DNA from: a virus
Taxonomy: Duplodnaviria; Caudoviricetes
Direction: 5' to 3' (one strand)
DNA: 62,591 bases
IMG/VR virus record: IMGVR_UViG_3300017700_000663
Span: 1 to 62,591 of that record
Positions 1 through 62,591 of the stretch are shown here, piece by piece. The notes below the pieces were generated by a model that did not search any database, was not told the origin of the DNA, and saw only the letters and a list, made by a program, of their open reading frames with translations. Positions within the stretch are counted from its first letter, which is position 1. Every line of letters starts with the position of its first letter. A program made the position numbers and the translations under genes.

Positions 1-119
1 GGCGCGGCCCAGCTGCAGAACAACAACGCCAACCAGCTGCTGCGCAGCGTGGGCTACAGCTTCGACGACAACATCACCGAGCCGCTGGTGCGCCAGTATT
101 ACGAATGGCTGCTGCTGGA
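1..119. repeat. 119-bp terminal direct repeat (copy 1); circular-assembly overlap
   Basis: Identical to 62473-62591; lies within the portal reading frame, which continues across the junction. Confidence 0.97.
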
Positions 120-789
120 CCCTGACGTGCCTGACGAGGAGAAGGGCGATTTCAATATCAACGCCCACGGCTCCGTCGCGCTGGTCGAGCGCGCCATTCA
201 GGACCAGACCATCGCCCAGATGTCGGCGCTGGTGCTGGATCCGCGATATGGCTTCGACCCCAAGAAGTGGGGCACGCAGTACGTCAAGTCGAAGCGCATG
301 GCCCCCGAGGACTTCCAGTACACCAAGGAAGAGCAGGAGAAGCTGGACAGCCAGCCGCCGCCGAAGGCCCCGGCCGTCGAGGTCGCGGAGATCCGCGCCG
401 CCGTGACGCGCGAGGAGCTGGCAAAGGACGACGAAAACCAAGACCTCGATCGCAAGCTGGAAAACGATCACCTGCTGGCCGAGAAGTCGGTCGAGCTCGA
501 GCTCCTGCGCAGCCGCGAGCGGCTGGCGATGCTGGACTATGCCAACCGCAACCAGATGAACCTCGATCAGGTCAAGAAGGATCTGGCCAAGACCACGATG
601 ACACTGCAGACGCAGGAGCGCCTTGCCGGCAGCCGCGCGCGGGTGGACCTGCAGAAGAACAGCAAGGGTGACGGCAAGAACGGCGGCAAGAAGCCCGCCC
701 CCGCTGCGCCGCGCCCCGCGCCGCAGGTTGCGCGCCCGTTGGCCGAGCCGCCGCAGCGCGCGCCTGATGGGGAGGCATTCACGCAATGA
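1..789 (+). CDS. Portal protein, C-terminal part (continues from 60721 across the circular junction; about 846 aa total)
   Basis: Frame 1 is open from base 1 and in frame with the ORF starting at 60721; coiled-coil C-terminal barrel as in P22-like portals; sits before scaffold and capsid. Confidence 0.85.
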   Translation, partial: GAAQLQNNNANQLLRSVGYSFDDNITEPLVRQYYEWLLLDPDVPDEEKGDFNINAHGSVALVERAIQDQTIAQMSALVLDPRYGFDPKKWGTQYVKSKRMAPEDFQYTKEEQEKLDSQPPPKAPAVEVAEIRAAVTREELAKDDENQDLDRKLENDHLLAEKSVELELLRSRERLAMLDYANRNQMNLDQVKKDLAKTTMTLQTQERLAGSRARVDLQKNSKGDGKNGGKKPAPAAPRPAPQVARPLAEPPQRAPDGEAFTQ

Positions 790-1025
790 ACAGGCTCGAA
801 GAAAAGTCTCTCCCGCCCCCCTTCACGCTGACGCCCGGCGAACGCCAGAGCGGCGTCTGGCAGAAGCTGGTCGAGCACATGGAAGAGCAGCTGAAAAACA
901 AGCGCGGCAAAAATGACGACCTCGCGCTGGACCCCATCAAGACCGCAGCAGTTCGCGGTCACATCGAATGCCTCAAGGGTTTAATCGCCCTTGGGGAGGA
1001 GCCGCCCATTTCGGACGGCGAATAA
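786..1025 (+). CDS. Small conserved head-module protein
   Basis: ATGA overlap with portal stop; 79 aa; typical small gene between portal and scaffold. Confidence 0.7.
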   Translation: MNRLEEKSLPPPFTLTPGERQSGVWQKLVEHMEEQLKNKRGKNDDLALDPIKTAAVRGHIECLKGLIALGEEPPISDGE

Positions 1026-1066
1026 CTGCCAGCCACGGAGACGCGCGCTGGAAATGGAGACTGAAA

Positions 1067-1978
1067 ATGGACAACGAAGTGCAAACTGAAGACGACAAGC
1101 AGGCCGTGGCGGCTTTCGCCGAAGGCTTCGATTCAACGGAAGGTGGGGCACCGGCAGCGGCGTCCCCGGCACCTGCTGTTGCTGAGACGCCTGTGGTTCA
1201 GCCGGCGGAAAAGACTGGAGAAGAGGGCGCGCCGCAAGATGCGCAGGCGGCTCCGGTCGAAACCACCACACCTGTGAAGCCTGAGTATGTTCAGATCACC
1301 AAGGAAGAGCACGCAATTCTCACTGGCGCTGCCGCGAAAGTGGCCACCATCGAGAAGGGCTATAACTCGCTCCAAGGCACGGTCGGAAACATCAAGCAGA
1401 TCGTCTCCAAAATGGAAGCCGCCACGCCGCAGGGCGAGGCCGTCCAGATCAGCGATGAAATGTTCGCTGAGATGGCCGAAGAGTTTCCGACGCTTGCCGG
1501 ACAGATCAGGACCGTCCTCGAGAAGGCTCTCAAGGGCAAGACTGGCACCGGCGCTGCGGCAACCGTTGATCCTGAAGCGATGAAGCAAGCCGTTCGCGGT
1601 GAGGCCACACAGCAAGCAATCGAAGTGCTGGAGGAAGATCACCCGACGTGGCGCGGAATCGTTAGCAAGCTCGACATTGAAGGGAAAATCGACACATCGA
1701 CACCGTATCGGGTGTGGTTGGCGAAGCAGCCGGCCGAATACCAGACGCGGATCAATGAGACGCACAACCCCATCGTGGTGAGCCGGTCTATCGACAAGTT
1801 CCTCGCCGACCAAGCGAAGGTGCCTGCCGCACCGCCTCCGCCTCCTAAGAAGAAAGACGATACGACACCGCGTCGCGATCGGATCAAGGACGCAATTCCC
1901 CTCAGAGGTGACGGCGGAGCGCCGCCACCCAGCAACCAAGCCCCCGACGATTTCCGAGAAGGTTTCGAGAAGGGCTAA
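1067..1978 (+). CDS. Putative capsid scaffolding protein
   Basis: GGAGA RBS before ATG 1067; acidic, Ala/Pro-rich and helical; directly upstream of capsid gene. Confidence 0.7.
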   Translation: MDNEVQTEDDKQAVAAFAEGFDSTEGGAPAAASPAPAVAETPVVQPAEKTGEEGAPQDAQAAPVETTTPVKPEYVQITKEEHAILTGAAAKVATIEKGYNSLQGTVGNIKQIVSKMEAATPQGEAVQISDEMFAEMAEEFPTLAGQIRTVLEKALKGKTGTGAAATVDPEAMKQAVRGEATQQAIEVLEEDHPTWRGIVSKLDIEGKIDTSTPYRVWLAKQPAEYQTRINETHNPIVVSRSIDKFLADQAKVPAAPPPPPKKKDDTTPRRDRIKDAIPLRGDGGAPPPSNQAPDDFREGFEKG

Positions 1979-1995
1979 CAAGGAGTTTTTGAATT

Positions 1996-3069
1996 ATGGC
2001 TATTCAGTCTTTTGCCATGACCCCGGGCCGGATCAACAAGTTCAAGGGCCAGATCCTGAAGCACGCTGTGCCGAAGGAAGTCCTTGGGCGCACCGGCCGT
2101 CAGGTCAAGTTCCCCAAGAACAGCAGCGATACCTATGTCGCCCGCCGCTGGCTGCCCTATGGCGCGACGGCCACCAATGCCAACACCCAGAACCAGTTCT
2201 TCCAGAACGGCACTGGCGATCGCGGCAATGCCATGGTCATCGCCCACCAGACGCAGGAAGGCGTGACGTCCGCGCCTGACAGCATCGTGCCGATCGACAT
2301 CACGGTCGTCATGCAGCAGTACGACTGCCTGTATGGCTTCACCGACAAGACCTTCGATCTGTACGAAGACGACATCCCCAAGCAGATGATCGAGCAGACC
2401 GGCGAGCGCGTTTCGCTGGTCAACGAAATGATCATCTACGGGGCGCTGCGCGCCTGCACCAACCAGTACTTCGGTGGCACCGGCACCACGATCGCTACCG
2501 TCAATGGTGCGATCAGCCTCAATCTGGTGCGCCGCATCGCGAAGAACCTGCAGGCCAACCACGCCATGCCGGTCAACAAGATGCTGAAGGCCTCGGCGGA
2601 TTACGACACCTCCGCCGTGTCCGACGGTTACACCGTCTACTGCCACACCGATCTGGAGCCGGATATTCGCGACATGCCGGGCTTCACGCCGATCGAGAAG
2701 TACGCATCGGGCACTCCGATGCCGAACGAGATCGGCAAGGTGGAGCGCTTCCGCTTCATCACCTCGCCGGACCTGCCGTCGTTGCAGGATGCCGGCGCGG
2801 CGATCGGTGTCACCGGCCTCTACTCCACCACGGGCGTCAACGTCGACGTCTATCCGTTCATCGTCGCTGCGCAGGATGCGTGGAGCCAGATCGCGGTTCG
2901 CGGCATCGAAAGCCTCGACCCGACCTACATCCCGACCGGCGAAAAGACGAAGTCGGATCCGCATGGCCAGCGCGGCTACTGCGGCACCATCTGGTGGAAG
3001 TCGGTCATGATCGAAAATCAGGGCTGGATGGCTGTTGGCTTCGTGGGCGTTCGCACGCTGACCAACTAA
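1996..3069 (+). CDS. Major capsid protein, N4-gp56-like family
   Basis: AAGGAG RBS; 357 aa; motifs EGVT, HTDLEPDIRD, NEIGKVERFRFI, SDPHGQRG characteristic of N4-gp56-type capsids. Confidence 0.92.
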   Translation: MAIQSFAMTPGRINKFKGQILKHAVPKEVLGRTGRQVKFPKNSSDTYVARRWLPYGATATNANTQNQFFQNGTGDRGNAMVIAHQTQEGVTSAPDSIVPIDITVVMQQYDCLYGFTDKTFDLYEDDIPKQMIEQTGERVSLVNEMIIYGALRACTNQYFGGTGTTIATVNGAISLNLVRRIAKNLQANHAMPVNKMLKASADYDTSAVSDGYTVYCHTDLEPDIRDMPGFTPIEKYASGTPMPNEIGKVERFRFITSPDLPSLQDAGAAIGVTGLYSTTGVNVDVYPFIVAAQDAWSQIAVRGIESLDPTYIPTGEKTKSDPHGQRGYCGTIWWKSVMIENQGWMAVGFVGVRTLTN

Positions 3070-3078
3070 CCGAAACCC

Positions 3079-3104
3079 GGGGTCGCCATAAGGCTGGCGG
3101 CCCC
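3079..3104 (+). terminator. GC-rich hairpin after capsid gene
   Basis: GGGGTCGCC...GGCGGCCCC stem; weak U tract. Confidence 0.5.
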
Positions 3105-3132
3105 ACAGCCTTTCAGAAAGGAAAGGTCGTTC

Positions 3133-3654
3133 ATGTTCATCAACACCATGGGGCAATACATCGCGCAGCTGCGTGACAGTGTTGTCCAATCTGCTCTCCG
3201 GGCGCTTATCACTCCGGTGTTCGACCGCCTCTCGTCGCTGACCCTGACTTCGGCAGGGCTGGCGATTAAGGCGGGCGGAAGTGCCATCGTGAAAACCGGG
3301 GCGGCCATCACCTACGCACTCGCCAGTGGCGTGCTGCGCTCGGTGGCGGCGGCGACCGACATGCCGGCCTTGGCCGGAACGGTCGTCAACGCGACGTTCA
3401 ATGTCTACGCCTTCTTTATCGACTCGGCTGGCACTGTCACCAGCCAGATCGGTACGGCAGGCGCGACGTTGGCAGCGACGAAGCTGCCTCCGATCCCGCA
3501 GGGGAAGGCATTGCTCGGTTTCATCATCGTCAACCCGACTGGCACCGGCGATTTCGTCGGCGGCACGACGGCCCTCGATGATGCGACGGTCGTGCCCGGC
3601 GTCGTGTACGTCAACACGGTCGGCGGCTTCGACCCGCAGTGCATCGTCTCGTAA
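3133..3654 (+). CDS. Putative capsid decoration/cement protein
   Basis: Small Ala/Thr/Gly/Val-rich beta protein after capsid; paralogous to next gene. Confidence 0.55.
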   Translation: MFINTMGQYIAQLRDSVVQSALRALITPVFDRLSSLTLTSAGLAIKAGGSAIVKTGAAITYALASGVLRSVAAATDMPALAGTVVNATFNVYAFFIDSAGTVTSQIGTAGATLAATKLPPIPQGKALLGFIIVNPTGTGDFVGGTTALDDATVVPGVVYVNTVGGFDPQCIVS

Positions 3655-3692
3655 TCACAACAACCTTCTGATCTCCTGAAAGGAGAAAATCC

Positions 3693-4181
3693 ATGGACTT
3701 GCAGACCACCGCCCCCGTCACGATGTGCCTTTCCAAGGTCACCCTCGCGGCCGGGACCACCTCGACTCTGTCCAATACCGGCACCACCACCTATTGCATT
3801 CGCAGCAAGGTTTACACCAAGGCTGCGATGACCAATGTGGCGACGCCGACCACCGATGCCTCTACGGGCGCGGCCTTCATTGGCGTGAAAGCCAATCAGG
3901 GCTCCGTCTTCTTGGTGGGCTTCACCGCTGCCGGCGGTCTCGCCTGCGTGCAGGGTACGGTCGTTCCGCTGGACACCAGCGGCGCGTTCATCAATGCCCC
4001 GCAGTTTGGCTCGCCGCCGCTGGACTTCTGCCCGATCGGCTATCTCGTCATCAAGGCGGGCTCGACCGCCAACGCGACGACTGGCTGGATCTTCGGCACC
4101 AGCAACATGGCCGCCGTCACTGGCATCACCTACACGTTCGTGGATTGCGTCAGCATTCCCGACCGTCCGCAGATCTCGTAA
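3693..4181 (+). CDS. Putative capsid decoration protein (paralog of 3133-3654)
   Basis: AAGGAG RBS; similar motif order to upstream gene. Confidence 0.55.
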   Translation: MDLQTTAPVTMCLSKVTLAAGTTSTLSNTGTTTYCIRSKVYTKAAMTNVATPTTDASTGAAFIGVKANQGSVFLVGFTAAGGLACVQGTVVPLDTSGAFINAPQFGSPPLDFCPIGYLVIKAGSTANATTGWIFGTSNMAAVTGITYTFVDCVSIPDRPQIS

Positions 4182-4192
4182 CTGCTGCCTGA

Positions 4193-4224
4193 GCATGGGG
4201 GTGGCAATGATGCCGCCCCCATGT
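4193..4224 (+). terminator. Hairpin after decoration genes
   Basis: CATGGGGGTGGCA-atga-TGCCGCCCCCATG stem. Confidence 0.5.
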
Positions 4225-4262
4225 GCCTGCATCTTCATCTACATCTGAAACGGAGAATCCCA

Positions 4263-4928
4263 ATGGGCCGACGCCCCCTTAATGCCGCTACCACGATCGC
4301 TGAAAAGCCGAAGACTGCCGCCGCCGCGCCTGCGCCTGTAGCGCCGGCCGTGGCCCCTGCTGCGCCCGCCGCACCTGTCGCGGCCGCGCCGATCGCCGCG
4401 CCCACGATCGTGCCTGCCCCCGTCAGGGAGCTCACCACGGGAGACAATGCCGGCAACATCGAGCAGAAGCCGGACATCGTCGGCGATGCCGCGCTGCGCG
4501 ACCGCGAGCCTGAAATCGTGTCGGCCGAGCAGGTCGGCAAGGCCGAGATCGCCCAGCTGGCCTTCAACGAAGAGCCGGTCACGGTCATCCTGCAGCCCAG
4601 CTCGGAAAAGAATGCGGCGAAATTCCTGCCGGTCTGGGTCAACGGCAAGGGCTGCGAAGTCTGGTCCGAGTCGCGCCGTAGCTGGCTGGAGATCGGCTAT
4701 CTGCCGGTGGCCACGAAGCTGACCATCAAGCGCAAGTATCTCGAAGTGATCATCCGCGCCAAGCTCGACACGGTCAGCACCGACGTCGATCACCGCGACG
4801 ATCCCAAGCAGAACCCGGTCAATCGGGTCACCCGTTTCACCACCCCGCTCCAGTCCGTCTCGGTCCTGCACGACGCCAATCCGCTTGGTGCCGAGTGGCT
4901 GGTCGAGCTCTACCGCCGGAACATGTAA
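4263..4928 (+). CDS. Hypothetical head-module protein
   Basis: GGAGA RBS before ATG 4263; Ala/Pro-rich N-terminus, globular C-terminus. Confidence 0.7.
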   Translation: MGRRPLNAATTIAEKPKTAAAAPAPVAPAVAPAAPAAPVAAAPIAAPTIVPAPVRELTTGDNAGNIEQKPDIVGDAALRDREPEIVSAEQVGKAEIAQLAFNEEPVTVILQPSSEKNAAKFLPVWVNGKGCEVWSESRRSWLEIGYLPVATKLTIKRKYLEVIIRAKLDTVSTDVDHRDDPKQNPVNRVTRFTTPLQSVSVLHDANPLGAEWLVELYRRNM

Positions 4929-4931
4929 TCC

Positions 4932-5648
4932 ATGAACAAGCTGCAGCTCGTACAGAAACTCGGCGAAAAGTGTGGTGTCTCCGGCACCATCACGACCACC
5001 GTTGGGCTTTCTGGCGAGTGGCTGCGCCTCTCGAATTGGATCGACGAGGCGTGGAATGAGCTGCAGTCCGAGCATGATGACTGGAATTGGATGCGCAGCA
5101 GCGTGCTGCTCGGCGGCGGCGCATCCTTTCCCACCGTTTCAGGCACCGCCGTCTATCGGCTCGGTGCGGCCGCCGCCGGCTATGTCGGTGTGCTGCCGGA
5201 CAATTTCGGCAAGTGGGTGCGGGACGGCATCCGCTGCATGACCACCAGCGTCGGCTTTCAGGACGAACAGATCATCGACTGGGTCGATTTCGACTACTGG
5301 CGCGACGTCTATGCGATCGGCGCGAACCGCAGCGTCACGACGCGCCCCATGGCCTATAGCGAGGGCCCGAACAAGGAGCTCTGCCTCGGGCCGTACCCCA
5401 ACGGCGACTACACCATCACGGCCGACTATTTCTGGGCCCCGCTGATCATGGAAGATGACGATGATGTCCCGGTCGGCCTGCAGGTGAAGTGGCACATGGC
5501 GATCGTCTACAAGGGCATGATGAAGTACGCGGCCTATGAGGCCGCGCCCGAGGTCATGGTCGATGGCGAAAACGGCTATGGCAAGATGTTCGCCGAGATG
5601 GAAGTCGGCTACGCGCCGGAGATGACGTCGGGGAGCGCGCTGGCATGA
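4932..5648 (+). CDS. Head-tail adaptor (tail tubular protein A-like)
   Basis: 238 aa; helical N-terminus (WIDEAWNELQ..WNW), LGPYPNGDYTI, and HMAIVYKGM; podovirus position. Confidence 0.75.
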   Translation: MNKLQLVQKLGEKCGVSGTITTTVGLSGEWLRLSNWIDEAWNELQSEHDDWNWMRSSVLLGGGASFPTVSGTAVYRLGAAAAGYVGVLPDNFGKWVRDGIRCMTTSVGFQDEQIIDWVDFDYWRDVYAIGANRSVTTRPMAYSEGPNKELCLGPYPNGDYTITADYFWAPLIMEDDDDVPVGLQVKWHMAIVYKGMMKYAAYEAAPEVMVDGENGYGKMFAEMEVGYAPEMTSGSALA

Positions 5649-7768
5649 AGCTCGCCCAGAAGATGAAGATGCCGCCGGTCAAGCTGGCGTCGACGCGCCT
5701 CGGTGCCGGCGTCGGCAAGGGTGGCGCGGTCTATCCCGGTGGTTTGGATCTCACCACGCCAAGCCTCGAGCTGCAGCCCGGCGCACTGCGCGACTGCGTG
5801 AATTTCGAGGTCAGCCAGTCAGGCGGCTATGCGCGCATCGAAGGCTATGAACGGCTGGATGGCCGCCCGAAGCCAAGCGATGCCGAGTACACGATCGTGC
5901 AGGTCGACGCCTTCGCCAACCTGCCGGTCGTCGGTGATCCTCTGCTGCAGGCGGGAAGTGGCGCGACTGGCGAGGTGGCATTCGTCAACAACGTGGCCGA
6001 CGCCTACTACATGGTGGTGACGATGGTCACCAGCGTGTTCAATTTCACCGGGGCGATCACCAGCGGCGCGACGCCGATCGGCACCGCGATCAGCCAGACA
6101 GTCCAGATCTCGACGCTGCAGCATGCCCAGTACATGGCGGCCGCAGCCGATCGCTACCGTGTCGACATCGGTCCCGTTCCGGGCGCAGGGCCGGTCACGG
6201 GCGTCGTGGGCATGATCTTCGGCGGCGTCGACAACGTCTACGCCTTCCGCCCGAACGTCGGCCAGACGGCCGTTGAGCTCTACAAGGCGTCGGCCGCCGG
6301 CTGGGTGCTGGTGCCCTTCTTCTACACCATCAGTTTCACGGCCGGATCTGGCGCGGAGCCGCTTGACGGCGCGACCCTGACGCAGGGCGGCGCTACGGCG
6401 ACCATCATGCGCGCCCAGCCCGCCTCCGGCACCTTCGGGGCAGGCACACTGGCCGGCACGCTGGTCATCAATAACATCGTGGGCGGCCCCTTCGCCGCCG
6501 GCGCGGCCACCATCAGCGGCGGCGTAACGGTCACCCTGTCTGGTGCCGAGACCCAGATCACGCTCGCCATGGGCGGCCGCTTCCAGTTTGAGAAGGGAAA
6601 TTTCTCCGGTCAGCTGGCCACGCGCCGAATCTATGGCTGCGATGGCGTCAACAAAGCCTTCGAGTTCGACGGCGTGACGCTGGCCCCCATCACCACCGGC
6701 CTGACGATCGACGCGCCGTCCAACATCGCGATCCACCAGAACTACCTGTTCCTCTCCTATGAGGGGTCAATCCTGCACTCCGCGCCGGGCGCGCCGTTCA
6801 AGTGGACGACAACGGATGGAGCTGGCGAAATCGCCACCGGCGATACCGTGACAGACATGCGGACGTTGCCGGGCAGCACGTCGACCGCCACCTTGGGCGT
6901 CTTCATGCGCTCCAACACCGGCTTCCTGTACGGCACCAGCCCGGCCGACTTCAATTTCGTGCTGTTCAACACCGGCGTCGGCGGCCTGCAGTACAGCGGC
7001 AAGACCCTGTTCGACAGCTTCATCTTCGACGATCTGGGCGTGATCACGCTGCAGACCAGCCTGAATTTCGGTAACTTCCTGCCGGCGACGCTGACCAAGA
7101 ACATCCTGCCATTCATCGAGCGCGAGCGTCGAAACCTGTGTTCGTCATCGCTCAACAGGGCAAAGAGCCAGTACCGCGCATGGTTCAACAGCGGGTGGGG
7201 CCTGTGGCTCACCACGGTCAATCGTCAGTACCTCGGCGCGACGCTGGTCTATTTCCCCAGCCCCGTTTACGTCTCCGACGATGTCACGCTGGCAGATGGC
7301 GGATCCACCAGCTACTTCGGGTCCAATGACGGCCTCGGCTATGTGTACGAGATGGACGCCGGCACCAGCTTCGACGGCGGCAATATCGACGCCTACATCA
7401 CGCTGGCGTGGGATCCGATCAAGAGCCCGCGCATCGACAAGCGTTTCCGGCGCGGGTCGATCGAGATGCAGGGCGACGGATACGCCGCGATCTCCTTCGG
7501 CTATCAGCTTGGCTATGGCGACGTTCTGATCGGGCAGCCGGCGAACAGCAATTACGCATCTGGATTTTCGGGTCCAGCGCTGTGGGACAGCTTCGTGTGG
7601 GACAATTTTGTTTGGGATGGCCGCACGCTGATGCCGACGACTGTCGACATGGTTGGCACCGCCGAGAATGTTCAGGTCACGATCAGCTCGACGACGAATT
7701 ACATCACTGCTTTCAAAGTAAATTCGATCATTTATCACTACAGCTTCCGCCGTCAGAAGAGGGATTGA
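5645..7768 (+). CDS. Tail nozzle / DNA stabilisation protein (P22 gp10 / T7 gp12-like)
   Basis: 707 aa beta-rich; N-terminal GGLDLT..P and C-terminal KRFRR / WDSFVWD; follows adaptor. Confidence 0.75.
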   Translation: MKLAQKMKMPPVKLASTRLGAGVGKGGAVYPGGLDLTTPSLELQPGALRDCVNFEVSQSGGYARIEGYERLDGRPKPSDAEYTIVQVDAFANLPVVGDPLLQAGSGATGEVAFVNNVADAYYMVVTMVTSVFNFTGAITSGATPIGTAISQTVQISTLQHAQYMAAAADRYRVDIGPVPGAGPVTGVVGMIFGGVDNVYAFRPNVGQTAVELYKASAAGWVLVPFFYTISFTAGSGAEPLDGATLTQGGATATIMRAQPASGTFGAGTLAGTLVINNIVGGPFAAGAATISGGVTVTLSGAETQITLAMGGRFQFEKGNFSGQLATRRIYGCDGVNKAFEFDGVTLAPITTGLTIDAPSNIAIHQNYLFLSYEGSILHSAPGAPFKWTTTDGAGEIATGDTVTDMRTLPGSTSTATLGVFMRSNTGFLYGTSPADFNFVLFNTGVGGLQYSGKTLFDSFIFDDLGVITLQTSLNFGNFLPATLTKNILPFIERERRNLCSSSLNRAKSQYRAWFNSGWGLWLTTVNRQYLGATLVYFPSPVYVSDDVTLADGGSTSYFGSNDGLGYVYEMDAGTSFDGGNIDAYITLAWDPIKSPRIDKRFRRGSIEMQGDGYAAISFGYQLGYGDVLIGQPANSNYASGFSGPALWDSFVWDNFVWDGRTLMPTTVDMVGTAENVQVTISSTTNYITAFKVNSIIYHYSFRRQKRD

Positions 7769-7774
7769 GGGAAA

Positions 7775-9340
7775 ATGCCCAACGATTTCTACAATCCGTC
7801 AGGTGTTCCGCAGACAGGGTCGCAGGGAAACTCCTCGCCGGTGCGCAATGAGTTCGACAACATTGCCGCAGGTTTTGCCAAGCTCCCGACGCTGACCGGG
7901 CAGGGCAATAAGGCGGTTGTCATCAATGCCGGCGGCACTGGCATGACGACCACCGTCGGCACACTTGCTCTCGCGGGGAATTTTGCCACAACGGGGGCAT
8001 ACGCGGTGACGCTGGCCGCCGGCGCGGCCGTCACGCTGACGCTCCCGTTGGTCAATGGCACGCTGGCCACACTGGCCGGTGCCGAGGCACTGACCAACAA
8101 GAGCTATAACGGCAACACTTGGACGGCTGGAACGGGCATCCTGACCATTGCTGCCGCCAAGACGCTGACAATTTCCAACACGGTCACCTTCAGCGGCACT
8201 GATGGCAGCACGGTCAATTTTGGCACTGGTGGCACCATCGCCTACACGGCGAGCACCGTGTCGTCGATCACCGGGACGGCCAACGAGATCACGGCCTCGG
8301 CGTCAACCGGCGCGGTGACGCTATCCCTCCCGGCCGCACTGACATTTTCCGGCAAGACGATCACGGGCGGGACGTTCAACAATCCGACCGTCACCGGAAC
8401 GCTCGCTGGCGCGGCGGCAAATTTCAGCGGTGCTGTCACTGTCGGGTCGTACCTTTCTGGGGCCGGTGTCGCTGGCACCGCGCTCACGCTCTATGGGTCT
8501 GCGGATGACGTCGGAACGAAGTCTGTCACCATTCAGGATGGTCGCCTCACGCTCCAGCAGTCGCTGGTATATGGCGGCGTCACGCTCACCAATTCCGTCA
8601 CTGGCACCGGCAGCATGGTTCTTTCGACGAATGCTGCGCTGACGACACCGAATCTCGGCACGCCGTCGGCCGTCACGCTGACAAATGCGACAGGGCTTCC
8701 GCTCTCCAGCGGCGTCACCGGAAATTTGCCGGTCACCAACCTCAACGGGGGCACCGGCGCATCTGCATCGACCTTCTGGCGCGGTGATGGGACGTGGGCC
8801 ACGCCGACCATCAGCTTGGCAAACCTGACGCTGACCGGCACCACGACTATGACGGGCTTGGTCGACATCTCTGGTGCTGGCGCTGGCCAGATCAAATTCC
8901 CGGCCACGCAGAACGCCTCGGCCGACGCCAACACGCTCGACGATTACGAAGAGGGTACCTTCACGCCGACGCTGACTTTCGGTGGCGCGGCTGTCGGAAT
9001 GACATTCACCAGCCGGGCCGGCTTCTACACCAAGATCGGCAGGAACGTCACACTGACGCTGTCCGCCGTCCTCTCCGCCAAGGGGAGCTCGGCGGGCAAC
9101 GCGGTAACAGGTGGGTTTCCGTTTGCTGTGTACGCCCCTTCCAGCTTCATCTCCTTTGGTGTCATCCTCGCTCCCGGTGTGGGTGGGTTCAACACGTATC
9201 TGGAGGCCATTGATTCTGGTACCTCTGCATCGTTTTACAATATGAACCAAGCCACGGGTGCCATCGCTCCGGCATCGCAGTCTTCTTTCACGGACACCAG
9301 CTTCTGGAGCACCAGCATCACATATCCGACCGCCACGTAA
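7775..9340 (+). CDS. Tail fibre protein
   Basis: N-terminal anchor (VRNEFDNIAAGF), Thr/Gly-rich shaft, C-terminal NTLDDYEEGTFTP...YTKIGR module. Confidence 0.85.
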   Translation: MPNDFYNPSGVPQTGSQGNSSPVRNEFDNIAAGFAKLPTLTGQGNKAVVINAGGTGMTTTVGTLALAGNFATTGAYAVTLAAGAAVTLTLPLVNGTLATLAGAEALTNKSYNGNTWTAGTGILTIAAAKTLTISNTVTFSGTDGSTVNFGTGGTIAYTASTVSSITGTANEITASASTGAVTLSLPAALTFSGKTITGGTFNNPTVTGTLAGAAANFSGAVTVGSYLSGAGVAGTALTLYGSADDVGTKSVTIQDGRLTLQQSLVYGGVTLTNSVTGTGSMVLSTNAALTTPNLGTPSAVTLTNATGLPLSSGVTGNLPVTNLNGGTGASASTFWRGDGTWATPTISLANLTLTGTTTMTGLVDISGAGAGQIKFPATQNASADANTLDDYEEGTFTPTLTFGGAAVGMTFTSRAGFYTKIGRNVTLTLSAVLSAKGSSAGNAVTGGFPFAVYAPSSFISFGVILAPGVGGFNTYLEAIDSGTSASFYNMNQATGAIAPASQSSFTDTSFWSTSITYPTAT

Positions 9341-9345
9341 GGGAA

Positions 9346-9657
9346 ATGGAAATGAACAGGGCAATCGTAGACCGGATCGAGATCGCTCCCGACGCCACCG
9401 TGCAGGTCAGGATCTCGAAGCAGGTTGTGGCGGGTGGCTTCGTCACGTCCCAGTCGTGGCATCGCACGGCGTTTACGCCGGGCTGTGATGTTGAGGGGAC
9501 GATGCGATCTGTCGACGCCCATCTTTCTGAGATGGGGTATGGTGCAGTTTCGCAGACGGAGTGGGCAAAGGTGCGCGCCGTAATCAGCGCTGAACATACG
9601 AGCGAAGTAGTGCAGGCGCATGCCGCACGCCAGAGCGCAGGAGGTAGGCACCAATGA
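9346..9657 (+). CDS. Tail-fibre-associated small protein (chaperone-like)
   Basis: DRIEI..VQVR..WHR protein commonly following DYEEG-type fibres. Confidence 0.6.
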   Translation: MEMNRAIVDRIEIAPDATVQVRISKQVVAGGFVTSQSWHRTAFTPGCDVEGTMRSVDAHLSEMGYGAVSQTEWAKVRAVISAEHTSEVVQAHAARQSAGGRHQ

Positions 9658-11138
9658 GCAGCCCCGGTAACCCCCAGCCCCTGCCCACAACGCCGCCGGC
9701 ACCGCCGCCCGGCCTGATCAATACTGCGCCGGGCATGACGAACACCGTGCCCGGAACAGCGCCCAATGGATCTGGCGCGCCGGTGACGGGCTACGATCCG
9801 GCGAAGGCGACGGCCGAGGCGGCGAAGACGTCGGGCTATGATCCCAAGGCTTTCAATGTGGGCCAGAACCAGACGGTTCAGGGTCAGATCGAAAACATCA
9901 TCGCCAAGGGATCTCCGCTGCTCCAGCAGGCGGAGGCTGCGGCCAAGGCGCAGATGAACTCGCGCGGGCTGATCAACAGCTCGATGGCGGTCACGGCTGG
10001 TCAGGATGCGGTCTACAAGAATGCGCTGCCGATCGCGACGGCCGACGCCGCCACCTTCGACAAGGCGGCGACCAACACCACCACGGCGGAAAATCTGGCG
10101 CTGCAACAGGAGGCGGCAGCGAAGAATACCGCAGGGCTGCAGGATGCCGCGCTGTCCACCGACACCAGCAAGTTCAACGCCGGGCAGGAAAACGCCTCGC
10201 TCGCGCAATCGGCGCAGGCGTCGAATGCGGTGGCGCTGGCCGCGCAGCAGATCGCGGGCGCGAAGGATCAGGCGGAGCTGCAGGCGGCGACGTCGAAGCA
10301 GATCGCCCAGCTGCAGGCCGACACCAACCTGTCCATTCAGGACAAGCAGGGCGCGATCTCGACTCTGATTGCAAACATTCAGGCCAATACGGCCATGACC
10401 AATCAGGACAAGCAGGACGCCACAACGCTCGCCGTGCAGGCCAGCCAGAGCTCGCTCCAGCGTTACTTGGGCGACCTGCAGGCCAACACCTCGCTGACGA
10501 CGCAGCAGATGGCGTCCGAGGCGCAGAAGGCGGTCGCGGCGGCCAACAACGTATCTCAGCAGCTGATCGCGCGTATCCAATCGGATACCAGCCTCTCGAT
10601 CCAGCAGCAGCAGCAGGAGACCCAGAAGGTTCTTGCGCAGATGAACAACGAGAACGCGCGCATCGTGCAGGAGATCACGAACCGTGGAAGCCTCGAAAAC
10701 ATCAAGGCCAACGGCGAGATCAATACGCGCATCACGCAGCTCCAGAACGACAACAAGACTCTGCTGCAGACCAGCAGCGGCGCGGCGTCGATCTACTCGC
10801 AGGCGCTGACCAATCTGTCGAACATCATGGTCAGCCCGGATCTGTCGCCGGAGCAGAAGCAGACCGCGCTCAACAATGGTGTGCAGCAGCTCAATGACGC
10901 CCTGTCGGTGCTGACCACGATCGCCGGCATCCCCGAGATCGGCAGCACGCTGACATTCGGAGCGCCGCCGCCGGCGGCCAACGATCCGGGCGTCGCCCCG
11001 GCCGGCGCTGCCACTGGGCAGCAGGCACCGCAATTCGGCATCAACACCATGTTCCCGCAGAACGACAATGGCGTCGCTTACACGGACGCCGGCGGCAATA
11101 TGTATGACAGCAACAACGTCTATCTCGGGACGCGGTGA
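9654..11138 (+). CDS. Putative internal virion / DNA ejection protein
   Basis: Gln/Ala/Asn-rich coiled coil with no Cys; position after tail genes. Confidence 0.65.
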   Translation: MSSPGNPQPLPTTPPAPPPGLINTAPGMTNTVPGTAPNGSGAPVTGYDPAKATAEAAKTSGYDPKAFNVGQNQTVQGQIENIIAKGSPLLQQAEAAAKAQMNSRGLINSSMAVTAGQDAVYKNALPIATADAATFDKAATNTTTAENLALQQEAAAKNTAGLQDAALSTDTSKFNAGQENASLAQSAQASNAVALAAQQIAGAKDQAELQAATSKQIAQLQADTNLSIQDKQGAISTLIANIQANTAMTNQDKQDATTLAVQASQSSLQRYLGDLQANTSLTTQQMASEAQKAVAAANNVSQQLIARIQSDTSLSIQQQQQETQKVLAQMNNENARIVQEITNRGSLENIKANGEINTRITQLQNDNKTLLQTSSGAASIYSQALTNLSNIMVSPDLSPEQKQTALNNGVQQLNDALSVLTTIAGIPEIGSTLTFGAPPPAANDPGVAPAGAATGQQAPQFGINTMFPQNDNGVAYTDAGGNMYDSNNVYLGTR

Positions 11139-11542
11139 TGCTCGATCGAGGAGAGGTCATGGACAGGATCTGGGAAGGGGCTTCGTCGCGGGTCTTCATC
11201 CCGAAGTCCGCGTTCCTGCGCGGGCTTGCCGACTGGGATCTGCGCCAGATCATGGTGCGCGACCAGCTGCACATCGCGGTGCTGTCGAGGGGCCCGGAGT
11301 TTCACTTTCAGGTTCTGGCCGACATCCCGATCACCCGGGCAACGGTGCGCGCCGTGGTGGAGCCGATCATCGAGCAGCACGGCTTTGCGCTGACCAAGAC
11401 GCCAAAGAGCGACGCCCGCCAGCATCGTTTCAACAAGCTGGTGGGATTTCAGGTGGCGGGAGAAGACGAATACGATATTCATTATAGGGTCGATGCCAGT
11501 ACACTTCTGGCGGGGAAAGGGGGCAGGAAATGCCAATCGTAG
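11135..11542 (+). CDS. GNAT-fold protein (P22 gp14-like) in ejection module
   Basis: C-terminal RFNKLVGFQ..GE GNAT motif B; standard position among podovirus ejection genes. Confidence 0.55.
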   Translation: MMLDRGEVMDRIWEGASSRVFIPKSAFLRGLADWDLRQIMVRDQLHIAVLSRGPEFHFQVLADIPITRATVRAVVEPIIEQHGFALTKTPKSDARQHRFNKLVGFQVAGEDEYDIHYRVDASTLLAGKGGRKCQS

Positions 11543-12672
11543 CAATCGGCATCGCTGGCATCGCATGGGCTGGCGCGGCTGGTGCCGTTGGCGGCCTTAT
11601 CGCCGGCGCTGGCCTGACGCTCGCCGGCGCGTTCGCGATCACGGCCGCCGTTGGTGCCACCCTGAGCGCGATCGGATCGATCACCGGCGACGAGGATCTG
11701 TCCATGGTGGGCACGGTCTTGGGCGCGGTCGGCGGCATCGGCAGCCTTGCGACCAGTGCGGGGCTCTTTGGTGCCGATGCTGGCTCCGCCCAGCTCTTTG
11801 GCGTCGACGCTGCTGAAGGCGTCCAAGCGGCCGATATTGCGAGCTCGGCAACCGGCGGCGACCTCTCAAAGCTCGGCCAGCTGCCCGACGCCGGCTCTGG
11901 CATGATCAATAATGCCGAGATGGGCGGTCAGTTTGTCGACAGCGCCAGCGCTACCGGCATGGAAGGCGGCATCGTCGAGGCCGACATCATCGACTCCTTC
12001 ACCGGCAAAGCCGTGGAGGGCTTCGGTCAGGTCAAGGACGCGATCAAGCCCGAGGCTGTCATCGAGGCGGCGAGCGAGCCCGTCAAGGGTGTGTCGGCCA
12101 CGGCCAAGACGGGCCTGATCAACGGCAAGGTGGCAACCGGGCTCGATATGGAAGGCCCGATGACGGCCGCGCCATCCAGCGACGCCCTTGCTGCGCCGGT
12201 CACTGGCGCTCCGAAGGCTCCCGACATCGCGGATCTCGCCAAGGGAGCAACCAGTTTTGCGGCTGATGGAAGGCCCGACGCATCGATCCCGGGCAACGTA
12301 TTCACCGGCAAAGATGGTGTGAAATATGTTTCCAATGGCCGTGGCGGCTGGGTGGCGGAAAAGACCGGCGGCTTCATGGACTTCCTGTCCAGCGAAGGTG
12401 GCGGCATGGTCGCCATGGGCGCGATGCAGGCCGGCGGCGCGTTCCTGCAGGGTGCGACCGACACGCTGAAGCCAGCGCAGGTCGCCGCGTATGAGGCGCA
12501 GGCAGCGGCCAATCAGGCGGCGGCCAATCTGGCCAATCGCAAGAACGAAAACATGGGCGGTGCGATCCCGGTGGCGACGCGCGGCCCCCGTCCGCTGGTC
12601 ACTGGGCAACCGCAGCCTGTTCTGGGCGGCGGCCTGATCAATCGACCTGCGCCCGTTGGAGCGATGCCATGA
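11530..12672 (+). CDS. Putative ejection protein with hydrophobic Gly/Ala N-terminus
   Basis: Gly-zipper hydrophobic N-terminus as in P22 gp7-like proteins. Confidence 0.65.
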   Translation: MPIVAIGIAGIAWAGAAGAVGGLIAGAGLTLAGAFAITAAVGATLSAIGSITGDEDLSMVGTVLGAVGGIGSLATSAGLFGADAGSAQLFGVDAAEGVQAADIASSATGGDLSKLGQLPDAGSGMINNAEMGGQFVDSASATGMEGGIVEADIIDSFTGKAVEGFGQVKDAIKPEAVIEAASEPVKGVSATAKTGLINGKVATGLDMEGPMTAAPSSDALAAPVTGAPKAPDIADLAKGATSFAADGRPDASIPGNVFTGKDGVKYVSNGRGGWVAEKTGGFMDFLSSEGGGMVAMGAMQAGGAFLQGATDTLKPAQVAAYEAQAAANQAAANLANRKNENMGGAIPVATRGPRPLVTGQPQPVLGGGLINRPAPVGAMP

Positions 12673-13244
12673 GCAAGAAGAACCGGCCGAAAAAGCCGCT
12701 GATTTCCAGCAACACGCTGCTGGCATCGGCCGAACAGAAAATCCAGTCCTCGCTCACCCCGGGCGCGCGCGAGGATTATCTCAAGATCGTCGTCAGCGGT
12801 CTGCGCGCCCTGCTCGACAAGGGTGAAAACGGGCTTCTGGCCCAGATGAATGGCAGCAAGGATCCGATCGCGGACTGCGCGCGCGGCGCGGTAAATCTCG
12901 TGGCCCTCCTCTACAAGGAGTCGCGCGGGACCATGCCTGAGCGGGCGATCCCGCCGGCGGCGATGACGCTGATGCTGCACGGGCTGGATTTCGCCGAGAA
13001 GGCGAAGATCACGGTGATCGACCGCGAAGCGCTGATCAAGGCGACGCGAATTTTCACCAATTACCTGTTCCAGACGATGAAGATCTCGCCGTCCATGCTG
13101 CACCACGCGGCCGGCAAGGTGCATGACATCATGAAGGATCCGGCGTCGGCCGAGGCCGTGCGCCGCAAGGCCGGCGTCGTGGCCGATCCGCGCGCCAGCA
13201 AGCCAACCGAAGTCGTCGAGGAGGATCCTGTCGATGCAGTTTAA
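12669..13244 (+). CDS. Hypothetical ejection-module protein
   Basis: ATGA-coupled ORF; helical. Confidence 0.65.
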   Translation: MSKKNRPKKPLISSNTLLASAEQKIQSSLTPGAREDYLKIVVSGLRALLDKGENGLLAQMNGSKDPIADCARGAVNLVALLYKESRGTMPERAIPPAAMTLMLHGLDFAEKAKITVIDREALIKATRIFTNYLFQTMKISPSMLHHAAGKVHDIMKDPASAEAVRRKAGVVADPRASKPTEVVEEDPVDAV

Positions 13245-13947
13245 TATCGGCAATGGCCTGTCGGCCATGGGCGGCGCGATCGAGAAGACCGCCGGCGCGG
13301 CCGCGCTCGAGATGCAGAGGTCCGAGCTGGATATGCAGAAAAATGAGCTGGCGAGCATGCTGGCCGAAGGTCGCGAAACCCGTGGGCGCGAACAGCAGGG
13401 TCTGATTAACGCGGCAGCGGCTGAAGAGGCCGGGAAGCGCAGCCGGGAAGAGTTGATGATCCGCGAGGGGGGTGCCGATCGACGCCTCGCCACCAGCGAG
13501 GCTGGCGATACCGAGCGCGCGCGCATCAATGAGCGTGGTGCCAATGCGCGCCACAGCTCCAGCGAAGCGGCGGCCGATAGCCGTCTGGACAAGCAGCTGA
13601 AGGCCTCGGCAGATGCTGCGCGCAAGATTGCAGACACCGCCGAGAAAAAGCGCATTCTGGAAAGCGCGATCGATGCCTCGACCACGACCGAGGAACGCAA
13701 GGTTCTGGTGGACGGCGTCGAAACCGTGAAGATGGTGAAGACCTTCAACCCCAAGAAGGCGGCGGGCATCTTGCGCGACACTGGACACCCGGATCTGGCG
13801 AATCCGCTGGACCCGAAAAAGCTGGTGAACAAGACCGTGAAACCAAATGTCGACCCGCCGAAATTCACAGAAGGCCAGATCGTCAGCCAAGGTGGCGTGC
13901 AGTACAAGTACAACAAGGGCAATTTCGTCCCCCTCACCACTCCGTAA
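13234..13947 (+). CDS. Putative internal virion protein
   Basis: Gly-rich N-terminus plus charged coiled coil; GGAGG RBS. Confidence 0.6.
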   Translation: MQFNIGNGLSAMGGAIEKTAGAAALEMQRSELDMQKNELASMLAEGRETRGREQQGLINAAAAEEAGKRSREELMIREGGADRRLATSEAGDTERARINERGANARHSSSEAAADSRLDKQLKASADAARKIADTAEKKRILESAIDASTTTEERKVLVDGVETVKMVKTFNPKKAAGILRDTGHPDLANPLDPKKLVNKTVKPNVDPPKFTEGQIVSQGGVQYKYNKGNFVPLTTP

Positions 13948-13959
13948 ATCGGACCATAA

Positions 13960-16900
13960 ATGGCCACTCCGTCTTTCGATCCGTCGAAGCCCTTCGAGGT
14001 CGTCGAGATGTCGTCGCGCGACACCGCGCCGGCCTTTGACGTGTCGAAACCTTTTGAGGTGGTGGCGGATCCGAGCCGTCCCGGCCTGATCAATTCCATG
14101 ATGCGTCAGAACGATGCGAACATGCTGGAGGAGACCAGCGCCGCGCCCGTTAATGAATACATCGGGAAGTCGGCCGAGCTTGGCGTGCGCAGCGCTCTGG
14201 GTGCCGGTCTCGGCATCGCGGCCGCGATATATAACGGCATCTTCGGTGGCACGTCTGACGAGGATCTGGCGATTCTCAGTGGCCCCAAGGGCGACGGCTC
14301 GCTGTCGGCCGAGGATGTCAAGCGCTTCAAGGGCATCAACCCCGGCAGCTATCTGGAAAAGGGGTCGAAGGACCAGTTCGCGGCTGGCGACGACGCGATG
14401 AAAAATCTGTCGGTCGGCGCGCGGAAATATGCCGACAAGGAATACCTGACGCTCGACCCCGAGAAGTCGGCGCTGCTGTCGCCCACGCGCCTGATCGGTG
14501 ACGTGCTTGGCAGCCTGCCGTCCACTGCCCTGCTGGCCATCACCGCCCGCTTCGGCGGCACCGCCGCGACCACGGCGCGCACCGAGGCGCTGGCCGCCGG
14601 CGCGACGGAAGCGGTGGCCAACAAGGCGGCGGTGGCGGCCGCGACCAAGGTCATGACCCGGGCCGGCGCGGCGGGTGAAGGCGCTTTGGGTTACGAGATG
14701 CAGTACGACCAGACCCGCCGTCAGGTGCTGGATCTGCCGCAGGACAAGATCGAAAAGTCGGCCGAATATCAGGGCCTGATCGAAGACGGCTACACCCCGG
14801 AAAAGGCCCGGGAGCTGCTCGCCATGCGCGCCGGTAATCTGGCCGGCTTCACCGCCGCGATCGTCGACGCCGGCACCAACCTCGCCTCCGGGCCCATTCT
14901 GGGCAAGATCATCGGCGAAGGCGGCGGCATGATCTCCCGCACCGCCCGCGCCGGCGGCACCGAGGCGGCGCAGGAAGCCGTCCAGAGCGGCGGCGAACAG
15001 GCGGGCGGCAATCTGGCCCTGCAGCGCGCCGACCCGTCGCAGGAGCTGGGCGAGGGCGTGGCCGAGGCGGCGGCGCAGGGCGCGGCGGTCGGCGGCCTCA
15101 CCGGCGGCGCGATCGGTCTGGCCAGTGGCCAGAACGGCCTGATCAACGATGTAACCCCGAATATGGACGAACGCCGGCGCGTCGACGATTACATCGAGCA
15201 CCGCGCCAACGAGACCAGCGGCCAGATGGGCGAAATCCCGGCCCCTGCGTCATCCCCAGCGGCCACGGCTGCCATCCCGGCCATCTTGGAGGCACCGACG
15301 GCCGACGCGGCGATCGAGGCCGCCATGGCGGCTGTCAGCGGCCCTGCGGTCGACATCGATGCCATTGTCGACGAGACGATCGGCGCGCAGGAGCGGGCCA
15401 CGGTCGAGGAGCAGCAGGCGGCGCTGGTGGAATTTGGGTCACGCCTTGGCCAGCTGGAGCCGACGGAAGGTGACCCCAATACCTTCACCTTTACCCGGCC
15501 CGTCGCCGGCGGCGAGCCCGTCACCGGCACCCTAAAGCTCTGGGATCCGGCCGACGCGGCCGAGGGCCCGGCCGGCGGCACGCTGCCGACCATCTCGCCC
15601 GAGGTCGTGGCCGCCCAGCGTGACGTCTATGGCAAGGCCGGTTTCGACGTCGTTTATTTTCAGGATGACCCCAATCTGCCGGACGGCGCGGCCGACCCGG
15701 CGCAGCCGAACGTCATTTTCCTGTCCAACAACCCAAGCCGCAACGTGCTGCAGGTCGGCCAGCACGAGATCACCCACCTGCTCGATGACGTGAAAACGCC
15801 GGACGGCCGGAGCCTCGGCGACCTGCTGTCGGAGCAGATCACCACCGGCATCACCAACGAGGGCGTGGCCCACGCCTTCAAGATCTTCGGCGACGAGGCC
15901 CCCGATCGCAGCCAGTTCCCCGCCACTCCCGAGGGGCAGGCGGCGCACGCCGACGCGGTGCGCGATCACCTGATCAAGGAGCTGGGCGCGGACATCGGCG
16001 GCGAGGCCCCGAAATTCCAGACGTGGATCCCGCGCGTGATGGAGGCGATTGAGACTCGGTATGGTCGCGGCGTCGTCACCGAGGTGATGAATAAATTCCT
16101 GAATGGCCTGCGGGAGGCCATGGTCAGGATGCAGACCTTCTTCTCCGGCGGCGAGCGCTCCAACACCCTGTCCCAGAATTGGGTGTCGAACCTCGACGAG
16201 ATCCACGACACGCTGGCCCAGATGAATGCCGTCCGGTACGGCAGCGCGGTCCAGCGCGAGCAGGCCAAGCTGTCGAAGATGAAGGACACGGCCGCGCGCG
16301 ATCGTCTCGCCGCCGGCGAGGCCGTGGTCGCCGAGGCTTCGGCCGCGCCGATCGCGGGCAAGCCCGCGCCGGCCGCTGGGTACAAGGAAGCCCGCACCAA
16401 GGCCCAGACGCTGCGCCGCTGGCTCGGCGAGCTGGACGTCAAGCGCCGCACCGATGCCGCCGCCAGCGAGCCGGTGAAGATCCTGCGCCAGCAGGAGGCC
16501 ACCATGCTGAAGAAGGTCGGCGGCGTCGAAAGCAAAATGACCAAGGTGGGCGCGGAACGCCTCGCGGCCGTGCGCGCCGAGATCGAGGACCGCCTGAACC
16601 CCAAGGGCGACAGCCCCGACATGGCGCGCGTGCGCGAGGCGATGGTGCGCGAGCATGCGCGGATGGCCGAAGCGACGGCGGTGACGAAAGAGGCGGCCGC
16701 GATGCCCCGGGCCGCGCGCCCCGCCCCCACTCCGAAGGCCGAGGCCGCGCCCGCCGTCGAGCCGGTTAAGGCCGAAGCGCCGAAGCCGGCATCGAAGGAG
16801 ACCGGCGAGCCGACCGACGCCGATCGCTTCGTCGCCAATCAGGTGGCGCAGGACACTGGCGGTAACCCGAAATTCTCGCCCAAGGTTGCGGATCTGTCAG

Positions 16901-19900
16901 ATCCCACCGAGCCGAACGGCAATACGCGCCGGGCCCGCGAAGTCGAGATCGACGGCGCGACGATCAGCTATTCCATGCACCCGTCGCAGGACGGCATGTT
17001 CGTCGAGGTCAACGCCGTCAGCGTCGAGCCCCGCCAGCGCCGCAAGGGCCGCGCCCGCAAGGCGATGGATAAATTCCTCGCCCAGACCGACGCTGCCGGC
17101 CTGAAGACCTTCCTGACGGCCGAGCCCATGGGCCAAGGTGGCGCGCCAAAGTCCGCACTGGAGAAATTCTACAAGTCTCTCGGCTTCACGCCCAATCGCG
17201 GCCGCGCGCGTGATTTTGGCACTCGCGCTGCGCTGGTGCGTGAGGCGAAGGTCGCCGCCAACCCCCAGAAGGCTGACCAGACTGACACCCCAGCCTTCAA
17301 AAAGTGGTTTCGCGACAGCGTAGTCGTCGATGGCAATAAAAAACCGATGGTGGTTTATCACGGCACCCCAGACGACTTCACGGAATTTGAACCGGGAGAC
17401 GGCTGGTATGGTCGCGGCATCTATTTCACCGACAATGCGGAGTATGCCGGGGAGTTCGCGACCGAGAATGCCGAAGATGGCGAAACTGGTGCGCGGACAG
17501 TCCCCGCATTCCTCAGCTTGCAGCGCCCATATATTTTCCGCGAAAGGCTGAATGACACGGCATCGAACGTCCAGCTGATGCACGAGTTGGGATTTTCAGA
17601 TGCGAAAATCAATCGCTCTTTTGAGACGGGGGAGGATCTAATCCGCCCAGCGCTGGAGCGTATGGGCCATGACGGCATCGTTGTCCTGTCTGCGGAAGGC
17701 CGAAACGAATATATCGCCTTTGAGCCAGAGCAGATTAAATCCTCCACCGGCAACGTTGGAACTTTTGATGCTCAAAATCCCGACATCCGCTTCAGCCCCA
17801 AGGCCAAACCGCAGACCAAGACCAAGGCCTTCAAGGATTGGTTTGGCAACAGCAAGGTGGTGGATGTCGCCGGCAAGCCGCTGGTGGTCTACCACGGCAC
17901 CGTCTTTGACATCGACACCTTCGATCCGCAGCGCCGCGATTCTGGTCGCGGTCGCGGCGGCAAGGTGAGGCCTGCAATCTACTTCACCGCGAACAAGGAC
18001 GACGCCAACTGGTACGCAACTTGGGGTGAGAATAAAGAGCTTTTCGCCCAAGAGCTGGAGGCGGCAAAGAACCGCCCTGCTGACATCGTGGATTGGGGCG
18101 GTGGTTACAAATATAAGATGTCGCCGTTTTCAATGGCGACGGAAGCTACCTATGTGCGGGATCCTGATGGTGGCACTGGCGCAAACAGCGGTGCCAACGT
18201 CACGCCAGTTTTTCTGAAGGCGGAAAATCCGCTCATTGTCGACATGAAGGGTCGACCCGGCTTCGGTCAGGGCCACATTCGTCGCGCTCTCGCCGCCGGC
18301 AACGACGGCGTAATCCTGAGAAATTCCCGCACCAATCAGGATACGGAGCCGTCTGACCATTTTGTCGTCTTCAAGTCGGAGCAGGTGAAGTCCGCGATCG
18401 GCAACAGCGGTGCGTTCGACCCCAAGGACAAGCGCATCCAATTTTCACCGAAGCAGCGCGAGACGGATGAATTTCGCCGCTGGTTCTCCGGCAGCAAGAT
18501 CACCGACAGAGATGGCAATCCTGTCATCCTGTATCACGCGACGCCTGAAGATTTCGACGCCTTCAAGCCCGGCGGCAAGGATCCTGAGTGGAGCGGCCCT
18601 GCCATCTGGCTCAGTCCGTATCGTGACAGCCAGCCGGCTGCGCACAATACCGGCGGCTATCAGGGCCAGTTCAAGGACGGCACCAACGTCATCCCGGTGT
18701 ACGCCGCGATCAAGAACCCACTCTTCATCGACAATCGCCAGATGTTGGACTGGTCGCGCGAGACGTTCGCAGGCGGCAGCAGCCAGTTCCCGCTGGCGTT
18801 TGATGCCAAGACGCGCGACGCGCTGATCGCCGAGGGTTACGACGGCATCGTGTATGCTGGCCCGCAGGTCTATAATAATTCCGCCAAGGAGTATGGCGAT
18901 GTCGGTGTTGGCGAGCAGCCGAAGCGCGAGGAGGAGGTCGTTGCTCTCTTTGCCAACCAGCTGAAGTCCGCGATCAGCAACACGGGAGGGTTTTCCCGCG
19001 AGGACGACCGCATCCTCTTCAGCCCGAAGCAGACGAAAACCAAGGCTTTCAAGGAGTGGTTTGCGGACAGCAAGGTTGTCGACAGCAAGGAAAATCCGCT
19101 GATCGTCTATCACGGCACCACCGCCGACTTCGACGCCTTCAATCGTGAGCGCGGCAACATCGAGAGCGACTGGGGCGCGGGCTTCTATTTCACCAACGAG
19201 CGCGACGATGTGTCGGAGAATTATGCCGGCATGGGCCCGGATCTGACGAACAAGGTCCAGCGCGAGGCGGAGCGCATCGCCAGCGAGACCGACCGGGAAT
19301 ACAATGACCCAGAAGTCGTCGCCGAGGCGCGCGCCAAGTATGCCGTCCACGAAGGCGCGACCATCCCCGCCTATCTCAGCATCCAGAACCCCGTCATCGT
19401 CGGTGGCAAGGGCGAGACCTATTTCGACTACGAAGAGAATTACAATGAAGAGCTGGACGAATTTGGAGAGCCGACCGGGTCGCTGGTCGATCTGGTAACG
19501 GCCCTGCGTGCCGCGTCGGAAAGCCATGGCGACGTCGACATCGAGGACGTTGTCGGCCAGCTCTTCGAGGCCGGTATGGATGGCGGCCTTTCGGCATCTC
19601 AGGCCGAGGACATCATGCGCAAGAATGATGGGCTGATTTACGCCACGGATCTCGAGCGCGGTGACCTGTCTGGCCACGAGCTGGTGCGTCAGGCCTTCGA
19701 GGCTATGGGCTTCGACGGCATCATCGATCGCCGCGCCAACCAGAAATTCGGCAGCGAGAAGGATCCCAAGACCGGACAGAAGATGGCCGGCATGAAGCCG
19801 GGTACTGTCCACTACATCGCCTTTGCCCCGGAGCAGGTGAAATCGGCCATTGGAAATAGCGGCGCATTCTCCAAGGAGGATTCGCGCATCCAGTTTTCGC

Positions 19901-22689
19901 CCAAGATCTCCAATGGCCCGTTCTATTCCGCCCTGACGCGCGCCGTCGAAGGTGCGAAGACCGAGAAGGCGACGCCGGGGCAGTGGATGGGCACCATCAA
20001 GAACACGCCCGGCGTGAAGGCCGAAGAAATTGAATGGTCTGGCGTCGATCAGTTCCTGAATAAGCACGCTAAGACCGTCACCAAGGCTGACCTGCTCGAC
20101 CACCTACGCGAAAACGAGGTCGAGGTGCGCGAGGTAATGAAGCGCGCCGAGGGGGAGTACGATCGCGACATCATGCAGGGGCAGCTTGCTTCCGAAAGAC
20201 TGTCCGAGCTGCAAAACAAGGACGAAGACGATCTGACGCCGTCCGAAGAGCGCCTGATGGTCTGGCTGATGGATCACCAAGATGCGTCCGACTCTGGATA
20301 CCTCACTCGCGCATACGACATCTGGCTCGATGACCACCGGCACTTGCCGCGCATCGACCCGGACGATTTGGCGTTTCAGCTTATCGAGGCGAGGGATGGG
20401 GAAAAGCGTGTCGGCCCGGAGATCGATGAAGAGATTTCGTGGCTGCAGGCTCACATTGCTGATCGGTCACTGGCAGCCGACGGGCCGGAGGATGGCGGCG
20501 TCACCAAGTACGACGATTACACGTTGCCCGGCGGTCGGAACTATCGCGAGCTGCTTTTGACGCTGCCGCCGACGATGCGGACGATCGACGAATACAAGGT
20601 CATCCGCGCCGATGGCACGACCTATGGCACCTATGATGGCAAAGAGGCCGCCGATCGCGCGGTAAAGCTGATCGATGGCGGCAGGGTCGAGCCGGGACGT
20701 GCCACCACTGTCGCCGGCGGCTTCAAATCTTCGCACTGGGCCGAGCCCAACATTCTGGCCCACATCCGCTTCGATGACCGCATGGTGCAGACTTACACGC
20801 CTGATGACGTCCAGCGCATTGGCGAGAAAATCGCTGCCGCGCTTGGCGTGAAGCCGAGCAGTATTGCCAGCGGCGCGCCGGCTGCGGCCGTCAAGAAGGG
20901 TGCCATCACCCGGCTGGAGGCCGCCCAATTTTCCCATGCCGCCGGTTTCAGGGGTGTCGACACAGCTGGCGCTGTCGAAAAGGTGCTGCACGTCGCCGAG
21001 ATCCAGAGCGACTGGCATCAGGCGGGGCGTAAGCGCGGCTATAAGCAGGAGGTCACGAAGGAGTACGCTGAAAGCCAAGGTTATTCAGTGTACCGCGCAA
21101 AAAGCAATCTGGGCACGGAATCCTATTTCTTGGACGGCCCTGATAACATTCGCAACATCCCGAACCAAGGCCACGACACCGAGGAGGGGGCGTGGGCCGA
21201 AATGCTGGCGTTCATCAAGAAGAACAACGACGTCGTCCCTGACGCCCCCTTCAAGACGACGTGGCAGGAAATGGCGATGAAGCGCGTGCTGCGCTATGCC
21301 GCTGAAAACGGCTATGACCGCGTGACGTGGGACACTGGTGCGACCAATGCCGATCGCTACGATCTCAGCAAGCAGATCGAGATGGTTTATTATTACGATA
21401 ACGGCAATGACACCTTCGACATCATCGCCGAGCCGAAGTCTGGCGGCGAAGACATCAAGAAAAACGGTCTGACAGCCAAAGATCTTGAAGACACGCTCGG
21501 AAAAGACGTTGCTCGAAAAATCATCGAAAATGAAGGGAAGCCGTCAAAATATCACGACGAAGGCTGGAGCTTCCTGAAAGGCGTCGACCTGAGAATTGGC
21601 GGCGAGGGTATGGTCGGGTTCTATGACAAGATCCTGCCGGCATTCGTCAGCAAGTATGTGAAAAAGTGGGGCGCGAAGCTCGAGCGCGGGACGGTAACCG
21701 ATCCGTATTTCGCGGCGTCTGGCGCGGCGGTCATGGCTGAAATGGGCATGCCTGTGAGCAAGCAGAAAGCCTATTGGGCGGGCCTCGACCAGAGCGAGCG
21801 TGACCGCCTTCTCGACGACTATCGCAAGCGCCACCGCGACACGGCGGTCCATTCTGTGGCCATCACGCCTGCCATGCGCGAAAGCGTCATGCAGGGCCAG
21901 CCGATGTTCAGCCCCAAGGTGCGCCCCGAAGTCCGCGAGGAGCTGGAGCGGGCGAACCCGGCCTATCGCGATATGTTCAGGTCGCCCCGTGGGGCCCCGG
22001 AGCCGCGCCAGATGCCGCCGGCGGCCGAGCCTGATGTCCAGCCTGCCCCGGCGCGCAGGACAGCGCCTGCAGCTCCTGTAGCGCCACCTGCGCCGCCGCC
22101 GGTCATCGACCCGGCCGAGGAGCCTGCCGAGACCAACAGCCCGCTGGTCGCCCCTGAGAAGCGCCCGCGCGCCCTGTCCTTGCAGTCCATTAAGGGCGAG
22201 GGCGAGCTGCGCCGGCGCGCCATCAACGGCGAGCTCTACAACGTGGCGGAGGAGCTGCCCCAGATGGAGGCGGCCGACGCGCTGGTGGCCAAGGATCTGG
22301 ACAAGGCGATCGCGATCGCCATGCGCGAGCGCCAGTCGATCCCGGGCGTGCTGCCGGAGTTCGTCTTCATGGCGGTCGAGCAGCATGCCAAGGACACCAA
22401 CAACGTCGACCTGCAGCGCCGTTTGAGCAATTCGCGCATCGCCGAGGAGGCGACCGACATGGGCCGGCGCATCGCGGCGTGGCGCAATCGCGGCGAAATC
22501 GCCCCGGTGGAGGACATGCGGCGGATCCGCGAGGCCCGGGAAGCGCGCGCGAAAGCCAAAAAGGTTGACGTCAAGAAGGAAGTCGACAAGGTGGTCGACG
22601 CTGGGCTGGCCGCATCTCGGGCCGAGGCGAAGTCGACCAAGAAGGTGTCGATCAATGAATTTGTACTTTCCATGATCTGTCCGACGTAA
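13960..22689 (+). CDS. Giant polyvalent protein (2909 aa): Ala/Gly ejection-like region, HExxH metallopeptidase, GNAT, four ART-PolyVal-like ADP-ribosyltransferase modules, large unnamed conserved domain
   Basis: HEITH at aa 602-606; V.PRQRRKGRA..LEKFYKSLGF GNAT; four copies of F..WF..S.(V/I)..(G)..P...YH(G/A)T...Q(I/V/L)KS...N.G.F; EIQSDWHQ / PDAPF / FYDKILP domain. Confidence 0.88.
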   Translation: MATPSFDPSKPFEVVEMSSRDTAPAFDVSKPFEVVADPSRPGLINSMMRQNDANMLEETSAAPVNEYIGKSAELGVRSALGAGLGIAAAIYNGIFGGTSDEDLAILSGPKGDGSLSAEDVKRFKGINPGSYLEKGSKDQFAAGDDAMKNLSVGARKYADKEYLTLDPEKSALLSPTRLIGDVLGSLPSTALLAITARFGGTAATTARTEALAAGATEAVANKAAVAAATKVMTRAGAAGEGALGYEMQYDQTRRQVLDLPQDKIEKSAEYQGLIEDGYTPEKARELLAMRAGNLAGFTAAIVDAGTNLASGPILGKIIGEGGGMISRTARAGGTEAAQEAVQSGGEQAGGNLALQRADPSQELGEGVAEAAAQGAAVGGLTGGAIGLASGQNGLINDVTPNMDERRRVDDYIEHRANETSGQMGEIPAPASSPAATAAIPAILEAPTADAAIEAAMAAVSGPAVDIDAIVDETIGAQERATVEEQQAALVEFGSRLGQLEPTEGDPNTFTFTRPVAGGEPVTGTLKLWDPADAAEGPAGGTLPTISPEVVAAQRDVYGKAGFDVVYFQDDPNLPDGAADPAQPNVIFLSNNPSRNVLQVGQHEITHLLDDVKTPDGRSLGDLLSEQITTGITNEGVAHAFKIFGDEAPDRSQFPATPEGQAAHADAVRDHLIKELGADIGGEAPKFQTWIPRVMEAIETRYGRGVVTEVMNKFLNGLREAMVRMQTFFSGGERSNTLSQNWVSNLDEIHDTLAQMNAVRYGSAVQREQAKLSKMKDTAARDRLAAGEAVVAEASAAPIAGKPAPAAGYKEARTKAQTLRRWLGELDVKRRTDAAASEPVKILRQQEATMLKKVGGVESKMTKVGAERLAAVRAEIEDRLNPKGDSPDMARVREAMVREHARMAEATAVTKEAAAMPRAARPAPTPKAEAAPAVEPVKAEAPKPASKETGEPTDADRFVANQVAQDTGGNPKFSPKVADLSDPTEPNGNTRRAREVEIDGATISYSMHPSQDGMFVEVNAVSVEPRQRRKGRARKAMDKFLAQTDAAGLKTFLTAEPMGQGGAPKSALEKFYKSLGFTPNRGRARDFGTRAALVREAKVAANPQKADQTDTPAFKKWFRDSVVVDGNKKPMVVYHGTPDDFTEFEPGDGWYGRGIYFTDNAEYAGEFATENAEDGETGARTVPAFLSLQRPYIFRERLNDTASNVQLMHELGFSDAKINRSFETGEDLIRPALERMGHDGIVVLSAEGRNEYIAFEPEQIKSSTGNVGTFDAQNPDIRFSPKAKPQTKTKAFKDWFGNSKVVDVAGKPLVVYHGTVFDIDTFDPQRRDSGRGRGGKVRPAIYFTANKDDANWYATWGENKELFAQELEAAKNRPADIVDWGGGYKYKMSPFSMATEATYVRDPDGGTGANSGANVTPVFLKAENPLIVDMKGRPGFGQGHIRRALAAGNDGVILRNSRTNQDTEPSDHFVVFKSEQVKSAIGNSGAFDPKDKRIQFSPKQRETDEFRRWFSGSKITDRDGNPVILYHATPEDFDAFKPGGKDPEWSGPAIWLSPYRDSQPAAHNTGGYQGQFKDGTNVIPVYAAIKNPLFIDNRQMLDWSRETFAGGSSQFPLAFDAKTRDALIAEGYDGIVYAGPQVYNNSAKEYGDVGVGEQPKREEEVVALFANQLKSAISNTGGFSREDDRILFSPKQTKTKAFKEWFADSKVVDSKENPLIVYHGTTADFDAFNRERGNIESDWGAGFYFTNERDDVSENYAGMGPDLTNKVQREAERIASETDREYNDPEVVAEARAKYAVHEGATIPAYLSIQNPVIVGGKGETYFDYEENYNEELDEFGEPTGSLVDLVTALRAASESHGDVDIEDVVGQLFEAGMDGGLSASQAEDIMRKNDGLIYATDLERGDLSGHELVRQAFEAMGFDGIIDRRANQKFGSEKDPKTGQKMAGMKPGTVHYIAFAPEQVKSAIGNSGAFSKEDSRIQFSPKISNGPFYSALTRAVEGAKTEKATPGQWMGTIKNTPGVKAEEIEWSGVDQFLNKHAKTVTKADLLDHLRENEVEVREVMKRAEGEYDRDIMQGQLASERLSELQNKDEDDLTPSEERLMVWLMDHQDASDSGYLTRAYDIWLDDHRHLPRIDPDDLAFQLIEARDGEKRVGPEIDEEISWLQAHIADRSLAADGPEDGGVTKYDDYTLPGGRNYRELLLTLPPTMRTIDEYKVIRADGTTYGTYDGKEAADRAVKLIDGGRVEPGRATTVAGGFKSSHWAEPNILAHIRFDDRMVQTYTPDDVQRIGEKIAAALGVKPSSIASGAPAAAVKKGAITRLEAAQFSHAAGFRGVDTAGAVEKVLHVAEIQSDWHQAGRKRGYKQEVTKEYAESQGYSVYRAKSNLGTESYFLDGPDNIRNIPNQGHDTEEGAWAEMLAFIKKNNDVVPDAPFKTTWQEMAMKRVLRYAAENGYDRVTWDTGATNADRYDLSKQIEMVYYYDNGNDTFDIIAEPKSGGEDIKKNGLTAKDLEDTLGKDVARKIIENEGKPSKYHDEGWSFLKGVDLRIGGEGMVGFYDKILPAFVSKYVKKWGAKLERGTVTDPYFAASGAAVMAEMGMPVSKQKAYWAGLDQSERDRLLDDYRKRHRDTAVHSVAITPAMRESVMQGQPMFSPKVRPEVREELERANPAYRDMFRSPRGAPEPRQMPPAAEPDVQPAPARRTAPAAPVAPPAPPPVIDPAEEPAETNSPLVAPEKRPRALSLQSIKGEGELRRRAINGELYNVAEELPQMEAADALVAKDLDKAIAIAMRERQSIPGVLPEFVFMAVEQHAKDTNNVDLQRRLSNSRIAEEATDMGRRIAAWRNRGEIAPVEDMRRIREAREARAKAKKVDVKKEVDKVVDAGLAASRAEAKSTKKVSINEFVLSMICPT

Positions 22690-22698
22690 GGGGCTGCT

Positions 22699-24507
22699 GT
22701 GGCATTTTGCATTCCGAAAAAGGACGCGGCCAAGTTCCTCGCCGCCCTCGGTTCTGGCGACATCAATGTCGCCCAGCTGATGGACATGACGTCGGCCGAG
22801 CGCCGAGCGCATTTTGCCAAGGTCGTCGGCGAGAATGTCGCCGAGGGCATGAACGCCGCCTTCGAGGCTAAGATGCTTCTGAAGGACCAGCGGCGCGGCA
22901 TGGTGACGTGGGCGCGATCGATGGCCGGACTCAAGGATAAGGTCAAGCTGGATTTCATCTCCAAGGTCAACAAACTCGAGCGCGTACTGGAGCCGGCCGA
23001 GGAGCGCGCATTCCTTGCGGATCTGGCAGCGCAGAAGCTGGGCGCGACCGTCACCCTCGATGAAGCGAAGGCGATCTCCGAGGGGGCCAAGACGGTTACC
23101 GATCTTCAGAAGGCGTGGGATCCGGCCACCCAGCAGTGGGCCAGCGAAGCCGATCGCCTGAAGTACGGCGTCGCCTATGTCACCTATCAGGAATACGTCG
23201 GCGCGCTGCTACGTGACGCCAATACCAAAAACTTCAAGGAGTGGCTGACCCAGCCGAAGCTTGGCGCTGTGCTCGACATCGCCAATTCCACCAAGGGCAT
23301 TGTGGCGTCGCTGGATAACAGCTTTTTCGGCCGTCAGGGCATCAAGGTGCTCTTCACCAATCCCGACATCTGGGCCGCCGGATTCGCGAAGTCTTTTGTC
23401 GACATCGGCAAGACGATCGGCGGCCACGATCCCATGTTGCCGCTGAAGGCAGAGATCTACAGCCGGCCAAACAGCATGAACGGCAAGTACCGCAATGGCA
23501 AATTCGCCCTCGGTCAGGACGTCGAAGAGGCCTTCCCCACGTCGATCCCCGAGCGCATCCCCGGCTTCGGCCGCCTCTACAAGGCGTCGGAAAATGCCTT
23601 TGTCGGTGGCGCGCTGCGCCTGCGCGCGGATCTGGCCGACCGGGTGATCAGGGACGCGGAGGCCTATGGCGTCGATATGTCGGTCTCCGGCCCGCAGGCC
23701 GAGGCGATCGGCGACCTGATCAATTCCATGACGGGCCGTGGCAACATCGGCCGCATGTCCGGCGAGTGGGTGAATGCCACCTTCTTCTCGATCCGATTCC
23801 TGAAGGCGAATTGGGACACGCTGACGATGCACACCTTCGGTGCCGGTATCGAGCCGGGCCCGGGGCGCGATTTCATGCGCAAGCGCGCGGCCACCAATCT
23901 CCTCAAGATCGCCACGTCCATGGCGCTGATCTACGCCATCGCCGGCATGCTCTGGCCCGACAGTGTTGAATGGGATCCACGCTCGTCGAATTTCGGCAAG
24001 ATCAAGATCGGCAACACCCGCTTCGACATCAGCGGCGGCATGGCGTCGATGGTGACGCTGGCGGCGCGCCTGATGCCGACCATGCACAACGGCAGGTGGG
24101 GCTGGTGGTCGAAGAGCGCCGTGTCCGGCCGCTGGTCGCAGCTTGGCACCGGAAAATTTGGCTCGAAGAACCCTCTGGACGTGCTCGAGGACTTCATCGA
24201 AGGGAAGGCGTCGCCTTTCGCCGGCAAGGTTCTGACCGTGCTGCGCGGCGGCCGAGACTTCACTGGCGAGCGCGTGACGCTGACTGGCGAGGCCCTGAGC
24301 CTCGTGACCCCGATCGGTTTCAGCACCATGCAGGACGCGATGAAGGATCCCAACGCCGCGCCGCTGCTCGCCGTCTACCTTCTGGACGCCATGGGCATCG
24401 GTGCCAGCACCTACAGCGGCAAAAAAGAGCCCCGGGCGCGCGAGATCTGGGACGAAGAATTTTGGAGCCAGCCCGGCCAATCAGATGATCAGCAGGTAGC
24501 GCAATGA
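22699..24507 (+). CDS. Large virion/ejection-associated protein (polyvalent-protein C-terminal-type domain)
   Basis: 602 aa, GTG start; DPRSSNFGKIKIGNTRFD motif seen in C-termini of large phage internal proteins. Confidence 0.6.
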   Translation: MAFCIPKKDAAKFLAALGSGDINVAQLMDMTSAERRAHFAKVVGENVAEGMNAAFEAKMLLKDQRRGMVTWARSMAGLKDKVKLDFISKVNKLERVLEPAEERAFLADLAAQKLGATVTLDEAKAISEGAKTVTDLQKAWDPATQQWASEADRLKYGVAYVTYQEYVGALLRDANTKNFKEWLTQPKLGAVLDIANSTKGIVASLDNSFFGRQGIKVLFTNPDIWAAGFAKSFVDIGKTIGGHDPMLPLKAEIYSRPNSMNGKYRNGKFALGQDVEEAFPTSIPERIPGFGRLYKASENAFVGGALRLRADLADRVIRDAEAYGVDMSVSGPQAEAIGDLINSMTGRGNIGRMSGEWVNATFFSIRFLKANWDTLTMHTFGAGIEPGPGRDFMRKRAATNLLKIATSMALIYAIAGMLWPDSVEWDPRSSNFGKIKIGNTRFDISGGMASMVTLAARLMPTMHNGRWGWWSKSAVSGRWSQLGTGKFGSKNPLDVLEDFIEGKASPFAGKVLTVLRGGRDFTGERVTLTGEALSLVTPIGFSTMQDAMKDPNAAPLLAVYLLDAMGIGASTYSGKKEPRAREIWDEEFWSQPGQSDDQQVAQ

Positions 24508-25037
24508 CAATCGCACTTCCGCCCGGCTATTCGTGGCTGGCAAAAGAGCCCGGCCCCAAGATGCTCGTCGAGGCCCTAAAATTGTACGGCCTTCACGAAG
24601 CACCCGGCGCGGTCAATAATCCGACGATCATGGGCTGGGCGAAAGAGCTCGGTGTCGACGGCTCATATCGCGAGGATGCGGTGCCGTGGTGCGGCCTGTT
24701 CATGGGCATCGTCGCCAAGCGCGCCGACAAGAAGCCGCCCGGTATCCTGCTGCGCGCTCTGGCGTGGGCGGATTTTGGCACCGAGGCCAAGGTGCCAATG
24801 CTGGGCGACGTCATGACATTCAAGCGTGACGGCGGCGGCCACGTCGGACTGTACGTCGGCGAAGACGACAAGGCCTTCCACATTCTGGGCGGAAACCAGT
24901 CCGATCAGGTCTGCGTGACCCGGATTGATCGCGGTCGCCTGTTCAAGGCGCGCCGGCCGGAATACAAGATCCAGCCGGCCAATGTTCGCGTCGTGAAGCT
25001 GGCAGCTACAGGCTCACTTTCCACCAACGAGGCATAG
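24504..25037 (+). CDS. Endolysin, TIGR02594 / NlpC-P60 (CHAP-like) family
   Basis: PWCGLF catalytic Cys, GHVG His, LGGNQSD motif. Confidence 0.9.
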   Translation: MTIALPPGYSWLAKEPGPKMLVEALKLYGLHEAPGAVNNPTIMGWAKELGVDGSYREDAVPWCGLFMGIVAKRADKKPPGILLRALAWADFGTEAKVPMLGDVMTFKRDGGGHVGLYVGEDDKAFHILGGNQSDQVCVTRIDRGRLFKARRPEYKIQPANVRVVKLAATGSLSTNEA

Positions 25038-25038
25038 C

Positions 25039-25398
25039 GTGACAGATCTCGGCCCCGCCATGGCGGCAGCGACTGCGGCGATCACCGGCAAGGGTACGCC
25101 GGAGGCGGTGCAGGCGATCGTGACCGACGATTGGAAGATCGTATGGGTCCGCGCACTTTCGGGCCCCGCATTGTGCGCCATGGTTGCTGGCTGCATTGCG
25201 GTGCTGGCTTTTGGCCCAACGGTCGGGATCTGGACGACGCTCACCGAGTCGATGCGCGCCCAGTATGTCGGCGTCATGGGCATCATCCTGACCGGCCTGC
25301 TGGGTCTGGTGTTCTGGACGATCATGCCCGGCCGCCCCAACAAGATCGAAATTAAAGCTGGCCCCGCCAGCATCACCGTCGACGGAGGACCAAAATGA
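25039..25398 (+). CDS. Putative holin
   Basis: Two transmembrane helices; lies between endolysin and spanins. Confidence 0.55.
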   Translation: MTDLGPAMAAATAAITGKGTPEAVQAIVTDDWKIVWVRALSGPALCAMVAGCIAVLAFGPTVGIWTTLTESMRAQYVGVMGIILTGLLGLVFWTIMPGRPNKIEIKAGPASITVDGGPK

Positions 25399-25817
25399 TC
25401 GCATCGTGGCTTGCCAGCAAAGTCTGGGGCATCGTCATCTTCTGTGTTGCCTGTCTCAGCATCGTCCTGATCCCTGCCGTGGTGGTGCAGAGCGTGCGCC
25501 TCAACGGTTTTGGCATGCTCGGCTGGGAGATCACCGAAGGCTTTCGCCCGATGGCCATTCGCCTCGGAAACGAGAACGTGAAGCTGATCGCCAACAATCT
25601 GGTGATCTCCAACGGCCTCGACAAATGTAACCTCGGCGTCACCGCGCTCGAGGATGCTAGAAAGGCGTTTCAGGACGAAGCCCAGAAGCTGGTCGACGAG
25701 CGCCTGCGCCTGCAGAAAGAATACGCCAGCAGGATCTCGCGCGTGAATGCGATCAAGGCCACGGATGCGAAGTGCCCAACGGTCGACGCCATCTTCAACG
25801 CAGGATTCGGAAAATGA
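25395..25817 (+). CDS. Putative inner-membrane spanin (Rz-like)
   Basis: N-terminal TM followed by coiled coil and C-terminal Cys. Confidence 0.7.
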   Translation: MIASWLASKVWGIVIFCVACLSIVLIPAVVVQSVRLNGFGMLGWEITEGFRPMAIRLGNENVKLIANNLVISNGLDKCNLGVTALEDARKAFQDEAQKLVDERLRLQKEYASRISRVNAIKATDAKCPTVDAIFNAGFGK

Positions 25818-26125
25818 GCAGGATCATCGCAGCCTCGGCGCTCGCCGCCGTTTTTCTCGTCACGGCCTGTACCCATAAGTCGGAGCCCGTGATCGTTACC
25901 AAGGACGTCAACATCGCGGTGCCAGTGCCCTGCACTGTCGACACCAAGAACCAGCGCCCGGCGCTGCTGACGCTGAAGGAATTTCAGGCGCGGTTTGATG
26001 CCGCGCCCAACGTCGACACCAAGGCGCAGCTGATGACGTCCCAGCTGCTCGCCCACATGGGCTGGCTCCCCGTCGTAGAGGGTGCCATGCAGGGGTGCGA
26101 AATGGCACCGAAGGGGCGGAACTAA
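25814..26125 (+). CDS. Putative outer-membrane spanin lipoprotein (Rz1-like)
   Basis: Signal peptide with lipobox VTAC; VPVPC; ATGA overlap with i-spanin. Confidence 0.75.
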   Translation: MSRIIAASALAAVFLVTACTHKSEPVIVTKDVNIAVPVPCTVDTKNQRPALLTLKEFQARFDAAPNVDTKAQLMTSQLLAHMGWLPVVEGAMQGCEMAPKGRN

Positions 26126-26204
26126 TTGGGAAATTTTCATCTTGCCGCGCCGGCGCATTTGACCCCAAATGCGCTCGGGAGTCGGGCGTTTCTAGGGCTG
26201 GAAA

Positions 26205-26672
26205 ATGACTGACCAACTGCTCCGCGAGGCCGCCGAAGGCCTGATCCCGCCCGGCATGGGACCAAAGACCCCGCGAGCCCGTTATGATACAACGGTGTCA
26301 CTCTGCCTCGCGGGTACGATCTTGGTCAGCGGTCTTCACATTGCTCAGGCGTGCGGGTTCCTCACATGGTTGGGGCTCGGCGGCTTTGCCATGGCCAGCG
26401 ACGTCGTCACCCAGCAAAGCATCCTGACCCAGATCCAGATCAGCTCGCTGAACCGGGATCTGCGCGACGCCAAGCGCGAGGTTTGCCGCGCCCAGCAGCA
26501 GGGCAACACCGCAGCTCTCGATTCATGGTCTGGCCAGCTGCAGACCTATCGCGGCCAGTATTACGCCATCATGAAAAGCTGGCCACAGGTGCAGAGCTGC
26601 GAGGAGCTGCTGGTAAATGTCCGCAGCGCGTCGAACGCCTCCGCCGGCCCCGCCACCGCCGCCACCCCATAG
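26205..26672 (+). CDS. Membrane-anchored protein at end of lysis cassette
   Basis: Hydrophobic segment plus helical domain with Cys pair. Confidence 0.6.
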   Translation: MTDQLLREAAEGLIPPGMGPKTPRARYDTTVSLCLAGTILVSGLHIAQACGFLTWLGLGGFAMASDVVTQQSILTQIQISSLNRDLRDAKREVCRAQQQGNTAALDSWSGQLQTYRGQYYAIMKSWPQVQSCEELLVNVRSASNASAGPATAATP

Positions 26673-26709
26673 AAAAACCCCGGCCAGTTTCCCAGCCGGG
26701 GTAACTTTA
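26673..26709. terminator. Probable bidirectional intrinsic terminator between convergent modules
   Basis: AAAAA-CCCCGGC...GCCGGGG-TAACTTT. Confidence 0.7.
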
Positions 26710-26961
26710 TCGTAGCTGCGCCAGCGCCTCCTTCAGCGCCACGCTGTCGACACCATAGGTGCGGGCCAGCGCTCTTAGGTGCCGCGCTGCCCTCGTCTTT
26801 TTAAACGGCAGTGGTCGGCTAGTTGAAAGGATCGCGATCGGGACTTTGAAGCTGTCCGCATTCTCGGTGCTGATCAGGAGGGCCAGCTTTCGACCCTCCT
26901 TGATCACCAGATAGCTTCTCCATCCGCACGGCTTGTCGAGGTACAGGCTGATGTGGCGCAT
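26707..26961 (-). CDS. Hypothetical protein (84 aa)
   Basis: ATG overlaps upstream TGA. Confidence 0.6.
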   Translation of the reverse strand: MRHISLYLDKPCGWRSYLVIKEGRKLALLISTENADSFKVPIAILSTSRPLPFKKTRAARHLRALARTYGVDSVALKEALAQLR

Positions 26962-27278
26962 CAGGCTTTCGACCTCTTGCCGGGCAGCGTGACGTCCCGC
27001 TTTTCCATCATCGGGATATTCACGTCGCCGGCCCAGACGCCACGGCAGTCCATGGCGAGGCGGTCGTGGCCGGTCACATCGTACAGGCCGATCGGGATTG
27101 TCTCTCCCTTCAGCTTGTAGAGATGGCCCCAGTCGCAGACCGCGATCTTCGCGCACCGTCTGACCACGTCTTCAGGATCTGAACCCCGAGCCCACGATCC
27201 GCCCATTCCGATTATGGTGTAGGCGAGGTAGTCCTTCTTCGGCGCAGCCGGAGCCGCACCGTCTTGTTGGTGTGTCAT
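26961..27278 (-). CDS. Hypothetical protein
   Basis: TGAGGA RBS; 105 aa. Confidence 0.7.
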   Translation of the reverse strand: MTHQQDGAAPAAPKKDYLAYTIIGMGGSWARGSDPEDVVRRCAKIAVCDWGHLYKLKGETIPIGLYDVTGHDRLAMDCRGVWAGDVNIPMMEKRDVTLPGKRSKA

Positions 27279-27536
27279 TGTTGGTCCTCACGATTTCAAA
27301 CAGCGACGCGCATCACTCGCGCGACATGAGAAGTCTACCAGACGAGGTTTTCAGATTTTGAGGTGTGCAGTGCCGAAGTCGCGATTTCATTGGCTCAAAT
27401 GAATTTCGCTGACGACGCATCAATGGGTTACAGGCGAAAGAAATCGCTTGGTGGCGTTTTTATAAGGGTTTTGCAGCGCGATTTTAAAAATCGACGCAGC
27501 AATGGCGCGATTAAAAGTGCGACACTCTGTCTTTTT

Positions 27537-29432
27537 CTATGTTCTTGCGAGCTTCCATTCTTGCCCGATCAGCTGGCATGGAGGCGCATCTGTCGAGTAC
27601 GCGAAGGGCCCCTGTGCGATTACTGCTACGAAACGTCCCCGAGCTGCATCCCAAATAACACCGCTGTAGGCGTGAGCACCAATCCACTTGTCGCCGAAGT
27701 TGAAATAGTCGTGCTGCGCCGACCATGTGCCGGGCAGGCCGGGGGACGCGAGAGGTGTCGGCGGGACCGAATACAGCCACGCCGTGCTTTTGTTCAGCAG
27801 GCCGCTCAACGACTTCACACGCGCGATGAAGATGACGGTCCTGTCATCGGCGATCGCCGCGTCTGGGCGGCCCGGGAAGCGACTGTCAAAGAACCGTACA
27901 GGCGCAGAAAACGGCTCTCCATCTCCCTGCGCCCGCATGATGTCGTACCCGCAATGGGGGTCGGTGTCCCAGTTCAGCTCGTCTCCATTGCGCATGAAGA
28001 TCATGATCTCCGTGCTGTTCGGGACTTCGTGAATGCTGATTTCGTTGTAACGATCTCCGCTGACGACTGGGCCGTTGATCAACACTTCTTCGCTGATCCA
28101 CGTCGGCACCATGCTGGCGCTCAGGGTGAAGTAGTGAAGATTGACGCGGTTGGAGCCAGCCAAAGGTGTGGTGTCCCAGTCGTAGGAAGACGTCACCCAC
28201 CTGTCCGACTGCGACAGGTAACAGGGCCGCGTGGAAGACAGCGCGTTGCCGCTGTTGAGTGTGGTCGGCATCGTATACATCGTGAAGACCAGCGGGCCGC
28301 CCATCGGATTGGGCGCAGTGAACAGCCGGATCTTGCAGTTGTTCTTTGCGTCGGTTCCTGCCTTATATTCAGAGACCTGAACCAGCACGCCGCCCGTCAC
28401 TGGGTCCACCACTACGCGGCATTCCGAGATGTCGTTGTGAGGCGAAGCCGGCGTGCGGATCACGAACGTCGAGGAGAAGGTCTTGCCGTCGTTCGACAAC
28501 GCGCCGTGGAGAATGCCGCCAGCAGAGACCGATCGCATTGACCAGACATACAACAGGCGACCGTCCTTCAGGCGAGCCACATCAGGAGTGACGTTCCACA
28601 ATCCGTTGTTAAAAAGATCATAGGACGCAATCATGTGGACAGGTTGCGATTCGGCCAGTAGATCGCGACGGAGATTGTCCTCCATGATGTGGACGTTTCG
28701 ATGACCGGCACGGCCGATGTCCCCGCCGACGAAGCCAGACGCATAGGCGCTTGTAGTGCCGCTGGGGCTCGTCATGGCGTCCGTAAAGAGTTTGAAGTTT
28801 CCCGGGGTCGGCGTCTCTGCGGTGATTGTCGCCTTGCCCAGTGGCACGCCATTGAGGCTGGCGTAGGTCTCGTTTCCGTTGCGGGAAACCAGCAAAAGCC
28901 CAGTGGTGGCAGTGCTGGTGTTGAACCCGTGCCACGCCGTGCTGTTCATCGTGCTGTAGAGCGTGCTGTTGGGACCAACGAAGGTGAGGTTTGTCTTGTT
29001 GCCAGTACCGATGAACGCGCCGGGGTCGCCACCGCCAGCAATAGTCCGACGCCCACCCATCGTGGCAGACGTCGCGGTGAAAAGGCCGCCGGATGCCGGG
29101 TTGTAGTCTATGTCGATATGGTTCAGCGGACTGCCGTTCGTCGACGATCCGATATTCGGGGTGTGGGCGACGGAGCCTACCACCGTTCCATTGCGCGAAT
29201 CCTTGCGCATGTTTGTGAGCCGCATCGACAGCGGACCACCCTCGTATAGATACACCTCCGTTTTAGACCACACGTCGGTTTCGACCAGCGTGTTAATAGC
29301 GCGGGCACAACACAACGCCTTATACGCATCCAGAGAAGGGACACGTGCTAGAAACTGTTGGGCCTCCGGTGTCTGCAATTCCCTAGAATTAATACAGCCG
29401 CAGCAGCTCTGGCACTGATGGCAAGTCGTCAT
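27537..29432 (-). CDS. Sialidase/BNR beta-propeller protein with N-terminal lectin-like region
   Basis: PDVARLKDGRLLYVW, Asp-box SNDGKTF, NE, FMRN, GRP and AYS motifs typical of the GH33-like fold; lower GC than flanks. Confidence 0.7.
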   Translation of the reverse strand: MTTCHQCQSCCGCINSRELQTPEAQQFLARVPSLDAYKALCCARAINTLVETDVWSKTEVYLYEGGPLSMRLTNMRKDSRNGTVVGSVAHTPNIGSSTNGSPLNHIDIDYNPASGGLFTATSATMGGRRTIAGGGDPGAFIGTGNKTNLTFVGPNSTLYSTMNSTAWHGFNTSTATTGLLLVSRNGNETYASLNGVPLGKATITAETPTPGNFKLFTDAMTSPSGTTSAYASGFVGGDIGRAGHRNVHIMEDNLRRDLLAESQPVHMIASYDLFNNGLWNVTPDVARLKDGRLLYVWSMRSVSAGGILHGALSNDGKTFSSTFVIRTPASPHNDISECRVVVDPVTGGVLVQVSEYKAGTDAKNNCKIRLFTAPNPMGGPLVFTMYTMPTTLNSGNALSSTRPCYLSQSDRWVTSSYDWDTTPLAGSNRVNLHYFTLSASMVPTWISEEVLINGPVVSGDRYNEISIHEVPNSTEIMIFMRNGDELNWDTDPHCGYDIMRAQGDGEPFSAPVRFFDSRFPGRPDAAIADDRTVIFIARVKSLSGLLNKSTAWLYSVPPTPLASPGLPGTWSAQHDYFNFGDKWIGAHAYSGVIWDAARGRFVAVIAQGPFAYSTDAPPCQLIGQEWKLART

Positions 29433-29487
29433 AATCGCCCCCGATTTAAAATGTCGGTCCAGAATAAGCCGATATATGCAAACGAAT

Positions 29488-29988
29488 CTACGGGGCCAGC
29501 CCCTCCCTCACGAGGAGCTGGTCAGCGAAGGTGCCCCATTTCCCGAGGATAAGCCGCATCATGTCGCGGCCTGTCAGCTCCCAGCCTTTGTTGAATTTTG
29601 GCTGCACGGTCTGCGCCCAGTCGCGGCCGGTGTACTCCCATAGCCCGGTGCCGGGCGGCAGCTCTCCGGGCTTGATCATACCGATCGGCGCTGCAAACCA
29701 GATGCGGGCGGAGAAGCGGCGGTACCGCTGCCACTTCCCGGCCCTGACGTCGTTGAAAAAGTCGGATCGAGAAACCTTGACCTCGCAGGTCCACGGCCGC
29801 GTCTTCGCCGGATCCAGCGCCGGCACGATCGAGAAGACGTCGGGGCGGCAGCTGTAGGCGTCGGAGATCTCTTCGCCGCAGTTAAACGTCATGTTTTCCC
29901 ACGTCATGCGACGGCGCGGGCCGCGCTCGGCGCGCAGATGGGTGGCGAGGCTGGAGGCCAGAGCATCGTGTGAAAGGGGCTCAGGCAT
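29488..29988 (-). CDS. MmcB-like PD-(D/E)xK nuclease
   Basis: RPDV...EVKVSRSDF..D..GKW..Y.....WFAAP....ELP..GL. Confidence 0.8.
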   Translation of the reverse strand: MPEPLSHDALASSLATHLRAERGPRRRMTWENMTFNCGEEISDAYSCRPDVFSIVPALDPAKTRPWTCEVKVSRSDFFNDVRAGKWQRYRRFSARIWFAAPIGMIKPGELPPGTGLWEYTGRDWAQTVQPKFNKGWELTGRDMMRLILGKWGTFADQLLVREGLAP

Positions 29989-30470
29989 CAGCCCGGATCC
30001 TGCTGCATGAATTTCTGCAGCTTGGCGCGCTTCGCCTCGGTGGTGGCCTGCACCAGATTGCCGTCGATCGCGCCGCGCTCGATCAGTAGCTCGACCACGG
30101 CAATGATGTCGCCGCATTCTGCCGCCAGCCGCTGGGCGTTGGTCTCAGTCTGGCCGGGCTGAACCTCGCCGAGGCCGAAGCGGATGCACTTGCTGGCGCG
30201 GGTTCCGAGGAACGGCAGGATCTCGAAGGCCTCTTCCATCAGGATGGTCAGCGCTTCGGCCTCGAAGGGTGCCGGCAAGTCTCCCGGGGTGACGAATTTC
30301 TCCGACACAAGATCCATCGGGTCATCGAAGTCGCCATTGAAGCGGCCGTTGTCGCCATAGGATCCAGCGCCCCTGATGTGCCACGGCCACTGGGCCGACG
30401 TCTGGCGCGTCGCGGGACCAACAGTTTTGCCCGCGCGCGTGACATAAAACTTTCCTTCTTCGATCTGCAC
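29988..30470 (-). CDS. MazG-like nucleotide pyrophosphohydrolase-domain protein
   Basis: LMEEAFE..ASKCIRFG..N..RLAAECGD; GTG start with GGAGA RBS. Confidence 0.6.
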   Translation of the reverse strand: MQIEEGKFYVTRAGKTVGPATRQTSAQWPWHIRGAGSYGDNGRFNGDFDDPMDLVSEKFVTPGDLPAPFEAEALTILMEEAFEILPFLGTRASKCIRFGLGEVQPGQTETNAQRLAAECGDIIAVVELLIERGAIDGNLVQATTEAKRAKLQKFMQQDPG

Positions 30471-30480
30471 AATGGTCTCC

Positions 30481-30696
30481 CTATTCCGTCCACTTGCGCG
30501 GGACGCTGTTGGGGCCGGGGCCTTCGGGCTTCGGATAGACAGTGGCCCATCCGTAAGAGCAGCCGCCAGTTTCCCAGTCTCGCAGGATGCCACTGATCTG
30601 CGATTGCAGCCGTTCCAAATCCGCCTTGCTGGCGCAGACATTGAACGGTCCTACAATCTCGCGTTTCACGCCTTCGGCTTCGAGAATTAGATTCAT
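30481..30696 (-). CDS. Hypothetical protein
   Basis: GAGGAG RBS; 71 aa. Confidence 0.6.
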   Translation of the reverse strand: MNLILEAEGVKREIVGPFNVCASKADLERLQSQISGILRDWETGGCSYGWATVYPKPEGPGPNSVPRKWTE

Positions 30697-30805
30697 CGTA
30701 ACGGCTCCTCAAAACAGATGAAAATGTAGATCGGCGCAGGCGATTGCCGTTGCGATCACCACAGCGCAGAGAATGAATTTGACGGTGGTGGGCATGGGGC
30801 TCGCT

Positions 30806-31000
30806 TTATGTGGAGGGTTTGAAAAGACGGTGCAGGATTCTCTCAAGCTCTTTGCAGCATCGGCGGCAGAGATGGTTCTCAGCGTCGATCAAGTTGCGTT
30901 GCTCAAGCGTGTCGCCCACGATCCAGACAAAACCGATGCCGTCACCGGGCTTGATAGTCTCCCGGCAGAAATTGCATTGGTGGGTGCGCGTGGTGGTCAT
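30806..31000 (-). CDS. Small C4 zinc-finger protein (ClpX-ZBD-like)
   Basis: CNFC...LCRRC. Confidence 0.55.
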   Translation of the reverse strand: MTTTRTHQCNFCRETIKPGDGIGFVWIVGDTLEQRNLIDAENHLCRRCCKELERILHRLFKPST

Positions 31001-31333
31001 AGAAACTGCTCGCTATTTTAAAAGTACGTAAGTCAGGAAGGCGAACGCCACGATTGTCAGCAGCGCGCACACCAGACCAAGGAACGCGCCGTTGCTCGCC
31101 GGGCGGCTGGCCCCAAAAGGAAAGTCGTAAAGGCGCATAACCCCTCCCTATCTGGCCTGCGCTTCGAGCGCGGGCGTGTAATCGGTGTCTGGTGTGCCCC
31201 ACGCCTTCCATGCGTCGGCGTCGTAGCTATCCTTGGCAGAAGTGCGGCCCTTGCGCGTGTAGCGGGGCTTCGCGTCATGGTGCTTGCCCTCCATCGCGGC
31301 CAGCCGTTGTTTCTTCAACATCAGGCCCTCCAT

Positions 31334-31507
31334 TTACGCCGGGTGGCGCTTTGCTATTTCGGCCTGATACATGGCCAAGAGATTTTCGTGCTGTTCGCGC
31401 CACTCGTCGCGGTCGCGCGTCACTTCATCCAGCTTGCGGATCATCATGGTCCGGTCGCCTTCAAGGCGGGCTAGACGGCTGGCGGGGACGGCGATGTGCT
31501 GTTCCAT
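31334..31507 (-). CDS. Small coiled-coil hypothetical protein
   Basis: GGAG RBS; 57 aa. Confidence 0.5.
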   Translation of the reverse strand: MEQHIAVPASRLARLEGDRTMMIRKLDEVTRDRDEWREQHENLLAMYQAEIAKRHPA

Positions 31508-31521
31508 GAAATGCGCTCCAA

Positions 31522-31734
31522 TTACAGAAAGTCGCCGGGCTGATGGGGCGGCAGGCGATCGCCTCCATTCAGATCGGTCGGCATGGGGATGAATTTGACC
31601 TTGCGTTGGCCTATTCCGAACTGCGCCATGGTGGCGTCGGATATGTCCGCCTTCCCGCATCGCAAGCAGGAAACGGTGAAAAGGTTTTCTTTCCACTTAT
31701 GGCCGACAAGCCAGCACCAGAGTTTTCGCATCAT
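31522..31734 (-). CDS. Small prophage Zn-binding protein (DUF1660-like)
   Basis: KLWCWLVGHKW...CLRCG. Confidence 0.6.
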   Translation of the reverse strand: MMRKLWCWLVGHKWKENLFTVSCLRCGKADISDATMAQFGIGQRKVKFIPMPTDLNGGDRLPPHQPGDFL

Positions 31735-31747
31735 GGCCTCCTTCGAT

Positions 31748-31936
31748 CTAATAGGCGTCTGACACGCCAGCCTTGTAGGCTTCGCGCATCGCGGTGAGTG
31801 CAAGCAGCGGCCAGCCGCCAATTATTTGATCGCCGCGCAGATCGCGGGCGATGCCGTGCGCGCTACTTTTTTCACATAGGTCCGCCAGCATGTTGCGAAG
31901 GCGTTTTTCGGTGCTGTCGCTAATTGTGACTTCCAT
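31748..31936 (-). CDS. Hypothetical protein
   Basis: GGAG RBS; 62 aa. Confidence 0.5.
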   Translation of the reverse strand: MEVTISDSTEKRLRNMLADLCEKSSAHGIARDLRGDQIIGGWPLLALTAMREAYKAGVSDAY

Positions 31937-31954
31937 GACTTTTGGGCTCCCCGG

Positions 31955-32140
31955 TTAGGACAGTTCGCGCAGCAAGATCGCTGCGTAGCGGCGGCGGAAA
32001 TCCTCATCGCCATCAGACGGCACTTCACTTGGTGCAGGCGACGCAGCCCAGCGAAGAAACTCTCTACCGGCCTGTGAGTACGGGACCGACGAAACCAAGC
32101 GGTTCGCCCCATCGTAAATCTCAGCCATTGGTTCAAGCAT
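31955..32140 (-). CDS. Hypothetical protein
   Basis: GGAGG RBS; 61 aa. Confidence 0.5.
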   Translation of the reverse strand: MLEPMAEIYDGANRLVSSVPYSQAGREFLRWAASPAPSEVPSDGDEDFRRRYAAILLRELS

Positions 32141-32149
32141 TTGCCCCTC

Positions 32150-32413
32150 CTAATTCCGAAAGTGTTGGATCATGCGGATTGCGACACCCGCAAAGATCAG
32201 CGCGACCCCAACAGCGATGGGGTGGTTCAACGGCCAGATGCCGTTCGCCACAGTCCAAAGCCCGGCACCAATAAAGACCGCCCACGCATATTCTGAAATC
32301 GCGGGCGCTGCCGTGGGCCGCTCTACTTCATCCAGCGCCAACATTTCTTCGGCGTGGTCATAGCCGGGGCCTGCGCCGTCGCGCCGTCCGAATTGTCTGT
32401 CGCGCTGTGTCAT
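32150..32413 (-). CDS. Small two-TM membrane protein
   Basis: Two C-terminal hydrophobic helices; preceded by repeated leader motif. Confidence 0.6.
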   Translation of the reverse strand: MTQRDRQFGRRDGAGPGYDHAEEMLALDEVERPTAAPAISEYAWAVFIGAGLWTVANGIWPLNHPIAVGVALIFAGVAIRMIQHFRN

Positions 32414-32427
32414 TCCAGACCCTCGCT

Positions 32428-32655
32428 TTATGTAGCCCGCGCAATGCGGGTGCTTTCATCTTCGGCGGGTTCACGGATAAGCGCGTCGCCCAACATCACG
32501 TTTGCGCCGTCCAGAACCCACACCATCGTCTTGGTTGGGTCGCGGTCGAAAATCTGTTGCTTGATCCGCTGCGCCTCGACGCCCTTCAAGCCGCTCAAAT
32601 AGGTCTGAGTGCCTTTGCCGTCAGCGCGCCGGTAATGGACTGTGTAAGTCGTCAT
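32428..32655 (-). CDS. Hypothetical protein (75 aa)
   Basis: AAGGAGG RBS before ATG 32655. Confidence 0.6.
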   Translation of the reverse strand: MTTYTVHYRRADGKGTQTYLSGLKGVEAQRIKQQIFDRDPTKTMVWVLDGANVMLGDALIREPAEDESTRIARAT

Positions 32656-32668
32656 GCAATGGCCTCCT

Positions 32669-32848
32669 TCAATCTTCGTCGTCGCTGTGACCGAGGGTGC
32701 AGACGCAAACCGGCTGCTGCTCAACCGCGCAATGAAGCGCCACCTTGCAAGATGGACACTCTTTCGCTTTGGCGTCCTCGAAGTCGTGATAGCAGGCGGG
32801 ACAGGTGAACCTGTTGTCGTAACCCGGATTGCTGCAACTCTCGGCCAT
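32669..32848 (-). CDS. Small zinc-ribbon protein (59 aa, not in ORF track)
   Basis: MAESCSNPGYDNRFTCPACYHDFEDAKAKECPSCKVALHC...; preceded by repeated leader motif. Confidence 0.65.
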   Translation of the reverse strand: MAESCSNPGYDNRFTCPACYHDFEDAKAKECPSCKVALHCAVEQQPVCVCTLGHSDDED

Positions 32849-32866
32849 GATCTAGACCCTCGCTTT

Positions 32867-33052
32867 CTAGGATTCGTCTTGTGGGAAACCGGGCGCGGCT
32901 TTCGGGATTTCACCAAACTTGATTTTCTCGCTGCCGGTGTACTCCGGCGATGTCGGGTCATATTTGCAGAAGAAGCCCGGCTCCCCGCGTGTGTGTTCAA
33001 AGTCCGGGTGGCCCATAGCCGCCTCAAAATTGCACTTACAGAATTTGCTCAT
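32867..33052 (-). CDS. Hypothetical protein
   Basis: 61 aa; preceded by repeated leader motif. Confidence 0.55.
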   Translation of the reverse strand: MSKFCKCNFEAAMGHPDFEHTRGEPGFFCKYDPTSPEYTGSEKIKFGEIPKAAPGFPQDES

Positions 33053-33067
33053 CTAGACCCTCCGTTC

Positions 33068-33256
33068 TTATTGCTTCGCCGCGCGACACGCGACCAGCAT
33101 CAGCATTGCTTGGGTGACTTGCTTTTGGGCGAAGTCAGCGGCTTCGATGCGCTTCTGCAAAATCCGCAGCCAATAACTTTCGGGTGGCCCACCGACAGGA
33201 TGAGCGTGACGCCCGCGCGTCGGGCAATCAGGGATTGTGCAGGTTTCAAATTCCAT
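33068..33256 (-). CDS. Hypothetical protein
   Basis: AGGAG RBS; 62 aa. Confidence 0.5.
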   Translation of the reverse strand: MEFETCTIPDCPTRGRHAHPVGGPPESYWLRILQKRIEAADFAQKQVTQAMLMLVACRAAKQ

Positions 33257-33498
33257 CGGCGGCTCCTATCTTGCTGCAGCTTTAAAGCGATTAAGGATTA
33301 GGCGCATGCGCTGGTTTTTGGCCGTATAAAATCCGGCGACAAATGGCATGTGCATCCACTCAGAATAGCGCCACGCAGCTTCCAGCTCTGCAATAGTGCC
33401 CCCACGCCAGCGCAGCACGATGTTATCTCCGCCTCCAAACGTCAGTCTCTGTGCGCGCCGGCGCAGCGCCATCTTGCGTCGATATGGCGACACCCTCT

Positions 33499-33882
33499 TC
33501 ATCCAGCGCATTTTGTACCCGTGTCAGTAGCGGCGTGAAATCGGCCGGCGGCGACGCTTTTGACAATGTCCCCAGTGGCGATGGAGACGACGAGGTTGTG
33601 ACCGTCAGCGCCACTGAAGGCGTCAAACAGGTGCGCCAGAAATTCCATGGTCACCGGAACATCGCGCCAAGTTAGAGATGGCGAAAGATTGTGAACACCG
33701 TCGGGGATCTCGACCTCGATGGTGCTGAACCTGTGTCCACAGGTGACGCACTCGCGCCGGCGGCGGACCTTTCCGTCATTGCGGGCGCGGGTGTCCGTGC
33801 AGGCGGTGGTACTGGTTTTACACTTCGGGCAAAGGAATCCGCCCGTCGTGCGCTTCTTCTGGGCGGCAAGTTTTGAAGCCAT
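33499..33882 (-). CDS. NrdR-like zinc-ribbon protein (no ATP-cone)
   Basis: CPKC...DTR.....RRRRECVTCGHRFSTIE matches the NrdR N-terminal domain. Confidence 0.75.
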   Translation of the reverse strand: MASKLAAQKKRTTGGFLCPKCKTSTTACTDTRARNDGKVRRRRECVTCGHRFSTIEVEIPDGVHNLSPSLTWRDVPVTMEFLAHLFDAFSGADGHNLVVSIATGDIVKSVAAGRFHAATDTGTKCAG

Positions 33883-34138
33883 TACCTCACACCTCTGGTG
33901 TACGGCATGTCGCCGACCTTCGCGCCGGCAGGCATAAGGCCTGCGCGCTGCATCATCTTCACCGCGTGCTCGCCGGCCTTTAGCTGCTGCTTGAAGGGGC
34001 CATTGCCGGGGAAGCCCGGCGTCAGCAGGCTGGCGGTATAGCCGCCCTCCGTCGCCTTGGTCACCAGCGCATAGGGGCCACCCTTGCCGTCGCGCAGCGC
34101 GTACCCGAATTTCTCGGTCGTCCACGAGAATGGCCCGG

Positions 34139-34582
34139 TCAGCGGCGCTTGGGAAAAGGCCGGCGCGGGATTTTTTGCCCCTTCGGCCACTGGCTTTTTC
34201 CGCCTTGCATCGGCCGCGCCGGGATCTTTGCCGACCGCTTCTTTTTGACCTCGCCGCGAAGCCGGCGCACCTGATCGATGTTGTGCCGATCGGAGCCCAG
34301 CGACGTTGCCTTTGACCTTGGATGATACGTCTCGCGATGATGGCATGCTGTCAGCTCTGCGTAGAGGTGGTATGGGCTGTGCTGCGACGGGATCCAGTCG
34401 CTGTCGTCTGGCTCGATCTCGCGGTTGGCCAGCGGCGGCTCGTGCTGATACTGCACGAGGCCCTTTCCGTCTGGCGGCAGCTCGGGGCGGCCGCATTCGC
34501 CGGTCCTGCAGCCGCAGCGGTTGCCCTGCCGCTTTCGGACGGCGTCCTTCGACGATTTTCTCGGCGCGCGGCGCTTGGGCAT
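34139..34582 (-). CDS. HNH-like endonuclease
   Basis: CGC..C, QYQHEPPL, CHHRET, basic C-terminal tail. Confidence 0.6.
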   Translation of the reverse strand: MPKRRAPRKSSKDAVRKRQGNRCGCRTGECGRPELPPDGKGLVQYQHEPPLANREIEPDDSDWIPSQHSPYHLYAELTACHHRETYHPRSKATSLGSDRHNIDQVRRLRGEVKKKRSAKIPARPMQGGKSQWPKGQKIPRRPFPKRR

Positions 34583-34583
34583 G

Positions 34584-35138
34584 TCATGCGGCTTTCTTTC
34601 GGCGTGATTTTTCCTTGCCGCGTGCTTCGAGCTCTCCGCGCGACACACCGATCAGATCCGAGATCCAGTCCAGCACCTTGTCTTTCGACTCCATGAAGCG
34701 CTCGCGCCCCATGGCCTTCAGCGACTGGCTCTGGGCGGTGTAGCGGAACACCGTCGAGCCCTCGATCAGCACGATGGAAAACCTGTCCATCGGCTTGATA
34801 AATTCCATGGCGCGCATCGCCTCGGCCTTCGACGACAGGACCAGCGTCTGCACATCGTAAAACCCGGTCTTGATCAGGGCGTATTTCCGCAGGGAGTCTT
34901 CGTCTGGGAAGCGCTCTTGCAGGATCTCTGGCAAATTCGCCCACGCCTCGTGCAGGCAGGCGAAGAAGAAATTGTGCGACTTGCGCGACCGCTCCTGATT
35001 GGGCACCAGCGGATAGATGTTATCGTTGACGAAATGGCTGGTCGCCAGCTCCTGCCAGCGCTTCCCGGCCGGCCGCATGACTTTTGCCTCGCCATCCCAG
35101 CGCATAAAAATTGGTGGAATGCGCTCGGCATCAGACAT
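34584..35138 (-). CDS. NinB/DUF1367-like recombination-associated protein
   Basis: RS.KSHNFFFA..EAW.NLPE..LRK..LI.TG..SQS..AM...F; located next to RecT. Confidence 0.55.
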   Translation of the reverse strand: MSDAERIPPIFMRWDGEAKVMRPAGKRWQELATSHFVNDNIYPLVPNQERSRKSHNFFFACLHEAWANLPEILQERFPDEDSLRKYALIKTGFYDVQTLVLSSKAEAMRAMEFIKPMDRFSIVLIEGSTVFRYTAQSQSLKAMGRERFMESKDKVLDWISDLIGVSRGELEARGKEKSRRKKAA

Positions 35139-35288
35139 TTGGCGTCCCTTCCAACAGGCGACGCATCGCCTTGATCGCCAGCCTTCCCCTTGCGCTCTCC
35201 AACAGCTTGGTGACAGCGCTGTCCGACCAGCCGTCAGCCCTCGCTGTGTCGGCGAGGATTTTTTCAAGGTCGGCGTCTGACGGCTTTG

Positions 35289-35756
35289 TCACGCAAATCT
35301 CCAGATTTTTCCTTGCAGAATTTTACCAATGTTGGCGCGGCAGATTCCATACTTCGCAGCCAGCTCTGGCTGCGGTATATCTTTGTCAACCGTCCGAATT
35401 TTTCGCACATCAGACTCGGTCAGCTTCGCCCCGGGGTGCCGAGATCCGCAGGATGTGGTGCGGTGGACATGCAGCATGTCAGCCGTGTTCTGCTTTGGCG
35501 ATTTCCACGACACATGCCATGGCGCAATGCACCCGGTGTGACCGAGGCCGCAGGAATGCGCGGCATAGTCTCCGACGCTCTGCTGCGGCCCGTGGGAGAT
35601 TCTGCAGACCACCCGGGACACCAGAAAGTTCTTTCCGCCGATTCTGATGTTGGCATAGCCGGCGCTGTTTCTGGCGTATGGCCAAATCAAGCAGCCCCGG
35701 CCCGCCATCGGAAGGTTCAGCAAAAACTCTCTGGGTGCCCCGACGCGCGCCATCAC
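35289..35756 (-). CDS. HNH / His-Cys homing-type endonuclease with C-terminal HTH
   Basis: CLIWP..GY, AAHSCG.GH.GC..P.H..W...N, AKLTESDV..LAAKYGI. Confidence 0.8.
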   Translation of the reverse strand: MMARVGAPREFLLNLPMAGRGCLIWPYARNSAGYANIRIGGKNFLVSRVVCRISHGPQQSVGDYAAHSCGLGHTGCIAPWHVSWKSPKQNTADMLHVHRTTSCGSRHPGAKLTESDVRKIRTVDKDIPQPELAAKYGICRANIGKILQGKIWRFA

Positions 35757-37330
35757 GGACCCCTGTTAAAAAGCTGCGTCGACTTATCTGCACAGCTCTC
35801 CTTCCACTTGCCCTTGTCCTCGTCGCGCATCTGCGGCAACAGGCGCTCGCGGATCTCGTCGACCGCCAGCTCATTGGTGCATTGGTCGAGCTCGGCAAAG
35901 GCGTCGCGGCAGAAGTCCTGATACTCCTCGTCGCTGTCACCGCCATGCGGATCCTCGGCCTCAACATCAGCCGGCGGAATGCTGGGGCCGAGAGCTGCCA
36001 CGGTGGCGCTGGGCGCGGTTTCGACCGGGGCAACGGGCTTGGCCACCGCCAGCTCGCCGGCGCGCTGGGCGATCGCCTTGTTGATGCTCTTGAAGGCCTT
36101 CTCCGCTTCCTTCTCGCACCGGCCGAGATATTCGGCGTTGAGCTTGCGCCACTGATCGATCTCGGCGGCCGACTGCGCGGCCAGAATGTAATCGATCAGG
36201 ATCTTGCCCCACGGCACCCAGACGGCCCTGCCGCGCGTGGTCTGCAGCGGGATCAGGTGCGGCTCCTTGTCCTCCAAGATCTCGCCGGTCGTTTCGTCGA
36301 CCTTGACCTTGCCGCCTTTGCCGCCCTTGGGCGCATCGGCAGCGGGCTCCTTGGGGGCGTCGGTCTTCGGTGCCTCGGGCTTGGGCGCTTCCGCCGCCGG
36401 AGCCTGTGGCGCGGCAGGTGCCGCAGCGCTGGGTGCTGCCGGGGCTGGCGCTGAAGGTGCCGGCGGGTCCGAGGTGATCGCCGGGGCCGGTGCGGACGGC
36501 ACGATCGGTGCAGGTGGCGCTGACGGTGCAACAGGTGCCGGCTCGCGGTTGTTGAACTCGAAATTCTCGTCATCGCGGGTGATGATGCGTTCCAGATCGC
36601 TGCTGACAGGCACGGTCTTCATGCCGCGCCGGATGACTGCCTTGCGGTACCCCTCGCTCTTGAAGGTTGTCCACATCAGGCTGTCCTTGGCCTTCGACTG
36701 ATTGCGCGTCGTCTCGATCTGGTCCTTGTCCATCACCTCGCGGTGCAGGATGACGCCATCCTTTTTGAAAATTGCATACGCGCCGATCATGTCGCCGCGC
36801 GCCGTGCCCAGCTTGGCCGGCCGGTGGATGATGTGCGGCTCGTCGCCCTGCTCCCAGATGATGCCCTGACCTTCGGTGTCATTGGCATGGACGACCTGCG
36901 CATCGATGATGATGTCGTCGGTTTCTTTCGCCCGCTTGCGCAGGCCATATGTCATGGGGTTCCACTGCGCGGCCTTGATCCACTCTTCCTTGCCGTTGCG
37001 CTTCACCTTGGTGTTGTAGACGGTGATGACGCCCTCTCGGCCGTCGGGCATCAGGCCGTCCTGCGCGGCCTTGGTGACGGCGGCAAACAGCGTGCGGGCG
37101 TCGGCGGTCAGCAGATCCGGGTTCTGCTTCACGGCCGCGACCGTCGTGCTGATGAACTTTTCCTTGGAGATGTGGCGCGGCAGAATGTTGGCGAAGTCTG
37201 TCGCCCGCTCCTCCAGCCCCATCTCGAAGCTCTTCCAGAGCTCGATCTTCTTGCCCTCGGTGGGCGGTACTTCGGACAGGATTTCGCCTTCGATGATCTG
37301 GGGCGCTTCTTTTGTTTCGGTGGTAGCCAT
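35753..37330 (-). CDS. recT: RecT-family single-strand annealing protein with long Pro/Ala linker and C-terminal extension
   Basis: A.QDGL.PDGREG, MTYGLRK, AQVVHAND, GAYA, W...SEGYRKAVIRR..K.VP. Confidence 0.88.
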   Translation of the reverse strand: MATTETKEAPQIIEGEILSEVPPTEGKKIELWKSFEMGLEERATDFANILPRHISKEKFISTTVAAVKQNPDLLTADARTLFAAVTKAAQDGLMPDGREGVITVYNTKVKRNGKEEWIKAAQWNPMTYGLRKRAKETDDIIIDAQVVHANDTEGQGIIWEQGDEPHIIHRPAKLGTARGDMIGAYAIFKKDGVILHREVMDKDQIETTRNQSKAKDSLMWTTFKSEGYRKAVIRRGMKTVPVSSDLERIITRDDENFEFNNREPAPVAPSAPPAPIVPSAPAPAITSDPPAPSAPAPAAPSAAAPAAPQAPAAEAPKPEAPKTDAPKEPAADAPKGGKGGKVKVDETTGEILEDKEPHLIPLQTTRGRAVWVPWGKILIDYILAAQSAAEIDQWRKLNAEYLGRCEKEAEKAFKSINKAIAQRAGELAVAKPVAPVETAPSATVAALGPSIPPADVEAEDPHGGDSDEEYQDFCRDAFAELDQCTNELAVDEIRERLLPQMRDEDKGKWKESCADKSTQLFNRGP

Positions 37331-38379
37331 TATGAGATTTTGACCTCTTCGGTGGTTTCAACGCCCGGCACCGTCTGGCCGCCGTCGACGGCCCTCTGGG
37401 CGAGTTTCTGGATCAGCTCAATCAGCTCGGGCTGCGCTGCAAGGTAGGCGTATGCGGCCGCCTGATCCTTCACCACCGCGATCTTCTTGAGCTTCTGCGT
37501 GGCGGCGCGACCGGCGACGCCCTTGATGGCCAGCGGCGCGGCAGCCATGACAGGAGCCGGCGCAGGCTCTGGCGGCGGTGGCGTCGGTGCCGGCTGACCT
37601 TTTGGCGCATTCTTTTCCGCCTCTTCGCGGGCGATCTTTTCAAGTCGCGCCACTTCAGCAAGGCGCTTCCTCTCGGCCTCGACCTGCTCGTTGTGCTTTT
37701 TGGTGGCGTAAGCCTCCATCGCCTTCTTGATGGCAAGGGCACCATCCGCCGCCTTCTTGACCAGCGGCATCCACGTCGTGTTGGCCTTTTTCTGCGCGTC
37801 CAGATGCGGCCGCACGAGGGCCTCGCGGGTCTTATCGGCGTCGCCCGACAATTCGTTGAGACGCGCGCGCGCAGACTGCGCAGCCTTCAGCTCCTCGTCA
37901 TCCTTGATCACCGCGAACTTGGTGACCTTGGTGTAGGCGGCGTCGATCTGGTCCTTCATCGACTCGGCAGTCGGCGGCTCATTGTTGCCCGGAACGGCGC
38001 GCGGATTTCCCGGCGCATCGGCCGCAGGCTCGACGGCATCAGCAGCCGGGACTTCGGGCGCGGGCGCGGCGGGCTCACTTTCGTCCGGCCACAGGCCGCC
38101 AGCCATCACGGTGCGGTAGGCCTCTTCTGTCACCGGGTTCTGGCAGACATAGGTCCAGATCTCATTGGCATCAGCCACCTTGGTGCCGACCGTGGCGATC
38201 GGCTTGCCGTCTTCAAACCAGATCGCGACGGGTGACGCGCCGGCAAACTTCTTCTCGCCGCGCGCACCCTTCGATGCCTCGATCCGCTTGCGATAGAAGC
38301 CCGACTGGGGATCGCTCTCGTGCATCGGCATCTTTTCGCCGGCGAGCGCCCTGCGCCAGAAATCGTATGGGTCAGTCAT
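37330..38379 (-). CDS. Recombination-module hypothetical protein (coiled coil)
   Basis: PQSGFYR N-terminus, coiled coil, VPGV C-terminus; coupled to recT. Confidence 0.7.
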   Translation of the reverse strand: MTDPYDFWRRALAGEKMPMHESDPQSGFYRKRIEASKGARGEKKFAGASPVAIWFEDGKPIATVGTKVADANEIWTYVCQNPVTEEAYRTVMAGGLWPDESEPAAPAPEVPAADAVEPAADAPGNPRAVPGNNEPPTAESMKDQIDAAYTKVTKFAVIKDDEELKAAQSARARLNELSGDADKTREALVRPHLDAQKKANTTWMPLVKKAADGALAIKKAMEAYATKKHNEQVEAERKRLAEVARLEKIAREEAEKNAPKGQPAPTPPPPEPAPAPVMAAAPLAIKGVAGRAATQKLKKIAVVKDQAAAYAYLAAQPELIELIQKLAQRAVDGGQTVPGVETTEEVKIS

Positions 38380-38389
38380 GATCTTTCCT

Positions 38390-38668
38390 CTAAAATTTAT
38401 TCGGAATGACGTGGAAGGTCTGGTCGGCACCCTCGAAGAGGCCGTCGCCTGCAGCTCGCAGCAGGCCTGCGCGCTTCAGGTTCTGAAACGTGGTCGGCAG
38501 CACATCGGTGCCGCCCGGGGTCTGGTAGTGGATAGCGCCCATCTCGCCATGAACGCGCATGATGATGCCGCCAAGCCGGACGATGCGGTCATAACTTTTC
38601 TCCAGCCGCGTCTTCCGCTTCGGCTTTTCTTTTTTGACGCGCGGGGGTTTCGGCTCTTTGGCGGCCAT
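38390..38668 (-). CDS. Basic hypothetical protein
   Basis: 92 aa; DGLF C-terminal motif. Confidence 0.6.
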   Translation of the reverse strand: MAAKEPKPPRVKKEKPKRKTRLEKSYDRIVRLGGIIMRVHGEMGAIHYQTPGGTDVLPTTFQNLKRAGLLRAAGDGLFEGADQTFHVIPNKF

Positions 38669-38877
38669 CAGATTTGCGCCAGATCTGGGCGCAGGACATC
38701 GGCGATCATCCCAAGGGCGACGAAGCTGAGAATGAACAGAAGGACCACGAGGATCCCGCCCAGCACATCCCAGACCTCGATCTTGTAGCCCTTGCGGTAC
38801 GAGCTGGACAAAAACCAGACCAGCAGCACCAGCAGAATGGCGAGGCCGAGGTAAATAGCCTGCATCTCGAGATCCAT
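38668..38877 (-). CDS. Small two-TM membrane protein
   Basis: GGAGA RBS; two hydrophobic helices; first gene of the leftward operon. Confidence 0.6.
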   Translation of the reverse strand: MDLEMQAIYLGLAILLVLLVWFLSSSYRKGYKIEVWDVLGGILVVLLFILSFVALGMIADVLRPDLAQI

Positions 38878-38897
38878 GTGCGTGATTCTCCCAAATC

Positions 38898-38950
38898 GAC
38901 TTGACGGTTCTACGCGGATCGGTTTAGAGGTGTCAAGCACGGTTAAGTCA
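38898..38950. promoter_or_regulatory. Overlapping divergent sigma70-type promoters
   Basis: Minus strand TTGACA-N17-GTAGAA; plus strand TTGACG-N17-TTAGAG; located between divergent operons. Confidence 0.6.
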
Positions 38951-38969
38951 AAAAGCGGGAGACCTATAT

Positions 38970-39185
38970 ATGGCGCTGGCCAAGGCCAAATACACACCGC
39001 CTCAACTAAGCATTTACGAACGCATCAAAAATATGAAGCCGCAAACCTCCATCATCATCGAGGGGGCGAAGCTCAATAGCGTTCGATCCACAGCGTCGCA
39101 GGTCGCGGCCGCAGATGATTCGGTGAGGCGCATGCACCGTTCCGCCAAAATAGGCCGGAACGTTCAGGTCTGGCGCGACCAGTGA
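38970..39185 (+). CDS. Small basic putative DNA-binding protein
   Basis: GGAGA RBS; 71 aa; first gene of the rightward operon. Confidence 0.55.
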   Translation: MALAKAKYTPPQLSIYERIKNMKPQTSIIIEGAKLNSVRSTASQVAAADDSVRRMHRSAKIGRNVQVWRDQ

Positions 39186-39502
39186 AAGAGCTTTGGGAAT
39201 ATGAGCGGCAATACCCCGATGTCCCGGGGGCGAAGCGCGCCGGCACCTCGACCGATGCCGCGATCGCCATGCAGCCGCGAGCAGGCACCATCAAGCACAG
39301 GATCCTGACGCTGATGCAGGATGGCCAGCACCGGACGCCCGACGAGGCCGCCGTTGAGCTTGGCCTATCAGTTCTGGCGGTGCGGCCCCGGTTCACCGAG
39401 CTGGCGGCTGCAAAGCTGGTGACCGAAACCGGCGACACCCGGAAAAACGATTCGGGCCAAAAGGCCAATGTCTACAGGATTGCCGGGGTATCGCATGGGT
39501 AG
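39182..39502 (+). CDS. Winged-helix DNA-binding protein
   Basis: TS.DAA, TPDEAA..LG....VRPRFTEL...LV..TG..R..SG..A.VY. Confidence 0.7.
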   Translation: MKELWEYERQYPDVPGAKRAGTSTDAAIAMQPRAGTIKHRILTLMQDGQHRTPDEAAVELGLSVLAVRPRFTELAAAKLVTETGDTRKNDSGQKANVYRIAGVSHG

Positions 39503-39920
39503 GCGCAGCTGGTCGGACGCGCACGTCAAGGCCGTGAGGGACGGTGCCGCTGACAAATTGTCGATGGGTGATGTCGCCCGGCTTATCGGGAAAAGCCGAA
39601 ATTCGGTCGCCAGCAAGGCGCACCAGCTGGGGGTGGTCTTCAATTCCCAGCCAGAGCTGACGCAGCGCCTGCGCGCGCCGAGGGTTGCCAAGCCCCAGCC
39701 GAAGCCGGTGGTCGCCGTCCCTGAGCCTGCCAGCCCCCCAGAATCGTCTCTGGGCGTGACTATCGAGGCGCTGGGGGACCGCATGTGCCGCTGGCCGGAT
39801 CCGGGGGAGGGGCGGGCCCTCACCTATTGCGGCCACCAGACGGAGGGGCCCCGCCGGCCTTACTGCGCCGCGCACGCCCGGGCGCAGCGCAGCGCCGTCC
39901 AACCGACGTGGAAACCATGA
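39495..39920 (+). CDS. gcrA: GcrA-family cell-cycle regulator homolog
   Basis: N-terminal W....LS...A..IG.SRNSV.SKAH.LG; C-terminal CRWP..YCG..PYC..H. Confidence 0.85.
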   Translation: MGRRSWSDAHVKAVRDGAADKLSMGDVARLIGKSRNSVASKAHQLGVVFNSQPELTQRLRAPRVAKPQPKPVVAVPEPASPPESSLGVTIEALGDRMCRWPDPGEGRALTYCGHQTEGPRRPYCAAHARAQRSAVQPTWKP

Positions 39921-40138
39921 ACGCCCGCGAGCAGGCCTCCAGCTTCGCCCAGACCATCAGGAATCGGTTCGCCGATGGCCAGTCGCCGGAACAGATCTCG
40001 GAAGAGCTGGGCGTGGACGTCGACGCAGTCTGCGAGCTGGTCGGACTGATCAACAACCCGAAATTCGCCATCGCGCGCCGCGTCCGCAAGGCGACGTGGC
40101 GTGACCCCATAACCCTGAACGGCGTGGTGCGCTGGTGA
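39917..40138 (+). CDS. Small HTH protein
   Basis: GQSPEQISEELGVDVDAV. Confidence 0.55.
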   Translation: MNAREQASSFAQTIRNRFADGQSPEQISEELGVDVDAVCELVGLINNPKFAIARRVRKATWRDPITLNGVVRW

Positions 40139-41091
40139 CCCGAAATTATGCCAAGATCTCGACCTCGATCTGGGGATCGGCCAAATTCAAATCCCTTGGC
40201 GCGGACGACCGCGCCAAGCTGCTCTATTTACACCTGCACAGCTGCAAATCCGTCAATAGTATCGGGTGCTTCCGGGTGCCGCTGGGCTACATCACGGCCG
40301 ACATGAAGTGGAGCGAGGCCACGGTCAAAAAGGCTATTGATAGCCTATCCAAGGTCGAGCTGATCGAGCACAACCCGGTCGAGGACGTCGTCAGGATCAT
40401 CGATTTCATCTTCCACGACATGCCAACCAACCCGAAGCATGGGCTGGCGATCCTGCGCGTGGCCAAGATGGTGCCCGACTGCGCCCAGAAGCGCCGGGCC
40501 ATGGAGGATCTAGGCGCGGCGATCGACGCGGCCGGCTTCAGCGGCACCGATAATCTAAAAGCCGCCATTAGGCTAGAAATTGATAGGCTATCGGTAGGGT
40601 ATCCAGCGTTGAAGTCGGAATCGCCGCCCTTGTCCCTTTTCCCTGTTCCCCTTTCCCCTACCCATACCCAGACCCAAGATTCTTGCACCGGGCCTTCGGC
40701 CCTCGTGCCGGCGGATGCCGAGGATCCGCTCCTGATCACATTCCCGACCAACAGATTTAACACCACTGGCGAGGTATTTGAGGTTCGTCAGAGCCTCTTC
40801 GCCCAGATGGCCGAGCTGTATCCCGGCATCGAAAACATCGCCCAGCAATTCCGCAGCATGGCCGGCTGGCTTCTGGCCAATGAGAAAAAGCGGAAAACGC
40901 TGAAGGGGATGAAGACCTTCATCAACAGCTGGCTGTCACGCGAGCACAATCGAGGAGGCCAGAATGGCCAAAACAACCGACCGTCCAAAAATAATAACTG
41001 GATCACTGGTGCAGCCCAGCTCGCCGCCGAGCTCCGCGAGCAGCGCGGCACTGCCGGGGGCGACGGAGCCACAGTCATCAATCCCGACTGA
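40135..41091 (+). CDS. Phage replication initiator protein
   Basis: YAKI...IW...F..L..AKLLYL.L N-terminal wHTH, internal iteron-like repeats, C-terminal KRKT..GMK.FI.SWL. Confidence 0.75.
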   Translation: MTRNYAKISTSIWGSAKFKSLGADDRAKLLYLHLHSCKSVNSIGCFRVPLGYITADMKWSEATVKKAIDSLSKVELIEHNPVEDVVRIIDFIFHDMPTNPKHGLAILRVAKMVPDCAQKRRAMEDLGAAIDAAGFSGTDNLKAAIRLEIDRLSVGYPALKSESPPLSLFPVPLSPTHTQTQDSCTGPSALVPADAEDPLLITFPTNRFNTTGEVFEVRQSLFAQMAELYPGIENIAQQFRSMAGWLLANEKKRKTLKGMKTFINSWLSREHNRGGQNGQNNRPSKNNNWITGAAQLAAELREQRGTAGGDGATVINPD

Positions 41092-41500
41092 CGACGAGCA
41101 TAAGCTGGCGCTGTTGATGCAGCTTGGCGTCCACTTCTGGCCGCCGGATGTCACGGCCGGTCAGGCGCGATCGAAGCTGGCTGACTACATCAGGGATCTG
41201 GAAAAATATCGCGTGTCGGAGCTGGAGAATTTTTGCTCGCGCTGGCGTCTGGATGCGACGAAGAAAAAATTTCCGATGATTGGAGAGGTGGTGGCACACC
41301 TCGACGATCACCGTCGGCATGTCACGGCTATGGCGGAGAAGGACAAGCGCGGCCCTGTCACCTCGCGGCCGCTGATGTGGTGGCACCGCCCGAAGTCGCG
41401 CTGGGATGCCGGCTGGCGCGAGACTGACGTGCCGGCAGGGCAGAAGATCCGCGACGTCGACGGTGGCGCGCTTCGAGATCCTAATCGCGGGTATGGCTGA
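40964..41500 (+). CDS. Putative helicase loader/inhibitor-like protein (start uncertain)
   Basis: Follows initiator; Y..DL..Y...W......FP.IGE pattern. Confidence 0.5.
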   Translation: MAKTTDRPKIITGSLVQPSSPPSSASSAALPGATEPQSSIPTDDEHKLALLMQLGVHFWPPDVTAGQARSKLADYIRDLEKYRVSELENFCSRWRLDATKKKFPMIGEVVAHLDDHRRHVTAMAEKDKRGPVTSRPLMWWHRPKSRWDAGWRETDVPAGQKIRDVDGGALRDPNRGYG

Positions 41501-41732
41501 CGCGCAGGCCGTGGTACTGACCGCGTGCGAAGCGGCGCAGCTCGGCTTTAGTGTTGAGCTCGTCGCGATTGTTCATCTTTGATCCGCCAGACATGATGCG
41601 GGTGCATATCACGCCTTGGGAATTTTTTACCCGTAGGAGGTCGTGGCCGGTTCCTGACCTACCTATCTCCACGACCTCCAGCCCAAGATTCTCTGCGATC
41701 GCGCGTATAACCTTGATGGTTTTACCGCCCAT
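41481..41732 (-). CDS. Small HicA-like fold protein
   Basis: LG.EV..GRSGTGH, S.....N..AELRR; no adjacent antitoxin recognised. Confidence 0.4.
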   Translation of the reverse strand: MGGKTIKVIRAIAENLGLEVVEIGRSGTGHDLLRVKNSQGVICTRIMSGGSKMNNRDELNTKAELRRFARGQYHGLRVSHTRD

Positions 41733-41925
41733 CTTTTGACGCCTCCTTGGCCTTGCGGCGCAGCCGGGCCCGTTCATTCACCGCGCGCATCGTCTCGTTG
41801 TACTTCTCGCGGTTGACGACGGTGATCTTCGATTTCGCGACCCGGGCCGAGACAGCTCCAGATCCTTTGCACAGGGGGCAGGTATGATTCGGTTTGGCCA
41901 CAGCGTGGTCTCCTCTAGTGGTGGG

Positions 41926-42414
41926 TTATTTCAGGCTGTCGACGTGGATGCCGCAGCCGCCGCAGATCTTCGGATCTCGACGCGACGCATAGTGACCGGG
42001 GCAATTCTCCTCGGCGTAATACGGCGCATTCTCCTGCAGGTTGTCGATCGCCTCAATCTCCGTCTCGCCGCTGCCGCTTCCGTGGCGCATGGCGGTGCCG
42101 TCATCGTCCGGCTCGTCGCCGTCATAGGTGGCCTGCCAGTCCATGTGCCGCCACGGAATTGGCGGATAGACGTAGGTGGTGACGATCTTCGGGTCGCCTT
42201 CGCCTGCCGGGAAGCCGTGCTTCTGCATGTAGGCGATGCGTCGGGCCCGCTCGCGCGCGCCGCCGCCAGACACAGGCTTGGATCCGCTGGGGCGGTTGCG
42301 CGCGCTGCCGGGCACCGGGTCTTCTGCCGGTCCAGCCAGTGCGGCAGCTGCAGACAGCGCCAGCGACGAGGCACCGAGAATGCCGGCGAACATCATTGTC
42401 CGGTTGCTGCGCAT
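41926..42414 (-). CDS. Hypothetical early protein with C-terminal Zn motif
   Basis: Coupled ORF; CPGH..CGGCG. Confidence 0.55.
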   Translation of the reverse strand: MRSNRTMMFAGILGASSLALSAAAALAGPAEDPVPGSARNRPSGSKPVSGGGARERARRIAYMQKHGFPAGEGDPKIVTTYVYPPIPWRHMDWQATYDGDEPDDDGTAMRHGSGSGETEIEAIDNLQENAPYYAEENCPGHYASRRDPKICGGCGIHVDSLK

Positions 42415-42641
42415 TACAGGCCCTCCGCGATGGCGACGCACTTGCTGTAGCCGTCCCGCTCCAGCCACTGCTCGACAGCGGTCACGGCTTTCAGGGTCGG
42501 GATAGCGGCGTCGGTCTCGATGTTGTCGATCTCGATCTCGGGCCCCAGCGCGCCGGCGGCCGTGACGTAGGTAAACCAGAGCGTCAGCTGCACAGTCGCG
42601 CCGTCGATCTCCAGCTCGATGTCGATGCGGTGGGTTTTCAT
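42414..42641 (-). CDS. Acidic hypothetical early protein
   Basis: 75 aa; coupled. Confidence 0.6.
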   Translation of the reverse strand: MKTHRIDIELEIDGATVQLTLWFTYVTAAGALGPEIEIDNIETDAAIPTLKAVTAVEQWLERDGYSKCVAIAEGL

Positions 42642-42889
42642 GCCGGCACCCGCTGGCGGCGTGTGACGCGCACCTTGAGAAGGCCGTGCATAGCGGAGGC
42701 GCGGCCGGTTTTGTTCTTCATCGCCTTCAGGCCCAAGCGCTGTACGAGACCGGCGAGATCCGCCGTCAGCTCGACGTCGGCGTTCTCATGGCCATCCGGC
42801 ACATGGTGGAAGCCGGTGCCGGTCTCCACCTTCTTGCGGATCTCACGCTGGAGGGTGGCGGTCTGCGATACCGTATGAGCGCGGCTCAT
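42638..42889 (-). CDS. Hypothetical early protein
   Basis: ATGA overlaps at both ends. Confidence 0.6.
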   Translation of the reverse strand: MSRAHTVSQTATLQREIRKKVETGTGFHHVPDGHENADVELTADLAGLVQRLGLKAMKNKTGRASAMHGLLKVRVTRRQRVPA

Positions 42890-43629
42890 GACTTCACCGC
42901 CTTGCGCGGCGCAGGCATCGGCATCCAGCCTGTCGCCGGCTCGCCGTATGTCCAGTCGTTGAAGCCGACGCAATTTTGAACGATGCCGTGGTGTGCGCCA
43001 TGGTCCCACTGGATCGGGCAGACCTCGCCCTTCGCGTTGGTGATCAGGTACATACCCTTCTTGGGCTCGGTTTCCATGTCGCGCCACGGATCCGCCGCCC
43101 TGTCTCCGCCGGCGAGGGCGATCGCGGCCTCTGCAGCGTCCATGATGGCATGGGGTCGGCCCGGGAATGGCTGGCCCCACTTCAGGCCGTCGATGTGCGC
43201 CTTGAGGGCGAGCACGGTTTCCAGCAGTGCCGGGCCAGCCTTCTGGATGCGCTCGATCCGCACCGCTTCGGCAGCGGCCGCCTGCTCGGCGAGAAGTTTG
43301 GCTTCGCCGGCCGCGTAGGCTTCGGCATATGCGACGCGATAGTCGCCGGCCTGCACCTGCGCGGCCTCGATCAGGCGCTTGCTGGCGGCGGAGAAGCTGT
43401 TGAGCTTGCGGGTATCGAAGTAACCGGGGTCGTCGCGCCCGAGGCCTTCAGGGCATTTCTTGTAGAGGGTGTCCTGCACCGCGCCAGTCTTGAGCGCGAG
43501 CCAGACGTGATAGCGCGCGCCGTCATGATTGAAATTGAGGAGCGCGCGGCTGCTGGCGATCGTCTTTTCGCCATTGTAGACCCAGAGCGAGATCTCGATC
43601 TCGTATTTTCCGTCGGTGACTTTGGCCAT
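42886..43629 (-). CDS. Hypothetical protein with C-terminal DUF551-like module
   Basis: GGAGA RBS; WRDMETEPK...TGWMPMPAP. Confidence 0.6.
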   Translation of the reverse strand: MAKVTDGKYEIEISLWVYNGEKTIASSRALLNFNHDGARYHVWLALKTGAVQDTLYKKCPEGLGRDDPGYFDTRKLNSFSAASKRLIEAAQVQAGDYRVAYAEAYAAGEAKLLAEQAAAAEAVRIERIQKAGPALLETVLALKAHIDGLKWGQPFPGRPHAIMDAAEAAIALAGGDRAADPWRDMETEPKKGMYLITNAKGEVCPIQWDHGAHHGIVQNCVGFNDWTYGEPATGWMPMPAPRKAVKS

Positions 43630-43819
43630 GGTGATTCTCCCTAGCTGAAATAGAGGGCGGCACAGCCACCCAGAAAAATTGCGATCTCGACTATTGCCCG
43701 AGACACCTTGTGCAGGCTGACCACTTTGTCCTCGCGCGAGTGGGCGAGGCCAAGGAGCCAAAAAAGCGCAGCGCCCAAGATCAAAAGGAATGTGTGCATT
43801 GTGTCTCCAGTTCTGATGG

Positions 43820-44152
43820 TTAGCGGCCGACCCAGCGGGTGCCGGTGACGCGGAAGCCTTTGTGCCAAGGCTTGATGTCGTAGAATTGCGTGAGGTCGAC
43901 ATGGTTGGGATGGCGCTTCATGTACTCGGCGCGCTTGGCAGCGACGGCAGCTTCGGTCTTGCCGATGATGGTGACGCCCATCTCCCAGATGCTGGTGCGC
44001 AGCGGGGCCTCGATCACGGCCGCGTCGCGATCGCCAAGCCAGACCCAGCGGCGTTCGTCATTTTCGGCCGCGATCTTCGCGCATTCGGCGTCGTGGCGGA
44101 TCTTCTCGGCGGCAGCGCGCGTGAAATAGTCGTCGTTGGCAGCAGGGGTCAT
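43820..44152 (-). CDS. Hypothetical early protein
   Basis: GGAG RBS; 110 aa. Confidence 0.6.
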   Translation of the reverse strand: MTPAANDDYFTRAAAEKIRHDAECAKIAAENDERRWVWLGDRDAAVIEAPLRTSIWEMGVTIIGKTEAAVAAKRAEYMKRHPNHVDLTQFYDIKPWHKGFRVTGTRWVGR

Positions 44153-44324
44153 GTCAGGCTCCGTAGTAGAGGATGGCGGGCTCAGGCTTCAGGTCGAACT
44201 TGCGGACCCGGTAGCCCAGCGATCGGTCGGCGGCCGCAAACATATTGCGATCAAATTCGCTCGAAAATATCAGGCGAAACTTGCGGCGGCCGGCGTTGCC
44301 GTAGAGGTAGCCGAATCGTTTCAT

Positions 44325-44570
44325 CTACTTCTCCACGTCGTTGTTCATGTGTGAGCAATAGATCTGGCGGCCAAACTCGATGGCGATCGGGTGCCATTTG
44401 CGTTCGGCGGGCAGCATGCTCTTGGCGGTCGGGGCGGCATAATACCAATCGCCGACAGCGTAGAGCGCGCAGCGATATTTGCCGGGCTGGTAGCTGTATT
44501 CCTTCATCTCGGCGAGATCGAAGCCAAGGTGGGTGGCGATGATCTCAGGGGCTCGGACTTGTCTGGTCAT
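44325..44570 (-). CDS. Hypothetical early protein
   Basis: TGAGGA RBS; directly downstream of operator-containing promoter. Confidence 0.65.
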   Translation of the reverse strand: MTRQVRAPEIIATHLGFDLAEMKEYSYQPGKYRCALYAVGDWYYAAPTAKSMLPAERKWHPIAIEFGRQIYCSHMNNDVEK

Positions 44571-44606
44571 TGATGTGGTCCTCAGTTCGTAGGCGTCTTA
44601 TTGCCA

Positions 44607-44626
44607 GATAGGTATCTATCGGTCAA
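44607..44626 (-). promoter_or_regulatory. Operator-like palindrome GATAGGTATCTATC abutting a TTGACC -35 hexamer
   Basis: Same motif recurs at 46167 and 46184. Confidence 0.6.
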
Positions 44627-44903
44627 GTGGGGTGGCGGACTTTTCCTTGGCAACGCGCGCCTCATAGCGGGCCAGATAGGCCTCGCCGGCCGGGGTGATC
44701 CTCGATTCGATGCTGCCGGTCAGGTAACCAAGACGCACCGCCTTGAACTTCGTCTGCCACTGGGCGGCATGTGCGACCTCGTAGTGGCCGCCTTCGTTAG
44801 CGCGCAGGAACTTCACCATGGCCGGCGTCGGATCGATGCGGCGGCGCTTCTTGCGGTTCATCGCCTTCTTCAGCTTCGCGCGGGCGGTCAGGAAGTTCGA
44901 CAT
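44616..44903 (-). CDS. Basic hypothetical early protein
   Basis: Coupled start; ITPAGEAYL wHTH-like end. Confidence 0.55.
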   Translation of the reverse strand: MSNFLTARAKLKKAMNRKKRRRIDPTPAMVKFLRANEGGHYEVAHAAQWQTKFKAVRLGYLTGSIESRITPAGEAYLARYEARVAKEKSATPLDR

Positions 44904-45157
44904 CACAGCTTCTCCACTTCCTTGATCATGGCGTCCCAGTCGGGCTTGCCGCTCTTCATCACGACGTCGATGACGCGGTCGCCGACCTTGAAATTGCGGC
45001 ACTCGTTCCACTGGCCGACATTTTCGCGACCGATCTCCAGCGTCAGGCCTTTGGCCTGCAGCGCGTCCATCAACTCGGCCTTGGTGCCCGGCAGGCGTGG
45101 GTTGTTGTTGCGGCTGCGGCCGTATCGTGAGCGGGACAGGTTCATGCCGTTGGCCAT
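44903..45157 (-). CDS. Hypothetical early protein
   Basis: AAGGA RBS; 84 aa. Confidence 0.6.
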   Translation of the reverse strand: MANGMNLSRSRYGRSRNNNPRLPGTKAELMDALQAKGLTLEIGRENVGQWNECRNFKVGDRVIDVVMKSGKPDWDAMIKEVEKL

Positions 45158-45160
45158 GGC

Positions 45161-45610
45161 TCAGGCATCCTTCGACAGGGCCAGCGCGGCCTTGGCCTTC
45201 GGCAGCCATTCGGCGCGCAGCTCGCGCTCCTGACCCATCGTGACGCTTTCCTCGATCGAGATCATGCCGGCCAGCGCCTCCTGCAGCGCCTTGATCTGCT
45301 CCAGTGGTCCGTTGCCCTTGCGCGCCTCCTGACCTTCGTAGGCCGCACGCACATCGTCGACGCTGTTCTTGTCCAGATCGCCCTTCTCGTACAACGTCAG
45401 GCGCAGCATCAGGATATTTAGGGCCGGATCGTTGATCTGGCTGGCGCGCTCGGCGACGTCGTGCAGGAGCCCGCCGAATATGCGGATCGGCGACACCAAT
45501 ATCTCAGCGCCCTTGTTCTTCGTCACCTCTTCCAGAAGGTGGACGGTATGGACCTTCCAGCCGCCGAAGGCCTCTACGCCGTGATGGGTGTGGTGGGTGA
45601 TTTTTGCCAT
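45161..45610 (-). CDS. Hypothetical early protein
   Basis: AAGGAG RBS; 149 aa. Confidence 0.65.
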   Translation of the reverse strand: MAKITHHTHHGVEAFGGWKVHTVHLLEEVTKNKGAEILVSPIRIFGGLLHDVAERASQINDPALNILMLRLTLYEKGDLDKNSVDDVRAAYEGQEARKGNGPLEQIKALQEALAGMISIEESVTMGQERELRAEWLPKAKAALALSKDA

Positions 45611-45613
45611 GGC

Positions 45614-45913
45614 TCAGATCTCCTTGAAGAAAACTTTGGCCTCGACGTCGACGACGCCGCGTACCCGGTGACAGGCGTTTTTCAGAAAGTGCTCGCTGCC
45701 CTTCTGGTTCTGTTGGATGGCGGCCGCATTGCCAGCGCTGTCGACAAGATCCTTTACGATCAGTGTCGACTTGTTCAGCGTGCCGGGCTCGCCCCAGTAG
45801 TGGGCGCGCACCCGACGGGTTTCGCCACGCAGCGTCACCTCGACGGTGCCGTTGGTGAAGCCGTCTTTGCGGCTGGTCTCGATGAAAGATTTCCGGTTGA
45901 CCAGCATGATCAA
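45614..45913 (-). CDS. Hypothetical early protein
   Basis: Coupled ORF; 99 aa. Confidence 0.55.
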   Translation of the reverse strand: MIMLVNRKSFIETSRKDGFTNGTVEVTLRGETRRVRAHYWGEPGTLNKSTLIVKDLVDSAGNAAAIQQNQKGSEHFLKNACHRVRGVVDVEAKVFFKEI

Positions 45914-46128
45914 TACATGTCCCGCTTGTCGTCGCCTTCGTCCTGCAGCATGTCGACGATGTCGGAGATCTGCTGCTCGTCGAGGGCTTCGACGTCGTAG
46001 ATCTGGAATTGATCAGCAGCCAGATTTATCAAGCCTTCGCACATCTTGGTGCTGGCGTGGGCAATACCGGCGCAGGTGAAGAGGATTTCGCCCGCCTTCT
46101 GGATCTGTGTGGTCTGAATGTCGGTCAT
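45910..46128 (-). CDS. Acidic small early protein
   Basis: GGAGA RBS; first gene after the leftward promoter. Confidence 0.6.
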   Translation of the reverse strand: MTDIQTTQIQKAGEILFTCAGIAHASTKMCEGLINLAADQFQIYDVEALDEQQISDIVDMLQDEGDDKRDMY

Positions 46129-46156
46129 TGGGGTCTCCGAGGTGATTTGCCAGTCC

Positions 46157-46197
46157 GGTATACTCCGATAGGCACCTATCCGCAATAGGTATCTATC
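46157..46197 (-). promoter_or_regulatory. Leftward promoter TTGCGG-N17-TATACC with two operator palindromes
   Basis: GATAGGCACCTATC (46167-46180) in the spacer and AATAGGTATCTATC (46184-46197) overlapping the -35. Confidence 0.65.
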
Positions 46198-46346
46198 TCA
46201 GGTAAACACCGAGTTAAGCCGTCCGTTCCAGCGCAACAATCTTGCGCAAGGAGCCCGTTGCAACCCGGCCGGTTTTGGGTCACCGTCCCCGCTGCTGATT
46301 TGCGCCGCGCTGGGCGGCCGATTTCCACATTTGAAGGGTTCTAAAC

Positions 46347-46742
46347 ATGGCTCCTGCTGCTCCCGCCCCCGCTGCGCCTGCCGCCGCGCCCGCCGATGCC
46401 CAGATGCCCGCCGCCGGCGAGGCCCCGGTCGACGGCGCGCTGGAGCAGGATGAAGGCGGCGACGAGTCGACCGCCCTCTGCACCATCATGAACAACGGCG
46501 ACGGCACCTTCACCCTGATCGCCGGCGAGCGCAGCGCCGAGGAGCCCGTCGAGGGCGAAATGACCGCGCCCGAGGGCGAGACCTTCGGCGGCCCGGGCCC
46601 GCTGCTGAAGGCGGTGCTGGACATGATCAAGGCCGCCGAGCAGGACGCCGGTGGCGGTGCCAGCGCCAATTTCAACGCCGGCTTCGAGGGCAAGGCCGCC
46701 CCGGTCGACCAGCAGCAGAAGCAGAAATACCCCACGGCGTAA
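46347..46742 (+). CDS. Acidic low-complexity hypothetical protein
   Basis: GAAGG RBS; phage-like codon usage. Confidence 0.65.
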   Translation: MAPAAPAPAAPAAAPADAQMPAAGEAPVDGALEQDEGGDESTALCTIMNNGDGTFTLIAGERSAEEPVEGEMTAPEGETFGGPGPLLKAVLDMIKAAEQDAGGGASANFNAGFEGKAAPVDQQQKQKYPTA

Positions 46743-46892
46743 CCCGTGGCGTGAAACATTGGCTCCCGGCTGGGGGGCGGCATGGAATGGTTGGGAGACC
46801 AAGTGCCTGAAATGTCTAGATTTCTCGCAGGAATTGCTGCGTCGCAGCAACAAGTTTCGGGTCACGATGGTGACACTGATGGCGGTCAATCC

Positions 46893-47474
46893 GTGACCCC
46901 AAGTTGTGAAACAGTTTCACGTGAAACGCTCCCGTCAGAAGTCCTGAAGAGCTGGACGCCGCCATGCTCGAAGTGTGGTGGCCCCAACGATCGGGCGTCG
47001 ACGCAACGATATTGCGCACCCTGCCACGCGACCTATGTCCGAGAATGGCGGAAAACCAACCCTTTGACAGAGGCCCAGCGGGTGCGGGCCAGAGCCCGGG
47101 CTTATGCCCGGGTCTATCTTGGCCGTGGGCTGCTGGTGCGCCAGCCGTGCAAGTGCGGCAGCCCCGGCGTCGAGATGCACCATGTCGACTATGGTCGCCC
47201 ACTGGATGTGATCTGGCTGTGCCGTGCGTGTCATCTCGACGAGCATCACCCAGACCGGGAGCCCTCGGCGGCGAACGTGCGGGGCCCCCGGGGGCCGTAC
47301 CGCCAGCACCCCGGCAAATGCCGCTGCGGCAAGGATCTCGCCCCCAGCCAGCACAAGTGCCACGGGTGCCGCGCGGCCGCGATGCGCGACCTCCGCAAGC
47401 GCCGCCGCGCCGCGCGCGCCGCCCTTCCGGCATTCGATCCGTCCCAGCCCTACGAGGTGGTCACCGATGCCTGA
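46893..47474 (+). CDS. Multi-zinc-finger / HNH-like protein (start uncertain, 46782 possible)
   Basis: CSKCG, YCAPCH, PCKCG, EMHHVDY..PLDVIWLCRACH..H, CRCG, CHGC. Confidence 0.7.
   Translation: MTPSCETVSRETLPSEVLKSWTPPCSKCGGPNDRASTQRYCAPCHATYVREWRKTNPLTEAQRVRARARAYARVYLGRGLLVRQPCKCGSPGVEMHHVDYGRPLDVIWLCRACHLDEHHPDREPSAANVRGPRGPYRQHPGKCRCGKDLAPSQHKCHGCRAAAMRDLRKRRRAARAALPAFDPSQPYEVVTDA
46914..46927. promoter_or_regulatory. parS consensus core GTTTCACGTGAAAC
   Basis: Perfect 14-bp palindrome equal to the core of the bacterial chromosomal parS; extra GTGAAACA half-sites at about 46906 and 46751. Confidence 0.7.
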
Positions 47475-47835
47475 CGTGACCCCGCCGCCCGACTGCACCT
47501 TCGTCCAGCTGCACGCGCGGTGCGGAAAGCCTGCGTTTTTTTACACCGAGTTCCCGGCCGGCGCGCTGGTCAGCCGCATCGTGCGCAAGCTGGATGGCAG
47601 CCGCATGGAGGCCGCGTCCGAGGTGGTGTGCGGCACCTGCAGCGAGAAAATGCACCCCCTGCTGGCCAACGTCATGCCGGTGCTGCCCAGCACGTTCCCA
47701 GAGTTTGGGGTCATGACGTCGACCCAGCTGGCCGATCTGCGCCACTCCCTGCTGGCCGGGCGTGAGCCCGATCGCGAGCAGCGGGTGGCCGAGATCAAGC
47801 GCCTGATCAAGATCAGGACCGAGGCACCGCGATGA
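47467..47835 (+). CDS. Hypothetical Zn-binding protein
   Basis: GAGG RBS; H.RCG...CGTC. Confidence 0.55.
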   Translation: MPDVTPPPDCTFVQLHARCGKPAFFYTEFPAGALVSRIVRKLDGSRMEAASEVVCGTCSEKMHPLLANVMPVLPSTFPEFGVMTSTQLADLRHSLLAGREPDREQRVAEIKRLIKIRTEAPR

Positions 47836-48017
47836 ACCTACCGCCGCTCGATTCTTTCGTCCCGAAGCGCCCGGGCATGATCAAGATCTGCACCGTGCCA
47901 ATGCAGCTTGGTGTCATCACCCGCCTGCACTGGGTGGCCGGCCGCCTGATCGCCCAGACCAGCAGCGGCGTGGCGTTCATCGTGCCGCCCATGGTCCCGC
48001 CGCCGGTGAAGCGATGA
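47832..48017 (+). CDS. Hypothetical protein
   Basis: ATGA-coupled. Confidence 0.5.
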   Translation: MNLPPLDSFVPKRPGMIKICTVPMQLGVITRLHWVAGRLIAQTSSGVAFIVPPMVPPPVKR

Positions 48018-48171
48018 ACCCGCTCGGCCGCCCGCTGTCGCCCATTGAGATCCGCGCCTTGCGCAGCAGCAAGACCAAGCGCGGTGCGAAATTCAGCATC
48101 AGCGGCAACCGGAAATACCTGAAGGCCGCGCCCATCACCCTGCGCCGGCCGAAGCCGGAGGAGAAAGCCAC

Positions 48172-48684
48172 ATGAGCTATGGGCTGCCCCCGTCGGAAGA
48201 TCTCGCCAAGGATCTGCGCCACTACCGCGATCGCCACATGACCGGCGCGCCGTTCGTCACCATCCCGCGCCAGCTGATCGATGACGCGGTCGAGGTATTG
48301 GACGACGTGCCGACCGAGAGCGGCGACCTGTTCGCCGATGACGACTGCGGCGTCGACCATGACGAGCTGGTCAATGAGGCCCACGCGGAGGCGATCGAGC
48401 GCTGCGCATCACTGGTCGAGGGCGACAAGTATCTGCGCTTCGACATCGCGGCAGAGATCAGAGGCTTGCTCGACGTCGACGCTGTCGCCAGCATCCGCAA
48501 CAAGGCGATCGCCGAGTGTGTCGCCATTGCCGAGGCGCGCAAGGCACAGCGCAGCGACAGCGAGGGCGGCATCGCCGCGTCCGACATGGCCCACGAGATC
48601 GCCGAGGCGCTCAAAGAGCTTCTGCCAGCACCACCCCCGTCACCAGTCCAACCTGCTGAAGCAAAAGCGAAAACATCGAAATGA
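48172..48684 (+). CDS. Hypothetical protein with duplicated AIxxCAxxxE..IAxxI helical motif
   Basis: GGAG RBS; coupled. Confidence 0.6.
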   Translation: MSYGLPPSEDLAKDLRHYRDRHMTGAPFVTIPRQLIDDAVEVLDDVPTESGDLFADDDCGVDHDELVNEAHAEAIERCASLVEGDKYLRFDIAAEIRGLLDVDAVASIRNKAIAECVAIAEARKAQRSDSEGGIAASDMAHEIAEALKELLPAPPPSPVQPAEAKAKTSK

Positions 48685-48923
48685 CCGACGCCGCGTCACC
48701 AGCTTCAGCACCGGCCCGGCGACCGCGTCACATGGCGCGCCTGTTCGACTATCTGCTCGACGGCGAGCCGTTCATCTATCTCGATTTTCGCAACGGCCTG
48801 CTGGAGGCGACGCCATTCGGCGACATCATGCGCGCGCGGCCCGAGGACAAGATTGTCTATGTCGAGAGCCGGGGCTATCGGGACTACATCGCCCGCCGCG
48901 ATGCTGGTAGGTCTGGCGCATGA
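48681..48923 (+). CDS. Hypothetical protein
   Basis: ATGA-coupled at both ends. Confidence 0.55.
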   Translation: MTDAASPASAPARRPRHMARLFDYLLDGEPFIYLDFRNGLLEATPFGDIMRARPEDKIVYVESRGYRDYIARRDAGRSGA

Positions 48924-49840
48924 CCCAAAAACCGCCGCCACCGCCGAAGGCCACTGGTAAGGGGACGCGCAGCGTCGCGCCCAAAAAATCTGCCGCCGCG
49001 CCCGCTGCGCCGCCGGCCGACATCCCGGCAGATGGTCAGCCCACCGTGGTCCCAGCCGTCGCTGCCGATTTCGTCAAGCGTGCGGCCGCGCGCATTCCCG
49101 ACAAACCGCTGCCGCCCAAAAAGCCCAAGGGTGGCGCGCCTAAAACACTGGACGCCATCACGGCAGCATCAGCGCCCGTTCCGCCGCCTCGGTCATCACG
49201 CCGGCGTCAGCCGCTCGCCACGCCCAGCTCTGTCGCCAGCCCACCGCCGCCGCCCGTCACACCAGCAAAGCCCGGCACCTCAAAGCTCGCCACGGCCGAC
49301 CGCATCGCCCTGTTCATCAACGCCTACATCGCCAACGGTCGTAACGGTACGCAGGCCGCCATCACCGCTGGGTACAGCGCAAATTCGGCAGCTGCGCAGG
49401 CTTCTCGCCTGTTAAAGGACAGCAAGATTATTGCGCAGGTCGAGGCCAGATCGGCTGAGATCGCCGCGAAGTTCGCGATCACGCCGGAAAATGTGCTGCG
49501 CGAGCTGTCGCATCTGGTGTTCTTCGACCCCCGCAAATTGCTCAATGACGACGGCTCGCTGAAGGACATGCACGAGCTGGACGACGCCACCGCTGCGGCG
49601 ATCGCTGGGCTCGAAATTACTGAGGAGTTTGATGGGCATGGCGAAAGCCGCGTCCACATCGGCTACTCGAAAAAGGTGAAGATCGCGGACAAAAACTCGG
49701 CGATCGACAAGGCGATGAAGCATCTGGGCATGTTCGACGCTGACAACCGTCAGAAGGCACCGCCCCAGATGAATTTGACCGTGGTGCTGGTGAAGGCTGG
49801 GGCGCAGCCGGGCGACAAGGCGAAGGTGATCAACCAATGA
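48920..49840 (+). CDS. terS: Terminase small subunit with long Pro/Lys-rich N-terminal extension
   Basis: F..AY..NGTQAAITAGYS..SA..QASRLL; FFDPRKL; DK..A.DK..KHLGMF. Confidence 0.9.
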   Translation: MTQKPPPPPKATGKGTRSVAPKKSAAAPAAPPADIPADGQPTVVPAVAADFVKRAAARIPDKPLPPKKPKGGAPKTLDAITAASAPVPPPRSSRRRQPLATPSSVASPPPPPVTPAKPGTSKLATADRIALFINAYIANGRNGTQAAITAGYSANSAAAQASRLLKDSKIIAQVEARSAEIAAKFAITPENVLRELSHLVFFDPRKLLNDDGSLKDMHELDDATAAAIAGLEITEEFDGHGESRVHIGYSKKVKIADKNSAIDKAMKHLGMFDADNRQKAPPQMNLTVVLVKAGAQPGDKAKVINQ

Positions 49841-50184
49841 CCTCGATCTGGAAAGACCCTGTGGTGCGTGAGCTGCTGATTCTGCGCTGGAATGAGGGCG
49901 TGAAGGTGAGCTCGATCGCGGCCGAGATCGCCGAGCTGGCCAAGAAGCCGGTGACCAACAACATGGTGGTCAGCCGGGCCCGGGAATGGCAGCTGCCGGC
50001 GCATGTAAACGCCCCTGCGCAAAAGGAAATTCGCGGCGTGACCCTGCGCCGAGACAGCAAGGGCCGGGTGGTGCCGACGGAGCGCACGCGCGAGCCGGAT
50101 GGAGAGCGGCAGGATCTGCATTACGCCGCCCAGAACGCCAAATTCGTCGAGGCAATGCGCCGGGCTGGCCACCTTGGCCGGTAA
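49837..50184 (+). CDS. GcrA-like N-terminal HTH protein
   Basis: W......L...WNEG...SSIA....VTNNMVVSRAR...LP; lacks the GcrA C-terminal Cys domain. Confidence 0.55.
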   Translation: MTSIWKDPVVRELLILRWNEGVKVSSIAAEIAELAKKPVTNNMVVSRAREWQLPAHVNAPAQKEIRGVTLRRDSKGRVVPTERTREPDGERQDLHYAAQNAKFVEAMRRAGHLGR

Positions 50185-50572
50185 AAAGGCGACCATCACC
50201 TGCAAGGTGTGCGAGGGCGAGCACAGCGGCACCATCTGCACCAAATACAGTGGCGTGCGGGTGGTGGAGCCCGCGCCCAAGGGCAAGATTGGTGTCACGC
50301 AGGTCAAGAAGGCCGTGGCCATGCTGTCTGCGCCAAGCCAGCAGAAGGCCGCTGCGCCGGCGATCATCGACACGTCGGAGCCGCTGCCCATCATCGACGT
50401 CATCGCCGAGCCGGTGGAAAAATCTGCGCCTGTTACGAAATTGGCCAAGCCAAGGGCGTCGAAGCGTGTTACGAAATTGGCCGGGGCAGGTCGCCCCAAA
50501 GTCCATGGGTCGCGCGCTGAGAGGCAGGCGGCCTATCGGGCACGCAAGGCCAAGGGGACCATCGAAAAATGA
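50174..50572 (+). CDS. Basic putative DNA-binding protein (start uncertain)
   Basis: CKVC..H; GRPK...AERQAAYRARK. Confidence 0.55.
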   Translation: MAGKKATITCKVCEGEHSGTICTKYSGVRVVEPAPKGKIGVTQVKKAVAMLSAPSQQKAAAPAIIDTSEPLPIIDVIAEPVEKSAPVTKLAKPRASKRVTKLAGAGRPKVHGSRAERQAAYRARKAKGTIEK

Positions 50573-50853
50573 AAACGAAAGCCGCAACCAACGCCCGCAC
50601 TCGGTCTGGGCGCAAGAGCGTGAAGTCGACCACCGCCGCCAGCGCCGAGTTCGCTGCCGGCTTTTGCCGTGGCGTGACCCCGATCGCGCCCAAGAAGGCA
50701 TGGGCGCTGGTCGATAGCCGTGAGCGCGTGATCGACATCAGCCGGATCTACCACCGCCACACCAAGTGCGGTGGGCGCGGCTCTATCACCGAGGGTTGGC
50801 TGTCCATCCCGGTCATGATCACGCCGATCGTGCGCAAGAAGGGGAAACGCTGA
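50569..50853 (+). CDS. Basic hypothetical protein
   Basis: Coupled at both ends. Confidence 0.5.
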   Translation: MKTKAATNARTRSGRKSVKSTTAASAEFAAGFCRGVTPIAPKKAWALVDSRERVIDISRIYHRHTKCGGRGSITEGWLSIPVMITPIVRKKGKR

Positions 50854-51308
50854 TGCGCCGCCCCTGCTACATCTTCGACATCGACGGCACGCTGGCCGAC
50901 TGCCAGCACCGCATCCACCACATCGAGGGCGACCAGAAGAATTGGCGCGCTTTCTTCGCCGGGTGCGGTGACGACAGGCCGATCCATCACATGCTCCGAC
51001 TGGTGGTCGATCTCCAGAAGACATCGACGCCGATCATCTTCGTCAGCGGCCGCAGCGATGAATGCCGCGACGCCACCATCTCGTGGTTGCTTCGGCAGGG
51101 CATTGAAGTGCCGACACCGACCTTCCGCCTCTACATGCGCCGCGAGGGTGATCATCGCCCCGATGACCTGCTGAAGATCGAGATGCTGGAGCGTGCCCGG
51201 GCCGATGGCTGGGATCCGATCATGGCCTTCGATGATCGCAACCGCGTCGTGGCCGCATGGCGAGCTGCCGGCGTGCCCTGTGCGCAGGTGGCCGAGGGAG
51301 ATTTCTGA
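50853..51308 (+). CDS. HAD phosphatase (T4 PNKP 3'-phosphatase-like domain)
   Basis: FDIDGTLA, SGR, MRREGDHRPD..K, FDDR..VV..WR..G..C.QV. Confidence 0.88.
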   Translation: MRRPCYIFDIDGTLADCQHRIHHIEGDQKNWRAFFAGCGDDRPIHHMLRLVVDLQKTSTPIIFVSGRSDECRDATISWLLRQGIEVPTPTFRLYMRREGDHRPDDLLKIEMLERARADGWDPIMAFDDRNRVVAAWRAAGVPCAQVAEGDF

Positions 51309-51724
51309 TGGCGATGGACGATCACACCGGCAAGGTCCACAGGGTGCCCGAGGGCGTCGACATCCGCGACTATGCCGCACAGATGGGCGCGCGCGACATG
51401 GGCAGGAACGTCTTGAAGCAGATCGGCCAGCTTTGGGGCGCTGCCGTCGAACGCCTCGAGATCCGCAAGCGCGCCATGGAGATGGCTGTCGCTGCTTGCG
51501 GCCCGCAAAACCCGAGTGATGGGCCGGCATCAATCACCGACAAAATCACCCGGGTTGCTGACGGCCTCGAAAAGCACATGCTGAAGGATGCGCCGAGGCA
51601 AGGTGTCGTCGTCGACTGGCCACCGCCAAGTGTGCCCATTACCTGCACCATGACGCCTGCGCCGGGCTGGCGGTTTCGGATTGATCAACGCGGCGTCATC
51701 CACCACGAGAAGGATCCGGGCTGA
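51308..51724 (+). CDS. Hypothetical protein
   Basis: TGATG-coupled. Confidence 0.55.
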   Translation: MAMDDHTGKVHRVPEGVDIRDYAAQMGARDMGRNVLKQIGQLWGAAVERLEIRKRAMEMAVAACGPQNPSDGPASITDKITRVADGLEKHMLKDAPRQGVVVDWPPPSVPITCTMTPAPGWRFRIDQRGVIHHEKDPG

Positions 51725-51957
51725 TGAATTGGCGCATGAAGCTGAAGGTCTGGTGGCGCGGCTGGATGTGGCGTCACTTCGGCCAGCCGTACATGGACAA
51801 GATCTGGTCGCCGGCGGATTGCGGCGACTACGGTCGCATCGTGAGCACCGAGCGCGTGCGCGGCATGACCATGATCTTCACCGAGGACAGGGTCTATGCG
51901 ATCGGTGGCCCCTACGACCTGATGGACCTGCAGATCAACGTGCTGGGGCTTCGCTGA
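51724..51957 (+). CDS. Hypothetical protein
   Basis: TGATG-coupled. Confidence 0.55.
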   Translation: MNWRMKLKVWWRGWMWRHFGQPYMDKIWSPADCGDYGRIVSTERVRGMTMIFTEDRVYAIGGPYDLMDLQINVLGLR

Positions 51958-52177
51958 TGCGTCGCGGCCGAAAATCCCACCCCATGGGGCGCGACAGCGT
52001 CACCCTCGCCCTGCCCGATCGCCCTGACTGCGTGCGCCAGCACGAGTGCAGGTCGCCGTATGCCTGCGGCACGATCCGCCGGTGCGCTGACAGCCTGACC
52101 CCGGCGCAGGACATGCTGCTTTTCGGATATGGCGCGAACGGTGGGGCCGCTGGGCGCTGCCGCAGAGAGGTGACGAC

Positions 52178-52480
52178 ATGAGCAAGACCATGAAGATGGA
52201 CGCTATCGCCCACGACCCCAGCCCCAACATGGCGCGGCCGTCCATTGGCATGGCGAATGGCTCGCAGATCATCTTTTACGGTTTGGACGTCGACATTAGT
52301 GGGGATCTCGACGGCGTGATCTATCTGACGCCCCGGGAACGTGCGCCGTTGCAGCGCGAAATCAACGACGGACGTCGCGCCGTGCTGGAGACGCTTTGCG
52401 CACCGACGCAGGCGCGCGACCACCAGATTATGCTCGACGGCGAGGAAGAGGACTTCCCAGACAGCGACGGTGAAAGCTGA
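52178..52480 (+). CDS. Hypothetical protein
   Basis: GAGGT RBS. Confidence 0.55.
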   Translation: MSKTMKMDAIAHDPSPNMARPSIGMANGSQIIFYGLDVDISGDLDGVIYLTPRERAPLQREINDGRRAVLETLCAPTQARDHQIMLDGEEEDFPDSDGES

Positions 52481-52737
52481 TGTGGCTGATCTCGTACCGC
52501 TATTGCGCCTGCTTCAAGGAAGAAGGAAGGCACAACGTCAGGCGTGGCGCTCCGATCGACACGGTGGAGGTTATCGACACGACGCCGGAGCTTTTCCTGC
52601 TGGAGGCGATTGTCAATGCCGGCAAGATCTCGGCCTCTGATGGTCGAGGTGGTGAGCGCTTCGACAGGATCGAGGTGATCTATTTCGCCCGCGAGATCGA
52701 CGGCCGCATCGGCAAACGGCTTCAAGACCTGATCTGA
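52480..52737 (+). CDS. Hypothetical protein
   Basis: TGATG-coupled. Confidence 0.5.
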   Translation: MWLISYRYCACFKEEGRHNVRRGAPIDTVEVIDTTPELFLLEAIVNAGKISASDGRGGERFDRIEVIYFAREIDGRIGKRLQDLI

Positions 52738-52774
52738 TCCGCGCCGGCGGTATCCGGCATATTGGGAGAGTGCA

Positions 52775-53104
52775 GTGAAGACCGACGAAAACCAGATTGA
52801 AGGCGAGATCCAGTCGAAGGGCCTGAACGCCCCGCGCCTGAACCCCGCGCACATCGACGCCCAGATCAAGGGCGAGCAGTACCATGTGTTCCCCGGCACC
52901 ACGAAAACCGTCTGCGCGCTGATCTTGCGCAATGGCTTCGTGGTGATCGGCAGCAGCGCCGCCGCGTCGCCGGCGAACTTCGACGAGGCCATCGGACGCA
53001 TGATCGCCCGCGACAATGCCCGCAATGAGATCTGGCAGCTGGAAGGCTACCTGCTGCGCGAGCGCCTGTATGAGCGGGAAAACCCCGCCATTACCGGCGG
53101 CTAG
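52775..53104 (+). CDS. N4 Gp49 / Sf6 gp66 family protein (candidate cyclic-nucleotide sponge)
   Basis: T.C.L.LRNGF.V.G.SA.ASP.NFD..IG..IA..NA...IW.LEGYLL. Confidence 0.8.
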   Translation: MKTDENQIEGEIQSKGLNAPRLNPAHIDAQIKGEQYHVFPGTTKTVCALILRNGFVVIGSSAAASPANFDEAIGRMIARDNARNEIWQLEGYLLRERLYERENPAITGG

Positions 53105-53125
53105 GCGTTATCACCCATCACCCGA

Positions 53126-53152
53126 GCCCGGGCGGCTTCCCGGGCATATTTT
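53126..53152 (+). terminator. Intrinsic terminator-like hairpin
   Basis: GCCCGGG-cggctt-CCCGGGC-ATATTTT. Confidence 0.55.
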
Positions 53153-53166
53153 CAGGAGTTACGACA

Positions 53167-53895
53167 TTGAAAACCGAAAACGACGACGCACCGGCGGCAC
53201 CGCCGGAAATCCCCAACGATGAAGGCCTGCGCGAGCTGACCGCTGCCCAGCTGATGGATCTGGCCGACGCCCATGGCCTTCCGCAGTCGCCCAACCCGGC
53301 CCATAATCTGGCCCGGCTGACGGCGGTGCGCGACGGCACCGACATGCCAAACTTCGCCGAGCCTGAGCCCGCGCCTGCCCCGCCGGCTTCGATCCCCGGC
53401 GACGCGGATCTGGACGGCATGACCGACGACGAGGTCTTCCACCTCGCCCGGTCCCATCAGGTGCCGTATGGCGAAGATCCGTCCCGCGAGAGCGACATCG
53501 CCGGCTTGAAGATCAAGCGTGACGGCGGCATCGCGGTGACCGAAGAAGGCGTGGTCGTCACCGACGTGTCCGGCATCCCGATGGATCTGCCGCCGATCCA
53601 AGACGACGAAACCCTCAACGCCATGGACGATCAGGCGCTGAACGATCTCGCCACCGCCCACGGCATCGAGGTCATCACCCGGGCCCAGAGCATCGACGCC
53701 CTGATCGCCAAGCGTGACAGCCTCGTGGTCATCACCCCGGTCCCGTCCGATCAGGAGATCGCCGGCCTCGACGAAGTCCAGCTGCGCGATCTGGCCTCCC
53801 GCCACGGCATCGAAACCACCAACCGCGTCTATGCCGACGTGCTGGCCGACCTTCGCGCCAAGCGTGATCTGGACGCCGAGGCGGCCCAGCAGTAA
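53167..53895 (+). CDS. Acidic protein with four helix-extension-helix (Rho-N/HeH-like) repeats
   Basis: Four copies of L..(L/M)....L..LA..H(G/Q); AGGAG RBS, TTG start. Confidence 0.65.
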   Translation: MKTENDDAPAAPPEIPNDEGLRELTAAQLMDLADAHGLPQSPNPAHNLARLTAVRDGTDMPNFAEPEPAPAPPASIPGDADLDGMTDDEVFHLARSHQVPYGEDPSRESDIAGLKIKRDGGIAVTEEGVVVTDVSGIPMDLPPIQDDETLNAMDDQALNDLATAHGIEVITRAQSIDALIAKRDSLVVITPVPSDQEIAGLDEVQLRDLASRHGIETTNRVYADVLADLRAKRDLDAEAAQQ

Positions 53896-53954
53896 CCATC
53901 GACAGGAGCGCCGCCGGCCCAACAGCTGGCGGCGGCTTCACCAAGGGGGTCAAA

Positions 53955-54155
53955 ATGAGCGTGTGGCGCGTCAGGGCTTGGTGGATCCGCACCAAGGAAA
54001 AGATCACCATGAAATTCGTCTGGGCGCTGCCGCGCTCGGTCGCATACTGGGCGGCCATCCGCGTGATGGCGCACGCCACGCAGGGCAAGTGGGGCAATGA
54101 ATCGCCCACCAGCCTGAAGGCGATGGACGCGCTGAAGCGCTGGGAGACGGCCTGA
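53955..54155 (+). CDS. Hypothetical protein
   Basis: AAGGGGG RBS. Confidence 0.55.
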   Translation: MSVWRVRAWWIRTKEKITMKFVWALPRSVAYWAAIRVMAHATQGKWGNESPTSLKAMDALKRWETA

Positions 54156-54333
54156 TGCAGAACCCGCACTGCCTTCGCTGCCGCGACGACGGGATCTACA
54201 TGAAGGACGGCGAAGAGCGTGCGCGTATCTGTTCGTGCCCAAAGGGCGCGGAGTATCATGACGAAATTGTGAGGGGCGGTGGCAGCATCGATCCCGCCCG
54301 AATCGACAAAGAAACATTACACTGAGGCACCTG

Positions 54334-54684
54334 ATGGCCATCCCATTCATCCGCCAGTTCCCGCCCAATGCCATGTACCCCAAGGGCAAGCGCGTACTGA
54401 CTGAGATCTCGCTGGCTAAGTCGGTCGAGAACATCGCCCGGCATTTCATCACCATGGGCGGCCGTTACGTCATCGAGATCCTGCCAGACGGTCAGGTCCG
54501 CGCCGCTGCCTGCCTGCAGATCCAAGGCGAGCAGAAGGACGTCGAGGTCGAGATCGGCCCCAACGGCCCGCCACTGCGCGAGATGGTCGAAAAGCTGGTG
54601 CGCGCGTCCGAAAAGCATGTGCCGTCGGCCCCGGGCGCGATGGTGCCGGCCAATGACGGCGACATCGGCACGGTGAAGACATGA
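54334..54684 (+). CDS. Hypothetical protein
   Basis: GAGG RBS; 116 aa. Confidence 0.6.
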   Translation: MAIPFIRQFPPNAMYPKGKRVLTEISLAKSVENIARHFITMGGRYVIEILPDGQVRAAACLQIQGEQKDVEVEIGPNGPPLREMVEKLVRASEKHVPSAPGAMVPANDGDIGTVKT

Positions 54685-55023
54685 ACGACAATCGCCCGCT
54701 GATCGATCGGTACGAGGAAGCCCTTAACGAAGAGCTGCGCCTGAAGAACGTCAGGGCCGAGCGCTTTCGCGTCCGCCTGCTGGTCTTGGCACTGCTGGCG
54801 ATCGCGATCGCCATCGGCACAAAGTGGGGGTCGACATGAGGCAATTCTGCGACGGCTGCATGAAGTGGACGGACAACATCGAGCGCCACAGGTTTTGCCA
54901 GATGCGGACCCGTAGTGAGCAGGGCATGCCAGACGACCGACCCTTCTGGCACACGCTAGCCGGTATCATCGCCCTGATCCTGATCGTGGCCGGGATCTCG
55001 TACAGCATGGGGTTCTGGTCGCT

Positions 55024-55251
55024 GTGAGCTTTTTCCACACCGCCGACGTCATCATCATCACCCGCGCCAAAGGCGCGCTGGTCTCGAAGGAGCCCGTGAC
55101 CTTCGCGGTCATGGTGGGGCACTTTGAGACGGAGTACGAAGGCATCGTCGAAAAGGTTGTCGAGGCCGGCAAGGTCAATGGCCAGACGATGCACCGCGTC
55201 GAGATGGGCCCGGTGCCGTGGCACAAGCGCAGACCGAAGAGGCCGCAATGA
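55024..55251 (+). CDS. Hypothetical protein
   Basis: GTGA-coupled. Confidence 0.5.
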   Translation: MSFFHTADVIIITRAKGALVSKEPVTFAVMVGHFETEYEGIVEKVVEAGKVNGQTMHRVEMGPVPWHKRRPKRPQ

Positions 55252-55567
55252 AGATCTCGCCCGGCACCGCCAACGCTCTGATGGCCATTTTTGTCGGCCT
55301 CACCATCCTCACCATGATTTTCGGACCATCACAGTGACCACCGTAAGCCTGACCGACAAGATGCTGGCCGCCCTGCGCAAGCTGGTGGAGCAGGGGCCCA
55401 GCGAAGAGCATGAATTTCACGCCAAGACGATGCGCGCGCTGCAGGGGCTTGAGCTGGTCGAGATCCGTGCAAATTGCTGGCGCGCCACCATCGCGGGGCA
55501 TGCGGCCATCCGCGATTTCGACAATGCGATGAAGTCGGACTTTGCCGACGCCATGAAGGGGAGATAG

Positions 55568-55948
55568 ATGAACGTCACAGAAGCCGAAGCCATGAAGCGC
55601 TGGTGCCCGTTCGCGCGGGTGCTGGTCGAGATCCGCGCCGGGCATAAGCCGGGCCCGGATTCACCGCTGCTCGATGCGCCGGCGGCATTCAACCGCAAGC
55701 CTCGGCTTGTCGGTGAGGGGCCGGAGCAGCAGGCGTGGCCCATGGGCGCGATCTGCATGGGGTCGAATTGCATGTCGTGGCGCTGGACCGAGCCGTATTA
55801 CGAGCAGGCCGGCGGCGACCAGAAGCCAGAGGGTGACGGGTGGGAGAAGATCCCCGACAGCGGCCCAGCGTTCTTGAAGTGGCGCAGGATCCGCACAGAC
55901 CGCAAGGGGCGCTGCGGCCTCGCCGGCCCTGCTGAGTACATGGCCTGA
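55568..55948 (+). CDS. Conserved Cys-containing phage protein
   Basis: EA.KRWCPFARV...C.GS.CM.WRW...G.CGLAG. Confidence 0.65.
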   Translation: MNVTEAEAMKRWCPFARVLVEIRAGHKPGPDSPLLDAPAAFNRKPRLVGEGPEQQAWPMGAICMGSNCMSWRWTEPYYEQAGGDQKPEGDGWEKIPDSGPAFLKWRRIRTDRKGRCGLAGPAEYMA

Positions 55949-56145
55949 TGCCCGGGGATGATGGCAGCAATGTCGTCCACCTCGCGTTCAGCAATCCAAA
56001 TCTGGTGGAGGACACCTTCACGCTGCTGGGGTGCGGTAACTGCCGCAACAAGACATTCACGATCGCCTTCGACAAGGCGGGCGAATTTCCAATGATCAAA
56101 TGTGCCGCATGCACGCAGAGCATCGGCCGAATGGGGTGGATATGA
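55948..56145 (+). CDS. Small zinc-ribbon protein
   Basis: CGNC...CAAC. Confidence 0.55.
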   Translation: MPGDDGSNVVHLAFSNPNLVEDTFTLLGCGNCRNKTFTIAFDKAGEFPMIKCAACTQSIGRMGWI

Positions 56146-57092
56146 TGCACATCGCGAACGACATAGAGAGGCTGGCCTTCGCGGCCTTCTGCGCAGGGTT
56201 TCACCCTGACGACGTGGCCAACGGCAACGCGGCCAAGAAGTGGCTGGAGTGGGATGAAGATCGCCGCAGCGCGTATCGAAAGGCCCGCGCCGTGCTGAAA
56301 GAGATCCAGAGCCTTGACCAGACAAGCTATGAGGCCGACTTGGTGCTCGACACCATCCTTGCCCAGCCAGACTGGCACCCGCCGGCGCGATCTCCGAAGG
56401 GGGAGGGTCGGATGGACCTACGCTACGACGAGGTCGAGGTCCACACCACCTCACCATTCGATCTGCACGCCGGCGCGCCGTCCGCGATGAACCCGATGGG
56501 CAAGGACAGACCGCTGCAGCCCGACGAGATCTGGACCGAATGGCACGGCGGCCTGTGCCCGGTGCCGCTGGCGACACTGGTCGATGTCGAGGTGGATGGT
56601 GCCGGCGCTGACGGCGGCAGCGTGAAGCACGCCCACTTCTGCATCCCGGCGGCGCACATCGTCTGGAAGAAGCGGTCACCGGACCAGAAGTTTCAGGTCA
56701 TCCGTTGGCGCAGGCATAGCCCTGACCGCGTCGAGGCGCTGGAGCCGGAGCCGGTCATCAACGACCTGATGCGCGGGATGGTAGCGACCGTGGTTCATGA
56801 CATCCGCGCCGGCGTCGACGGATGGGAGATCTGGCGCGGCGGGAACATGCCGATCGCCATCAGGTCGCCAAACCAGCACGTCGACGTCCTTTTCCGGTCT
56901 GGCTGCCTGCTGCTCGACAGGCCTGCGGGGCGTGTCCAGTGGTTGCACGACGACCATATGATGGGACCACTTCGCATCGACGACGTGGTCATGTGGCGCA
57001 TCACCGACGATGGGCAGCGCCGGGCCTGCAGGCGCGCGCTGGGCCCGGTGTCGCACAACCGGGGCTGGCCGATCCCCATCTACCCGGTGTAG
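56142..57092 (+). CDS. Hypothetical protein with two W.GG..P(V/I)...V.V...W modules
   Basis: WHGGLCPV / WRGGNMPI repeats. Confidence 0.55.
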   Translation: MMHIANDIERLAFAAFCAGFHPDDVANGNAAKKWLEWDEDRRSAYRKARAVLKEIQSLDQTSYEADLVLDTILAQPDWHPPARSPKGEGRMDLRYDEVEVHTTSPFDLHAGAPSAMNPMGKDRPLQPDEIWTEWHGGLCPVPLATLVDVEVDGAGADGGSVKHAHFCIPAAHIVWKKRSPDQKFQVIRWRRHSPDRVEALEPEPVINDLMRGMVATVVHDIRAGVDGWEIWRGGNMPIAIRSPNQHVDVLFRSGCLLLDRPAGRVQWLHDDHMMGPLRIDDVVMWRITDDGQRRACRRALGPVSHNRGWPIPIYPV

Positions 57093-57102
57093 CGTCCCCC
57101 GC

Positions 57103-58449
57103 ATGAGCGCTGTCGGGCTGGCAGAAGAACCTGCAATCATCAATCTGAGGTGCGAGCTCCCAGAAAAGCTCGGCTTCCTGATGGAGATGCACCCGTACAA
57201 GGTTGCCTATGGCGGCCGTAACGGGGCGAAGTCGACCAGCTTCGCGATCGCGCTGCTGTCGCTGGGCGCGGCGCAACCGCTGCGCATCCTGTGCGCCCGC
57301 GAGGTCCAGAAATCGATCAAGGACTCGGTCCACGCCCAGCTCAAAGACCTGATCGAGCAGATGGGCCTCGGCGATTTCTACGAGGTGCTGGACAACGAGA
57401 TCCGGGGCGCAAACGGCACCACCTTCATTTTCGCCGGCCTGCTGGCCCACAACGTCAACACGATCAAGTCCTTCGCCAACATCGACGTCTGCTGGGTCGA
57501 AGAAGGTCAGGCGGTCAGCAAGCGCAGCTGGGACATCCTGATCCCCACCATTCGCGCCGAAAACAGCGAGATCTGGGTCAGCTTCAACCCCGACATGGAC
57601 AGTGACGACACATGGAAGCGCTGGGTCGAGCACCCGCTGCCGGGCACCGTGTGCGTCAAGATCAACTGGTCGGACAATCCGTGGCACTCGGCCGGGCAGG
57701 AGGCGAAGCGCCTGCACTGCAAGATGTTCCAGCCAAAGGATTACGACAACATCTGGGAGGGCGTGCCGAAGTCGGTGGTCGAGGGCGCGATTTATGCCAC
57801 CGAGATCGTCGCTATGATCGAAGAAAAGCGTATCCGGCCAATGCCTTACGACCCGCGCTTCCCGGTCCACCGGATCTGGGACTTGGGCTGGAACGACGCC
57901 ATGGCGATCATCATGTTCCAGAAGACCAGCCCGACTTCTCTCAATCTTATCAATTACTTAGAGGACAGCTTCAAGCGCTACGACGAGCTGATCGCCGACA
58001 TGAAGGCGCTGCGGTACAATTTCGGCGAGGACTGGCTGCCGTTCGACGGTGACCAGCACAATCCCCAGACCGGCAGCAGCGCCAAAAAGCTGCTGAAGGG
58101 GCTGGGGTGCAAGGTCAGGGACATCCCGAAAACTGGCGACGAGCCGCGCATCAAGGCGGCGCGCATGCTGTTCCCCCGGATATACATCGACGACACCGAG
58201 CGCGAGCGCGACACCGGCTATCTGGGCGGAAAGCGGCTGATCGAGGTGCTGAAGCGCTACCGCCGCACCGTGCCCAAGACCACCGACGAGCCGGCAACGC
58301 CGCGCCATGACCAGTATTCCCACGGCGCGAGCGCTTTCGGCGCGCTGGCGGAGATCGCGCACCTCGTGAAGAACGATTTCGAGCAGCCGCCGCTCGAGCT
58401 GCTGCCGCCGCCGGTCAATTTCGATCCCGGGATGGGCGCACTGGGCTGA
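57103..58449 (+). CDS. terL: Terminase large subunit (PBSX-type)
   Basis: YGGRNGAKS Walker A, CAREVQKSIKDS, WVEEGQ Walker B, SFNP, WDLG, SHGASAF. Confidence 0.95.
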   Translation: MSAVGLAEEPAIINLRCELPEKLGFLMEMHPYKVAYGGRNGAKSTSFAIALLSLGAAQPLRILCAREVQKSIKDSVHAQLKDLIEQMGLGDFYEVLDNEIRGANGTTFIFAGLLAHNVNTIKSFANIDVCWVEEGQAVSKRSWDILIPTIRAENSEIWVSFNPDMDSDDTWKRWVEHPLPGTVCVKINWSDNPWHSAGQEAKRLHCKMFQPKDYDNIWEGVPKSVVEGAIYATEIVAMIEEKRIRPMPYDPRFPVHRIWDLGWNDAMAIIMFQKTSPTSLNLINYLEDSFKRYDELIADMKALRYNFGEDWLPFDGDQHNPQTGSSAKKLLKGLGCKVRDIPKTGDEPRIKAARMLFPRIYIDDTERERDTGYLGGKRLIEVLKRYRRTVPKTTDEPATPRHDQYSHGASAFGALAEIAHLVKNDFEQPPLELLPPPVNFDPGMGALG

Positions 58450-58688
58450 CGAATTATTGCGGTCGCCTGAAATCTGTGCGACATCGAGTCAGCTGAAACG
58501 CACTTGGGCAATGCGGGCACGAACGTCGTGAGACGTCCAGACCCACCGAAGGGGCCCCCTATTTTGTACGCTTGGCGCGCCATCTTGGCCTGCACAAGGC
58601 GATCGCCTTCGCCTCCGGGCGGAGCTACCACCGAAAAATCCACACCCACCCACGAAAAGCGCGCCACCAGCGCGCGAAGGAGCATGCC

Positions 58689-58934
58689 GTGAGCGACGCC
58701 GTCTCGATGCCCACCACGCTGGCCTATGACGCGATTCCGATTACCCCCAACGATGACACGGTGCTGAATTGCGCCGGCCTCTACATCGGCGGCACGGGTA
58801 GCGTGATTGTTAGGGGGCGCAGTGGTACCTCCGTCACCTTCGCCGGCGTACCGGCCGGCACGATCCTCCCCATCAACGTCAACCGCGTGATGGCCGCTTC
58901 AACGGCCACCAGCATCGTCGGGTTCGTCGCGTAA
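58689..58934 (+). CDS. Head-spike base protein (RcGTA Rcc01079-like)
   Basis: ITPND...GLYIGGTG.V.V...VTF.GVPAG.ILP..V.RV.A..TAT.IV; AAGGAG RBS, GTG start. Confidence 0.75.
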   Translation: MSDAVSMPTTLAYDAIPITPNDDTVLNCAGLYIGGTGSVIVRGRSGTSVTFAGVPAGTILPINVNRVMAASTATSIVGFVA

Positions 58935-58935
58935 A

Positions 58936-60147
58936 ATGCTCGGTCTGTCGCTCGCCCTGTCGCTTGCCGCCATGCAGAACAATCCTGCGTGGTGGATCAT
59001 GCCTGCGGCCACGACAGATCTCGATTTCGTAAATGGCCGCTACTACAACGGCGCGGTCACTTCGTCCGCGTCTGGCGTGATCACCACGGTGCGCGCGTCG
59101 GCCGCCATCTCAGCGACGGTGGCCGGAGCGCTGGTGTCCTTCGCCGCCAACGTCCCGCGCATCACCGATCAGGGCCTGCGCGTCGAGGAGGCTCGGACCA
59201 ACAAGAGCACGAATTTCAACGCCGCCCCCGTGGCGCTGACCAACGCGACCATCGCGCTGCAGGCCACCAACGGCCTCACGACGCTGAATCTGGTCAGCGA
59301 TGTCGCCGCCATCCAAGCCACAACCGCGCTGGCGGGTCTCTACGCTCAGGGCATCCTGAATGGCAACGTGTTCCAGCTCGACAATTCGCTGGGCGACAGC
59401 GTTGCGGTCGTCCGCTTTACCGGGAATACCGGGGTCTCCGATCCGCACGCGGCGTCGGCGTATGTTCGCGGCGGTGCCGGATCCATCTCGGTCTACAAGG
59501 CCGCCGGATCAACATCATCCGCTGGCGGCGAAACTGCCTTCACCGCGTCCGCCACTTATGTTCGCCGTACGCATCTGAGCACGCTGCCCGACACCAACAT
59601 GGCTGGTGGCGTCAAGGCCAACGCTGGCGAGGTGATCTATATCATCCTGAACCAGCTGGAGGCCGGTGCCTTCGCGTCATCGTCCATCGTCATTGCTGGT
59701 GCAGCCGCCACTCGCGCGGCCGACGTGATTTCTCTGACGGGCGCTGCTGCTACTGCAGCGCTGGCGTCAAAAGCCGCCTATCACGAAATCGGCGGTGTGG
59801 CAGCAGCTGGCGGCAACATTTTCTACTACGCAAATTCCCAGAACAACCACATCGTGAACGGCACCAGCACCCTGCGCATTCGCGCGAGCAACGGCACGAC
59901 GCCGAGCGCCACCATTGGTTCAGGTCTCACGACAGGCCCAACGAAGGCCGCTTACGCCTATGACGCGACCAACTGCACCGTTCGCGGAAATGGTGGGGCT
60001 ATCGGGACGAACGTCAATGCGTGGGCAGGGACGACGGGTACACCGATCATTGGCTCGGACAACTCTGGCACGTTCTCGATCAACGGCTACATCAAGCGCA
60101 TGGCGTTTGGAGCGACAAAGGGTCAGTTCGACGGGCTGACAGCATGA
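58936..60147 (+). CDS. Head-spike fibre protein (RcGTA Rcc01080-like N-terminus)
   Basis: LDF.NG.Y, RAS.A, AANVPRI..QGL.VEEARTN, QLEAG.FASS.I...ATRAAD. Confidence 0.75.
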   Translation: MLGLSLALSLAAMQNNPAWWIMPAATTDLDFVNGRYYNGAVTSSASGVITTVRASAAISATVAGALVSFAANVPRITDQGLRVEEARTNKSTNFNAAPVALTNATIALQATNGLTTLNLVSDVAAIQATTALAGLYAQGILNGNVFQLDNSLGDSVAVVRFTGNTGVSDPHAASAYVRGGAGSISVYKAAGSTSSAGGETAFTASATYVRRTHLSTLPDTNMAGGVKANAGEVIYIILNQLEAGAFASSSIVIAGAAATRAADVISLTGAAATAALASKAAYHEIGGVAAAGGNIFYYANSQNNHIVNGTSTLRIRASNGTTPSATIGSGLTTGPTKAAYAYDATNCTVRGNGGAIGTNVNAWAGTTGTPIIGSDNSGTFSINGYIKRMAFGATKGQFDGLTA

Positions 60148-60205
60148 CACACGACAGCATTCCCGCCTGCAATCACGCCGTCGGGATTTTTTGAGGACCA
60201 AGAAA

Positions 60206-60718
60206 ATGCAGATCAAAGCAAAAACCATCTTCGAGGCACTGCCGGTGATCACCGCGATCATCGAACAGGCGCGTCCGATGCCGCAGGGCGGGAAATTCCG
60301 TCTAGCGCGCATGCACCGCGTGCTGCTGCCCGAATACACGACCATCAACGAGACCCGGAACACCCTGATCAAGGCCTACAACCATCATCCGATGGTCCCT
60401 CGCGGCAGCGAGATGACGCCGGCCGACATGCAGGCGCTTAAGGCGTCGCTGCAGCCTGTCGAGGGCAAGACCGATGGCGAGCAGCTGTCCGAATTGCTCA
60501 ACGAGATGGTGCCGAGCAAGGAATTTTCGGTGCCGGACGACAAAATGCCGGAATGGCAGGCCGAAATGGACAAGATCTTCGCCGAGGAGATCACCATCCA
60601 AATCCAGCCGATCCCGATCAGCATGCTGTCGCCGTCGAACGCGCCCAACGGCTCGATCGAGGCGTCGGAAATTGCCGTCATGGACGGCTTGGTCACTGAG
60701 CTGGAGGCCGTGCAGTAA
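60206..60718 (+). CDS. Hypothetical protein (DUF1617-like)
   Basis: GAGGA RBS; FRLAR...L..EY....E.R..LIK.Y. Confidence 0.55.
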   Translation: MQIKAKTIFEALPVITAIIEQARPMPQGGKFRLARMHRVLLPEYTTINETRNTLIKAYNHHPMVPRGSEMTPADMQALKASLQPVEGKTDGEQLSELLNEMVPSKEFSVPDDKMPEWQAEMDKIFAEEITIQIQPIPISMLSPSNAPNGSIEASEIAVMDGLVTELEAVQ

Positions 60719-60720
60719 AA

Positions 60721-62591
60721 ATGCGCGAAGGAGCAACCCTCGCTGACTTGGAGACCTTCGACGACGAGGTCGCCGCCCTGATTCGCCCGCACCTTGCGCC
60801 GCCGCGCGAGATGCTGGACTCGATCAGTGCTGCGATCGCCGAGCGTCGGAACGAAGCCAAGACAGCGAGGGCCTCTTCCGGCATCGAGACCATCTGGAGG
60901 GAGTGCGAGGAGGCGTATGTCGGCATCGACGACGCAAATCGCGGCGAATTTGGCACCGGCGTCTCGAAATGGACGAAACCGCAGTCGCCAGAGGGCCCAG
61001 TCACCACCACCAAGACCGTAAAGACCAACACGAAATCCACCGTCTTCGTGCGCCTCACCGCACGCTATGTCGACGCCGGCGCGGCCAAGCTCGCCGAGAT
61101 CCTGCTCCCGGCAGACGACAAGGCCTTCAGCTTTTCCGAAACGCCTGTCCCCGAGCTGGTGAAGGCGAAGGACGACAATTCACAGGTGGTCAGCGAGACG
61201 CTGGGCCCCCTGACGCGCCCGGCTATGCCCGGCGAAGTCCCAGCCATGACGGCGTCGCCGTCTCAACCCGCGCCAGCGACCACGATGTCTCCCACGTCGG
61301 TCGCCTTGTCGCCTGCGGCCGCCCCACCGAGCGGGCTGGTCCTCGCTGCCGGTGGGGCGGCACCTGCGCCGGCCCAGACACAGCCGCCGCAGGTGCCGCT
61401 CACCGTCGGTGATCTGGCCAAGGAGAACATCGAGATCGCCCGCAAGGCCGCCAAGGGGGCGGAGACGCGGATCTACGACTGGATGGTCGAATGCCAGTAC
61501 ACGTCCGAGATGCGCAAGGTGATCTTCGATGCCGCGCGTCTCGGCGTCGGCGTGGTGAAGGGGCCGTTCCCCAAGGCGAAGCGCGCGGTCGCGACCAGCA
61601 AGGGCAAGGATGGCGATAGCGTCAAGGTCACCATCGTCGACAAGGTCATCCCGGCCTCGAAGTGGTGCGACCCGTGGCGGATCTACCCGGATCCGGCCTG
61701 CGGTGAGAACATTCACGACGGCGACTTCATGCTCGAGGAGGACTTCCTCTCCGAGCGCATGGTCCGCGACCTGAAGAAGCTGCCGGGCTATATCGGCAGC
61801 CAGATCGATCTCGTGCTCGAGCAGGGCCCCGACAAGTCGTTCCTGAACACCGACGGATCGCGCAAGCCGGAAGCCGAGTGCAAGAAGGGCCGGTATTCGA
61901 TCTGGTACTACTACGGCGCGCTGAAGCGTGACGAGCTGGCCTGCATCTGGGAGCGGGCGGGCAAGAAGGTCACGCAAAAGGAGCTGCCGGCGTCCCAAAA
62001 TCAGGTCTACGCGATCGTGACCCTGATCAACGACACCGTGGTGCGCGCCACGCTGAACCCGCTCGACAGCGGCGCTTTCCCCTATCACTCCATGCCGTGG
62101 CAGCGCCGCGCCGGCAGCTGGGCGGGTATCGGCGTCGGCGAGCAGTGCCGCGTGCCGCAGCGCATGCTGAACGCCTCGACCCGCGCCATGCTGAACAATG
62201 CCGGCAAGAGCGCCGGCAGCCAGATCGTGGTCGACCACGCCTCCATCAAGCCGGCCAACGGCAGCTGGGACTTCGATCCCGACAAGATCTGGTACAAGAC
62301 CGGCGACAGCCCGGGCGACGACGTGCGCAAGTCGTTCTTCGCCGTCGAAATCCCCAACATGACCCCGGAGATGATGACGATCGTCGAGTATTCGATGCGT
62401 CTCGCCGAGGAGTCGACGTCGATCCCGCTGATCACGCAGGGGCAGTCGGGCCCGACCACGCCAGACACCTTCGGCGCGGCCCAGCTGCAGAACAACAACG
62501 CCAACCAGCTGCTGCGCAGCGTGGGCTACAGCTTCGACGACAACATCACCGAGCCGCTGGTGCGCCAGTATTACGAATGGCTGCTGCTGGA
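60721..62591 (+). CDS. Portal protein, N-terminal part (absent from ORF track because it runs off the window end)
   Basis: GGAGG RBS, ATG 60721 (MREGATLAD..IETIWRECEEAY); G.GVVKGP, DPW.IYPDP, GIGV, R.LNA..R..LNN portal motifs; continues at base 1. Confidence 0.88.
   Translation, partial: MREGATLADLETFDDEVAALIRPHLAPPREMLDSISAAIAERRNEAKTARASSGIETIWRECEEAYVGIDDANRGEFGTGVSKWTKPQSPEGPVTTTKTVKTNTKSTVFVRLTARYVDAGAAKLAEILLPADDKAFSFSETPVPELVKAKDDNSQVVSETLGPLTRPAMPGEVPAMTASPSQPAPATTMSPTSVALSPAAAPPSGLVLAAGGAAPAPAQTQPPQVPLTVGDLAKENIEIARKAAKGAETRIYDWMVECQYTSEMRKVIFDAARLGVGVVKGPFPKAKRAVATSKGKDGDSVKVTIVDKVIPASKWCDPWRIYPDPACGENIHDGDFMLEEDFLSERMVRDLKKLPGYIGSQIDLVLEQGPDKSFLNTDGSRKPEAECKKGRYSIWYYYGALKRDELACIWERAGKKVTQKELPASQNQVYAIVTLINDTVVRATLNPLDSGAFPYHSMPWQRRAGSWAGIGVGEQCRVPQRMLNASTRAMLNNAGKSAGSQIVVDHASIKPANGSWDFDPDKIWYKTGDSPGDDVRKSFFAVEIPNMTPEMMTIVEYSMRLAEESTSIPLITQGQSGPTTPDTFGAAQLQNNNANQLLRSVGYSFDDNITEPLVRQYYEWLLL
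62473..62591. repeat. 119-bp terminal direct repeat (copy 2)
   Basis: Identical to 1-119. Confidence 0.97.

Follow-up and report, generated by a model that had tools for sequence, protein, structure and literature searches.

Six FSPK linkers at the domain junctions of a giant phage polyvalent protein, a candidate self-processing polyprotein

On the current view, polyvalent proteins act in the infected cell before any other phage product and counter its defences, restriction and CRISPR among them. Since 2017 it has been a matter of prediction whether the giant chain works as a whole or releases its enzymes. Zincin-like MPTases were predicted to process polyvalent polypeptides (Iyer, Burroughs, Anand, de Souza and Aravind 2017, PMC5512222), and the main text of that paper describes no motif for cleavage sites or junctions. 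The vRNAP of phage N4 carries a HExxH domain and is described there as reported to be packaged unprocessed (PMC5512222), while the NTD of N4 gp50 is described as likely membrane-spanning (PMC13434306). In some crAss-like phages, three virion proteins, one of which has a zincin-like protease, are joined in a single very large polyprotein, described as 'likely cleaved into individual components' (bioRxiv 10.1101/2020.03.07.982082). The SPN3US gp245 prohead protease is reported to trim packaged, ejected head proteins at AXE sites (PMC10052503), and T4 Alt is described as a packaged, injected ART (PMC9206674).

The window, i.e. the whole 62,591-nt stretch of DNA that was analysed, is a complete 62.6-kb podophage genome. 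Its giant gene P0001 (Table 1) lies within the structural module, with SU10-like adaptor/tail genes on one side and a lysozyme-like gene on the other. A sequence-only reading had likened the product to the polyvalent proteins, which combine metallopeptidase, ART-PolyVal and GNAT domains, and this was upheld. P0001 carries at least two effector-type domains in one phage polypeptide, namely four ART-PolyVal modules and a borderline GNAT, together with a HExxH...E motif, which supports its placement among the phage polyvalent proteins sensu Iyer et al. 2017. PF18760 scored 261.8 bits on P0001, above its gathering cut-off of 31.2, and the genome search with this family gave five matches; the PF18760 matches (E 2.9e-78) cover the four ART modules. 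For the GNAT-like domain, PF00583 gave 20.1 bits with the whole of P0001 and 20.8 bits with aa 976-1094 alone (gathering cut-off 20.7), and PF13508 gave 25.6, under its cut-off of 27. At E <= 0.001, Foldseek matched the ART1 model to seven PDB structures, most of which are catalytic domains of tankyrase/PARP; the ART profile had no match among PDB sequences.

Table 1. Features of P0001 in the window (nucleotide positions are those of the window).
Feature	Position	Residues	Strand	Remark
Giant ORF P0001	13960..22689		+	2909 aa, 316 kDa; phage polyvalent protein (supported by domain content)
N-module	13960..16884	aa 1-975	+	N-terminal part hydrophobic; then the region with the zincin motif and a spacer that is helical and rich in Pro/Ala
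Candidate membrane segment	14491..14547	aa 178-196	+	Sole strongly hydrophobic 19-residue stretch in Kyte-Doolittle scan
Putative zincin core	15598..16014	aa 547-685	+	AF2: a helix and strands, then the helix with HEITH and the one with the Glu
HEITH (H602, E603, H606)	15763..15777	aa 602-606	+	Exact motif
E674 of ELGAD, candidate third zinc ligand	15979..15981		+	Clade invariance
FSPK 1	16873..16884	aa 972-975	+	Closes the N-module
GNAT-like domain, borderline	16960..17190	aa 1001-1077	+	PF00583
ART-PolyVal 1	17332..17766		+	PF18760, 92 bits
FSPK 2	17791..17802	aa 1278-1281	+	Exact match; coil in AF2 model
ART-PolyVal 2	17863..18417		+	PF18760, match in two pieces
FSPK 3	18442..18453	aa 1495-1498	+	Exact match
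ART-PolyVal 3	18505..18993		+	PF18760
FSPK 4	19018..19029	aa 1687-1690	+	Exact match
ART-PolyVal 4, long-insert subfamily	19084..19869		+	PF18760
FSPK 5	19894..19905	aa 1979-1982	+	Exact match
'EIQSDW' domain, 671 aa	19906..21906		+	Function unassigned; widespread in polyvalent proteins
FSPK 6	21907..21918	aa 2650-2653	+	Exact match
C-module	21919..22686	aa 2654-2909	+	Conserved chassis end

The six FSPK sites divide P0001 into an N-module, a GNAT+ART1 unit, ART2, ART3, ART4, the 671-aa EIQSDW domain and a C-module. The N-module, which would have a mass of 101.8 kDa on the assumption of a cut after FSPK, is common to P0027, P0004, P0038, P0054, P0061, P0070, P0017 and P0118. PHROG phrog_2206 'virion RNA polymerase' matches aa 177-475 (E 6.6e-16), a match that spans only positions 227-506 of the 3406 in the profile, and phrog_10089 'DarB-like antirestriction' matches aa 175-923 (E 9.5e-12). 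The Pfam search found no RNAP family that would indicate a single-subunit RNA polymerase domain in P0001. From the location in the structural module and the matches to the N4 vRNAP and DarB-like PHROGs, we infer that P0001 is probably packaged in the virion and ejected. Of the 119 other proteins recovered by the ART-based search, about 70 align over the EIQSDW domain; this domain received no assignment from Pfam (E up to 10), PDB sequences or the ESM Atlas, in which the best score was 0.85 and only unnamed clusters were matched. Pfam at E up to 10 gave nothing meaningful with the N-terminus and the C-module.

The sequence-only reading had also placed six exact FSPK tetrapeptides at domain boundaries, and all of their coordinates were reproduced. 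From composition, 0.018 copies would be expected; FSPK is the top 4-mer of P0001, the runner-up having four copies. Four of the FSPK copies are not independent, since they all end homologous ART tails, but with 0.018 copies expected per protein, even the pair outside the ART tails would be a surprise. The codons vary among the six copies (TTC/TTT, then TCG/AGC/TCA, then CCC/CCG), and these synonymous differences indicate that the identity is maintained at the protein level. A DNA-level repeat or gene conversion as the source of FSPK was ruled out because the codons differ. In the six-frame translation of the 62.6-kb genome, [FY]S[PA][KR] was absent from the other long ORFs. A further exact FSPK is encoded within the giant gene in another frame, by an ORF of 82 codons.

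Several lines of evidence agree on the boundaries. The ART-PolyVal Pfam matches stop nine residues ahead of each of the four FSPK copies concerned, the N-module common to P0001, P0004 and P0027 terminates at FSPK 1, and the C-module, which follows FSPK 6, can be aligned to the C-terminal modules of P0004, P0027 and P0038 and to the C-terminus of the cargo-less P0124. As had been proposed, the first copy precedes a GNAT+ART1 unit, and no FSPK separates GNAT from ART1. Each cassette closes with the linker G-G-x-P-[LQ]-F-S-P-[KR], which in P0001 always ends in FSPK; the ART tail residues around the motif drift, and FSPK is exact though the four ART modules are only about 30-47% alike. In the AF2 model of ART1 with its flanks (67-row alignment, pLDDT 85.9, above 90 in the ART1 domain), FSPK 2 (model residues 184-187) falls in coil, pLDDT drops below 50 over residues 185-191, and the first ART2 helix comes next. 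The model places the FSPK between ART1 and ART2 in a low-confidence coil and not in a buried strand, and FSPK is predicted to sit in a flexible linker. The occurrence of the same motif after unrelated domains, and at homology-block boundaries in relatives, supports FSPK being a junction signal, more than a part of the ART repeat.

Upstream of the cassettes, a zincin-type active site had been read from HEITH and a downstream ELGAD, and this claim stood in part. Both motifs are present: every one of the 59 clade sequences that extend over the position has HExxH aligned there (in an alignment anchored on the motif), and E674 is invariant in all 58 that have a residue there. In the AF2 model of aa 448-800 (pLDDT 66), HEITH and E674 both lie on helices, after a helix and strands, and this order of elements agrees with the zincin core as described in PMC5512222. 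However, family and fold searches gave no support: with an E limit of 10, Pfam returned no family for the region, a search of PDB sequences gave no relative, and Foldseek matched no PDB structure at E <= 0.001, while VIA-align wide returned only helical bundles or look-alikes (Z <= 7.7). These structure searches were dominated by long helices included in the model. A complex prediction that paired a 38-residue junction peptide (residues 166-203 of the ART1 model) with the zincin region (model residues 40-300) scored 0.00 and carries no weight for or against an interaction. The motif, the invariant Glu and the predicted secondary-structure order hint at a putative zincin-type metallopeptidase. 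Close relatives of the region in IMG/VR numbered none with a single sequence and two loci (L102 and L103) with an alignment; none were found in species-representative genomes, and the zincin module was absent from the isolate phages of the INPHARED set.

When the zincin region alone was used as a phmmer query, 63 proteins matched among 1.84 billion. The clade considered here has 49 proteins of at least 1500 aa, 45 of them from phmmer and four (P0027, P0038, P0061 and P0118) from the ART-based search, and they are merely 27-55% identical in the zincin region. Together they hold 158 [FYWLMQ]SP[KR] sites vs 8.05 expected by shuffling; at least one site occurs in 48 of the 49 proteins and at least two in 44, and all sites except two (156/158) lie downstream of HExxH. 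The rate of SP[KR] sites is 1.21 per 1000 aa in the clade vs 0.089 in 111 other polyvalent proteins, a 13.5-fold difference. A BLAST homology-block boundary was found within 20 aa of 146 of the 158 sites, and the proportion lying near sites was 24.7% for HSP ends, 33.7% for HSP starts and 5.6% for random positions. P0124 represents a cargo-less chassis, which consists of the N-module, one FSPR and the C-module. The suggested co-variation of linker motif and protease across homologs was thus borne out as a co-occurrence of SP[KR] sites with the zincin module; this link is in effect that of one clade, so it may reflect plain co-inheritance with the chassis.

Among about 195 related giant proteins, each has its own single junction motif which follows unrelated domains; FSPK, FSPR, YSLG, FSR, RSARR, L-x-Q and L-x-E were all seen. 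In 18 of 21 proteins, the tails of the ART and EIQSDW domains have the same residue before the junction (permutation mean 5.6; none of 100,000 permutations reached 18); after look-alike motifs were collapsed, this held for 13 of 16. Counterparts of the ART4 core that are 50-59% identical carry ILNQ/E, ITFA/K, IRFS/R, ILFQ/G and IRRS/ARR (the slash marks the junction), whereas the more distant four ARTs of P0001 all share one motif. On a tree of 55 ART4-type cores, the junction class requires 18 changes, the least possible being four. In these comparisons, the junction motif tracks the host polypeptide and not the cargo module. In proteins with a second zincin type (HExGHFxL), Q precedes the junction in 31 of 32 ART tails, for which a phylogeny-aware test gave p 0.25 with only three independent pairs on well-supported branches. 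Of 153 proteins, only 31 repeat the exact ART-derived 4-mer outside the ART modules. When P0050, of the L-x-E class, was used for a locus search, this returned mostly L-x-Q-class relatives through the common EIQSDW domain.

Taken together, we give roughly even chances to P0001 being a virion-associated polyprotein whose six linkers are processing sites read by its own zincin. The conserved chassis would consist of the N-module, with a hydrophobic N4-gp50-like N-terminus and the zincin-type metallopeptidase (H602, E603, H606 and E674), and of the C-module, and the GNAT+ART1, ART2, ART3, ART4 and 671-aa cassettes between these ends would be the cargo. The chassis zincin would recognise the six FSPK linkers as cut sites, and cutting would give seven products of about 102, 34, 24, 21, 32, 75 and 28 kDa; the released, injected enzymes would then act separately in the host. 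The support for possible cleavage at FSPK, and for the zincin as its candidate enzyme, is comparative.

The competing explanation that survives best is an uncut functional linker in a single 316-kDa chain, used for capsid docking or spacing, for a hand-over or pause in tail threading, or as a chaperone site; we regard it as unlikely. It is true that Pro directly after Ser would be an unusual P1' residue and is a poor fit for many proteases. An intact chain would also be in line with the match of the P0001 N-terminal region to the N4 vRNAP PHROG, N4 gp50 being described as packaged and ejected whole (PMC5512222; PMC13434306). However, an uncut linker does not obviously explain why S, Q, E and D switch before the junction in step between unrelated domain tails, nor why the junction residue tracks the zincin type, and the cut-after-Q and cut-after-E patterns resemble protease sites.

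It is improbable, in our judgement, that the FSPK linkers are cut in trans by a host protease or another phage protein, the HEITH domain serving elsewhere (on host targets, on peptidoglycan or in N4-like encapsidation). A six-frame search of the complete genome for prohead proteases of the Pfam families S78, S77, ClpP and S49 was negative, and the SP[KR] enrichment is specific to carriers of the P0001-type zincin module. Moreover, since FSPK is in no other long ORF, the site is not shared by any capsid or scaffold substrate. An external enzyme would nevertheless suit 27 of 120 related proteins, which have uniform junction motifs without HExxH; L-x-E/D junctions (ILRE/D, LFE/E) occur among such relatives in P0029, P0031, P0042, P0050, P0089, P0100 and P0114. 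Short x-E sites are known for prohead proteases such as SPN3US gp245, as reported in PMC10052503, and PMC5512222 allows for MPTase domains as effectors on host proteins. That FSPK is a functionless scar of cassette joining by recombination at a short shared sequence, kept by descent, is very improbable: the sites coincide with homology-block boundaries, as such joining predicts, and the clade association may stem from a single origin, but the AGC vs TCN serine codons leave no common DNA sequence for recombination, the tail flanks drift around an exact FSPK, and the motif is retained in nearly all of the divergent clade proteins.

Beyond the self-processing of P0001, a more general rule can be put forward tentatively, as a possibility that we hold to be somewhat doubtful. 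Polyvalent proteins may follow a programmable junction code, in which every lineage has a single short linker motif that fits the protease by which it is processed: G-G-x-P-x-F-S-P-[KR] with the clade A zincin, L-x-Q with the HExGHFxL zincin and, in zincin-less proteins, L-x-E, perhaps read by a prohead protease. The tails of moved cassettes would be re-tailored to the code of the new host. The uniform junctions of the proteins without HExxH indicate that an internal zincin is unnecessary for such a code. Zincin processing of polyvalent proteins is an already published prediction; what is new is that the junction motif is specific to a lineage and tied to one clade of zincins. The running text of the literature searched contained no defined, lineage-matched site motif for polyvalent proteins and none of the tail strings PDIRFS, PDIRYS, QIKSA, KSAIGN and DIRFSR, while KSATGN turned up in two unrelated papers and the occurrences of FSPK were unrelated.

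The six-copy site, the candidate catalytic residues and the fragment sizes make the prediction of released enzymes experimentally testable. If the junction code is true, it would supply a sequence rule for predicting which mature proteins are injected by thousands of uncultured phages, and it would explain the free modular exchange of cargo among polyvalent proteins. If the code holds across lineages, the mature effector set could be read from sequence alone, and natural, orthogonal protease/site pairs would be available.

Among known systems, P0001 is closest to the polyvalent proteins described in PMC5512222, in that it is giant and multidomain, combines ART modules, a borderline GNAT and a HExxH motif and is encoded among virion genes; its zincin region fits no Pfam model. 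N4 gp50 is also a giant virion-packaged ejection protein, and it is the gp50 PHROG that aa 177-475 match, but gp50 has an RNA polymerase and, according to PMC5512222, its HExxH lies in the C-terminal domain. The crAss-like polyprotein has other domains and no ART cargo, and its site motif is not given in the account cited above. Prohead proteases of the SPN3US/T4 type are separate serine-type enzymes which remove N-terminal propeptides, and none of Pfam S78, S77, ClpP or S49 was found in the P0001 genome.

In polymorphic toxins, a short motif (VENN of CdiA, DPxGL of Rhs) marks the join between variable cargo and constant chassis. CdiA and Rhs carry a single C-terminal cargo in each protein, and they differ from P0001 also in delivery system and motif. 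In MARTX toxins, an embedded cysteine protease cuts the inter-module linkers after delivery and frees the effectors; it is activated by a eukaryotic cofactor, in a bacterial toxin directed against eukaryotic cells. To our knowledge MARTX and P0001 share no homology, but the arrangement is like the one proposed for P0001, with effector modules in one chain and an internal protease.

The giant ORF P0001, a phage polyvalent protein, carries six exact FSPK copies, at the very positions listed by the sequence-only reading; HEITH (aa 602) and the downstream ELGAD (aa 674), which it had also pointed out, are present. FSPK is the most frequent tetrapeptide of the protein, 0.018 copies being predicted from composition, and occurs in no other long ORF of this phage. 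Because four copies close ART tails homologous to one another, they do not count as independent, unlike the other two; the observation stands, and chance falls far short of explaining it. Codons vary among the six copies, with serine encoded by AGC or by TCG/TCA, and the identity of FSPK is therefore maintained at the protein rather than the DNA level.

The 62,591 bp window is a complete virus record. A 119-bp direct repeat terminates it on either side, with one part of the SU10-like portal gene at each end, so the record is a circularly closed assembly opened within that gene. The recognised genes (terminase, portal, head, adaptor, tail and RecT) indicate that the phage is of podovirus type. 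Many long antisense ORFs lie opposite the giant gene; they are expected at 60-68% G+C and were not taken as genes.

Features of the phage record and of its giant protein P0001 (nucleotide positions)
Feature	Position	Strand	Remark
Major head protein	1996..3069		
SU10-like adaptor	4932..5648		
Antisense ORF (example)	13129..15201	−	690 aa
Giant ORF P0001	13960..22689	+	2909 aa, 316 kDa; within structural block
FSPK copies	16873, 17791, 18442, 19018, 19894, 21907		aa 972, 1278, 1495, 1687, 1979, 2650
GNAT+ART1	16885..17802		no FSPK in between
ART1 model	17242..17859		Foldseek query
EIQSDW domain, part	20962..21396		aa 2335-2479; phrog_7348-like
Lysozyme-like tail protein	24504..25037		
Large terminase	57010..58449		
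SU10-like portal	60721..62591, continuing at 1..789		spans record ends
RecT		other strand	

In Pfam, ART-PolyVal matches cover four modules of P0001 (E 2.9e-78), each ART model match ending 9 residues before the next FSPK, and GNAT is at its cut-off of 20.7 (20.1 bits in the whole protein, 20.8 bits alone). No FSPK separates GNAT from ART1, which the sequence-only reading had listed as one unit; P0028, a related protein, likewise has a GNAT with an ART straight after it, and the two may work as a single functional unit. In PHROGs, aa 177-475 resemble N4-type virion RNA polymerases in their N-terminal part, and a "DarB-like antirestriction" protein is matched by aa 175-923. The sole strongly hydrophobic stretch is aa 178-196. 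The zincin is a putative, motif-level assignment, as its region has no Pfam family and no PDB relative, and its AF2 model (pLDDT 66) has no fold match. The 671-aa EIQSDW domain after the fifth FSPK is frequent among related proteins and has no named match in Pfam, PDB or Atlas. Part of it resembles positions 1829-1965 of 2564 of phrog_7348, "endolysin" (E 4.4e-10), a label that these large proteins probably owe to some other domain. The final 256 aa are a module common to P0004, P0027 and P0038.

A search with P0001 aa 960-2660 gave 482 giant proteins, the best 120 of which were analysed, and when loci were searched with the four ARTs, 80 viral ones were retrieved, from 75 of which a giant ORF was obtained. 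The ART tail is conserved as KSAxGNxGxF, 5-7 residues, then I-x, and the EIQSDW-domain tail as HSxxITxAMRxxVxxGxPx. The residues after these tails are identical within one protein and different between proteins (FSPK, FSPR, YSLG, FSR, YSA, RSARR, KSxDR, L-x-Q and L-x-E/D). As the sequence-only reading had claimed, FSPK is more than a part of the ART repeat, since the same motif follows an unrelated tail. The pre-junction residue was the same for both tails in 18 of 21 proteins (permutation mean 5.6; 18 reached in 0 of 100,000), after a protein and a regex hit had been removed as spurious and one junction re-registered by eye; P0059, P0060 and P0073 disagree. With look-alike motifs collapsed, agreement was 13 of 16. 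The exact ART-tail 4-mer was 7 times more frequent elsewhere in its own protein than in other proteins, recurring in only 31 of 153 proteins. The four ART modules of P0001, 30-47% identical to each other, all end in FSPK, and counterparts of the ART4 core, 50-59% identical, end in ILNQ|E, ITFA|K, IRFS|R, ILFQ|G, IRRS|ARR or ILEQ|S. On a quick, poorly resolved maximum-likelihood tree of 55 such cores (12 of 52 inner branches starred), junction class required 18 changes against a possible minimum of 4; well-supported branches alone required at least 4 for Q and at least 5 for non-SP[KR] S. On this tree, P0001 ART4 is closest to the ART of the Q-type protein P0030 (63% identity). From these comparisons, the junction motif goes with the host protein and not with the domain.

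With the zincin region alone (aa 448-800) as query, 63 of 1.84 billion representative proteins were retrieved. The region is almost always placed between residues 300 and 800, in proteins of 2000-4000 aa, and E674 is invariant (58/58 sequences). Sites of the form [FYWLMQ]SP[KR] were counted in 49 clade proteins with 1500 aa or more, of which 45 stem from this search and four (P0027, P0038, P0061 and P0118) from the ART-based search, and in 111 other polyvalent proteins from the best 120 of the 482 relatives. The clade has 158 sites, 8.05 being expected by shuffling, whereas the others have 30 (1.21 versus 0.089 per 1000 aa); at least one site is found in 48/49 versus 25/111 proteins, and at least two in 44/49 versus 4/111. 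The co-variation of motif and protease that the sequence-only reading had suggested looking for is therefore seen, SP[KR] junctions co-occurring with the P0001-type zincin module across relatives. The association is that of one clade and may reflect co-inheritance with the whole chassis. Nearly all clade sites (156/158) are downstream of HExxH, with K and R at the final position 79 times each and a wider consensus G-G-x-P-[LQ]-F-S-P-[KR]. A BLAST homology-block boundary lies within 20 aa of 146/158 sites, and 24.7% of HSP ends and 33.7% of HSP starts are near sites versus 5.6% at random. P0124 (1064 aa) comprises an N-module aligning to P0001 aa 493-895, one FSPR only (aa 819) and a C-module aligning to P0001 aa 2720-2844; it is a chassis that carries no cargo and shows the junction to be the place where cassettes are inserted.

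Another zincin type, HExGHFxL(E), goes with L-x-Q junctions (P0005, P0006, P0009, P0024, P0028 and others; loci L012, L029, L034, L056, L067 and L083), also after the EIQSDW domain. Q precedes the junction in 31/32 ART tails of the HExGHFxL type versus S in 10/10 of the P0001-type clade, a pairing also seen in independent viral loci. In a phylogeny-aware test of the Q type, supported branches yielded 3 usable pairs, each of which was tied or pointed the expected way (p 0.25). In several HExGHFxL(E)-type proteins, the zincin domain begins directly after an L-x-Q junction (RGxFxPxTNTIxL...LHE).

The ART1/ART2 junction was modelled with AF2 (aa 1095-1300; 67-row alignment, mean pLDDT 85.9). The ART domain has pLDDT above 90, and past the last ART1 strand the chain is coil; FSPK occupies model residues 184-187, pLDDT is below 50 at residues 185-191, and the first helix of ART2 then begins. 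At this one modelled junction FSPK is therefore not a buried strand, an arrangement that the sequence-only reading had set against cleavage. The ART1 model has an ART fold (7 Foldseek matches at E <= 0.001). Its top match is a cyanophage A4 pre-ejectosome chain (9k3a_B, E 4.2e-5, query TM 0.41), the remaining ones being tankyrase catalytic domains. The searched passages of the pre-ejectosome paper do not mention ART, and this ejection protein (9k3a chain B) may hold an unrecognised ART-like domain.

The preferred reading of the FSPK junctions is that they are processing sites, to which we give about an even chance. Instead of the internal zincin, a trans-acting enzyme could possibly cut them, since 27 of the best 120 relatives (of 482) have no HExxH and still keep uniform junctions. 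All L-x-E/D cases (ILRE|D, LFE|E; P0029, P0031, P0042, P0050, P0089, P0100, P0114; P0032, P0035, P0098) fall among relatives without HExxH, and P0032 holds nine junctions of the form [IL]-x-E-S. The motif of the T4 prohead protease gp21 is cut after Glu. The L-x-E/D junctions resemble such prohead-protease sites, and enzymes cutting after x-E exist, as described for SPN3US (AXE; PMC10052503). Against a trans-acting enzyme, a Pfam family search of the complete genome found no S78, S77, ClpP or S49 protease. Rival readings take FSPK as an uncut linker signal or a historical scar; N4 vRNAP is reported as unprocessed (PMC5512222), which weakens the processing reading, as do the motif-level zincin call, the one-clade SP[KR] association and the few pairs in the phylogeny-aware test.

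Processing of this kind had been predicted before. The polyvalent proteins were defined by Iyer et al. 2017 (PMC5512222), who also predicted self-processing by zincins, their text, as far as available, giving no cleavage-site motif, and a crAss RNAP preprint (bioRxiv 10.1101/2020.03.07.982082) puts forward the same idea for a different polyprotein. None of the tail or junction strings was found in this context in searchable literature text. P0001 adds a member to the polyvalent proteins; what is new in it is a junction motif that is specific to its lineage and tied to one particular embedded putative zincin.
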